Shown: positions 1 to 64,000 of the stretch, piece by piece
Numbering within the stretch: the first letter of the stretch is position 1
Layout of the letters: every line of letters starts with the position of its first letter
Assembly (NCBI RefSeq): GCF_006345805.1
Contig: NC_042997.1
Span: 36,704,001-36,768,000 of the forward strand
Length of the DNA: 64,000 nt
Direction: 5' to 3'
Source: Octopus sinensis
Taxonomy: Eukaryota
Translations under genes and position numbers: made by a program
The notes under the pieces: generated by a model
The model's input: the letters and a program-made list of their open reading frames with translations, nothing else
Databases searched by the model: none
Told to the model about the DNA's origin: nothing

Positions 1-2310
1 GTATGCATTTTCGATAGCAACACATTTATATGTTGATGGGTTTATGTAATGTGGATTGACAAAAGCTACATTAAACCAATTCACATTTAATTTGTCTAGC
101 CAAAGTTTGAATATTCACCAGAAGATACATTGTTAAGATCAAGAGGTTCGCAGTGAAATTGAATTTTCTCTCAGAAATCGTCTCTCAATATTTTAATGCA
201 ACAGAGGAATATTTATCATCAGTAATATCATAATTGCACTTAATTATATGGTAGTTCGAGCGTAAGTCATTGATTTAAGGTTAGAAAGCAGCATTAAGAG
301 TGGGAGTGTTGCAGATTTTGATGAGGTCAAACAATTAGATTTCAAAGCTCAGAACCAACTGTTTGTCATATCAGGTTCAACTGAAGATGGTAGAATTTAC
401 TAGTATTTAACTGTAAATAACTTTGTGGACGTAATTCTGCTTACCAACGAAATATTATGCGGTTCTTACCGTATCACTGATGCTGTACTGAAACTGTAGT
501 CAATATATGTGAATTCCAAATAGTTACACATTACAATATAATTGGCAATACGGACGGATGGAATTCCCTCAGATCGTACAGAATATTTTCGTTACCGGAA
601 ACTTTTATAGCGAGATTAAAGATCGTACAGGTTTGCACTGTACATGCTGATGTAGCTCCCATAAACGCAGTATGAGAAAAAATGTTCACACAATTTGACT
701 ATAAAAACACACCGAACCTGACAGATAGTGCTAGGATATGCAGAGTTCAGTAAACATATAAATATGCAAAATTTATCTGTTGCGAGACTTGCTACAGAGA
801 GACAAAAAGACAGAGATAACATATTTAGCATATTTGTTGCGAAAATATCTCATTTTTGTTTCATTTAGTCTTCATTCTTTGCTGTTGTACGGCATTGTTT
901 AAATGATTTTATTTATTTGTAGTATGCCTTTGTCTCTTTACATTTCTTATAAATTAATACAATTATGCAACAATAGAAAAAGGGGAAAAATAATTACCGT
1001 AAAATGTGTACCATGAATATTTATTGCTTTTATATAGCTAACAATATTCGAAATATAAGAGAAACCTCAATCGGAATATTTCACTTTCTTATTCATGGAC
1101 ATTTTATGAGTGATAACATCTAAGTCACATGAGAGTGAAAAGCATGGCAGGTTGCTTAGACTGCTGCATATAAAATGCATTGAAAGATTATGATTAATTT
1201 AGATGGTGACCTTATGTTAAAGAAGATGAAATTCTAATATTTCCTATAATTTCTTTATCAGAACAAAATATATATCCAACTAAATATATCTGGAAAGATA
1301 GTTCAATTAAATATATGAAGATAGTCCATTGGAGCGATGCTATAAATGTAGTTCAGGTTTTACCCGATATTCACAGAGTGCCAATATTGGATAGATAGAA
1401 TATAGGATCCGATTTTTTTTATTATTATCCGATTATTACGCGTGTTAAAACTTTTGATTTCTTAAGCGAAAGAACTGAAAATATCGTGCTATTTTTCCTC
1501 TCATATTGATCGTCTCTGAAGCAATTCTTCATCGTGTTTTCATAAAAGTATCACAAGTTATATCACAACATATATATTTGTAGAATGTATGAGGATGAAC
1601 CGTTCAAAATACAATATTTGCTATTAATTATTGGGAAAATATAGCGGTCCATAGTGAGACACATATTGTAGATCATTTGACTATGTTTACCCATAAATAT
1701 TGAATCCCATTCCCTCTAACTCTGTGTTAAGATTCCTCCGAATGTCAACGAAAAATAATATCCCATGAAAACAAGTTATATGGCGATTTGCTTGATTATG
1801 CAACTCCCTTAAAAGTATTTGACATACTGGCAAGATTTGTCGTCTGCCAAGAAAAAAACTTGCGCTTTTGGGAATAAAGTTTCATTACTTTATTTTAGAG
1901 TCTCATATAATTTGAAATAAATTGATAAAATAAATATAATTCCCTCTCCGCACACCTACATATTCAATTAAGTTTAGACGAAAAATTTTGGTATATTGAA
2001 TTATTACATTCGTTAACAGAATTATTGAAAATATTCATTCAGTTCTCCAATTCTGTATTGGTTTCTGGTAAATAAGTAGTTGAAGATGAAATTATTTTTA
2101 CACTTATGGAGGTCTACGCTACTTCATAAAATATTGATATTTATGTAATTCTCAGATGCAACAAAATATGTTAATTATGAATTCACCTGTAGCACTGTTA
2201 GGCCACTTAATTGAGCAGTCCATTGGACAAGATAGCTATTGAAGGAGTGCGGCGTTCATATAAAGCCATAAACGCATATGTATATGCACACGTATAATAC
2301 ACATATAATA

Positions 2311-2400
2311 TATATATGTGTGTGTGTGTGCGTGTGTGTGTGTGTGCGCGTATGTGTTTGTGCGTGTGTGTGCGTGCGTGTGTGTGTGTGTGTGTGTACA
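2311..2400. repeat. (TG)n/(TGCG)n microsatellite
   Basis: Direct dinucleotide run immediately 5' of a SINE; source of His/Thr/Val/Cys ORFs. Confidence 0.95.
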
Positions 2401-2401
2401 C

Positions 2402-2648
2402 GAGGCGCGTGGCTTAGTGGTTAAGGTGTCAGCATCATGATCGTAAGATTGTGGTTTCGATTCCTGGACCGGCTGACGCGTTGTATTCTTGAGCAAAACA
2501 CTTAATTTCTCGTTGATCCTCTCCACTCAGCAGGCAAAAGTGAGTTACGCTGCGATGGACCGGCGTCCCGTCCAGCTGGGGAACACATACGCCATTGAAA
2601 CCGGTAAACCGGGCCCATGAGCCTGGCTAGGCTTTAAAAGGGCGCATT
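2402..2648 (+). mobile_element. tRNA-derived SINE (central domain resembles Meta/V-type SINE cores)
   Basis: A box TGGCTTAGTGG (2410-2420) and B box GGTTTCGATTCC (2453-2464) in a tRNA-like head. The body has GCGATGGACCGGCGTCCCGTCCAG...GAAACCGG and runs into (TA)n. Superfamily assignment is from memory of similar cores, not a search. Confidence 0.75.
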
Positions 2649-2649
2649 C

Positions 2650-2720
2650 ATATATATATATATGTATGTATGATATATATATACCCGCAAACACGCACAC
2701 ACAAAACCACACACACACAT

Positions 2721-2763
<43 letters not shown>

Positions 2764-2925
2764 CATATATATATATATATATGTGTGGGATAAATATGTA
2801 TGTGTGTGTGTCCGTGTGTGTGTATATGTGCGTATAAAACATATATGTATATGAGTGCGTGTGTAGATACGTGTATACATATATATTTTTGTACACACAC
2901 AGACACACACACGTACACCCATACA
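2650..2925. repeat. Compound (TA)n/(CA)n/(TG)n microsatellite
   Basis: Direct inspection. Confidence 0.9.
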
Positions 2926-3610
2926 CCTATATTTTGTTTCACCGTACTACTATTTTAAAACAAGGAGTAGCTTCTGTAAATAATAATGGTCCACGAATAT
3001 AGATATCTACATGAAAGTATAAAAAAAAATATACAAACTAATTGATAGTTGCCACATTGTCTAAACTTCAACTAAAAACACACGGTACATCATCTTTCCT
3101 GTGGACAGTAGAAGCTGATTTATGTATTTACTTCATGGAAGCGAAATGCATCGAAAGATACGCATTATTCTGTTACTGCTAAAATTGAAGTAGATATAAG
3201 TAGTTGCCGGTGTGCCTTAAATATCATTGAATGCCAACTTCATATTATTGCGAGAACGATAGGGATTTCGAGCGGAAATCACTAGTGATATCGAGTTGAG
3301 AGCTTCTAAATTCCGATCTCTAAATTCCTCGATGTAAACATTATGTGTTATTCTTCGGGGATCGGTAAATTAAGAGCCGGTCAATTTTCAAATATTGCAT
3401 TAAAGCCATGTTCAAGATGTAACTTCATGGACTCAAGTGTAACGCTAGATTTCAGGGCTTGAAAAGCGTATGACTTAGAAAAGAACTTACTAGATTTAAA
3501 TAGAATTAATGAAACAGATGCGTAAGGTATGGAAAACAGTACAGGATGGTAAAATGATTTTAAATCTGTCTATCTACCAATTTACCTCTGTGTGTGTGTG
3601 TGTGTGTATA

Positions 3611-3800
3611 CTCTTCTCCTCTGGAAGCCATCTACTCGCAATACCAGAGGGTGCACACTCTCCTACCCTGATGTAATCTCCAGGGATACAGGCATCCAGC
3701 AACAGGACCTCCGTAATGCCATGATGGACCAGAAAGTCTGGCGTAGCATGGTAAATTCCATTGTCTCGACCACGGTTGAACAATGATGATGATGATGATG
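3611..3800 (+). mobile_element. 3' end of an RTE-like LINE (5'-truncated) with (TGA)n tail
   Basis: Encodes LLWKPSTRNTRGCTLSYPDVISRDTGIQQQDLRNAMMDQKVWRSMVNSIV, resembling RTE-clade C-termini (W.P...RG...Y.D.I..D.G......A.D...WR). Followed by a (TGA)n tail; a second copy lies at 30107-30218 (-). Confidence 0.7.
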
Positions 3801-3844
3801 TGTGTATACTATATTATATATCGTAACTCATAACCTTTAGAGGC

Positions 3845-3970
3845 AGAAGGTGCTGTCGACGGCGACGATGACGACGACGACGATGACGATGATGATGATA
3901 ATGATGATGATCATGCTGTTATTGATGGTGATGATAATGCTAATGGTGAATGCAACGACGATGACGGTGA
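3845..3970. repeat. Degenerate (GAY)n trinucleotide repeat
   Basis: GAC/GAT runs. Confidence 0.85.
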
Positions 3971-4139
3971 TAAAGTGGAAATTGATTTTAATAAACAAAA
4001 AAGATTAACGGAAATTAAGTGTCATCGACGAAAAATTATACTGCGTTACTTTGTTTCGCAAGGTAATATATTCTTATAGTATGGCATTCACCACCGAGGT
4101 ACATCTGTAATCGTTTCATTAATGATAGGGAAAATTACT

Positions 4140-4325
4140 TTTTAGGTAAGGTGCGTAACTACTTCAGCTGTCTCATCTCTGGGGACACAGGTCGTGCTAG
4201 ATATAGCAATCAAATCTCATCATTTCACCGGAAGAAATGTAAGGGCAACAAATGAATTGACCGAAAGCATTTCGATTAAAATCTGCCAGAAGAGTTCTGA
4301 TTTGGCTAAACAACAATGACAACTT
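4140..4325 (+). mobile_element. Possible degenerate SINE 3' portion
   Basis: GTGCTAGATATAGCAATCAAATCTC...GGCTAAACAACAATGACAAC resembles a recurrent cephalopod repeat with an (AAC)n tail; recognition only, heavily diverged. Confidence 0.35.
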
Positions 4326-6862
4326 CTAAATGGTAACGATGTTTTTGATGTTATTTTGTAGTAATGGAAAGCCAAGAAATAAAGTTTGTCAGAGAATTTA
4401 GAAAGGTAACCCTAATGTTTTGAAACATTTCTACAGATTTCGAACTCTTCATGTGGGCTCACGTTCTTTAAGAATCATACGATGTGGCCTTAATCTCACC
4501 TAACGGATATGCTACAGCGATCGTCAATGAAAGTAATATGCTCTATAACCAAGCCGTAAATGACAGATTTTAAACTGCGGACAGTATAAAGTGCAGACAG
4601 TCACCAAGTGGGTAATATATATATGGTATATAAAGAAAGTCTTTCCAAAATCGTTTATAGCGCTACATTATTCAAGATACGTTAGATAAACAATCTAGAA
4701 TAAAATATATGTGGGAGGTGCAATAATGCATATGAGTGAATGAAAAGGCCTCTTTTTTGTCAACTGAGCGCATCTCAACTGAGTCTATAGGTTGTTCAAA
4801 TGGAGAACACCTACCGTCATTAAAGTATTAATTAATATTTTGTAATGCTTAATATGCACCTAATCATTCTACACTAGCTATTAATAGTCTGTTTTTCTTG
4901 CTGCTGATCGTTTTCGTATATATGTGTGTGTGTATGTATGAATATATGCATGTATGTTAGAAGGGAGAAGAACGGTATGGGTCAAAAGGATTGGGGGAGA
5001 AAAGAAGAAAGAGAAATAAAAGAAGGAAGAGGAAGAGAAAATGAAGGAAGGGGTGCTAGATGGTAGTCAAGATATTTTGAGGGGGTAGGAGAGTGAGAGA
5101 TATCATTAAATAAAAGGAATAGAAGAACGGATATAAGGAACACGTAAGAATGTAAGGGAGGAATGTGTGTGAGAAGTGGGATGTGGGGTGATATGTTTTA
5201 AAGTTACATTTATATGTATATGTTTGCGTGTGGGTACATATCTATATACGTGCGCGTATATAGATATGCGGACACGTGTGCGTATATCTATATACGTATT
5301 TTTCTTACTCAATCGCTTTAACAAGGTACAATCTTTGTCTTATATAAGACTACATCGATTTTTAGGAAGTTGTCTATTATATCCTCTTATTCTTCCCTTC
5401 CGTTTTCTAGGTTTACCACTTACTTCCAGTGCCCTGCTGGCTGTACTCCGTTACTAAATGCAATAGTGGATGTCTCATTAGGCGTTGACGCAGTTCTGTT
5501 GGTTTTAATCTCGTTCCACCGCGACACCAATATATATTGCCTTCCATCCATTCACTTCTCAAAGTTCCTCGGGAGAGGAAGGCAGGGAATAATTACCTGC
5601 ACCACATTTACGTCTTTCCATCCCATTAGCACATGACAAAGACGAGTGTTTTGTTGCAAAACTGAAGGGAATTATATATATATATATATTCTGAAGTTCA
5701 GGAGGAACTTCCCAAACACCTTTCCAGTTTGTGTCCTGCTTTACACTGGATGACTTGCAGCGGTCATAACCTCTGAAAATATCGTCTCGTTTTCCACTAC
5801 TTGTGATGTTAATTCGCTTCAACCAGTACCTTAAATACTTGGTTGTGTCATGCGTAACTGCTCCAGACCGAGAGGGCAATTCGAAAGTGTTTGCCTAATC
5901 CCTAATCGCTCCGACTTTTCAGCACTTTCAGAGTCCACATCATCTATTTTTCCAATGCTTTAAACTAACAACACTCGAAAACTCGATGTAAAAAGAACTA
6001 GTTAGAAAAAAACTTGGCTGATCACGTGACCATAGCTCCTTTCAACTTACCTTTCACCCAGCCACAAACTCTTCTCAACTGGTAGAATTTCCCTTTTGGC
6101 TACATTATATCGCAACTCCATATTGCGGCTTTCCAATCACGACTTTTGACCGGGTTGGCTACATGGCACTATTTATTGTTCAAAGCAGCATATTGTTTAA
6201 TTTCATTATTTCCAAGGCTTTCTCAACTGTTCTGTGTGTGTGGCTAGCTACATCCACATGTTCTAGCGACATCACAAGCTTATTCCTTTCCGCAGAATCA
6301 ATCGGTATTCATCAATTCCTTGTCTATGGAGAGGAAGAACGGATGACGGAATCGTGCGAATGCTGCAGCAGTAGCAATAGGATTGCTATTGTTCTTGTAA
6401 TAATACAAAATTTAATATTTTGCACTCATGTAGCATAGGGTGTAACGCAGGTTACATGAAAGAACTATGTTAAAAATAACTCTGCGTGTTATTGATGATT
6501 ATACATTTAGTAATTTAAAGGCTTTTTGTATCTGCTTTAAAAAAATACAAAATTCCATATCTATATATTTACAATCAAGCCGTTCAAAGTGACCACTGTA
6601 AGAGCTAACTACATTAAACACAATTCAAGTGTTCCTCAGTATGATATATTGTGCATAAACATATGTTGATTAACTGTTTCATGTTATATATATATCATAA
6701 ATTGTGTAGGACACTATCTTTAGCCGTCGTCAGAGTGACACAAAGTTACGACAGAAAAGTAATAGTGGTTCTACGAGGAGACCTAAATAGAATTTGCCAC
6801 AGTACCGTGTCAAATATGATTTTTTTCCTTTATTTTAGGGGCTTTATTAATGTTTTCCTAAG

Positions 6863-6982
6863 GGCAGGAGTGGCTGTGTGGTAAGCAGCTTGCTAACCAA
6901 CCACATGGTTCCGGGTTCAGTGGCACCTTGGGGAAATGTCTTCTGCTATAGCCTCGGGCCCACCAAAAGCCTTGTGAGTGGA
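6863..6982 (+). mobile_element. 5' half of the abundant Octopus-type tRNA-SINE
   Basis: GGCAGGAGTGGCTGTGTGGTAAG...GGTTCCGGGTTCAG...GCCTTGTGAGTGGA matches the heads of the copies at 9632-10062, 14108-14483 and 61955-62358; it has a short internal deletion. Confidence 0.9.
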
Positions 6983-7402
6983 AATAATATTTGAGAAGCA
7001 TTAATATATCTTGGGTTATTCTCCTTCGCGTACAATAAAACACTATTGGAGATATATTTTCAGAAGTAAGCTATAATTGAATATCCATGACGTTAACTAC
7101 ACTATCTGTATCGCATATATATTATTGACTGAAGACATGAGTATGGAACCACAGCAGGCACAAAATAATTGATGAAATGAAAGAGATTATTACATCTACA
7201 TATAAAAGGATTCCTCTGCCGCTGCTTTATATAACGATATATTTCAAAAGGGGGATGCTAGTATGAGAAGGTCTGCCAAATATTAAGGGAACTAATTTTA
7301 GGGAAGCCTATAACGCATGTAATTCATAGAAAAACTATTTTATATGCCATGGTAGTTTTACATTGTGCGATACTTCAATATAGAAAAATGCTTCTTTAGA
7401 GT
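6983..7402 (+). repeat. ~420 bp direct duplication, copy 1 (copy 2 at 9148-9566)
   Basis: AATAATATTTGAGAA...TTTAGAGTA aligns along its length with 9148-9566, with scattered substitutions and small indels. Confidence 0.92.
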
Positions 7403-7992
7403 ACAAATATTTATTTCTGTAACAAATGTGGTATAGTCTGGAGCACAGTTACGTATGATGACATAACCAAGTATTTAAGGCACAGGTTGAAGCGAATTAA
7501 CAACGCCGAAGACATAATCATATCTCCAGCTCAATATGTCTGGTCACTCTTCTTTACATTAAATAATTCTTTTAAGATTTTATACCCTCGAGACGAATAG
7601 CAAAGTTCAGAAAAGGCAAATAATTTACAAGATTCAATTGGTTCAATTTATGTTCCCTATAAATACCATTTATCAATTATTACAATTATTATCTTTGCCT
7701 CTAAAGGTTATGAAATTATATTGTTATATTTGTAAATATTCTTTATGTCTTTACTTACTTTGACTACTGAATTCGTTACTACTGAAATAATTCTAGTACA
7801 TATTTCATGGATTCCTGCTTTGAGGTAATTCAAAATCCTCTGGCCAGGATTGACAAGTCTAAATATAGTTAAACAATTTATTCTAATTTCAAATTTTATA
7901 TTGGAATCTACTCATTTTCTAGGTATGAAAGTAATCATGTTTCTAAAATTTAACTGAGCAAGAGCGTTGAGTTGAAATCATTCTGTTATAAG

Positions 7993-8290
7993 TAACTAGC
8001 AGTATCGCCCGGCGTTGCTCGGATTTGTAAGGGAAATAACTATATAAGCATTTTTAGAGAGTTATAGCCAACAAATAGCAAAAAAATGCATTAAAAATGG
8101 AAAAAAACTATGGTAACTTTTTTTTTAATCGTGGACTCAACGTAGACACGCGCTACTACCCAGAAGGGCTCGATATGAATCACGGCTATAAGATACCCGG
8201 TTTTGGTTAAACTGCATCGCAAAATGTGGGAGTAGTTAGGAATCTAAATCGTAGGAGACAGACACACAACCTTACTTTTATATATATAAG
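7993..8290 (+). mobile_element. Non-autonomous Helitron/Helentron-associated (HINE/DINE-1-like) element
   Basis: Starts TAACTAGC...GCCCGGCGTTGCTCGG (subterminal imperfect palindrome) and ends GACAGACACACA...CTTTTATATATATAAG, the typical HINE architecture; no coding capacity. Confidence 0.55.
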
Positions 8291-9147
8291 TAATATAATT
8301 CTTTCACGAAGACTTCAGACAGAATGCATGAATTAATGTAAACAGGATGCATCCACGGCATGATGTCGTTTCAAATTTTGATGATTATCATGTCCTATAC
8401 GAATTCAAGAGAATGTATGGTAATTATGCTAATATTTGATTTGTATAAATATGATGTAAAGTAACAAAAAATAAAGTAACGAGCTGTTAAGGAGCAAAGT
8501 TTATTGTCTGATGGTGATGCTTACTCGATTCTGACAGAATGATATATGCTAAAATTGCAAACAATCGAATAGAAAAGAATCTAGGAGCTAAAGGAATTCT
8601 TAACCAAAAAAAGTGAAATGTCGTATTAATTTCAAAATACTGAATGATATAAACGGATGGCAGCCATAGAAAAGAGAGACAATGACAACCTAACAAAGGT
8701 TATAGTTGCTGTCAAATGGGCGTGTTTGAAAACCATTATTTATGAAAACAATATCCTCATATTTCTAACTATTGAAAAGAGTAGACATTGTCCATAAATA
8801 TCCTTAATTAAAGACAAACATCTCGTATTACATTGTTACAGAAAATAAGGTCAAAATTAACAAATAAATATTCTAGTTACTCTAAGGGACTGGAAAATTC
8901 ATAAAGTATGAAAGATTTACGACGTAAACATTCGTGTTTGGAAAAAATATCATTTTACACAATTGCATGGAATAATTACTGGCAATTTTCGCTTACTGCG
9001 TAACAACTTGATCTTTATCTTGATATCACTCTAATAAAGTTCTTTCAATTGATATCAATTACTGAGCTCCATAAAAATAATCAAAAGTTTTATGATGGGG
9101 ACATACACAACAGCGAAATTACGTATAACGTTCAGAATTAAGAAAGA

Positions 9148-9566
9148 AATAATATTTGAGAAACATTAATATATCTTGAGTTATTCTCCTTCGCGTACAA
9201 TAAAACACTATTGGAGATATATTTTCAGAAGTGAGCTATAATTGAATATCCATGATGTTAACTACACTATCTGTATCGCATATATATTATTGACTGAAGA
9301 CATGGGTATGGAGCCACAGCAGGCACCAAATAATTGATGAAATGAAAGAGATTATTACATCTACATATAAAAGGATTCATCTGCCGCTGCTTTATATAGC
9401 GATATATTTCAAAAGGGGAAAGCTAGTATGGGAAGGTCTGCCAAATATTAAGGAAATTTAGGGAAGCATATAACGCGTGTCATTCATAGAAAAACTATTT
9501 CATATGTCATGGTAGTTTTACATTGTGCGATACTTCAATATAGAAAAAAAGTGCTTATTTAGAGTA
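9148..9566 (+). repeat. ~420 bp direct duplication, copy 2
   Basis: See 6983-7402. Confidence 0.92.
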
Positions 9567-9631
9567 GATACTTAATGTGAATGAATCATAGCTAGGGAGA
9601 CTAGAGAGACAGTTCCATATCATATACCATA

Positions 9632-9866
9632 TACTCTTTTTTACTCTTTTTACTTGTTTCAGTCATTTGACTGCGGCCATGCTGGAGCACCGCCATTAGT
9701 CGAGCAAATCGACCCCGGGACTTATTCTTTGTAAGCCCAGTACTTGTAAGCCCAGTATTCTATCGGTCTCTTTTTGCCGAACCGCTAAGTGACGGGGACG
9801 TAAACACACCAGCATCGGTTGTCAAGCAATGCTAGAGGGACAAACACAGACACAAACATATACACA

Positions 9867-9906
<40 letters not shown>

Positions 9907-10062
9907 TCAGGCTTTCTTCAGTTTCCGTCTACCACTCTCAAGGCTTTTGGTGGGCGCGAGGCTATAGCAGAAGACACTTCCCCAAGGTGCCACGCAGTGG
10001 AACTGAACCCGGAACCATGTGGTTGGTTAGCAAGCTACTTACCACACAGCCACTCCTGCGCC
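9632..10062 (-). mobile_element. Full-length Octopus-type tRNA-SINE with internal (TA)n
   Basis: tRNA-like head at 10062-9990, internal CA/TA microsatellite, conserved 3' block and (AAAAGAGT)n-type tail. Confidence 0.92.
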
Positions 10063-11282
10063 TAGGAAAACATTCATAAAGCCCCTAAAAGTTTTTGATT
10101 CTCATAACAAGATGAATTACCCTTATGAATTGAGCAGTTGTTAACTATCTGAAAATAAGAAGAAAAGCATACCCTAGGTTAGCACGGAGCTTACAATAAA
10201 ATGATATGTAGGTGAATATATTTAACAGTATTGTTGCAACACGAGATTCCTTGACCACAATCAAATAACGCATCTGGCGAACTGTTAAATCCCATACCCT
10301 AATACATTTTAACATCTAACCTAAATAGGCAGTGTCTGCACTGTGTTGCCTTTTCTTATTGCCCAAGATATTGTTAGAATTACTTCAATTATACTTACAT
10401 TTATTTAAAACCGTAATTCAAAAAAATACTTGAATTACCTAGCTACAGAAGAATTGTCTTATCAATCGTTTATTATCAATATTTTCTCAGCGTGAATCCA
10501 TGACGGTATTATAGCCTAACACCTTTTACAAAGAATATATACGTAGAATTAAGTATGCGTAACATATACGTAGCTCTACGTAGAATTGTTTAAATGAATT
10601 TAAGCAACTTATTGGAATGGAATATGAATTACAGCACTCGTCTATGTTATACATCCACGCGAGTGCTGACTAACAATGTTGAAGTAATGTTGGAAAATTA
10701 TTATTTTTAGAATCTACAAAATAATTAATATTTATTTCCTTTGTACAAGGTAATGAATAACAAAGATACTGGAACATTTCTCAGAATAACATCCAGACCT
10801 AATGCGACTAGTTCGCACTAGCTCTATAGGTATTATATTACGATCAAACTATCCTAGATGTGAATTATGTATGATATTCTTTTATCTACAATGGTATCAC
10901 TTCTTTTGTGATAAATCTATTCAATATATTGTCTCATATATAAGAGTCCAGTTTTTTGCAAGCAGAAGTTTTGTACGAAATGCATTTAAAAATACTTTTC
11001 TTGAAATAGTGTATTTTTATATTCTACAAAATGTATATGGAATTAGATATAAAATGATATGAAATATGCGATTAAATACATGGTACTGTAACACTTTCAA
11101 GAATGAGATAAATACATTCTCACGCTAGCACCGCCTCACCGTCTATTCGTTATACGTTTCTTTGCATTGTTTTAACACGCAGCAAGAAAAGATATACACG
11201 ACTTCAGAAATGGCAGTATTATATTTCACTAAGTATTTTCTATCTTACTGAACATCGCTGTATCCATTTATGAGAATTCAAA

Positions 11283-11289
11283 CACAGAA

Positions 11290-11320
<31 letters not shown>

Positions 11321-11499
11321 CGTACACATACAAACACGCACATTCACACACATTCACACACATACACGTAGATACATATATATATATGCGTGTGTATATG
11401 CATTTTATATATGTAGCTATATATAAATGTGTGTGTATATATGTATGTATATATATATATATATGTGTGTGAGTGTGTGTGTGTGTATGTGTATGCGTA

Positions 11500-11575
<76 letters not shown>

Positions 11576-11585
11576 ACATATATGC
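11283..11585. repeat. Compound (CA)n/(TG)n/(CT)n/(TA)n microsatellite
   Basis: Direct inspection. Confidence 0.92.
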
Positions 11586-14107
11586 TGTTGTACATAACGT
11601 GTTTGCGTCTGTGGAATAAAAGAAATGTAGAAATTTTCTTTTCTCTTCTTTTCCGTCTTTGACAAATGAGGTAATGATTAATAATATATATTTGAATCTA
11701 CTCACAAATTCGTGTCACTGCATTGAAATGAATTAGAAGAGCGTATTATCTTTATCACTGTAATTAAAAATTTTACACTACTTAGTCGATCCGTTAGAAA
11801 TTTGTTTCCTCAATAGACTTTTAAAATCTAATTGGATAGTCTGCTTCATGATCGGCCTTAAGTAGTGATTGGTAACTTGGCAGATAATCATCTATAAGTC
11901 AGACACTAATATAGTTTCTTCGAAATCTTCGTTGCCTTAATTATTCCAGTAAAACAACCGTCGGCATTTAGATACACTTTCAAATGTTATAATCACTACC
12001 GCTTCAGTCGAAAACTGTAAGGTATATTATGTTCGTCCGTCATACAATTATCGACGATTCACTGATAAACATTTAACTTGAAATAGACGCAGTATATTAT
12101 ATATTTATATACATAAATAAGGATTTACTGTTATCTAGTAGGCAGAATATTAAGAGCTTATCACAGGAGATTTTCGCTTATAAAACAGTCAGTTATTGGA
12201 TGTTATCATTCTCATTTCTTTTGGTTCGTTTCTGAAATCTGTTTAGATTCTCAACATATCATATTTTCATAATGCAACTTAATACACTTTGAAAAGAAAG
12301 TGAACTACTTAGAAGTCGGTATTTTGATATAATGAAAAATAATGAAATAATTTTAAAATGTACTGATTTCAAAAACCTATAATTTTAATGTGAAAAATAT
12401 TTAATAGATGCATGTAAGCGATATACGTGTTTGCAAATGTAGACTGCGATTTCTAGTCATAGCACATGTTAAACGAACAAATAGAAGTTGCTGAAATGAA
12501 CACAGAATAGAATCCATTTGATATCATATTTCTATAAAAGTTGTATCTTTTGAGGTCTAAAATATTACACTTAACAGCAACACAACAACAAAAAAATGAA
12601 TGATGTCGAAACAGGAAAGGTTATTCAAAAGACTGACCTCTATCTCTGCATCAAAGACAAAACTATTCGCGATTTGTCTCCGTATACTGTTCTAACAGAC
12701 GCCAAGATGTTTATATTAATTGGATGCCTTAATAAATTTTGTAGGAGACAAATGGTACAGCGCCTAATAAACAGACAAGTGTTAGATGAAATAAACATCT
12801 CTCACTAAATTCATATTTCAAATTTTATTGGTCATCATTGTATAACTTATGTTCATACACTTCTCAGATATCCTAGCGTATTTGTCTATCAGACGAAGAT
12901 CGTATATAATAGAGAAATTGCTTTTCGTGATCGGATTAGTTTCACTAGCTTTACTACTGCGAGTAAATAGTAAAACGCATTCTATTGATGTATTTTGTGA
13001 ATATAGGAATATAACTATGGATTCTAGTTTAAATGCTTTATTATTTCAATGCAGTTCTTTAATTTTTGCGATAAACACATCTTGTTTGCAGAAGAAGAAC
13101 ATAGTTGAGACAACGCTATCATGTTAATTGAATATCTATACACATAACTCTGAATTCCAAAGGTTCTCTTTTCACTCATACGATTTGTAGAAAAAACTGA
13201 GAGACGAATATATTCCTCACATGCACGTACTTCAAGTTTTGCCAGTTGCTATTATAACCTTTCATAATTCACTTGTAATATATTCAATAGATAAGAGTAA
13301 GTATGTCTATCGTTCTAAAAATATCAGTCTAAAGACGGTGGAAAACCATGGGCACATGGTCGAAAACATTCAAGAAGTTAAAATACTTTCTTAGTGCTAA
13401 TAGAGGATTTAAATATATTCACACAATATTGTTTGTGATAGTGGTCTTTCGTCAAGGAAATACAAGGAAAACGCTACAAGGTTAGTGAGGGTCATAGCCG
13501 AAACTAAACTGTTTCTTATATCAGATGTCAATTCTAAACAACTGGTGTATCAAGATATATCGTCTCACTTCAAATCAGATTTAGCTTAATTTGGATGTAT
13601 AGGGTTACATGCTACTAAAGCGGCAAGTATATCTTGCATGTTACTGCACATGAAAAACTTCTATACTCTTTGTAATTTACTTTTATTGCGTTGACCAAGT
13701 TTCATAAACTTACTGGAGTGTATTGCACTATTCACTGCCAAGCCATTATACCTCAACACCTTTCTAAAGTTTTCTAATCGGTATTACTTCTATAAAAGCA
13801 CTGGCAAATCACAAATCACATTCGCTTATTTAAGTTGTCGTTTGAGGGATTTGCAACGTGAAATAAATACAACATGAATAAGTCATATAATGTTTCGTGT
13901 TATAGTTTCGGGCCAAACTATCACAGTGCAATCGGAAATTACGAAATAGCGAACATTGTTGTTGTATATACCTCCACTGAAATCTCTATCAATTGTGATA
14001 CGTACCTTCTAAACGTAACTAGCTTATCAAGACTCTTTTAAAAGGTTATTAAGTTGAATTTCTGTCTACATGGGTGTCACGTTAACCCCAAATAAGTAGC
14101 TAGGTTA

Positions 14108-14483
14108 CTCTCTCTTTTACTTGTTTCAGTCATTTGACTGCGGCCATGCTGGAGCACCGTCTTTAGTCGAGCAAATCGACCCCAGGACTTATTCTTTGTA
14201 AGCCCAGTACTTATTCAATCGGCCTCTTTTGTCGAACCGCTAAGTGACAGGGACGTAAACACACCAGCATCGGTTGTCAAGCAATGCTAGGGGCACAAGC
14301 ACAGACACACAAACACACACATACATATATACGACAGGCTTCTTTCAGTTTCCGTCTACCAAATTCACTCACAAGGCATTGGTCGGCCCGAGGCTATAAT
14401 AGAAGACACTTGCCCAAGATGCCACGCAGTGGGACTGAAGCCGGAACCATGTGGTTGGTTAGCAAGCTACTTACCACACAGCC
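14108..14483 (-). mobile_element. Octopus-type tRNA-SINE, nearly full length
   Basis: Colinear with 9632-10062; lacks the first few head bases. Confidence 0.92.
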
Positions 14484-14852
14484 AGAAGTGTTCAATTTAT
14501 TCAATTATATTAAGACTAGGGTCATGCAACTAAATATTGTGAGAATCTGCTCACACTCATGAGTTCAATGATAAAATATCTGCCGGAAAGATATACTCTA
14601 CATAGGAAATCAGCAGGGAGAAATTATACAATTCTTACTGTCAAAATTTGCATAGTAGACACCGATCGTGTATTCAAGTAATATTTTCTGTGATGTGTCC
14701 CCACATTTAAAACTGTCGAGAGTATTATTTTGCTTTGGATTAATTAAAAACAATGTTTCAAGACAGTTCTATATTTAAGAGATGAGGAATTATGTACATT
14801 ATTTACATTATTTACATCTGACGTATATTTGTCCTCATCTTATTTGGTGTTA

Positions 14853-14897
14853 ACCCAACGTTTCGGCTGACATACCCTCCAGCCTTCATCAGGTGTC
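14853..14897 (-). ncRNA. Minimal type I hammerhead ribozyme motif (Penelope type)
   Basis: Minus strand reads GACAC-CTGATGA-A-GGCTG(GAGGGTATGT)CAGCC-GAAAC-GTT-GGGTT. Core and 5-bp stem II are intact, stem III is the palindromic AACGTT, and stem I has one mismatch. Confidence 0.7.
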
Positions 14898-15000
14898 TTG
14901 GGGAAATTTCGAACATGGGTTCTGATTCCTAATGTATTTTTTCTTACTTGTTTCAGTCATTTTGACTGCGACATTATTATTATTATTATTATTATTATTA

Positions 15001-15983
15001 CTTTTTTTTCTTCTTTCAAATTTGCTTCCATTTCTTGCCGAGTGTCTTCCCGACTCCTAGAGCAAAGAAACTCAAAGTATACATTGGTAGGCCATTAAAC
15101 CAAACTCAATAGTTCGTTCATTTTTTAATTTTTTTAAGTTAAATTAAAATACATGAGCAGCAACAGTTCTCACATCGACAATGCTCTTCTCAATACGTGT
15201 GATGTACCAGTTAAGACAATCTTTTGCACTTCTTGCTGGGATGGTAAGCCAGGGATCATTCTCATATAATTTTCGGTTCTCTTCTTGATCATTCCTAGTG
15301 CTCCTACGATCACTGGTATTGTAACCGCCTTGAGATGCCACATTTTCTCAATTTCAATGAGTAGGTCTTTATATTTTCTGAGCTTGTCAAACTCTTTCGC
15401 TGAGATATTATGATCACAGGGGATGCTCATGTCGATCAATAAGCAAACTTTATTGTTTTGGTCTTTCACAACAATGTCTGGTTTATTGGCCTTGATGGTT
15501 CGGTCTGTATGTACTGGAAAGTCCCACAGAATCGTTACATTTTCTCCTTCAGTTACAGCCTCAGGGTGGTGATTATACCACTTGTCGGCAGTTTTGATAT
15601 TGTAATGCCGACTTATTAGCCAGTGTAGATATTGGCCAACTCTGTCATGTCTTAATTTATACTCCACTGGAGCTAAGACTTTACATCCAGAGATTATGTG
15701 GTCCACTGTTTCAATCATGTCGTTGCAGAATCGGCATTTTAGGTCTGCTCCATTTTTCATCACATTGGCCTGGTAGTTCCGGGTTAATAGGCTTTAATCT
15801 TGAGCAGCCAGGATGAAACCTTCGCTCTCTGCTTTTATCCCTTAGCTCCGTAGCCACTGATGGGTTTGCTTCTGGTCAACATCAGCTTGTTTGCTGCGGG
15901 CCACATATTTGCCGTGCAGAGGTTTCTCCTCCCACCAATCTGCCAATTGCTCATGCGCTTTTTTCGTTGCCATTATTTTCACC

Positions 15984-15985
<2 letters not shown>
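15001..15985 (-). mobile_element. 5'-truncated R4/Dong-clade non-LTR retrotransposon (CCHC knuckle + REL endonuclease)
   Basis: ORF 15170-15763 has CRFC...HIISGC, RHDRV, KPDIVV...IDMSIPCD and KLRKY. The upstream frame (WEEKPLHGKY...THQWLRS*GIKAESEGFILAAQD*SL) has two stops. The 3' UTR ends in (TAA)n and both flanks are (ATT)n. Confidence 0.93.
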
Positions 15986-16017
<32 letters not shown>

Positions 16018-16104
16018 GATTCAGGTCACTGCCTGGAATTTAACTCAGAATCTTGGAGTTAGTAGCCCGCGTGACTGACCCCAAGATTCCGAGTTTGATT
16101 CTAG

Positions 16105-16275
<171 letters not shown>

Positions 16276-16314
16276 TACCTTAGGAATGAGAACCCAGGTT
16301 CGAAATTTTCGCAA

Positions 16315-16360
16315 GACACCTGATGAAGGCTGGAGGGTATATCAAACGAAAGTTTGTGTT
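16315..16360 (+). ncRNA. Degenerate hammerhead motif (right arm)
   Basis: GACAC-CTGATGA-AGGCTGGAGGGTATATCAAAC-GAAA-GTTTGTGTT; stem II 3' strand mutated (CAAAC for CAGCC) and stem III C lost. Confidence 0.45.
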
Positions 16361-16949
16361 AATAACACACAATATAAAGACAAATATCCGTCAAATGTAA
16401 ATAATGTAAATAATGTTTCAGGACTTGTGCAGTAGATGTAATCGGTTCAATTTACCCAGCTTTTCGAATCACAGATAGAATGATATTTTGTGTCTACCAC
16501 ACATCCATAATTTGAAGTCGATCAAATTGTATTAGACCATCTGAATTGGATTGTAGCCTAACGAAAGACTGCAACCAGGGATACATTTCCCAAGGATTGT
16601 GTATCCTTGTTTCGAATAAACTAAAGCATCTATACTCGAAGTTATTTGGCCCTACGCGATATTAAATAAAAGGTAGATGAGAAAATCTTTTCAGAATATT
16701 TTTTCTAGAGATAACATTTCTCATCGTCAATCATTGAAAATTAGAACCTTCCTCAATACAATATAATGCGTCGGATGATTTAAATTTATTATAATAGACT
16801 AGCCACATACTCTATCATTTGACAGGAGTTCTGCTGCGTACAAAGAGATCCTACACCGTGCACGGCAGACATTTGTAGTAAGGTATTCTGATATATTTCA
16901 GATACATCGGTGTTGGACATAGATCCAACAAAATTATATATACACCGAT

Positions 16950-17113
16950 GCACAGACACTCAAACACACATGCACACACACATAGAGAGATAGATGTACA
17001 TACATACTTACATATATACATGTATGTATATAGATATATATGTACGTATACATGCATATATATATATATAATATATATATATAAATGTATATATATATAT
17101 GTATATATATATG

Positions 17114-17149
<36 letters not shown>

Positions 17150-17180
17150 GTATATATATATATGTATATATATGTATATA

Positions 17181-17220
<40 letters not shown>
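16950..17220. repeat. (CA)n/(TA)n microsatellite
   Basis: Direct inspection. Confidence 0.95.
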
Positions 17221-17222
<2 letters not shown>

Positions 17223-17854
17223 AAACTGAAGACTATCTTACTACTTGTAAATGATTGCTATAAAAAGAATACAAACATATTCCCTCCGACAGAGCTTGTT
17301 TTGATATAGTCAGGATTTCAGATAATCTGCTTGTCAGTCTTATTTTCCCACGCTCATAATAGTTTCATGATTGATTATAATGCTAGAAGAACTATCTTCC
17401 TCCAGCAACAATGGTACGTATAATCCTATGCATGAGCGAATATCAATATGTCAGCATTAGTTACCTCACCTTACGCTTGATATACCATAGCCAATAGAAT
17501 AACAAAATAGTAAATCTCTGATGCCAACAAGTGCTATATTTTTCTGGTTATTTTCCTAATCTTACAAAATTATATAATATTACATACTCAAAACCTAAAG
17601 ATATTAATTAAAAATGTAATATATCAAAGTTGCATTTTTTTTTCCAACTCTATTCAACAAGTGGTTTTTGGCTTTCATTTTGAAATGCGTTATTTAACAG
17701 TTGTCTATTCTGATGCAGCTATTTATTGGAATGTATAGTACGCAACTGGGTTTCCTGTCCGGATAAAACTGTTTCGAGTAACACACCTTTGAACTATTCA
17801 CACTATACTAACTTACTAAGTGTAATTATGCACTTTTAGAACTATATATATATA

Positions 17855-17882
<28 letters not shown>

Positions 17883-17886
<4 letters not shown>

Positions 17887-18298
17887 TGTTATATTTCGGA
17901 ATGGTCATTTTGCCAGTATAGCCAATAAAAACACACGCACTATATATTTGGTGTTACTTTGCTTGAGTGTTATTTATTTTTTTACATTAATCTTAATCTT
18001 ATTTCAGCCAGGGTTCTTTCGTCACACTCCTGTGACCGCATCAGTGGTCCTTTATTTTCTTCTTTCTTATTTGTGTCTCCCCTTACTGACGGTTAGTAAG
18101 GAGAAACACAAATAAGAAAGAAGAGAACAAAGGACCACTGATGCGGTGACAGTAGTGTGACGAAAGAACTCTGGCCGAAATAAGATTAAGATTAATGTAA
18201 AAAAGAAATAACACTGAAGCAAAGTAACACCAAATATATAGTGCGTGTGTTTTTATTGGCTATACTGGCAAAATGACCATTCCGAAATATAACAATAT
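17883..18298. mobile_element. ~415 bp near-perfect palindrome (fold-back element) beside (TA)n
   Basis: 17883-18087 is the reverse complement of 18095-18298 with few mismatches; 7-nt spacer GACGGTT. Confidence 0.9.
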
Positions 18299-18423
18299 CT
18301 GTTTCAACACACGACTTCACATAAAGAAATCTTGCACAACAAATATATAAACGTACTATATATATATATACATATATGTATGTATGTATGTATATATATA
18401 TATATATGTGTGTGTATGTATGT

Positions 18424-18472
<49 letters not shown>

Positions 18473-20926
18473 TCTGTTTCACTCATATTTTATACATTTA
18501 TAAATGCCTAACTGTATGACTGCCTATGACGTGCGTTTCTTATTGTGTTATCAGTGATAATACAATGGCTCCTTGTATTTCAGATATATTGAAAACCATC
18601 AAGAAAACAAACGATGTACGCTGTTGATTATTGACGAAACAATGATGTAAACATAATTGCAATAATTATACCCTGTAGAGATTACATTATTATATTGTAC
18701 ATAACAAATTAATCAGTGAAATTTTCACATGCCAAAGCTTTCCTACAATCCATCTACCAAGAATTATGCGTTCTATTCTGATTTTCAAATTTTCGCTTTT
18801 CTATAAATGTAGTCATAAACACATCAACTAATCAACATTTGGAATGCTGTAGATAGTTTATTATTTTATTCTGAGTTTATCCGAGAAAAATCGCTAGTAC
18901 TTTTGGAAAGAAAATATCACATGTAAAAGTTACCTTTTTTTTAAATTTTCCATAGGCAAAGGAGAATTTACAACTTATCTTTTTTTAAATATTTATAGTG
19001 CATGAAACCTTCTTTTCATAAGTTACAAGCTGTTGATAGCTTAATATAGCAGATGAATATCAGGTAATTAATGTCCTACTAACTTTTGTGTATGAGCCAT
19101 TATATATAAAATCAATCATTTAATGTGACAGCAATGATATTTATAGATCATCCAAAATCTTCGATTTCTGGAGGCGAAGCGTATAACTGAGGAAAAATAA
19201 AATTCTGGAAGAGTTCAAGTCTTACTATTAAAGAAAGGAATTATGCCAAATATTTCGTGCAGATTATACGGAAAATCAGATACGTACAGAATAGAAACTG
19301 CTACTGCGACATAGAATGGTTCCAGTTCCCCTATAGCTTTTGAAGTAATTACGTATGGGTAGGTAAGAAAAATTGAGAAAGTGAACTCTACGTCTTTCAG
19401 CTACAAACATCGAATGTTGGTTCCAAATTTTCTCTTCTAGAAATTCTAGAATATTCCATGTAAACAATTTCCATGTTGAATTTATTTACCTAGCACCTAC
19501 CTGAAGTTTTGTCACTAACTGGTGACAGTTCCTGGATATTCAATGTATGATTATTTAGTATCCAGATTCCGTAAGAGCATAGAGGGATAGAATAAGCATG
19601 CTCGTTATGTGTATAACACTTGTGGAATTTTGGAACCATAGGTGCGAATATTCCAAAATATTTTGTAGCGACTACTTCCGTCACTCAATGCAAATCCTGC
19701 ACCAGTTTTACTAACTGGCGAGATGATATAGTTTAATTGATTGTGTAGAAGGACTCAGTGTCCCATAAATATAAGTATACAAGATAAATATCAACATCTT
19801 AGAATATAGAAACGAATTTTTAATCAAGCATTCTTAAAATATTTAGGCTTACGAGCTGAGAATCATGTTGTGCAAATAATAAGGAATCCGTCATGCAAAA
19901 AATTGTATTTCAGACACATGGAAAGATTTTTATTCATGTCAATGTCTCAAAATTATATCAGGTAAATTTATCACTACCAAAAACGCACCCGTGTATAAAA
20001 CGGAAGAGAGAATCTTTGTTATATATTCCACAGTAGAAAACGTTTCTGAAGAGAAGGGGGATTGAAGAGATTTTCAGTGAAATGCTTGAGTGATAAACGA
20101 AATCATACGGAGTTATTCGTCTTTTTAATTTTGTTATAAGTTGAGTTTCACTGTTCATCATATATACATTCGTAGCTACGTAAAATCCGTAGCACAGAGG
20201 AAAATAACTGTGGTTTTTTTCAAACAATATTAACTGCAGAGAAATGAAAGAAGGAACGCCTCATAAGTTTTGCTTACAGTTTGTCAGACAGGAACGAAAT
20301 TAATAGAGTATTTCACAACGCACAGGTACGAGCCGATAAAACTAGAGATGTGACATGACAGTAGTATTGCTGGAGATGGCAAATAATGTTCGACGGTCAC
20401 CTTCACTAGATATGTTATGCTGTGTGTACCACAGTGGTGTAATTACGATGTTTTTGAAGGAATCTAAAGCCTAAATTTGTTATCAATAATTTTAACGCAG
20501 GCAACAACTGCTGTACATAAATCTAACTCCAATAGATTTGAATCTGTAGAATTCTTATTACTAAGCATACTTCAAGAACTCACATCTTCGGTTACGTGGA
20601 TTGGCGTGGGTTAGGCATTAAAAACATAATGTGACACTTAGTAATTTTATCAAAAATTTAGTAAAACTTAGATAGATACACAAGGAATGCGCTCAGTTAT
20701 AGAAGCGGGTAGTTAGCAATTAATTTAATGAATGTGGTTTATAAATGAAAAAAAAAATTCCCATTTATAAAGTAAGTAGAGACATATATTCTCAACAATT
20801 TTGTATAGATAGTAGAATAAAATTTCTATGTCGATACTCTTTGCTTGAAAAGGAAGAACTGGGCACGTTGATCACCTTTAATTAAATTCAAAATAAGAGA
20901 CATACTGAATTTGCTCGAGCATTTTC

Positions 20927-21114
20927 TGGTTAGCAGCTAATGGGAAACAGCTGATGAATTTCTGTTATTCCATTCCTGATAGTATTCAGTCTTACACACC
21001 ATTGATATTGCATCTCCTTGTGGTTAGCAGCTAATGGGAAACAGCTGATGAATTTCTGTTATTCCATTCCTGATAGTATTCAGTCTTACACACCATTGAT
21101 ATTGCATCTCCTTG
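20927..21114 (+). repeat. Two identical 94 bp tandem copies
   Basis: TGGTTAGCAGCTAATGGG...GCATCTCCTTG at 20927-21020 and 21021-21114. Confidence 0.95.
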
Positions 21115-21746
21115 TGATGAACTTGATTTATATATGTCACGAACAAGTGATTCTCGAAACATGACTTCATAAAACATCTTGTCTTCCCAAATTTCTATAA
21201 AACTTCAGAAACTAGAAAACATACGGTGGTGTTATTAATTGAATGTCAAAATTATTGGTTATATTAAGAAAAAAAACACACACACAAACACACATACACA
21301 CTCACACACACACCCGAGTGCACACACATAAACACACGCACGTACGCCATACACACATGTTCTTGTATGTTCATGTGTATATGTGTGTATGTGTCTGTGT
21401 GTGTATTGGAATCTCTATAACTCATACTGAACTTCTATTAAAGTTCCAATCTACCTTCTAATATATTCTAAAACATGTATAACTGGATTACATACATTGA
21501 TACAATTCAATTTTACCGGTTAAATATTAATTATAATGCCAGAGATTGACGGCATCATCAGTTCGGAGTTCCAACGATGATAACTGGGGTGGAATTTATT
21601 CAATGGCGAATTGACTAACCGTATCACTTCATAATTTTCAAGTACTGAAGACAATCTAAAATCTCAAATACACTAAGTCAAACATTGAACATACATACTT
21701 ACATACACACGCACACAGACACACGCACACACACAAACACACACAC

Positions 21747-21792
<46 letters not shown>

Positions 21793-21830
21793 TATATGTA
21801 TCGTGAAGTAAGTTTGCCACCTAAATGTCA

Positions 21831-22164
21831 CTGATCCATAAGGGACGATGCTACTGTAGCTTATCGACCTAGGAAGAACTCTCCTCCCGCTGGCTATTGA
21901 CACACTCTCTGTGCCCTATCAGTTCTTGCAAAGGGAAATCATCGTTCCCATCACCGGCCTGACGTGATGCACACGGACCCGATTTTCTGGGTAATAACCC
22001 TCATTAACCAAAAATTCGTGTCCGTGTGTATCACGCCAGGCTGGAGATGTGAACGATGAATTCTCTTTGCAAATACTGAGAGGGCAAGACAGTGTGTCAA
22101 TAGCCAGCTGGAGGAGAGGTTTCCTGGACCGATAAGCTACAGTAGCATCGTCCCTTCTGAGTCA
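21831..22164. mobile_element. Diverged palindromic MITE-like element
   Basis: AAGGGACGATGCTACTGTAGCTTATCG (from 21840) is inverted as CGATAAGCTACAGTAGCATCGTCCCTT (to 22156); the arms stay alignable inward to about 21995. Confidence 0.8.
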
Positions 22165-22499
22165 GCCATAAAGGACAGTGTTAAAATCGAACTGCACACT
22201 TCAAAACTTGCACTTTTAAATGCTTGCAGCCTCTATGGATCTTAATCCAGTCTCTATACAGTAGCTGTTTGAACACTTGATTATTAGTTAGCAGCTTGAT
22301 ATATTGCAATCAATAAAAGCATGTGAAATCTTTTCAAATATAAATAAACTGAAAGTATACAAAAATAAGCATTATTTCCCATCTTAATATTAGTTCTTTT
22401 TCATCTGGAAAAATAAACATTTATGTTATGTTTTGTTATAGTTTATATTTTGAATTACATACATATGGGATACTTGTTTGGAGACACCAAACTTTTTCA

Positions 22500-23200
22500 A
22501 GTGCTTAGAGCCTCTATGGGTTTTAATCCTGCTCTGGGTTAACAATCTGACCAGGAGGAATAATTCGGTTTGGAGAATTCCTCTCGCATGTATAAAACAA
22601 ATTATCATCTTCTTCACATTGGACTTCACTTGACGTGCTTTTTTTCATGTTCAGTGATATTGAATGTTTCCATTGACTTTATTGCTGCTTCATTTTCGTG
22701 TTGTAGCCGTAGCACTAGCTTTCATCACCAGTGATGACATTCGGCAAGCGGTCCGGATCAACTTCTAACTGTTCTTTTGGTTCACGACACCACGCATTCA
22801 ATAGTGACTGCTCTTGATCTTCTGGAGCAAGCGAGGTACACATTATGCTGCAACTTTTTTTCATTTGCAATTTCTATCTCAAAATTCGTCGGCAGGATCT
22901 CCTGGACACACCAGGTATTTCAACAAGTTCGTCAATATTTTGCCGACGGTCGTCCAAGATCAGTTCCTGAATTTTCGTGATATTTTTTATTTATTCGGGT
23001 TGGAGTGGAGATGATCTCCCTGAAGTTGGATAGATTTCAAGCAAAATATGGCGTTCCCTAAAGCGTGGAAACTACTCGTTCTCTTGTGTTTTGCTCATAC
23101 CATCGTCCTTATAAGCTTTTTGAAGCATTACAACTATTTGGCGACCGTTATCACAAGCAGCAAAAGGAATTTTAGGAAAAGCACTCTGTTCCTTTGTTTC
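22500..23200 (-). pseudogene. mariner (Tc1/mariner) transposase remnant
   Basis: Minus strand gives EQSA...MLQKAYKDDGMSKTQ, SGRS, DDRRQNIDEL, CVPRLL (WVPxxL-like), VITGDES* (first catalytic Asp) and KSNVKKMIICF, with several stops and frameshifts. TIRs not confidently located. Confidence 0.88.
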
Positions 23201-23398
23201 CACCACCGCAAAGATTGACAAACATGGTAGAAGCACTGCAAAATAAAGAGGCACCACGTAGCAGCACGACTGCGCTCGTCGACGCCAGATGGCACACTGA
23301 TGTATGAGGGTCGAATCAAGTGGTTTCTAGAGATGGATGTGTGAATTACAATTTGCTTTCCTCACAGTGATGGCTTCCGGTTACCTTTGGGAACCACT

Positions 23399-23439
<41 letters not shown>

Positions 23440-23724
23440 AATAATGAAGGGTGAAATTAATTAATTTGGAATAATTATCAATTACACCAAGTAGTCTTCG
23501 GCATGTAAAAGCCTCATTCGAGGAAAATTTAAGTAATACTAAGCAATAAGGGTTTAGCAACGAATTGCCTTACCACATACCGAATTTAGAAATAGCAGTC
23601 AAAGGGTTATAGCTATTTCTTCTACTAAAAAGGGAGATCTCAGTAAAAACAGCAATTGGAAGGCTGACACAAACAGGTAAGAGAGAATGAATTAACTGCA
23701 ATCTATCAAACATTTTTAAAGTTA

Positions 23725-23831
23725 TCTACGGACGTACGTTTCGAAATCAAGTTTTTAGGAAAGCATAAGAATTAAATATTAAATATTAAATAATTCTATC
23801 TTACCGAAACTTCTTTTCTCTTCAGCGTAGA
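23725..23831 (-). ncRNA. Type I hammerhead ribozyme, copy L1
   Basis: TCTACG-CTGAAGA-GAAA...TTTC-GAAAC-GTAC-GTC-CGTAGA: 6-bp stem I, canonical core, long stem II, GUC triplet. Confidence 0.88.
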
Positions 23832-24324
23832 ATACTATAATCATAAATGATTATATATTGAATTTTGAGATACTAGGAGGCACCAACTCAACTCAGTATC
23901 AGAGCGAGCTAGAATCCGCAACTAGTATCACCGAATTCAAATTTGTGAATGAAACGATTGTGTCAACAGCCCCTTCCCACCACCGTGTAGCCAAAACAAG
24001 ATGCTGTGGTCATCTACTGAGATAAAATATGGTTATCCGTAATAATGAAGGGTGAAATTAATTAATTTGGAATAATTATCAATTACACCAAGTAGTCTTC
24101 GGCATGTAAAAGCCTCATTCGAGGAAAATTTAAGTAATACTAAGCAATAAGGGTTTAGCAACGAATTGCCTTACCACATACCGAATTAGAAATAGCAGTC
24201 AAAGGGTTATAGCTATTTCTTCTACTAAAAAGGGAGATCTCAGTAAAAACAGCAATTGGAAGGCTGACACAAACAGGTAAGAGAGAATGAATTAACTGCA
24301 ATCTATCAAACATTTTTAAAGTTA

Positions 24325-24431
24325 TCTACGGACGTACGTTTCGAAATCAAGTTTTTAGGAAAGCATAAGAATTAAATATTAAATATTAAATAATTCTATC
24401 TTACCGAAACTTCTTTTCTCTTCAGCGTAGA
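24325..24431 (-). ncRNA. Type I hammerhead ribozyme, copy L2
   Basis: Same motif as L1. Confidence 0.88.
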
Positions 24432-24925
24432 ATACTATAATCATAAATGATTATATATTGAATTTTGAGATACTAGGAGGCACCAACTCAACTCAGTATC
24501 AGAGCGAGCTAGAATCCGCAACTAGTATCACCGAATTCAAATTTGTGAATGAAACGATTGTGTCAACAGCTCCTTCCCACCCGCGTGTAGCCAAAACAAG
24601 ATGCTGTGGTCATCTACTGAGATAAAATATGGTTATCCGTAATAATGAAGGGTGAAATTAATTAATTTGGAATAATTATCAATTACACCAAGTAGTCTTC
24701 GGCATGTAAAAGCCTCATTCGAGGAAAATTTAAGTAATACTAAGCAATAAGGGTTTAGCAACGAATTGCCTTACCACATACCGAATTTAGAAATAGCAGT
24801 CAAAGGGTTATAGCTATTTCTTCTACTAAAAAGGGAGATCTCAGTAAAAACAGCAATTGGAAGGCTGACACAAACAGGTAAGAGAGAATGAATTAACTGC
24901 AATCTATCAAACATTTTTAAAGTTA

Positions 24926-25032
24926 TCTACGGACGTACGTTTCGAAATCAAGTTTTTAGGAAAGCATAAGAATTAAATATTAAATATTAAATAATTCTAT
25001 CTTACCGAAACTTCTTTTCTCTTCAGCGTAGA
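24926..25032 (-). ncRNA. Type I hammerhead ribozyme, copy L3
   Basis: Same motif as L1. Confidence 0.88.
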
Positions 25033-26102
25033 ATACTATAATCATAAATGATTATATATTGAATTTTGAGATACTAGGAGGCACCAACTCAACTCAGTAT
25101 CAGAGCGAGCTAGAATCCGCAACTAGTATCACCGAATTCAAATTTGTGAATAAACGATTGTGTCAACAGCCCCTTCCCACCCGCGTGTAGCCAAAACAAG
25201 ATGCTGTGGTCATCTACTGAGATAAAATATGGTTATCCGTAATAATGAAGGGTGAAATTAATTAATTTGGAATAATTATCAATTACACCAAGTAGTCTTC
25301 GGCATGTAAAAGCCTCATTCGAGGAAAATTTAAGTAATACTAAGCAATAAGGGTTTAGCAACGAATTGCCTTACCACATACCGAATTTAGAAATAGCAGT
25401 CAAAGGGTTATAGCTATTTCTTCTACTAAAAAGGGAGATCTCAGTAAAAACAGCAATTGGAAGGCTGACACAAACAGGTAAGAGAGAATGAATTAACTGC
25501 AATCTATCAAACATTTTTTTTTAAAGTTATCTTAGATAGAATTATTTAATATTTAATATTTAATTCTTATGCTTTCCTAAAAACTTGATTTCGAAACGTA
25601 CGTCCGTAGATAACTTTAAAATGTTTGATAGATTGCAGTTAATTCATTCTCTCTTACCTGTTTGTGTCAGCCTTCCAATTGCTGTTTTTACTGAGATCTC
25701 CCTTTTTAGTAGAAGAAATAGCTATAACCCTTTGACTGCTATTTCTAAATTCGGTATGTGGTAAGGCAATTCGTTGCTAAACCCTTATTGCTTAGTATTA
25801 CTTAAATTTTCCTCGAATGAGGCTTTTACATGCCGAAGACTACTTGGTGTAATTGATAATTATTCCAAATTAATTAATTTCACCCTTCATTATTACGGAT
25901 AACCATATTTTATCTCAGTAGATGACCACAGCATCTTGTTTTGGCTACACGCGGGTGGGAAGGGGCTGTTGACACAATCGTTTCATTCACAAATTTGAAT
26001 TCGTGATACTAGTTGCGGATTCTAGCTCGCTCTGATACTGAGTTGAGTTGGTGCCTCCTAGTATCTCAAAATTCAATATATAATCATTTATGATTATAGT
26101 AT

Positions 26103-26202
26103 TCTACGCTGAAGAGAAAAGAAGTTTCGGTAAGATAGAATTATTTAATATTTAATTCTTATGCTTTCCTAAAAACTTGATTTCGAAACGTACGTCCGTA
26201 GA
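26103..26202 (+). ncRNA. Type I hammerhead ribozyme, copy R1
   Basis: TCTACG 26103-26108, CTGAAGA 26109-26115, GAAAC 26185-26189, GTC 26194-26196, CGTAGA 26197-26202; short deletion in the stem II apical region. Confidence 0.88.
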
Positions 26203-26695
26203 TAACTTTAAAAATGTTTGATAGATTGCAGTTAATTCATTCTCTCTTACCTGTTTGTGTCAGCCTTCCAATTGCTGTTTTTACTGAGATCTCCCTTTTT
26301 AGTAGAAGAAATAGCTATAACCCTTTGACTGCTATTTCTAAATTCGGTATGTGGTAAGGCAATTCGTTGCTAACCCTTATTGCTTAGTATTACTTAAATT
26401 TTCCTCGAATGAGGCTTTTACATGCCGAAGACTACTTGGTGTAATTGATAATTATTCCAAATTAATTAATTTCACCCTTCATTATTACGGATAACCATAT
26501 TTTATCTCAGTAGATGACCACAGCATCTTGTTTTGGCTACACGCGGGTGGGAAGGGGCTGTTGACACAATCGTTTCATTCACAAATTTGAATTCGGTGAT
26601 ACTAGTTGCGGATTCTAGCTCGCTCTGATACTGAGTTGAGTTGGTGCCTCCTAGTATCTCAAAATTCAATATATAATCATTTATGATTATAGTAT

Positions 26696-26800
26696 TCTAC
26701 GCTGAAGAGAAAAAAGTTTCGGTAAGATAGAATTAGTTAATATTTAATATTTATTCTTATGCTTTCCTAAAAACTTGATTTCGAAACGTACGTCCGTAGA
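26696..26800 (+). ncRNA. Type I hammerhead ribozyme, copy R2
   Basis: CTGAAGA 26702-26708, GAAAC 26783-26787, GTC 26792-26794, CGTAGA 26795-26800. Confidence 0.88.
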
Positions 26801-27294
26801 TAACTTTAAAAATGTTTGATAGATTGCAGTTAATTCATTCTCTCTTACCTGTTTGTGTCAGCCTTCCAATTGCTGTTTTTACTGAGATCTCCCTTTTTAG
26901 TAGAAGAAATAGCTATAACCCTTTGACTGCTATTTCTAAATTCGGTATGTGGTAAGGCAATTCGTTGCTAAACCCTTATTGCTTAGTATTACTTAAATTT
27001 TCCTCGAATGAGGCTTTTACATGCCGAAGACTACTTGGTGTAATTGATAATTATTCCAAATTAATTAATTTCACCCTTCATTATTACGGATAACCATATT
27101 TTATCTCAGTAGATGACCACAGCATCTTGTTTTGGCTACACGGTGGTGGGAAGGGGCTGTTGACACAATCGTTTCATTCACAAATTTGAATTCGGTGATA
27201 CTAGTTGCGGATTCTAGCTCGCTCTGATACTGAGTTGAGTTGGTGCCTCCTAGTATCTCAAAATTCAATATATAATCATTTATGATTATAGTAT

Positions 27295-27401
27295 TCTACG
27301 CTGAAGAGAAAAGAAGTTTCGGTAAGATAGAATTATTTAATATTTAATATTTAATTCTTATGCTTTCCTAAAAACTTGATTTCGAAACGTACGTCCGTAG
27401 A
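27295..27401 (+). ncRNA. Type I hammerhead ribozyme, copy R3
   Basis: CTGAAGA 27301-27307, GAAAC 27384-27388, GTC 27393-27395, CGTAGA 27396-27401. Confidence 0.88.
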
Positions 27402-27586
27402 TAATTTTAAAAATGTTTGATAGATTGCAGTTAATTCATTCTCTCTTACCTGTTTGTGTCAGCCTTCCAATTGCTGTTTTTACTGAGATCTCCCTTTTTA
27501 GTAGAAGAAATAGCTATAACCCTTTGACTGCTATTTCTAAATTCGGTATGTGGTAAGGCAATTCGTTGCTAAACCCTTATTGCTTA

Positions 27587-27620
<34 letters not shown>

Positions 27621-27771
27621 TATAATGATACAGAATAACAAAGGGTTACTAACAGATCAGGCTTTAAAATATATTAAATTGACATCATTATAAAACATGC
27701 CATGTATTTACAAAACAATTCTTCAGTTTCAGTTCGTAACGTTATGAATTGATAAAACAGATCAATATTCA

Positions 27772-28142
27772 AGAAATGAGTAATTATGTACATTATTTAC
27801 ATTATTTACATTTGACGGATATTTATCCTCATCTTGTTTGTTGTTAACACAACGTTTTGGCTAATATACCCTACAACCTTTATTAGGTGTCTTGGGGAAA
27901 TTTTGAACCTGAGTTCTCATTCCTAAGTTCTCATATTTTCCGATGTTGTTGTTGTTGTTATTATCATTATTATTATTATTATTATTCAGGTCAATGCCTG
28001 GAATTGAACTCGGAATCTTGGGGTTAGTAGCCCGCTCTTAGCCACTACGCCCACGGGCATATGGCGAAGTGGTTAAGAGGGCGGGCTACTAACCCCAAGA
28101 TGAGGAAAACATCCGTCAATTGTAAATAATGTAAATAATGTT
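27772..28142. mobile_element. Second copy of the palindromic tRNA-head/(AAT)n/hammerhead-tail element; right arm internally deleted
   Basis: Left arm on - has the tail with a decayed core (CTAATAA...AAAAC), (ATT)n and a head with GGCGTAGTGG and GAGTTCAATTCC boxes. The right head TGGCGAAGTGGTTAAG jumps at CAAGAT directly to the tail end. Confidence 0.8.
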
Positions 28143-28199
28143 ATGAACTGAGCGTGAAGGTTGTGTGTATGCGTGTAGACATACTTGCATGGGTATGCT

Positions 28200-28229
<30 letters not shown>

Positions 28230-28231
<2 letters not shown>

Positions 28232-28426
28232 TATATTAAATTAGAGATAAAACCACTATTAGGCAAATCATAGAATGAAAAACGTAAGCCAATACATAAG
28301 ATTAATTATTTATATTATTTTATATATATATCAAAATTATTAAAAAAACGATAATGGGTATAACACTACCATCGTTTCATGGCTGTCCAATTCGTAAAAA
28401 TTCGAGTTACAGTCAATCTTCAGGTG
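28230..28426 (-). mobile_element. Penelope-like terminal repeat fragment with hammerhead-like motif
   Basis: 28426-28364 on - reads CAC-CTGAAGA-T-TGACTGT...ACAGCCA-T-GAAAC-GATG-GTA-GTG. The segment 28230-28305 recurs inverted at ~60620-60690. Confidence 0.45.
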
Positions 28427-29859
28427 ATTGAAATATCTAAAATATAATCAGAAATATTTAAACAATATTTTTAAGATATAAATAATGTATATAATATAAT
28501 AATTTTACTTATAATAAACTCTATTATCAAACTAGAGAGGTAGAACTAAACATTTATGATTGTATCCAAATCGACTATAATGTTAAATATTAATTTTAAT
28601 TTATAAGGTAGGAAACCCACCATAATCTAATATCAATATTAGTCTATATCTAATTACATAAATATTTAAAATGACTAATATATATAAATTATCAATGAAA
28701 ATATATAAATGTATATAAATATTATAATTGAGATCTAAAATAATCTCTATAAATAATTGTATATGCACATATAATAAAAACATAAATTTAATTTTTCATA
28801 TTTAAAGATGAAATAGCTAATTTCAAAATACAAATAAACAAACTTAAATGAACTTTCGGAAATCTTATGTAAAATACTTTTAGAAATAAGCAATTCGTAG
28901 TAATATAGTATCGAATAAATACTATAAATACTATAAGTATAATTATCAATGGTAATAATTATTGAATGTAAATTTAAACAAATAACTAAGTTATACTATT
29001 AAATTAGACATGGCCTGGACCAATCTTTAGTCGAAACATATCTAAGTTTATCAAAGTTTATTTAATTTAATTATAGATTTAAAACTACAATTAATACTAT
29101 TAAAACATGTATATACAAAGCCTAATTTAATACACCTAGTATGCTTGCTATCAAATAACAAATCTATCGTTAAGAAGTATCTAACGAATAAACTTAAATT
29201 TAATATCTAATAATATAGAAAATTACGATAATTAGATCATTACATAAACAACGATATTTACCTAAGGAGAATATTATTACTCCAAAGGCTTATACAATAT
29301 TAAAATTTGCAATTTGATAATCTTAAATAAATACATACTTATCTTAGCGAGGTTTAACAATGAACTAACATTTTGAATCAGAAAACGTCTTTTACAGCGT
29401 TTATAAGAATACTCGTGGAATTACGTTATTAGCAACAAAAAACAAGAATGAATTGTTGAAGAATTCATTACGCGTGAGGAACCTACGTTTTATTAAAGAT
29501 TGTGAATGGGAAAATTATTTGTTTATCATTGTAAATAGAATGATGTCACAAATAAGAATAAAATCTCTCTATACTATAATATTTATTAATAAAATAACTA
29601 TGATAAATGAAATTTAATACAAAATAAATTAAATGATTAAAATGATTAAAAACCACTAATTATTAAATATATTCTAAAAATCTTATAAGATTAGTAAATA
29701 TATAAAAAAAATTTTATATAGTAACCCCTCAACATACTCTAAATTGTTTCCCATGCCCTTATAAATATAAGCTAAATTTAGTGTTCATAACAAAATCTAT
29801 AAATACTTATCAAAATTTGTAGTATAACTATACAGACGTATACATAAATATATAAGAAA

Positions 29860-30100
29860 ATATACATACATATACATTTATATACATATATATACATATA
29901 TATATATATACATACATATACATATACATACACATATACACATACATACACACATACATACATATACATATATACACACATATATACACACACCTACACA
30001 CATACACATATGCACACTCATACATACATGTACATACAATACTCAATATATACACCTACAACTATATATACACACCCACACACATACACATAAATAAATG
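29860..30100. repeat. (TA)n/(CA)n microsatellite
   Basis: Direct inspection. Confidence 0.9.
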
Positions 30101-30106
30101 TATATA

Positions 30107-30218
30107 CATCATCATCATCATTGTTCGACCGTGGTCGAGACAATGGAATTTACCATGCTACGCCAGACTTCACGGTCCATCATGGCATTACGGAGGTCCT
30201 GTTGCTAGATGCCTGTAT
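30107..30218 (-). mobile_element. RTE-like LINE 3' end, shorter second copy
   Basis: Reverse complement nearly identical to ~3686-3800, including the (TGA)n tail. Confidence 0.8.
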
Positions 30219-30753
30219 ACACATACATATATATATACACACATCATCATATACACATATATACATACACACACAACCACATATATTATATAATAAATAG
30301 ATATATAAATGTCTATAATCATACTACAATACAAAATAGAGGTAAATATTAAGTTAAATCTAAATAATTAATCTACTAATCTATACTTCTATATTAAATA
30401 AAATAGATTAAATAAACAACTAAATACAAATAGATTAATATAACAAAATTATAATTTAACGAAGTTATAATAGAAATATAACAAAATATATAAAATAAAT
30501 AAAATTGTAACTTACCAGACTCTATATTCAATAAACCATTAAATATTTATTAAAAATATATTTAGTAATAAAATGAACAACTATATATAATCTAACTATT
30601 ATTAAAAACAGAACCTAAATAACTAAGATAAACTAATATAATAAGTACTACAAATCACCTGGTATATTTATAATACTATTACATAAAACAACAAATAGGG
30701 AGCTAAATAAGGCTAAGAAATAATCATTATTTATCAAGAAATTTATTATATAA

Positions 30754-31065
30754 TTAAAGTAACATGTGTCTGCATTTTATTTTTCGCTCATCACAGATAT
30801 TCAGTAAATTATCATGCTTATAAAATAAAATTTCCTTAAACTCATTAGAACATAAATAACAAAAGTTCGCTCCTATACTATATGATTTAGTTTTACTAAT
30901 TATTTCCCAAGATAAATTATAATTAATATTTTGGGATTTAAGTCTCCAAATGTACTTGCTAAGTCCAGTGGAGTTAATTAAATTTTTATTTTTAAATGAA
31001 TTCATATGTTGTGCGATTCTTAATTTTATTTTCGAGGAAGTGGACCTTATATATATCGCGTTTGA

Positions 31066-31100
<35 letters not shown>

Positions 31101-31485
31101 TATTATTATTATTATCATGTAATGTAACTACACATTTATACACTACATCGTTAATATCACATTTATTATTTAATTTACATTTAGTTTTATCTCTACATGT
31201 ACAGTTAATTAGTGTCTTGTCTTTATCATTGCTGTTATTATGTAATTTATTTTCATAAAAATTATTCAGTTTAAATTTGTTAAAAGAAGAAATAATGTTA
31301 CTTACACTATTAATGGTGGAATAACCTACTCCGAAATTATTACTAGAGAAAATGTTTTTATATTTACGATTATCTCGAATAAATAGTTCAATAATATCTA
31401 AAATCTCTTTAATAATGTTCGTTTTAACTTGAGCACCATAAGGAACTATTATCCAAATTTTATTCTTATTTTCCTTCTTTTTGTT
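30754..31485 (-). pseudogene. Penelope-like element ORF C-terminus with GIY-YIG endonuclease
   Basis: KIWIIVPYGAQVKTNI...KYKNIFSSNNFGVGYS, one frameshift, then NCTCRDKTKCKLNNKC...VVYKCVV-(N)n-YIRSTSSKIKLRIAQHMNSF...NSTGLSKYIWRLK...W.I...FCYLC...LLN...KCRH. This is the characteristic PLE GIY-YIG pattern. Confidence 0.88.
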
Positions 31486-31499
31486 ATTAGAACTGGTGG

Positions 31500-31562
31500 T
31501 AATAGGAGAAGTAATAGTAGTAGTAGTGATGGTGGAGGTAATAGTAGTAGTAGTAGTAGCAA

Positions 31563-31597
<35 letters not shown>

Positions 31598-31620
31598 CCA
31601 CCGCCACCACCAGCAGTAGT
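31500..31620. repeat. (AGT)n microsatellite
   Basis: Direct inspection. Confidence 0.92.
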
Positions 31621-31977
31621 AGACAGATTTGTATATCAGTGAAATACTGAAATTTTGGAAGAACAAATAACTTTGAAGTACACTCTCAAGGAAAGAGTAT
31701 TCATAACCAGATTGAGTAAAAAAAAGACCAGATACGGTATTAAAAGCATTTAGCGAAATTGGGGAGCAGTATTTACAGCAGTGTAATAAACTCTCATTCA
31801 GGCGGATTGACGCCTGTCTATATGCCTTGTCTACTATTGCAAAGCAATGCATCAACGACATTAAAAAAGTGAGAAAAAAACAGAAACAACAAAGAAAGTG
31901 ACATCATCAGTTTGAAGACAGATGCTCATTGCGTACAACGAAACAATTCAATGCGTCTCACCAACAATGAAAAAACT
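31620..31977 (+). mobile_element. Probable N-terminal part of the R4/Dong-like LINE that continues at 49953
   Basis: Degenerate translation KERVFITRLSKK/PDTVLKAFSEIGEQYLQQCNKLSFRRIDACLYA...K*HHQFEDRCSLR resembles the pre-RT region (IN..LYA, W..RLE...LR) of this clade; recognition by eye only. Confidence 0.55.
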
Positions 31978-34900
31978 TTTTATGAAAATGTTTGATGAAT
32001 GTATTTGATGAAAATGTTTGATGAAAATGTTTGATGAAAAATGTTTGACGAAAATGTTTGATGAAACTGTTTGATGAAAATGTTTGATGATAAAAGTCTG
32101 ACGAAAATATTTAATTAAAATGTTTGATGAACAATGTTTGTTGAAATATGTTTAATGAAAATGTTTGATGAAATTGATTGATGAAGATGTTCGACGAAAA
32201 TGTTCGACGAAAATGTTCGACGAAAATGTTTGACGAAAATGTTTGATGAAAATTGTTGATGAAAATGTATAATGATAAATGTTTGATGAAAATGTTTGAC
32301 GAAAATGTTTGATGGAAATTGGTGACAATGTATGATAAAAGTATGATAAAAATGTTTGATGAAAATGTTTGATGAAAATGTTCGACGAAAATGTTCGAGG
32401 AAAATGTTCGTCGAAAATGTTTGACGAAAATGTTTTATGATAAATGTTTGATGAAAATGTTTGATGAAAATATGTGATAATAAATGTTTGATGAAAATGT
32501 TTGATGATAAATGTTTCATGAAAATATTTGATGAAAATATTTGAAGAAAAATGTTTAATGAAAATGTATAATGAAAATGTTTGATTAAATTTTTGATGAA
32601 AATGTTTAATGATAAATGTTTGCTGAAAAATGTTTGCTGAAAATGTTTGATGAAAATGTTGGATGAAAATGTTCGACGAAAATGTTTCACGAAAATGTTT
32701 GATGAAACTTGTTGATGAAAATGTATAATGATAAATGTTTGATGAAAATGTTTGATGAATATATTTGATGAAAAATATTTAATGAAAATGTTTCATGAAA
32801 ATATTTAATGAAAATATTTTGATGAAAAATGTTTGATGAAAATGTATGATGAAAATGTTTGATCAAATGTTTCATGAAAATGTTTGATGAAAATGTTTGA
32901 TGATAAATGTTTGATGAAAAATGTTTGATGAAAATGTTTGATAATAAATGTTTGATAAAAAATGATTGATGAAAATGTTTAATGAAAATATTTGATGAAA
33001 AATGTTTGATGAAAATGATTGATGAAAATGTTTGATTAAATTTTTGAAAATGTTCAATGATAAATGTTTGATGAAAATGTTTGATGAAAATGTTTGATGA
33101 AAATGTTCGACGAAAATGTTCGACGAAAATGTTCGACGAAAATGTTTGACGAAAATGTTCGACGAAAATGTTTGACGAAAATGTTTGAGGAAATTTGTTG
33201 ATGATAAATTTGTTGATGATAAATGTTTGATGAAAATGTTCGACGAAAATGTTCGTCGAAAATGTTTGATGAAAATTGTTGATGAAAATGTTTAATGATA
33301 AATGTTAGATGAAAAATGTTTCATGAAAATGTTTAATGATAAATGTTTGCTGAAAATGTTTGATGAAAATGTTTGATGAAAATGTTCCACGAAAATGTTC
33401 GACGAAAATGTTCGATGATAATGTTCGACGAAAATGTTCGACGAAAATGTTTGACGAAAATGTTTGGGGAAAATTGTTGATGACTATGTTGATGATAAAT
33501 GTTTGATGAAAATGTTCGACGAAAATGTTCGACGAAAATGTTGGTCGAAAATGTTTGACGAAAATTGCTGATGAAAATGTATAATGATAAATGTTTGATG
33601 AAAATGTTTAATAATAAATGTTGGATGAAAAATATTTGATGAAAAGGCTTGATGAAAATGTTTGATCACAAATGTTTCATGAAAATGTTTCATGAAAATG
33701 TTTAATGATAAATGTTTGATGAAAAATGTTTGTTGAAAATGTTTGTTGAAAATGTTTGATGAAAATGTTTGATGAAAATGTTCGACGAAAATGTTCGACG
33801 AAAATGTTCGGCGAAAATGTTTGACGAAAATGTTTGATGAAAATTGTTGATGAAAATGTATAATGATAAATGGTTGATGAAAATGTTTGATGAACATATT
33901 TGATGAAAAAATATTTCACGAAAATGTTTGATGAAAATGCTTGATGTAAATGTTTGATCACAAATGTTTCATCAAAATGTTTGATGAAAATATTTCATGA
34001 AAATGTTTGATGAAAATGTTTGATGATAAATGTTTGATAAAAAATATTATGAAAAATGTTTCATGAAAATGTTTCATGAAAATGTTTGATCATAAATGTT
34101 TCATGAAAATGTTTGCTGAAAATGTTCGACGAAAATGTTCTTTGAAAATGTTCGACGATAATGTTCGACGAAAATGTTCGATGAAAATGTTCGACGATAA
34201 TGTTCGACGAAAATGTTTAATGAACATTATTGATGAAAAAGTTGATGATAAATGTTTGATCAAAATCGTTGATGAAAATGTATAATGATAAATGTTGGAT
34301 GAAAAATGTTTGATGAAAATGCTTGATGTGTTTAATCACAAATGTTTCATCAAAATGTTTGATGAAAATATTTCATGATAAATGTTTGATGAAAAATCTT
34401 TGATAAAAATGTTTCATGAAAATATTTGATGAAAATATGGATGAAAAATGTTTGATGATGAAAAATGTTTGATTAAATTTTTGATGAAAATATTAAATGT
34501 TTGCTGAAAATGATTGCTGAAAATGTTTGATGAAAATGTTCGACGAAAATGTTCGACGAAAATGTTCGACAAAAATGTTCGACGAAAATGTTTGACGAAA
34601 ATGTTTGATGAAAATTGTTGATGAAAATGTATAATGATAAATGTTTCATGAAAATGTTTGATGATAAATGTTTGATAAAAAATGAAAGATGAAAATGTTT
34701 AATGAAAATATTTGATGAAAATATTTGATGAAAAATGTTTGATGAAAATGTTTGAGGATAAATGTTTGATAAAACATATTTGATGAAAATGTTTGACGAA
34801 AAAGTTTCATGAAAATGTTTGATTAAATTTTTGATGAAAATGTTTAATAAATGTTTGCTGAAAATGTTTGATGAAAATGTTTGATAAAAATGTTCGACGA

Positions 34901-37900
34901 AAATTTTCGACGAAAATGTTTGACGAATATTGTTGATGAAAATGTATAATGATAAATGTTTGATGAATATGTTTAATGATAAATATTGATGAAATAAGTT
35001 TGATGAAAATGCTTGATGTAAATGTTTGATTACAAATGTTTCATAAAAATGTTTGATGAAAATATGTTATGATAAATGTCTGATGAAAAATGTTTGATGA
35101 AAAATGTTTGATGATGAAAAATGTTTCTTGAAAATGTTTGATTAAATTATTGATGAAAATGTTTAATGATAAATGTTTGCTGAAAATGTTGATGAAAATG
35201 ATCTACGAAAATGTTCATTTAATGATAAATGTTTGATGAAAATGTTTGATAAATGTTGGATGAAAAATGATTGATGAAAATGCTTGATGAAAATGTTTGA
35301 TGAAAATGTTTAATGAACATTATTGATGAAAAAGTTGATGATAAATGTTTAATGAAAAATGTTTGATGAAAATGTTTCATGAAAATATTTGATGAAAATA
35401 TTTGATGAAAATATTTGATGAAAATGATTGATTAAATTTTTGATGAAAATGTTTAATGATAATTGTTTGCTAAAAAATGATTGCAGAAAATGTTTGATGA
35501 AAATGTCTGATGAAAATTTTCGACGAAAATGTTCGGCGATAATGTTCGAGAAAATGTTCGACGAAATTGTTGTTGAAAATGTATAATGATAAATGCTTGA
35601 TGAAAATGTTTATTGATAAATGTTGGATGAAAAAATATTTGCTGAAAATGCTTGATGAAAATGTTTGATCACAAATGTTTCATGAAAATATTTGATGAAA
35701 ATATTTGATGATAAATGGTTGATGAAAAATGTTTGATGAAAATGTTTCATGAAAATATTTGATGAAAATGTTTGATGAAAATTGTTGATGAAAATGTATA
35801 ATGATAAATGTTTGATGAAAATATTTCATGATAAATGTTTGATGAAAAATCTTTGATAAAAATGTTTCATGAAAATATTTGATGAAAATATTGGATGAAA
35901 AATGTTTGATGAAAATGTTTGATTAATTTTTGATGAAAATATTAAATGTTTGCTGAAAATGATTGCTGAAAATGTTTGATGAAAATGTTCGACGAAAATG
36001 TTCGACGAAAATGTTCGACAAAAATGTTCGACGAAAATGTTTGACGAAAATGTTTGATGAAAATTGTTGATGAAAATGTATAATGATAAATGTTTCATGA
36101 AAATGTTTGATGATAATGTTTGATAAAAAATGAAAGATGAAAATGTTTAATGAAAATATTTGATGAAAATATTTGATGAAAAATGTTTGATGAAAATGTT
36201 TGAGGATAAATGTTTGATAAAACATATTTGATGAAAATGTTTGACGAAAAAGTTTCATGAAAATGTTTGATTAAATTTTTGATGAAAATGTTTAATAAAT
36301 GTTTGCTGAAAATGTTTGATGAAAATGTTTGATAAAAATGTTCGACGAAAATTTTCGACGAAAATGTTTGACGAATATTGTTGATGAAAATGTATAATGA
36401 TAAATGTTTGATGAATATGTTTAATGATAAATATTGGATGAAATAAGTTTGATGAAAATGCTTGATGTAAATGTTTGATTACAAATGTTTCATAAAAATG
36501 TTTGATGAAAATATGTTATGATAAATGTCTGATGAAAAATGTTTGATGAAAAATATTTGATGAAAATGTTTCTTGAAAATGTTTGATTAAATTATTGATG
36601 AAAATGTTTAATGATAAATGTTTGCTGAAAATGTTTGATGAAAATGATCTACGAAAATGTTCATTTAATGATAAATGTTTGATGAAAATGTTTGATAAAT
36701 GTTGGATGAAAAATGATTGATGAAAATGCTTGATGAAAATGTTTGATCACAAAAGTTTCATGAATATGTTTAATGAAAATATTTGATGATAAATGTTTAA
36801 TGAAAAATGTTTGTTGAAAATGTTTCATAAAAATATTTGATGAAAATATTTGATGAAAAATATTTGATGAAAATGATTGATTAAATTTTTGATGAAAATG
36901 TTTAATGATAATTGTTTGCTAAAAAATGATTGCAGAAAATGTTTGATGAAAATGTCTGATGAAAATTTTCGACGAAAATGTTCGGCGATAATGTTCGAGG
37001 AAAATGTTCGACGAAAATTGTTGTTGAAAATGTATAATGATAAATGCTTGATGAAAATGTTTATTGATAAATGTTGGATGAAAAATATTTGCTGAAAATG
37101 CTTGATGAAAATGTTTGATCACAAATGTTTCATGAAAATATTTGATGAAAATATTTGATGATAAATGGTTGATGAAAAATGTTTGATGAAAATGTTTCAT
37201 GAAAATATTTGATGAAAATGTTTGATGAAAATTGTTGATGAAAATGTATAATGATAAATGTTTGATGAAAATGTTTGATGAATATATTTGATGAAAAATG
37301 TTTGATGAAAATGTTTGATGAAAATATTTGATGAAAATGTTTGATGAAAATGTTCGACGAAATTGTTCGACGAAAATGTTCGGCGAAAATGTTTGATGGA
37401 AATGTTCGACGAAAATGTTTGACGTAAATTGTTGATGAAAATGTATAATGATAAATGTTTGATGAACATGTTTGATGAAAAATGTTGATGAAAAATGTTT
37501 GATGAAAATGTTTGATTAAATGTTTGATGAAAATGTTTCATGAAAATATTTGGTGAAAATATTTAGATGAAAATTGTTGAGATGAAAATGTTTGATGAAA
37601 AATGTTGATGATAAATGTTTGATGAAAATGTTTCATGAAAATTGTTGATGAAAATGTATTATGATAAATCTATGATGAAAATGTTAATGATAAATGTTGG
37701 ATGAAAAATATTTGCTGAAAATGCTTGATGAAAATGTTTGATCACAAATGTTTCATGAATATGTTTGATGAAAATATTTGATGAAAATATTTGATGAAAA
37801 ATGTTGAGACGAAAATGTTTGATGAAAAATGTTGATGATAAATGTTTGATGAAAATGTTTGATGATAAATGTTTGATGAAAATGTTTCATGAAAATATTT

Positions 37901-40900
37901 GATGATGAAAATGTTTGATGCAAATGTTTAATGATAAATGTTGGATAAAAAATATTGATGAAAATGTTTGATGAAAATGTTTGATCATAAATGTTTAATG
38001 AAAATGTTTGATGATAAATGCTTGATGAAAAATGTTTCATGAAAATGTTTCATGAATCAAATATGATGAAAAATATTTTATGAAAATGTTTGATGAAAAT
38101 GTTTCATGAAAAAGTTTCCTTAAATTTTTGATGAAAATGTTTACTGATGTTGCTGAAAAATGTTTAATGAATATGTGTGATGATAAATTTTTGATGAAAA
38201 TGTTTCATGAAAATATATGATGAAAATGTTTGATGCAAATGTTTAATGATAAATGTTGGATAAAATATGTTTGATGGAATGTTTGATCATAAATGTTTCA
38301 TGAAAATATTTGTAGAAAATGTTTGATGATAAATGTTTGATGAACATGTTTGATGAAAAATGTTTGATGAAAATGTTTGATGAAAATGTTTGATCATAAA
38401 TGTTTCATGAAAATGTTTGAGGATAAATGTTTGATGAAAATATTTGATGAAAATATTTGATGAAAAATGTTTGATGAAAATGTTTGATGAAAATGTTCGA
38501 CGAAAATGTTCGACGAAAATGCTCAACGAAAATATTCGACGAAAATGTTTGAAGAAAATGTTTGACGAAAATGTTTGACGAAAATGTTTGATGAAAATCG
38601 TCGATGAAAATGTATAATGATAAATGTTTGATGAAAATGGTTGATGAAAATGTTTGAGTAAATTTTTGATGAAAATATTTAATGATAAATGTTGCATGAA
38701 AAATATTTGATGAAAATGTTTGATTAAATGTTTGATGAAAATGTTTCATGAAAATATTTGGTGAAAATATTTAGATGAAAATTGTTGAGATGAAAATGTT
38801 TGATGAAAATGTTTGATGATAAATGTTTGATGAAAATGTTTCATGAAAATTGTTGATGAAAATGTATTATGATAAATCTATGATGAAAATGTTTAATGAT
38901 AAATGTTGGATGAAAAATATTTGCTGAAAATGCTTGATGAAAATGTTTGATCACAAATGTTTCATGAATATGTTTGATGAAAATATTTGATGAAAATATT
39001 TTGATGAAAAATGTTGAGACGAAAATGTTTGATGAAAATGTTTGATGATAAATGTTTGATGGAAATGTTTGATGATAAATGTTTGATGAAAATGTTTCAT
39101 GAAAATATTTGATGAAAATGTTTGATGCAAATGTTTAATGATAAATGTTGGATAAAAAATATTTGATGAAAATGTTTGATGAAAATGTTTGATCATAAAT
39201 GTTTAATGAAAATGTTTGATGATAAATGCTTGATGAAAAATGTTTCATGAAAATGTTTCATGAATCAAATATGATGAAAAATATTTTATGAAAATGTTTG
39301 ATGAAAATGTTTCATGAAAAAGTTTCCTTAAATTTTTGATGAAAATGTTTACTGATGTTTGCTGAAAAATGTTTAATGAATATGTGTGATGATAAATTTT
39401 TGATGAAAATGTTTCATGAAAATATATGATGAAAATGTTTGATGCAAATGTTTAATGATAAATGTTGGATAAAATATGTTTGATGGAAATGTTTGATCAT
39501 AAATGTTTCATGAAAATATTTGTAGAAAATGTTTGATGATAAATGTTTGATGAACATGTTTGATGAAAAATGTTTGATGAAAATGTTTGATGAAAATGTT
39601 TGATCATAAATGTTTCATGAAAATGTTTGAGGATAAATGTTTGATGAAAATATTTGATGAAAATATTTGATGAAAAATGTTTGATGAAAATGTTTGATGA
39701 AAATGTTCGACGAAAATGTTCGACGAAAATGCTCAACGAAAATATTCGACGAAAATGTTTGAAGAAAATGTTTGACGAAAATGTTTGACGAAAATGTTTG
39801 ATGAAAATCGTCGATGAAAATGTATAATGATAAATGTTTGATGAAAATGTTTGATGAAAATGTTTGAGTAAATTTTTGATGAAAATATTTAATGATAAAT
39901 GTTTGCGGAAAATGTTTGTTGAAAATGTTCGTTCAAATTGTTTGTGATGAAAATGATGGATGAAAATGTTTGATGAAAATGTTCGACGAAAATGTTCGAC
40001 GAAAATCTTCAACGAAAATGTTCGACGAAAATGTTTGTCGAAAATGTTTGACGAAAATGTTTGACGAAAATGTTTGATGAAAATTGTTAATGAAAATGTA
40101 TAATGATAAATGTTTGATGAATACATTTGATGAAAAATGTTTGATGAAAATGTTTGATGAAAATGTTTGATGATAAATGTTTGATGAAAAATGTTTCATG
40201 AAAATGTTTAATGAAAATATTTGATGAAAATATTTGATGAAAATGTTTGATGAAAATGTTTGATGAATATGTTTGATTAAATTTTTGATGAAAATGTTTA
40301 ATGACGTTTGCTGAAAAATGATAGATGAAAATGTTTGATGAAAATATTTGATGAAAATGTTTCATGAAAATGTTCGACGAAATTGTTCGACGAAAATGTT
40401 CGACGAAAATGTTTGACGAAAATTGTTGATGAAAATGTATAATGATAAATGTTTGATGACATGTTTAATGATAAATGTTCCATGAAAAATATTTGATGAA
40501 AATGTTTGATTAAATGTTTGATAAAAATGTTTCATGAAAATATTTGATGAAAATATTTAGATTAAAAATGTTGAGATGAAAATGTTTAATGAAAATGTTT
40601 GATGATAAATGTTTGATGAAAATGTTTCATGAAAATTGTTGATGAAAATGTATAATGATAAATGTTTGATGAAAATGTTTAATGATAAAAGTTGGATGAA
40701 AAATATTTGCTGAAAATGCTTGATGAAAATGTTTGATCACAAATGTTTCATGAATATGTTTGATGAAAATATTTGATGAAAATATTTTGATGAAAAATGT
40801 TGAGACGAAAATGTTTGATGAAAATGTTTGATAAATGTTTGATGAAAATGTTTCATGAAAATATTTGATGAAAATGTTTGATGCAAATGTTTAATGATAA

Positions 40901-43900
40901 ATGTTGGATAAAAAATATTTGATGAAATGTTTGATGAAAATGTTTGATCATAAATTTTAATGAAAATGTTTGATGATAAATGCTTGATGAAAAATGTTTC
41001 ATGAAAATGTTTCATGAATCAAATATGATGAAAAATATTTTATGAAAATGTTTGATGAAAATGTTTCATGAAAAAGTTTCCTTAAATTTTTGATGAAAAT
41101 GTTTACTGATGTTTGCTGAAAAATGTTTAATGAATATGTGTGATGATAAATGTTTGATGAAAATGTTTCATGAAAATATATGATGAAAATGTTTGATGCA
41201 AATGTTTAATGATAAATGTTGGATAAAAAATGTTTGATGAAAATGTTTGATCATAAATGTTTCATGAAAATATTTGTAGAAAATGTTTGATGATAAATGT
41301 TTGATGAACATGTTTGATGAAAAATGTTTGATGAAAATGTTTGATGAAAATGTTTGATCATAAATGTTTCATGAAAATGTTTGAGGATAAATGTTTGATG
41401 AAAATATTTGATGAAAATATTGGATGAAAAATGTTTGATGAAAATGTTTGATGAAAATGTTCGACGAAAATGTTTGACGAAAATATTTGATGAAAAATTG
41501 TTAATGAAAATGTTTCATGAAAATGTTTAATGAAAATATTTGATGAAAATATTTGATGAAAATGTTTGATGAAAATGTTTGATGATAAATGTTTGATTAA
41601 ATTTTTGATGAAAATGTTTAATGATGTTTGCTGAAAAATGATAGATGAAAATGTTTGATGAAAATGTTCGACGAAAATGTTTGACGAAAATATTTGATGA
41701 AAAATTGTTAATGAAAATGTTTCATGAAAATGTTTAATGAAAATATTTGATGAAAATATTTGATGAAAATGTTTGATGAAAATGTTTGATGATAAATGTT
41801 TGATTAAATTTTTGATGAAAATGTTTAATGATGTTTGCTGAAAAATGATAGATGAAAATGTTTGATGAAAATATTTGATGAAAATGTTTGATGAAAATGT
41901 TCGACGAATTTGTTCGACGAAAATGTTCGGCGGAAATGTTTGATGAAAATGTTCGACGAAAATGTTTGACGAAAATTGTTGATGAAAATGTATAATGATA
42001 AATGTTTGATGACATGTTTAATGATAAATGTTGCATGAAAAATATTTGCTGAAAATGTTTGATTAAATGTTTGATAAAAATGTTTCATGAAAATATTTGA
42101 TGAAAATATTTAGATAAAATGTTGAGATGAAAATGTTTAATGAAAATGTTTGATGATAAATGTTGATGAAAATGTTTCATGAAAATTGTTGATGAAAATG
42201 TATAATGATAAATGTTTGATGAAAATGTTTAATGATAAAAGTTGGATGAAAAATATTTGCTGAAAATGCTTGATGAAAATGTTTGATCACAAATGTTTCA
42301 TGAATATGTTTGATGAAAATGTTTGATGAAAATATTTTGATGAAAAATGTTGAGATGAAAATGTTTGATGAAAATGTTTGATGATAAATGTTTGATGAAA
42401 ATTTTTGATGATAAATGTTTCATGAAAATGTTTCATGAAAATATTTGATGAAAATGTTTGATGCAAATGTTTAATGATAAATGTTGCATAAAAAATATTT
42501 AATGAAAATTGTTTGATGAAAATGATGGATGAAAATGTTTGATGAAAATGTTCGACGAAAATGTTCGACGAAAATGTTCAACGAAAATGTTCGACAAAAA
42601 TGTTTGTCGAAAATGTTTGACGAAAATGTTTGACGAAAATGTTTCATGAAAATTGTTAATGAAAATGTATAATGATAAATGTTTGATGAAAATGTTTGAT
42701 GAAAATGTTTGATCATAAATGTTTCATGAAAATGTTTGATGATAAATGTTTGATGAAACATGTTTCATGAAAATGTTTGATGAAAAATGTTTCATGAAAA
42801 TGTTTCATGAAAATATTTGGTGAAAATATTTGATGAAAATGTTTGATGAAAATGTTTGATTAAATTTTTGATGAAAATGTTTAATGATGCTTGCTGAAAA
42901 ATGTTTGATGAAAATGTTTGATGAAAATGTTTGATGAAAATGTTTGATGAAAAGGTTTGATGAAAATTTTTGATGGAAATGTTTGATGAAAATGTTTGAT
43001 TAAATTTTTGATGAAAATGTTTAATGATGTTTGCTGAAAAATGTTTGATGAAAATGTTTGATGAAAAGGTTTGATGAAAATTTTTGATGAAAATGTTTGA
43101 TGATAAATGTTTGATGAAAATGCTTGATGAAAATGTTTGATCACAAATGTTTCATGAAAATGTTTGATGAAAATATTTGATGATAAATGGTTGATGAAAA
43201 ATGTTTGATGAAAATGTTTCATGAAAATATTTGATGAAAATGTTTGACGAAAATTGTTGATGAAAATGTATAATGATAAATGTTTGATGGAAATGTTTGA
43301 TGAATATATTTGATGAAAAATGTTTGATGAAAATGTTTGATGAAAATATTTGATGAAAATGTTTGATGAAAATGTTCGACGAAATTGTTCCACGAAAATG
43401 TTCGACGAAAATGTTTGATGAAAATGTTCGACGAAAATGTCTGACGAAAATTGTTGATGAAAATGTATTATGATAAATGACATGTTTAATGATAAATGTT
43501 GCATGAAAAATATTTGATGAAAATGTTTGATTAAATGTTTGATGAAAATGTTTCATGAAAATATTTGATGAAAATATTTTGATGAAAAATGTTGAGATGA
43601 AAATGTTTGATGAAAATGTTTGATGATAAATGTTTGATGAAAATGTTTCATGAAAATATTTGATGACAATGTTTGATGCAAATGTTTAATGATAAATGTT
43701 GGATAAAAAATATTTTATGAAAATTTTTGATGAAAACGTTTCATGAAAAAGTTTCCTTAAATTTTTGATGAAAATGTTTACTGATGTTTGCTGAAAAATG
43801 TTTAATGAAAATGTTTGATGATAAATGTTTGATGAAAATGTTTCATGAAAATATATGATGAAAATGTTTGATGCAAATGTTTAATGATAAATGTTGGATA

Positions 43901-46900
43901 AAAAATGTTTGATGAAAATGTTTGATCATAAATGTTTCATGAAAATATTTGTGGAAAATGTTTGATGATAAATGTTTGATGAAAATGTTTGATGAAAAAT
44001 GTTTGATGAAAATGTTTGATGAAAATGTTTAATCATAAATATTTCATGAAAATGTTTGAGGATAAATGTTTGATGAAAGATGTTTCATGAAAATGTTTGA
44101 TGAAAATGTTTGATGAAAATGTTTGATGAAAATGTTTGATGAAAATGTTTGATCATAAATGTTTCATGAAAATGTTTGATGATAAATGCTTGATGAAAAT
44201 GTTTGATGAAAATGTTTCATGAAAATATTTGATGAAAATATTTGATGAAAACGTTTCATGAAAAAGTTTCCTTAAATTTTTGATGAAAATGTTTACTGAT
44301 GTTTGCTGAAAAATGTTTAATGAAAATGTTTGATGATAAATGTTTGATGAAAATGTTTCATGAAAATATATGATGAAAATGTTTGATGCAAATGTTTAAT
44401 GATAAATGTTGGATAAAAAATGTTTGATGAAAATGTTTGATCATAAATGTTTCATGAAAATATTTGTGGAAAATGTTTGATGATAAATGTTTGATGAAAA
44501 TGTTTGATGAAAAATGTTTGATGAAAATGTTTGATGAAAATGTTTAATCATAAATATTTCATGAAAATGTTTGAGGATAAATGTTTGATGAAAGATGTTT
44601 CATGAAAATGTTTGATGAAAATGTTTGATGAAAAATGTTTGATGAAAATGTTTGATGAAAATGTTTGATCATAAATGTTTCATGAAAATGTTTGATGATA
44701 AATGCTTGATGAAAAATGTTTGATGAAAATGTTTCATGAAAATATTTGATGAAAATATTTAATGAAAATGTTTGATGAAAATGTTTGATTAAATTTTTGA
44801 TGAAAATGTTTAATGATGTTTGCTGAAAAATGTTTGATGAAAATGTTTGATGAAAATGTTTGATGAAAATGTTTGATGAAAAGGTTTGATGAAAATTTTT
44901 GATGAAAATGTTTGATGAAAATGTTTGATTAAATTTTTGATGAAAATGTTTCATGATATTTGCTGAAAAATGTTTGATGAAAATGTTTGATGAAAAGGTT
45001 TGATGAAAATTTTTGATGAAAATGTTCGACGAAAATGTTCAACGAAAATGTTCGACGAAAATGTTTGTCGAAAATGTTTGACGAAAATGTTTGACGAAAA
45101 TGTTTGATGAAAATTGTTAATGAAAATGTATAATGATAAATGTTTGATGAATACATTTGATGAAAAACGTTTCATGAAAATGTTTCATGAAAATGTTTGA
45201 TGAAAAATATTTGATGAACATGTTTCATGAAAATATTTGATGAAAATATTTGAAAATGTTTGAAAATGTTTGATGAAAATGTTTGATTAAATTTTTGATG
45301 AAAATGTTTAATGATGTTTGCTGAAAAATAATAGATGAAAATGTTTAATGAAAATGTTTGACGAATACATTTGATGAAAAATGTTTGATGAAAATGTTTG
45401 ATGAAAATATTTCATCATAAATGTTTCATGAAAATGTTTGATGAAAATGTTTGATGAAAATGTTTCATGAAAATATTTGATGAAAATGTTTGATGAAAAT
45501 GTTTGATGAAAATGTTTGATGAAAATGTTTGATGAAAAGGTTTCATGGAAATTTTTGATGAAAATGTTCGACGAAAATGTTCGACGAAAATGTTCAACGA
45601 AAATGTTCGACGAAAATGTTTGACGAAAATGTTTGATGAAAATTGTTGATGAAAATGTATAATGATAAATGTTTGGTTAAATTTTTGATGAAAATGTTTA
45701 ATGTTTGCTGAAAAATGTTTGATGAAAATGTTTGATGAAAATGTTTGATGAAAAGGTTTTTTTGATGAAAATGCTTGATGAAAATGTTTGATTAAATTTT
45801 TGATGAAAATGTTTAATGATGTTTGCTGAAAAATGTTTGATGAAAATGTTTGATGAAAATGTTTGATGAAAATGTTTGATGAAAATTTTTGATGAAAATG
45901 TTCGACGAAAATGTTCAACGAAAATGTTCGACGAAAATGTTTGTCGAAAATGTTTGACGAAAATGTTTGACGAAAATGTTTGATGAAAATTGTTAATGAA
46001 AATGTATAATGATAAATGTTTGATGAATACATTTGATGAAAAACGTTTCATGAAAATGTTTGATGATAAATGTTTGATGAAAAATATTTGATGAAAATGT
46101 TTCATGAAAATATTTGATGAAAATATTTGAAAATGTTTGAAAATGTTTGATGAAAATATTTGATTAAATTTTTGATGAAAATGTTTAATGATGTTTGCTG
46201 AAAAATAATAGATGAAAATGTTTGATGAAAATGTTTGACGAATACATTTGATGAAAAATGTTTGATGAAAATGTTTGATGAAAATGTTTCATCATAAATG
46301 TTTCATGAAAATGTTTGATGATAAATGTTTGATGAAAAATGTTTGATGAAAATGTTTCATGAAAATATTTGATGAAAATATTTGATGAAAATGTTTGATG
46401 AAAATGTTTGATGAAAATGTTTGATGGAAATTTTTGATGAAAATGTTCGACGAAAATGTTCGACGAAAATGTTCGACGAAAATGTTCAACGAAAATGTTC
46501 GACGAAAATGTTTGACGAAAATGTTTGATGAAAATTGTTGATGAAAATGTATAATGATAAATGTTTGATTAAATTTTTGATGAAAATGTTTAATGTTTGC
46601 TGAAAAATGTTTGATGAAAATGTTTGATGAAAATGTTTGATGAAAAGGATTGATGGAAATTTTTGATGAAAATGTTCGACGAAAATGATCGACGAAAATG
46701 TTCAACGAAAATGTTCGACGAAAATGTTTGACGAAAATGTTTGATGAAAATTGTTGATGAAAATGTATAATGATAAATGTTTGAAAATGTATTATGAAAA
46801 TGTTTGATGAATATATTTGATGAAAATATGTATAATGAAAATGTTTGATCATAAATGTTTGATGGAAATGTTTGATGAAAATGTTTTATTAAATTTTTGA

Positions 46901-49900
46901 TGAAAATATTTAATGATAAATGTTTGCGGAAAATGTTTGCTGAAAATGTTTGATGAAATTGTTTGATGAAAATCTTTGATGAAAATGTTTGATGAAAATC
47001 TTGATGAAAATGTTTGCTCATAAATGTTTGATGAAAAATGGTTGATGAATATCTTTGATGAAGATGTTTGATGATAAATGTTTGATGAAAATGTTGATGA
47101 AAATGTTTGATTAAATTTACTTGATGAAAATGTTGAATTAAATTGTTTCATGAAAATGTTTGATGAAAATGTTTGATGAAAATGTTTGATTAAATTTTTG
47201 ATGAAAATGTTTAATGATGTTTGCTGAAAAATGTTTGATGAAAATGTTTGATGAAAAGGTTTGACGAAAATGTTTGACGAAAATGTTCAACGAAAATGTT
47301 CGACGAAAATGTTTGTCAAAAATGTTTGACGAAAATGTTTGACGAAAATGTTTGATGAAAATTGTTAATGAAAATGTATAATGATAAATGTTTGATGAAT
47401 ACATTTGATGAAAAACGTTTGATGAAAATGTTTGATGAAAATGTTTGATCATAAATATTTCATGAAAATGCTTGTTGATAAATGTTTGATGAAAAATATT
47501 TGATGAAAATGTTTCATGAAAATATTTGATGAAAATATTTGAAAATGTTTGAAAATGTTTGATGAAAATGTTTGATTAAATTTTTGATGAAAATGTTTAA
47601 TGATGTTTGCTGAAAAATAATAGATGAAAATGTTTGATGGAAATTTTTGATGAAAATGTTCGACGAAAATGTTCGACAAAAATGTTCGACGAAAATGTTC
47701 AACGAAAATGTTCGACGAAAATGTTTGACGAAAATGTTTGATGAAAATTGTTGATGAAAATGTATAATGCTAAATGTTTGAAAATGTTTGATGAAAAGTT
47801 TGATGAAAATATGTATAATGAAAATGTTTGATCATAAATGTTTGATGGAAATGTTTGATGAATATGTTTGATTAAATTTTTGATGAAAATATTTAATGAT
47901 AAATGTTTGCGGAAAATGTTTGCTGAAAATGTTTGATGAAATTGTTTGATGAAAATCTTTGATGAAAATGTTTGATGAAAATCTTTGATGAAAATGTTTG
48001 CTCATAAATGTTTGATGAAAAATGGTTGATGAATATCTTTGATGAAGATGTTTGATGATAAATGTTTGATTAAATGTTTGATGAAAATGTTTGATTAAAT
48101 TTACTTGATGAAAATGTTTGAATTAAATTGTTTCATGAAAATGTTTGATGAAAATGTTTGATGAAAATGTTTGATTAAATTTTTGATGAAAATGTTTAAT
48201 GATGTTTGCTGAAAAATGTTTGATGAAAATGTTTGATGAAAAGGTTTGACGAAAATGTTGACGAAAATGTTCAACGAAAATGTTCGACGAAAATGTTTGT
48301 CAAAAATGTTTGACGAAAATGTTTGACGAAAATGTTTGATGAAAATTGTTAATGAAAATGTATAATGATAAATGTTTGATGAATACATTTGATGAAAAAC
48401 GTTTGATGAAAATGTTTGATGAAAATGTTTGATCATAAATATTTCATGAAAATGCTTGTTGATAAATGTTTGATGAAAATATTTGATGAAAATGTTTCAT
48501 GAAAATATTTGATGAAAATATTTGAAAATGTTTGAAAATGTTTGATGAAAATGTTTGATTAAATTTTTGATGAAAATGTTTAATGATGTTTGCTGAAAAA
48601 TAATAGATGAAAATGTTTGATGGAAATTTTTGATGAAAATGTTCGACGAAAATGTTCGACAAAAATGTTCGACGAAAATGTTCAACGAAAATGTTCGACG
48701 AAAATGTTTGACGAAAATGTTTGATGAAAATTGTTGATGAAAATGTATAATGCTAAATGTTTGAAAATGTATTATGAAAATGTTTGATGAAAATATGTAT
48801 AATGAAAATGTTTGATCATAAATGTTTGATGGAAATGTTTGATGAATATGTTTGATTAAATTTTTGATGAAAATATTTAATGATAAATGTTTGCGGAAAA
48901 TGTTTGCTGAGAATGTTTGATGAAATTGTTTGATGAAAATGTTGGATGAAAATGTTTGATGAAAATCTTTCATGAAAATGTTTGCTCATAAATGTTTGAT
49001 GAAAAATGGTTGATGAAAATCTTTGATGAAAATGTTTGATGATAAATGTTTGATTAAATGTTTGATGTAAATGTTTGATGATAAATGTTTGATGAAAAAT
49101 GTTTGATTAAATTACTTGATGAAAATGTTTGATGAAAATTGTTTGATGAAAATGTTTGATGAAAATGTTTGATGAAAATGTTTGATTAAATTTTTGATGA
49201 AAATGTTTAATGATGTTTGCTGAAAAATGTTTGATGAAGATGTTTGATGAAAATGTTTGATCATAAATGTTTCATGAAAATATTTGTAGAAAATGTTTGA
49301 TGATAAATGTTTGATGAAAATCTTTGATGAAAATTGTTTGATGAAAATGTTTGATGAAAATGTTTGATCATAAATGTTTCATGAAAATGTTTGAGGATAA
49401 ATTTTTGATAAAAAATGTTTCTTGAAAATGTTTGATGAAAATGTTTCATGAAAATATTGATGAAAATATTTGATGAAAAATGTTGATGAAAATGTATAAT
49501 GATAAATGTTTGAAAATGTATTATGAAAATGTTTGATGAATATATGATGAAAATATGTATAATTAAAATGTTTGATCATAAATGTTTGATGGAAATGTTT
49601 GATGAAAATGTTTGATTAAATTTTTGATGAAAATATTTATTGATAAATGTTCGCGGAAAATGTTTGCTGAAAATGTTTGATGAAATTGTTTGATGAAAAT
49701 GTTTCATGAAAATGTTTGATGAAAATCTTTGATGAAAATGTTTGCTCATTAATGTTTGATGAAAAATGGTTGATGAAAATCTTTGATGAAAATGTTTGGT
49801 GATAAATGTTTGATTAAATGTTTGATGAAAATGTTTGATGATTAATGTTTGATGAAAAATGTTTGATTAAATTTCTTGATGAAAATGTTTGATGAAAATT

Positions 49901-49952
49901 GTTTGATGAAAATGTTTGATGAAAATTTTGATGATAAACGTTTGATGAAAAT
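31978..49952 (+). repeat. ~18 kb satellite of 13-bp monomer (GATGAAAATGTTT)n with higher-order repeats
   Basis: Continuous monomers with variants GACGAAAATGTTC, GATGATAAATGTTT, CATGAAAATATTT and GATTAAATTTTT; repeated variant blocks at about 1450, 1210, 985 and 515 bp periods. Confidence 0.98.
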
Positions 49953-52300
49953 TGAGGCAGTAAATAGACGAGGCTTATTTGTAAATTGATAGCTCTCAAG
50001 CAGGACTAAATGACGTCAGTGGGAAACTCCCTCTTCAGATGCGAATAATCGAGAAAAACAAGTTACCGGAACCAAAATAAAATTAACCGAAGCCAAACAT
50101 ATGTATTCATAGACAGGGGAGGAGAAGCATTAAACATCACAGAAGCACTTTCACAAGACGACATACACTCCTTCTTGAGGAAAATCTGGAGCGAAGAGAA
50201 TGAATTTAATCAAAATGCTCTGTGGCTAGAAGAAATTGGAATAAGTTATAGGCTCTTCTTTACATGCAAGACATAAAAAAATTGACGCTGATACCTTTGT
50301 AACTGTGATCCATAAACTTCAGAATGAAAAAACACTTGGAAGAGACTTCATTGTCGGTTACTGGTACAAAAGTGTAACCTTCTACTGTTCATAACTTATT
50401 AATCGGTACCAGCAAGTTCTCAATGAGAATAGTAGGATACCACACATGCTAGCTCTGGCAGAGACAAAACTGACCCCCAAATGCAGAACCACCCACATGG
50501 CCAAAAACTACTGGCCAATTGCGTGCCGGAAATTAATGTTTAAAATATATACTGCGTGTAAATTTCTTCCTCCAAGACAATTCTGAAAGTTATATAATCA
50601 CAACAGAACAAGCGGCCGGGAAGGAGAGTGTCTGGAGATGTGCCGAGCATCTGTCAATTAGCAAAACTATAATGTCAGAGGTGCGGCAGCATAGGACGAA
50701 TTTCATTTCAACGTGTCTTGACTGCAACAAAAGTCTTTGAGTCTATCCCCCACTTACAGATGCTAGAAGCCCTTCTACTTGATAAAATGCCGATGAGCAT
50801 AGTCAAAGCCATAGCTGACATCGTGGTCCACCATCTTGAAGTAAAATACAAGGTGGTACTCTATTAAAAGTGATAGGATACAAGGAGGTACTGTATTATA
50901 AGTGATAGAATACAATATTCTACGGGCACAGCCCCTCTGTGATGTTACGTATACTTTCTGTTAACCCCTTGCCATTCGTGTTAAGAAAGTCACAAGAATA
51001 TCTCACTGGTTCATAAGGGAAGAGAAATACCAAAATTACGCACTGTTTCTTTGCAGAACGGATATTCATGAGATGAAAAAGAGCATTGACCTGGTTACAA
51101 GATTCTCAAAGGATGTAGAACTGGAGTTGGTCAGGATAAAGGTTGCTATATGGTTGTAAAAAGAGGGAAAAGTATAAACCATACTAGCAACATCTCCATC
51201 AATGTTTTAACTGTTTCCCCTATATCTGATGTGGAATGCTACAGGTATCTAGGAGTGGATGAAAACATATCTTACAACGGTGCCTGTAACAAAACACGTG
51301 TCACTAAAGATTATTACAATCAAATAAGGAAAATTTGGTCCTCGGATCGCTCTGCATTGAATAAAAGAATTGGGGTGCTTGAGTGGACGTTTGATGAGAT
51401 CCGAATTAAAGATGAAAAAACGCTGATATAATTTTTACATCAACACTGACGTAGACCACCAATGCCAAAAATGAAAACAAGGCTGCAGAGGCTTAACATC
51501 AACGCAGACTGGCTTTGAATGTCATATTATAACCATTCGGCAAGATCATTTAACCACCAAGTATCGAAGTGCATCCCTTGACCAAGTTTGCATACATGAG
51601 GCTGATAACGCTACGAAACTTGGAAAGCAACAACATGAGCAGCATTCCTTCTCTAATAATCTTCAATACATTCACAAAGAAGTCGCTCGACTCTACCACA
51701 ATGTATCATCAGATAAAAAGATGAGCAAATATGAGCAGAAGATCACGCATGGATATGTTATTATAAAGCTCCGTGATAATGGTAACATTGATCATCGAAG
51801 CAGTCTATCGCGGACCAAAAACCGAATTACAGTCACTTAGAATGTTATGTATTTGCAATCTAGGAACAGGAAATATCATCCAAATATCTGATAGACAAAA
51901 GAGACGGGGATGCAGGAAAAGCTGTAAAATATGATAACCTATGCAGACTTAGTGGAGTTAACATCAAAGATTGGTTCCACATCGTCAGGATTGGTCCGTA
52001 AATTTCATCACTGTATGATCTACCTATGACATATGATGTTGTAGCTAGGACACTGTATAATGAGATCCGTCGGAAGGATAACCGCGAGAACAAAGAAATA
52101 AGAACCCACAATATGGTGGAAGCTATAGTCAATCAAAACAAAAAGGAGTACTAGAGGAATGTCCCAGTGTAAACCTCAATAAAATGTAAACACATTACAT
52201 TTGATATAATTATTTGGGACAAAAAAGAGAAACAGCGTACTGCTGTTCAAATCAGATACCCACCAGAGGTTAACAGACAGCTAAAGTTTAGCAAAAAAGG
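49953..52300 (+). mobile_element. Degenerate R4/Dong/NeSL-type non-LTR retrotransposon (RT + C-terminal region)
   Basis: Translated remnants in correct order with many stops and frameshifts: DDIHSFLRKIWSEENEFNQNALWLEEI, KNYWPIAC, FESIPH, YRYLGVDE, KIWSSDRSALNK, GVLEWTFDEI, GCRGL, EQEISSKYL, NLCRL...FHIV, DVVARTLY, DIIIWDK. Confidence 0.85.
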
Positions 52301-53526
52301 GTACACTTTTTCTAGGTATGCAACTATACTCTTGGCAGTATACGCATAAAATAAAACATACAAATCTGCACGTATACATACGTACATACATGCATACATG
52401 CAGAATTGCCCTGTTGATGTTGAAATTCCAATGGAGTCTTGGATCTACGTTACAAACCGACTCTCTCTCTCTCTATTGGCAAGAAATCTTGAAATAAAAC
52501 CGAATGACATGCATACATACACACACAAACACACATGTATACCTACTACGTATGTACATACATACGTACGTACTTACATGCATACATGCATTCATCCATC
52601 CATCCGTCCATCCTTCTATCCATCCATTCATACATACATACATACATATGAGGTGAATGACAAAATTATCTAGTTGCGAATGAATTACATAGATTAGTCA
52701 GCCAGGAATATATTCCTCGAATGTTTACATTGTGAAGCCGGTGTTTGCCGCCTACTTTGCTACGAAGATATAAGTGAAAGTCTAAAATTGCCGTGATATA
52801 TCCTGCCGCATGCGTGCACAGCGCGTGTGATAAAGAAGTCTCCTCCCACAAATACACATATGCAGAGAAAAATCTATTTATACGCGTGTGTAGATGTGTG
52901 AAAGAGTTTGTTGTGTATACATGTAGTTTATATATGCTGATTTACTGACCTATTATTCTGAAGTTTATCCGATATGCATATGCAGAGAAGAACATGCGTG
53001 GAGAGTAATTTTCCTCAGATTAGTTGCCTAGTTATATTTTGGAAAGAGTGGGTTTTCAAAAGACTACTTGTGTATTCATTCTACTATTTCTGTATGCATA
53101 CATTTATTCACGGTTCAATGCTTTATATACCAACCTATCTATTTAAGATTAGAGCGTGTCGAAAGAACTCAGAAGTAAATGACAGGTGGATTAGTTACAG
53201 AAATCTATTACACATTTGTTTTATATTCTGTGAATGTGCATGAAGTTTTGATAAAATACTGCCAGTTACATCAAGGATAGTATTCAATAATACTTCCAAA
53301 AAAAAAAAAACAATCAATAGAAACACTGACTGACTAAATTATATTCTGGTTCGATCTGATTGACAAAGAACTAAAATATATGCCCCAGCTCGGTTGTATG
53401 GCAATGACTGTAATCAATGAAAGAAAAATAAACCTAATTTAGTATATTCATTAATGCATACAAATGTATATAGATGACGCACACATACACAAATACACAC
53501 ATACAAACACGCACACATACGCACAT

Positions 53527-53679
53527 TACTGGTACAAGAGTGTAACATTCTACTGTTCATAACTTATCAATCCGTACCAGCAAGTTCCCAATGAGAATAG
53601 TAGCATACCACACAGGCTAGCCCTGGCAGAGACAAAACTGATCCCCAAATGCAGAACTACCCACATGGCGAAAAACTAC
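53527..53679 (+). repeat. ~150 bp duplicate of LINE segment 50358-50511
   Basis: TACTGGTACAA...AAAAACTAC aligns with 50358-50511 with scattered substitutions. Confidence 0.9.
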
Positions 53680-54518
53680 ATTACACACATTACGAGTATA
53701 GCTATTTGTATGTCTATCTTAATATGGGCTGACTGTGAGAAAGCCATAGCTGCTGTTTTCGCCTTGTGAGAATAACTCTCATAAACGTATGTTGCTAAGA
53801 AGCTATAAATTCGAGTGCTCTTTTATACCATACTCCTCTACGGCACATTTCTACGTTATTTGTTGCGTTTTTACATTTTATACTTGTAAGTTGGATGAAC
53901 AGAATACTATTCGCTACAAATATTACTTCAGCCGCTAGTGACTAAATATACATAAAAGCATACATGCATACATACATACATACATACATACATACATACA
54001 TACATACATACATACATACATACATAATCCATTAGATCGGAAGCCACTTTGAGATTCAGATAGAACATCATTTAGGAGACATCCATCCAGGTGGGTGAGA
54101 AGAATATTTGCCAGTACCTTGCCAGCAGCTTATAGTAGAGCAATACCTCTGTAGTAACCACACATTTTTCTGGCTCCTTTTCCTTTATAGAGATGAATAA
54201 TTGCATTCGCCCTGTCTATCCCTGTCTATCCATGCATTGCATCGTCTATCCAGACTACACAAATAAGTTCATGATGTAATCACCACCAAACCGCAAGACC
54301 TCGGCAGAAATTCCATCTCTTCAAGGTACCCTACCTAGATTCAATTTACTTATTGCTGTCATTACCTCATCTATTGAGGGCGTGCAATTTAAGGAGCCAT
54401 TAATAGGCCTCTGTTGAAATTTTATATGCATATACATATATATGTATATATATATATATATATAACTACAAATGTACTCTTCGTGTTTTCTTTTTCTTCC
54501 ATGGATCTTTCCATCTTA

Positions 54519-54620
54519 CTTTCCGACGAATAGCTATGCTCGAAACTTCGAACACTCTATGTTTTTACTGAGCGTCAAACTAATACATTCCTTGTGCACA
54601 TCCTCTTGTCTAACATTTTA
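54519..54620 (+). mobile_element. Penelope-like terminal fragment with decayed hammerhead
   Basis: CTTT-CCGACGAA-TAGC-TAT-GCTC-GAAAC followed by GAGCGTCAAACTAATACA; same family as 59150-59270 and ~60710-60790. Confidence 0.5.
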
Positions 54621-54649
54621 AATTTTATTGTCCGTTTATTGATTTGACT

Positions 54650-54738
54650 ACACAGACACACACACGCACACACACACACACACCACACACACAGACATAT
54701 ATATGCGCGCACACATATAGACAGACATATACGTTATA

Positions 54739-54814
<76 letters not shown>

Positions 54815-54830
54815 ATATAATATATATACG
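54650..54830. repeat. (CA)n/(TA)n microsatellite
   Basis: Direct inspection. Confidence 0.92.
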
Positions 54831-55299
54831 AAAGTTCATATATGTGTATTCTCATAAGCGCATATTATCTCAATGCACACACATACAAATAGGTGCAATG
54901 TTTTTAGGACACTAAGCATTTATATGCGCACGGTTGCTCTCCTGTACAATATCAAAGTTCTAAATGTCTCACGGCATGACGAATGCGCCAATGAGCAGAC
55001 GGCTAATACCAGGTTAAGTCTCTTGACTGGATGTTTTGCAGAAGAAACTAATTGGAACGAATTGCAATGAAAATAAGTGTGAAAATAAAAATATGATAAA
55101 ATAAATATAGACGTTCCATCTTTGGATGTCTGCATATGTTGCATGAAATGAGCGATCTGGTAACTTGTATTTGTATAGCATAATGCAGTCGACGTTTGAA
55201 GTAGTTCTAGAAGATTAACAAATGATACATTTAGCGTAAATGTCGTTAAGGATGATTCGCTTTATATATAATAACCGAAATAGACACGCTGTGGAAAAA

Positions 55300-55640
55300 A
55301 ATACTTGAGAATCTACAATATATATACACATGCATACTTGTATGCAAACATATTAAAATATATATATGAATACATTTATCATATATATATATATATATAC
55401 TTATATAAATATATATATATTTATATATATAGACGTATCTAAAATATATATATACATACGTATACGCACACATATATATGTATATATACATATATACATA
55501 TCTATATTTACTACACACATATATAATATATATACAGATATTTATCGTATATATATATATATGTGTGTGTGCGTTTATATATATATATATATATATATAT
55601 AATGTGTTATATAGACACATACATATATGGGTGTATGTAT
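55300..55640. repeat. Degenerate (TA)n-rich tract
   Basis: Direct inspection. Confidence 0.88.
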
Positions 55641-56124
55641 GCATGTATGCATGTATGTGTATAAGTATTTATGAGGGTATACATGTTTCTGTGTATGAAT
55701 TGATCGATATCGGCATATATTCTTTTAATTACTAATGCATATTTATATAAAGATACCTTTCTATATTTATGCAAAGACACAAACATAAGAAAAAAACACA
55801 CACATAGATACAATTGGAAGTATGAATACATTTACATGTGTGTGTTTGTGTTTGTGTGTACGCTTCTGTGTGTACGCGTGTTCGTGTGTGTATGTATGTG
55901 CGTACGTATTTATGTGCGTGTGTTTGTGCGTATATAGCTATTGCACATGGACAGCAATTTTGATTGCATTTGTAAGTCGATTACACCGTGCAAATTGTTG
56001 AAGACTATCTTACAGACATTGTATACTCGAAAAGCAAAATGCCCATCGGCAAGATTTCACCTCCGGAATTAAGCAGTCAAAAGAAAAATTGCACCGCATT
56101 TTCTCCCGTACTCTGTACATAATG

Positions 56125-56164
56125 TATATATATATATATATATATCCACACACACACACACACA

Positions 56165-56224
<60 letters not shown>

Positions 56225-56300
56225 CACATATATATATATATATATATACATGTATATGTACATACATCCATACATATAAAAATACATACAAACATACAAA
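56125..56300. repeat. (TA)n/(CA)n microsatellite
   Basis: Direct inspection. Confidence 0.92.
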
Positions 56301-56898
56301 TACATAAGTGGAAAAGAAAACATCTTTCTATGGCAAGATGCCTGCTATAGAATAGAATTTTGATCGTCTAAACACATACGATAATTTTCACTATAAATAC
56401 ATAGCGTGTTGAAACGAGCAAAACGAACTAACAGAAATTATAAAATTCCGTTAACCCCGAACAGGACCGATTTCTGGGCTATTCTAAAAGAATTCTTCCT
56501 TCGACAGCGAGGAAAGCGACAAGAATAAATGGAATACTTACATATATCCATGGAAAAAACAGATGCAAAGCCATGTGCATATTTAAGTACTCCAAATATA
56601 TTCAAACAAAATTTCTGTAGCAAGCTGTGTATTTATAGTGAAAAATATTGTGTGGTTAGAAGATCTAAAGTGTAATTTTCAGCGTATTGCCATATAAATT
56701 TATTTTTATTTTGGCCTTCATTATAATTGTTTACACATATCTAAACATACATACATACATACACCTTAAAAGTTATATTAATATGCTGCCCACAGATAAC
56801 ATTTTGATCTTGAAAGAAATTTATCCTCATGTTAGAAGTGTGTATATATATATTTATATGTGCGTGTGTGTGTATGTATATATATATATATATATATA

Positions 56899-57304
56899 TA
56901 TAAGAATGAATGTTTTTATATATAATGAACGTGAAATACAGGAAGGGACGAACACGGAACACAGACAAATCATTCGAAGCCTTCAATCTTCAGTCAGACA
57001 CCGAATCATCATAGCAAATTTCGGCTGTTCAATTCTGATATTTGCTCCAACTCGGCCAGCCCCAAGAAAAAAACTAAGCTGTAAGCATTAGATTTCTTGG
57101 TAGAAGACAGGAATGTGAACGCACAAGACGGATGTGAATACAAGAGACGAAAACGAAATTGAAAACAGTAATGAAAAAACAAAACATATATAACGGTGGT
57201 TGTCATACGACTTTAGACAAATGAGACAAAACACAACAACATAGCAGCTGGCGTAGAAATAATTACCGTTTCGGTAGCGGGGACACATGTTGGTCGAGAT
57301 ACGA
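56899..57304. repeat. ~405 bp direct repeat, copy 1
   Basis: TATAAGAATGAATG...GGTCGAGATACGA, nearly identical to 57591-57995. Confidence 0.93.
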
Positions 57305-57590
57305 AGGCCAACAGAATGGTTGAAGAAGCAGCAAGTCGCAGGAGAGAGAGAAGAGACAGAGAGAGAGGGAATCAAAGAGGGTGGAAGGCAGGGGACAGAA
57401 TCAGTGACCAAGAGAGAAGGAGAAAGAAGGGATTAAGGAGGATGGGAGGAAGAGAGGGGAAGAATCGGAGGCGCCAAAAAGTTTGGTGAAGAAGCAATGG
57501 CGGGTAGTAAAAGACAGTGTGTATAGAAGTCGTGCAGGGTTTAAATTGGACAAACAACGGGGGGGGGGGGTGCACGTAACGCCGCAATAA

Positions 57591-57995
57591 TATAAGAATG
57601 AATGTTTTTATATATAATGAACGTGAAATACAGGAAGGGACGAACACGGAACACAGAAATCATTCGAAGCCTTCAATCTTCAGTCAGACAACGAATCATC
57701 ATAGCAAATTTCGGCTGTTCAATTCTGATATTTGCTCCAACTCGGCCAGCCCCAAGAAAAAAAACTAAGCTGTAAGCATTAGATTTCTTGGTAGAAGACA
57801 GGAATGTGAACGCACAAGACGGATGTGAATACAGAGACGAAAACGAAATTGAAAACAGTAATGAAAAAAAAAAACATTATAACGGTGGTTGTCATACGAC
57901 TTTAGACCAAATGAGACAAAACAACAACAACATAGCAGCTGGCGTAGAAATAATTACCGTTTCGGTAGCGGGGACACATGTTGGTCGAGATACGA
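57591..57995. repeat. ~405 bp direct repeat, copy 2
   Basis: See 56899-57304; separated by a ~285 bp purine-rich spacer. Confidence 0.93.
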
Positions 57996-58159
57996 TATAC
58001 ATACATATATATAGATAGATGCATACATACATACATATATGGATACACACATATATATACATGATTATATGTGTATATGTATATAAAGATAGATAGTTAC
58101 ATAGATAAATTGACACATATATATATATACATAAATATATATATATGTATATGCATATA

Positions 58160-58215
<56 letters not shown>

Positions 58216-58216
<1 letters not shown>

Positions 58217-58430
58217 GTACTTGTTTCAGTCATTTGACTGCGGCCATGCTGGAGCACCGCCTTTTAGAGTGGTGAAAGAGTACAGCAGGGATCACCACCT
58301 CCTGCCGGAGCCTCGTGGAGCTTTTAGGTGTTTCGCTCAATAAACACACACAACGCCCGGTCTGGGAATCGAAACCGCGATCCTCCGACCGCAAGTCCGC
58401 TGCCCTAACCACTAGGCCATTGCGCCTCCA
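58216..58430 (-). mobile_element. tRNA-derived SINE with a different head but the same 3' tail as the abundant family
   Basis: Minus: GGAGGCGCAATGGCCTAGTGG (A box)...GGTTTCGATTCC (B box), short body, then AAAAGGCGGTGCTCCAGCATGGCCGCAGTCAAATGACTGAAACAAGTA. Confidence 0.85.
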
Positions 58431-58446
58431 CATATATATATATGTT

Positions 58447-58478
<32 letters not shown>

Positions 58479-58574
58479 ATTTATATATATATATATATAT
58501 TTATATATATACATATATACATATATAAACATTTTTATATATATACATGTATACATTGTACAAAGAACAGGGCT

Positions 58575-59270
58575 TAATCTTCTCTCTTCGTTCCTTTGCA
58601 CCACATGAGCTCAACTCTCCTCCCCTCTTCATCTAACCATCCTCCCCTCCTCTCCTTCCACCCGCCTCCCCAATCTTGCTCCGACTCCTGCTTCTCTTTA
58701 CTCCAACTATCTTTCTCTCTTGTCTTCATTCCTACCCACAATCTCATTCCCCCACTTCATCGTCAACCCTCCCTCATGAGCCCACCCACCCGTACACAAT
58801 CCAGCCCCACCTTCCCTATCCATCCCATCCCACACCACCCCATCCTCCACCATACACCACATAACAACGCATCGCACCACCATGGACACTCTAGCACTAA
58901 CCACTTCCTAGCCCCATATTCACACACCTACACATACACACAAGCACACATCAACGTCATCAGCCCTCGTCCATACGTACATACATACTCTCTTATACAT
59001 ACGCACGAGCACCATCGTTTTGGGATCACCACTAATTTATCATCTCCCCTTCTTGCTAGCTCACCCGTGTTACCCCTAGGTGGGGCATTCGCCATGATAG
59101 ACCGCTAGGCACTACACTTTCTGTATTTTCTCTCTTTGTTTCTTTCTGTGTTCCTTTCTTTGGAAGAGCGTATGCTCGAAACGTTAAAGACTCTTCCATT
59201 TCCTGGGCGTTATACTAATACATCTGCTTGTTGTGTACACGACCTGTCTTCGTCTTTTTTTTTATTACTC
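58575..59270 (+). mobile_element. C-rich tract ending in a hammerhead-like motif; possible Penelope-like 3' UTR/terminal repeat
   Basis: Low-complexity C/A-rich stretch followed by GAAGAGCGTATGCTCGAAACGTTAAAG (stem GAGC/GCTC + GAAACGTT); the CUGAUGA half is decayed. Confidence 0.5.
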
Positions 59271-59317
59271 TACATATATGGTTGTTTGTGTTATGTGTGT
59301 GTGTGTGAGTACTCTAC

Positions 59318-59356
<39 letters not shown>

Positions 59357-59393
59357 GTGTGTGTGTGTGTATATAAATATATATACATGTATA

Positions 59394-59444
<51 letters not shown>

Positions 59445-60254
59445 TAATGTTTTACACTCTTCAGACATTTGACTTTTGCCATGCTGGAGCGGCGCCTTGA
59501 AAATTATTGTTTCACCCATATATATACACTACACACATACACATTGATTTATATATATGTGACACATCTTGTAATACACCATAACAGGTACCTACAATTA
59601 GTGGTCAGATAAGCTGAACCTGAACACATATTTTAAATGCAACTTTATATGCGGAGATATGGTAGTTTCCTATACTAAATGACTCTTTGGTATAGGCAAT
59701 GTATCCATTAATCTGGTACATGTATATTAGAGTAAATGAATAGATAACTAAACAACTGGTAGCATGCCAGATTATGACATATTATATATATAGCACCAAA
59801 AAAAAACAATGCATAAATAAATATACTTTAGAAGAGATGAGTATCAATTCCACTAAGGAATGTTCCTAATAGATATTACATACGTTGTAACACACCAGCA
59901 ATAGCCATAATGTATAGCAATGGTTTTGATATGAAACAGATCGGTAGATAAACAAATGTCATCACAGTTGAAATCCGTAAAAATGAATGACGAGAAATAT
60001 GTGTAGATTTGTCCATACAGCTGTTTCATGCATTTCTGCTTTGCTAGTTCAGTTCTTATAAGCTCTCGGCACAGTTTAGTAGCCACCAAATAAGTCTTCC
60101 AATAATTTTTCTACTAATATTTCCATATTCTTATTATTTTCTCTGGATGGTTTTGATGAATATGATGAATTTTTATTAGGAATCATTCTTTCTCTCCTTT
60201 TAAACCTCTCAGAACGTTTCAATTGTTCTTTTTGAACTTGATTTTCCCTACACA

Positions 60255-60283
60255 CACACACTCACACACACTCACATATATAC

Positions 60284-60348
<65 letters not shown>

Positions 60349-60416
60349 CTTTTATTAAACTTTTAATACATTTGATATATTATATAAAAATAAAAAATAA
60401 AAAATAAAATAAAAAA

Positions 60417-60453
<37 letters not shown>

Positions 60454-60600
60454 TGTGGTATTATATATAAATAAATAAATTAATAATTAATAAAATAATA
60501 TATAAGTATAAAAATATACATACATACATATATATATATTTGTATATATATATAAAATTTATAAGTTTAGATTATTTAAATTTTTTTTTTATTTTTAACT
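60255..60600. repeat. (CA)n/(TA)n and A/T low-complexity tract
   Basis: Direct inspection. Confidence 0.88.
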
Positions 60601-61319
60601 TTTATATTTTAAAATTAATTTTATGTATTGGCTTATGTTTTTCACTGTTTGAGTTGCCTAATAGTGGTTTTATCTCTAATTTAATATAATATATATATAT
60701 ATGCATATAAAAGACATTCTCACGTTCCCGAGCGTCAAAATTATACACCTCCTTATTTTTCTGCACCTGTCTTCGTCTTTTGTTTTTCTATAAATTTCAA
60801 CTACATATATACATAGGTCAAAAAAGAAAATGTAGATAATAATCAACTGACAAACAATATTTGCCTGCAGACATTAATTCCATCTATATATCAATTACAA
60901 ACATATGTATAAATAAATAAATAAGAATGACTGAAAACAATGGCGTTGTTAGTGTCCGTTAAATCTATCAATAAAATGCAAAACAAATACAAGAAAATAT
61001 TCAAGAAATGAATTATCTAAGGGACTTACATACTGTGAGAGGTAATAAATAATGCGTGGCGGTTATGGATATGTTATTCTGTTATGAATATATCTAAGAT
61101 TCATTTCTAATTGAAAAATAATTATCTAAACGAGAAATGAAAAAATGAAAAACATGAATATAAAATTTTCATTATTATGGACTATAGATAAATGGAGGTA
61201 ACCGTGTAATGTATTATAATTATTTGAATACGGAGAACAATTGTTTATACCCAACAGAGACGTAATTTAGCCATATAGTCACATACATGCAAGAACACAT
61301 AGATATACAATCTGTACAC

Positions 61320-61322
61320 ACC

Positions 61323-61380
<58 letters not shown>

Positions 61381-61392
61381 ATATATATATTA

Positions 61393-61451
<59 letters not shown>

Positions 61452-61481
61452 TGTACATATATATATATATATATACATATA

Positions 61482-61535
<54 letters not shown>
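61320..61535. repeat. Long (TA)n microsatellite
   Basis: Direct inspection. Confidence 0.96.
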
Positions 61536-61539
<4 letters not shown>

Positions 61540-61954
61540 GAAACAAATTATGCACGAATATAAGGTTGGCGTTAATTTCAATTATAGAGAAACATAGAAT
61601 ATTCAGTTTAGGATAGAGATAGAGATGAAAGGAAAATAATGAACATATGTGGTATTATAAATGTATAAGGTTGTAAAGTTAACTGCAATTATAGTAAGAA
61701 GTATTCGGGTTAGGATAGAGATGAAAGGAATGCAATTTCTTGTGAGGTATTTTGTCATAAGAGGTATATGAATACACCTGCATATGTAAGTATCAATAAA
61801 TATAGGAATCAACACTCACAGATAAATGTTTAGAAGTATATGGTGTAACAAGCGCGGGAGAACTGGTATATAAAATGTATATAATAATTATACATATATA
61901 TATATATTCCTTGAATATTTTCTTATATTTGTTTTTTTTAATTTTATTGATATA

Positions 61955-62358
61955 GGCGCAGAAGTGGCTGTGTGGTAGGTAGCTTGCTTACCAACTACAT
62001 GGTTCCGGATTCAGTCCCACTGCGTGGCATCTTGGGCATGTGTCTTCTACTATAGCCTAGGACCGACCAAAGCCTTGTGAGTGGATTTGGTAGACGGAAA
62101 CTGAAAGAAGCCTTTCGTATATATATGTATATGTATATATGTATGTCTGTGTGTGTGTTTTTCCTTCCTCCAACATCGCTTGACAACCGATGTTGGTGTG
62201 TTTACGTCCCCGTAACTTAGCGGTTCGGCAAAAAAAGGACCGATAGAATAAGTACTAGGTTTACAAAGAATAAGTCCTAGGGTCGATTTGCTCGACTAAA
62301 GGCGGTGCTCCAGCATGGCCGCAGTCAAATGACTGAAACAAGTAAAAGAGTAAAAGAG
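61955..62358 (+). mobile_element. Full-length Octopus-type tRNA-SINE
   Basis: GGCGCAGAAGTGGCTGTGTGG head, internal TA/TG repeat, conserved tail and (GTAAAAGA)2 end. Confidence 0.92.
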
Positions 62359-64000
62359 ATAGATTTAACGGACCCTAAGAACGCCATTCTTTTCGAATAT
62401 TAGTGGACCAATTAAGTGGTAGGAATGGCATTGACCTAATCCTATTCATCATAGGGTTTTTTTGATGAGATATTTTTTAATAGATAATAACAGCACACTT
62501 GATTTATACCCAAATTTTTTCTTCATTGATATTGGTACATAATGATTTCCCCAACTAAATTTACATTAAATTAACTTTGTTAATTTTATGGATATTCTAT
62601 TGCATAGCCTTTAGCTTTTAACTAATGACTCCTGTGATATAGATCATCCCATTAACAACACCCTAGAATCTTTTACCCTTGCTATATCCCCCATCAAATT
62701 GAAATTAGATGTAATCTCATAACCTATGGATATTATCTTGGAATTCACTTTTTACCATTTCTTATTTTTATTATTTTATTATACATCTTTACATGCTTGA
62801 TTCTTACAATTATGGACTCTCCAGCGAAGCTTTCGGGCTCAATTATTGTCAAGCCTCTGTTCATTTTTTGTTCAACCTGTGTACAATCTCTGTATAATAT
62901 TGATATGTTCTGCCAACTTTGGCAAGATGGACCCTAAAGCAGAAACAGTTGTAAGAGTATAGTATTATTCACTCATTTATTCTTATTTATTTATTCATAT
63001 GATTGTAATTAATAATTATATCCAATTGATGTTTGCAGGCTGATGTTTGTCAATTGATTAACTTTTTCCATTTTATTCTTTGCCTTATAAATTTGGGTAA
63101 ATATCTTTTTACCCCCGTTCATACCTTTTATTCAATTGCGCTATTGCTTTACATATGTAAGTGGTTTCATGTGTGTTGTGTGTGTATTTGTATTTATATT
63201 ATGTATGTATATTAATGACATTTAGAAGGCTGGTTTTACTTCCTTCACTTTAGAGTGTAAAATAAAATAATGTACCCTACTTTCATTGATAACATAACTC
63301 TAACTCATGCCGGTGTTCACAACCATAGCAAATTCACACGCTGATATACTCCGATGAGAAATGAAAATATATTAACCTAAATATTTTGATTTCGAATGCG
63401 CTAACGTACGTTCAGCATAAAAGTATTCAAGTTCAGTATTAGAAAAAGACAACTCAGTGGGTATTCCTTGAAATTACACTACATGTATAGTAATTGATCA
63501 TATTATATTTGCTTTGATTCAAGGACTAAAACAATTCTGTAGGTCTACAAATTTGTTATTAACTATAGTTTTATAATCTCGAAAAGAAAACATTTCTATT
63601 CCTGCTCATTTAAACCACGCAATATATTTTTTTGTGAAATCCTGTCAGTAGAAAGCGTTGGTGAATTATATTCTTTGTAAAGTGCAAATAAAAAAATCCG
63701 GAAACAAGAATAAATTTGAATCAATCTCTGATTCATATAAGAAATGATACCTTTTATTTCGAAAGATATATTTTGAACGGATAGAAGAATAGTGGTGGTG
63801 GTGGTGGTAGGGGGGACATAAATTGTATGGCAGAAGGAAATCTCTAATTAACTTTACGGAATAAAGAAATTGCACATTTCATCTGTCTTGTTACGAACGG
63901 ATTTAGAGAAAACGATAAAGGCTTCGTCTTCGTCACATATTTAATCTCACGTTTACATTCTTTATATATTCTATTCTGAAATAAAGCCACATATTTATAG

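What the first reader, a model, noticed from the sequence alone, without database searches (positions are those of the whole stretch)
31620..52300. An 18-kb satellite appears to have been born inside a LINE open reading frame
Seen: the 13-bp satellite is bounded on both sides by plus-strand LINE-like coding remnants with no intervening sequence. The left flank ends ...AAAACTTTTTATGAAAATGTTTGATG and the right resumes GTTTGATGAAAATTGAGGCAGTAAAT, in a frame that continues (with a few stops) into DDIHSFLRKIWSEENEFN and the RT. The left flank translates to what looks like the preceding N-terminal region of the same clade. Inference: a short TTKATGAAAAT motif in the element seeded the array, so the uninterrupted ancestor should read approximately ...TTTTTATGAAAATGTTTGATGAAAATTGAGG.... 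This would be a direct snapshot of satellite origin from a retrotransposon.
Basis: partly seen in the sequence, partly recalled or inferred. Interest (0 to 1): 0.75.

Follow-up and report, generated by a model that had tools for sequence, protein, structure and literature searches.

The report
Tandem array grown inside dead retrotransposon
An 18-kb run of a 13-base repeat in an octopus-like genome sits inside the reading frame of a long-dead retrotransposon copy and was most likely copied from 13 bases of that element's own coding sequence; this is a clean example of a known way in which tandem repeats arise.

Summary
Window 31978-49952 is one uninterrupted, single-orientation array of about 1369 copies of TTTGATGAAAATG. 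Both ends abut plus-strand remains of the same decayed non-LTR retrotransposon copy.

In a related copy in Octopus sinensis (L001), the homologues of the two flanks are contiguous, in the same order and strand, and there is no array. That stretch of L001 aligns without large gaps to the N-terminal ORF region of intact ~1100-aa relatives, the nearest named being from Argonauta hians.

The array lies about 85 codons upstream of the RT. Left flank plus one unit plus right flank restores the family's conserved K-(W/M)-F-G-(N/S)-(T/S)-K motif. The monomer ATGAAAATGTTTG is therefore most likely the element's own codons.

About half the array consists of kb-scale internal duplicates at 95-98% identity, while neighbouring monomers are only about 80% alike. 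Recent growth was therefore by unequal exchange of large blocks.

The element is R2-like: no APE domain, and its closest solved structures are R2 proteins.

Two things could not be tested: whether the 13-mer occurs elsewhere in the genome, and what the orthologous locus looks like.

Repeats derived from transposable elements, including from LINE ORF2, are documented. This is a new member of a known kind, of modest interest.

The parts
31499..31597 (+). (GTA)33 microsatellite at the 5' edge of the recognisable LINE remnant. It reads as a Ser run in the LINE frame.
   Evidence: TRF. L001 has GTAGTAGTAGTGGTAG at the equivalent place. Argonauta P0160 has 'RSSSSMS' just upstream of the aligned N-terminal region. 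Assigning it to the element is my inference.
31620..31977 (+). Left part of the decayed LINE copy: the N-terminal (pre-RT) ORF region, with stops and frameshifts and a ~44-bp deletion relative to L001 near 31911.
   Evidence: 74% identity to L001 8893-9142, E 6e-39. It is colinear with P0008/P0160 aa ~135-300 through L001.
31978..49952 (+). Tandem array of 13 bp x ~1369, consensus TTTGATGAAAATG (phase ATGAAAATGTTTG). The first unit, 31978-31990, is TTTTATGAAAATG. The minus strand is open: (HFHQTFSSNIFIK)n.
   Evidence: TRF; identity profile and sharp edges; 260 exact consensus units; minus-strand ORFs up to 209 aa.
34353..37350 (+). Example of a recent kb-scale internal tandem duplication within the array: 34353-35901 matches 35806-37350 at 97.4% identity, offset 1453 bp.
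   Evidence: Self-BLAST. Other pairs: 37452-38693 with 38659-39903 at 98.2%, and 46795-48197 with 47779-49183 at 97.4%. About 46% of the array lies in duplicates of at least 300 bp at 95% identity or more, and 82% at 90% or more.
49953..50280 (+). Right part of the LINE: the rest of the pre-RT linker, from GSK-TRLICKLIALKQD to DDIHSFLRKIWSEENEFN.
   Evidence: blastn to L001 from 9273; tblastn with P0008 aa 321-407; alignments.
50281..51430 (+). Decayed reverse-transcriptase domain. It contains a 32-bp x2.2 tandem duplication at 50845-50915.
   Evidence: blastx/tblastn to RVT_1-bearing relatives; P0001 (O. sinensis LOC115227337, RVT_1); TRF.
51431..52523 (+). Decayed C-terminal region of the ORF (remnant of a Cys/His motif and of a KPDI...D...K-like stretch) and the 3' end. 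It runs into (ACAT)n at 52507-52648.
   Evidence: blastx to P0162 aa 795-1094. DNA homology to L001 continues to 52523 / L001 11482. The motif reading comes from my inspection.

Best explanation
A copy of an old R2-like non-LTR retrotransposon (no APE domain) inserted here and decayed. Thirteen bases of its own N-terminal coding sequence, ATGAAAATGTTTG (codons M-K-M-F plus the first base of the following Gly codon), lie about 85 codons upstream of the RT. These bases were duplicated in tandem, presumably by replication slippage at short T-rich or ATGAA microhomology.

Once a few copies existed, the array grew in place to about 18 kb, mainly by unequal exchange that duplicated blocks of 0.5-1.5 kb. 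The inferred pre-expansion junction is ...CTT TTT ATG AAA ATG TTT GGC AGT AAA....

Shown: the array; the identity and colinearity of the flanks; the absence of the array in two related copies; and the block duplications. Inferred: the exact seed, the slippage step, and that the array has no function.
For: Array and edges.

The flanks are one element. They are contiguous and array-free in L001. That L001 stretch is a continuous ORF region in intact relatives.

The intact Argonauta hians copy (L003 6178-9519) has no tandem repeat at the equivalent site.

Length test against L001: k = 1-2 units fits best, 24 and 23 against 10 for k = 0.

Left flank plus one unit plus right flank restores the conserved K-W/M-F-G-N/S-T/S-K...L..KL..LKQ(E/D) block. 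By my reading of the sequences, L001 has ATAGAAATG(ATA)CTTG at the site, matching the monomer at 10 of 13 positions with a 3-nt gap, similar to the ~74% identity of the flanks. The best 20-mer there is in the top 0.5% of L001 positions for similarity to the monomer.

Growth mode: blocks of 1.2-1.5 kb at 97-98% identity against ~80% between neighbouring monomers. The leftmost 2.4 kb is not part of any high-identity duplicate.

Precedent: arrays that expand from short repeats inside retrotransposons (PMC7004042), and LINE ORF2-derived tandem repeats listed in PMC9659126.
Against: There is only one same-family comparator (L001, 71-76% identical). The Argonauta copy is too distant for DNA-level comparison.

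The similarity of the L001 site to the monomer is modest. Ten other sites in the 21.7-kb locus match a 26-mer of the consensus better. After allowing for about 40 positions at the site, the 20-mer enrichment is not significant.

The gain from k = 0 to k = 1 comes largely from avoiding a gap. A foreign insertion that also deleted ~15-20 bp would score the same.

The last unit (ATGAAAATTGAG) differs from the predicted ATGAAAATGTTTG.

Genome-wide occurrence of the 13-mer and the orthologous locus could not be examined.
Confidence: 0.78

Rival explanations
1. A pre-existing 13-bp satellite from elsewhere in the genome was inserted into the dead LINE copy, by ectopic recombination, gene conversion or reintegration of extrachromosomal circles. 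On this view the resemblance of the monomer to the local LINE sequence is coincidence or microhomology used for the insertion.
For: The monomer's match to the L001 site is statistically weak. Near-identical 13-mers occur in tandem in unrelated contigs: a Tara Oceans contig L002 with ~21 copies and non-LINE flanks, and L005 with 2.2 copies. The motif is therefore not unique to this LINE.
Against: About one unit-length of element sequence at the site is accounted for by the array edges. The edge units complete a conserved protein motif of the family. There is no target-site duplication or foreign junction sequence. L002 and L005 come from unknown, probably unrelated organisms, and their flanks share nothing with the window.
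Confidence: 0.1
2. The tandem repeat is a family-level internal feature: the master element already carried a short variable array at this position, as in Ogre LTR elements. This locus would then be one expanded member, so many copies should carry short arrays.
For: This is the commonest documented route for retrotransposon-derived satellites (PMC7004042). Only one same-family copy could be inspected.
Against: L001 has no tandem repeat at the site. None of the intact relatives' ORFs shows a 13-nt or 13-aa periodic insertion there, nor does the Argonauta DNA. A 13-nt repeat shifts the frame and could not persist in an active ORF.
Confidence: 0.05
3. The array is real but its assembled length and internal structure are partly an assembly artefact, with mis-joined or collapsed and re-expanded reads over a low-complexity repeat.
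For: Near-identical kb blocks in an 18-kb simple array are hard to assemble. No read data are available here.
Against: The blocks differ by 2-5% and sit in a consistent nested pattern with unique variant monomers. Both junctions are clean.
Confidence: 0.07

Closest known systems
Retrotransposon-derived satellites that arise by expansion of short tandem repeats inside the element (Ogre LTR elements in Lathyrus sativus; Vondrak et al. 2020, PMC7004042)
   Same: A long array is embedded in, and flanked on both sides by, one retrotransposon copy. Other copies carry little or no repeat. The expansion is locus-specific.
   Different: There the seed is a pre-existing short array in a non-coding part of an LTR element and is shared by the family. 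Here the seed appears to be single-copy coding sequence of a non-LTR element, and the monomer is only 13 bp.
Tandem repeats derived from LINE ORF2 (microsatellite at a common site in L1 ORF2, Pvc20; PROsat from L1 ORF2 in Phodopus; chicken HinfI/CR1), as tabulated in Zattera & Bruschi 2022, PMC9659126
   Same: The repeat derives from LINE coding sequence.
   Different: Those derive from APE-type L1 or CR1 elements in vertebrates. Most have monomers that are either true microsatellites or large fragments of the element. This one is from an R2-like element in a cephalopod and forms an 18-kb array of a 13-mer at a single locus.
Satellite birth from tandem TE insertions (McGurk & Barbash 2018, PMC5932611)
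   Same: Transposable-element sequence turns into a tandem array that then grows by unequal exchange.
   Different: That model needs a double insertion, so the whole TE becomes the monomer. Here a 13-nt internal segment is the monomer and the rest of the element stays single-copy on either side.
R2-superfamily non-LTR retrotransposons (those carrying a restriction-like endonuclease)
   Same: Relatives of the host element are single ORFs of ~1100 aa with only RVT_1 in Pfam and no APE domain. Their best solved-structure matches are R2 proteins.
   Different: The clade (R2, R4, Hero, NeSL or CRE) was not determined. The C-terminal nuclease was read by eye only. No site specificity was shown.

Membership tests
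TE-derived tandem array formed in situ | The array is flanked on both sides by the same TE copy, in the same orientation and colinear with uninterrupted copies. | tested here: met
   Colinear with L001. Continuous ORF region in intact relatives.
TE-derived tandem array formed in situ | Related copies of the TE lack the array at the homologous site. | tested here: met
   L001 has none. Argonauta L003 has none. Only two comparators were available.
TE-derived tandem array formed in situ | The monomer is homologous to TE sequence at the site. | tested here: inconclusive
   For: the k = 1-2 length fit, restoration of the motif, and a 10/13 match to L001 read by eye from the sequences. Against: not significant on its own.
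Satellite DNA in the strict sense (an abundant family, often at several loci or in heterochromatin) | High genomic abundance, or arrays at several loci. | not testable with these tools
   No Octopus genome can be searched by DNA here. The protein-database proxy and the metagenome scans found nothing relevant.
Minisatellite (monomer of about 10-60 bp) | Monomer length and head-to-tail organisation. | tested here: met
   13-bp period, 1369 copies, one orientation. The array length of 18 kb is in the satellite range.
R2-superfamily (RLE-type) non-LTR retrotransposon | RT domain of non-LTR type. | tested here: met
   RVT_1 in P0001 and the relatives. The window copy aligns to them. R2 proteins are the best PDB matches.
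R2-superfamily (RLE-type) non-LTR retrotransposon | No N-terminal APE endonuclease. | tested here: met
   Pfam finds only RVT_1 (and a weak zf-RVT) in full-length relatives. In one search, close relatives list only PF00078, while distant hits carry PF03372.
R2-superfamily (RLE-type) non-LTR retrotransposon | C-terminal CCHC motif plus a PD-(D/E)XK restriction-like endonuclease. | tested here: inconclusive
   Motifs such as CRHCx8HIVGSC and KPDM...E...D...K were read by eye in P0009 and others. The PDB match reaches aa 926 of 1085 but does not cover the nuclease. No profile test was run.
R2-superfamily (RLE-type) non-LTR retrotransposon | Sequence-specific insertion. | not tested
   Both Octopus copies end in ACAT-rich repeats at the 3' side and lie near the same minus-strand ORF. 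Two copies are too few to judge.

The most novel reading that the evidence does not exclude
This locus, or this LINE family, is the birthplace of a genome-wide Octopus satellite. Arrays of TTTGATGAAAATG elsewhere, perhaps pericentromeric, would then descend from the 13 coding bases of this R2-like element, and the window would preserve the founding array with both element junctions intact.
Probability: 0.08. Interest if true: 0.6.

Novelty: new member of a known kind. Interest (0 to 1): 0.3.

Why it matters
The locus preserves both junctions between a long tandem array and the single-copy element sequence it grew from. The monomer can therefore be traced to specific codons, and the two phases of growth can be read directly: a first small duplication, then kb-block unequal exchange. 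No paper on cephalopod satellite DNA turned up in one literature search, so this could be a useful worked example and a marker locus for comparing Octopus assemblies. It does not change the general picture, because the origin of tandem repeats from transposable elements is well documented.

Tried and rejected
Pfam on single-frame translations of either flank gave nothing; the copy is too decayed.

The first protein search, with a stitched RT translation, returned only one Octopus protein. The exhaustive search and a search with the intact Argonauta protein gave many relatives, but none closer than 30-45% aa identity. No closer DNA comparator than L001 could be fetched.

tblastn of intact relatives against the left flank alone found nothing. 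The link had to go through L001.

I tried to find the satellite elsewhere through its open minus-strand frame, (HFHQTFSSNIFIK)n. This gave only weak hits in short marine-metagenome contigs.

Exact-pattern scans of metagenome contigs found nothing for a 39-mer and one irrelevant 2.2-copy hit for a 29-mer.

An exact look-up of a window ORF (51150-51431), meant to find the source contig or other assemblies, returned nothing on record.

I considered that both Octopus copies were 5'-truncated just after an APE domain. I rejected this because the family has no APE domain.

I considered that the minus-strand ORF upstream belongs to the LINE. This is not supported: there is no such ORF next to the Argonauta or L004 copies.

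A literature search for Octopus satellite DNA found no specific paper.
Full report
**Observation**

TRF reports a single array at 31978-49952 with period 13, 1368.9 copies, 80% matches and consensus TTTGATGAAAATG. Only 260 monomers are exact copies of the consensus. Identity to the consensus is even along the array, 86-92% per 500 bp. It falls to background within one or two monomers at each end. There is no foreign insert and no inverted segment.

**The right flank**

From 49953 to about 52523 the plus strand carries the remains of a non-LTR retrotransposon ORF: pre-RT linker, RT and C-terminal region. It aligns to many RVT_1-bearing proteins. It is much more decayed than 'a few stops' suggests. 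There are at least five frame changes and 16 in-frame stops within the aligned segments, and a 32-bp tandem duplication inside the RT.

**The left flank and colinearity**

On its own the left flank hits nothing in Pfam or in intact proteins. The only close protein in the 5.8-billion-sequence database was Octopus sinensis LOC115227337. Its genomic locus, L001 (CM016860.1), holds a second decayed copy of the same family.

In L001, window 31672-31922 matches 8893-9142 (74% identity, E 6e-39) and window 49962-52523 matches 9273-11482 (71-76% identity). Strand and order are the same, and no tandem repeat lies between them.

The conceptual translation across that stretch of L001 aligns end to end with the N-terminal region of intact relatives. 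These are P0008 aa 214-395 (E 6e-27) and P0009 aa 110-291 (E 1e-18), both against a small database. A multiple alignment places both window flanks in the same columns.

The two flanks are therefore adjacent parts of one ORF. The array sits inside it, about 85 codons upstream of the conserved FW..IW motif that precedes the RT.

**What kind of element**

Full-length relatives are single ORFs of about 1100 aa. The nearest named ones are hypothetical proteins of the octopod Argonauta hians. Pfam finds only RVT_1 in them, plus a weak zf-RVT, and no APE endonuclease. More distant hits do carry PF03372. Their best matches among solved structures are R2 retrotransposon proteins.

By eye they have a C-terminal Cys/His motif and a KPD...D/E...K stretch, as in elements that carry a restriction-like endonuclease. 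I did not test that domain formally, and the clade within the R2 group is undetermined.

**Is the monomer the element's own sequence?**

I aligned the joined flanks plus k consensus units to L001 9177-9330. The scores were 10, 24, 23, 16 and 5 for k = 0 to 4. L001 therefore holds about one, at most two, unit-lengths at the site.

With one unit kept, the window reads ...K-K-L-F-M-K-M-F | G-S-K-x-T-R-L-I-C-K-L-I-A-L-K-Q-D. This lines up with the family's conserved ...K-(W/Q)-F-G-(N/D)-(T/S)-K-x-K-T-L-..-(K/R)-L-..-L-K-Q-(E/D)-L block. The left junction keeps K-M-F and the right junction keeps G-S-K.

My inferred ancestor is ...CTT TTT ATG AAA ATG TTT GGC AGT AAA..., and the monomer ATGAAAATGTTTG is the 13 bases before the Gly codon. 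By my own reading of the sequences, L001 has ATAGAAATG(ATA)CTTG there: 10 of 13 matches with a one-codon gap, similar to the identity of the flanks.

This support is suggestive, not decisive. The L001 site is in the top 0.5% of positions for similarity of a 20-mer to the monomer. That is not significant once the ~40 candidate positions are counted, and other places in L001 match a 26-mer better. The Argonauta copy (L003, intact ORF 6178-9519) has no tandem repeat at the equivalent place. It is too distant for DNA comparison.

**How the array grew**

Neighbouring monomers are about 80% alike, yet the array contains blocks of 1.2-1.5 kb repeated in tandem at 97-98% identity:

- 34353-35901 with 35806-37350
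- 37452-38693 with 38659-39903
- 46795-48197 with 47779-49183

About 46% of the array lies in internal duplicates of at least 95% identity, and 82% in duplicates of at least 90%. The leftmost 2.4 kb is in none of the high-identity ones.

This pattern is expected if a small slippage-type duplication was followed by unequal exchange of multi-monomer blocks. A 13-nt repeat shifts the reading frame, so the expansion either began in an already dead copy or killed it.

**What could not be tested**

No Octopus genome is searchable by DNA with these tools. I tried to reach other arrays through the open minus-strand frame of the satellite, (HFHQTFSSNIFIK)n. This found only short marine-metagenome contigs. 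One of them (L002, Tara Oceans) carries about 21 copies of a near-identical 13-mer with unrelated flanks. Exact scans of metagenome contigs gave nothing useful.

Genome-wide abundance, other flanks, and the orthologous locus therefore remain open. For the same reason, 'satellite' in the strict sense is not established.

**Comparison with what is known**

Arrays that expand from sequence inside retrotransposons are well documented (PMC7004042, PMC5932611). A recent review lists several tandem repeats derived from LINE ORF2 (PMC9659126). This case differs in host (a cephalopod), in element type (R2-like), and in that the seed seems to be single-copy coding sequence with both junctions preserved.

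It is a new member of a known kind. Its predicted ancestor is close to mine and cannot be distinguished from it with the present data. Its interest score was too high.

Noticed in passing
window 30754-31640 (minus strand): A minus-strand frame is open for about 295 codons right up to the LINE's left edge, in AT-rich DNA. It ends ...CYLCSNEFKEILFYKHDNLLNICDERKIKCRHMLL* and reads the (GTA)n tract as a Thr run. Pfam gives no significant hit (weak CpXC only). From memory it resembles small GIY-YIG-type ORFs of invertebrates; that was not tested. A decayed homologue lies at the same relative position and orientation in L001 (7707-7934, 35% aa identity, E 3e-5). None lies next to the Argonauta or L004 copies. 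The shared arrangement is unexplained.
   Followed up: partly
window 31499-31597: (GTA)33 sits where intact relatives have a Ser-rich stretch ('RSSSSMS' in Argonauta P0160), and L001 has a short GTA run at the same place. It may be a second, smaller in-ORF repeat expansion in the same dead element.
   Followed up: partly
window 53526-53679: A 154-bp copy of part of the RT (50358-50511) at 93% identity lies 1 kb beyond the element's 3' end, next to a CA/ACAT microsatellite. This is a local duplication made after the element had decayed.
   Followed up: partly
window 50845-50915: A 32-bp x2.2 tandem duplication (87% matches) inside the RT of the same LINE copy: another small slippage event in the element.
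   Followed up: no
window 15170-15930 (minus strand): A 5'-truncated 3' end of a younger LINE of the same general architecture. It has an intact 197-aa C-terminal ORF (CRFCNDMIETVDHIISGC ... KPDIVVKD ... IDMSIPCDHN) and is bordered by long (AAT)n/(AAG)n runs at 16116-16275.
   Followed up: no
window 20927-21116: A perfect 94-bp x2.0 tandem duplication (100% identity), apparently very recent.
   Followed up: no
window 14789-15000 and 27783-27986: The same pair of features occurs twice, 13 kb apart: (ATTATTTAC)x3 followed about 170 bp later by an (ATT)n run. These are probably two copies of one dispersed repeat.
   Followed up: no
window 28200-28348; L001 12608-12756: A 150-bp dispersed repeat is shared at 86% identity, in opposite orientation, between the window and the O. 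sinensis locus. It is probably a SINE-like element.
   Followed up: no
L002 (ENA ERZ908221, Tara Oceans contig) 563-858: About 21 copies of CATTTTCATCAA[A/G], a 13-mer almost identical to the window's monomer. The flanks are non-LINE and the contig ends are themselves direct repeats. The organism is unknown, so this is either convergence or a related repeat.
   Followed up: partly
L004 (ENA ERZ25072740) 2266-5250 and 6001-8683: Two relatives of the LINE lie head to tail on one 12-kb contig of an unidentified organism.
   Followed up: no
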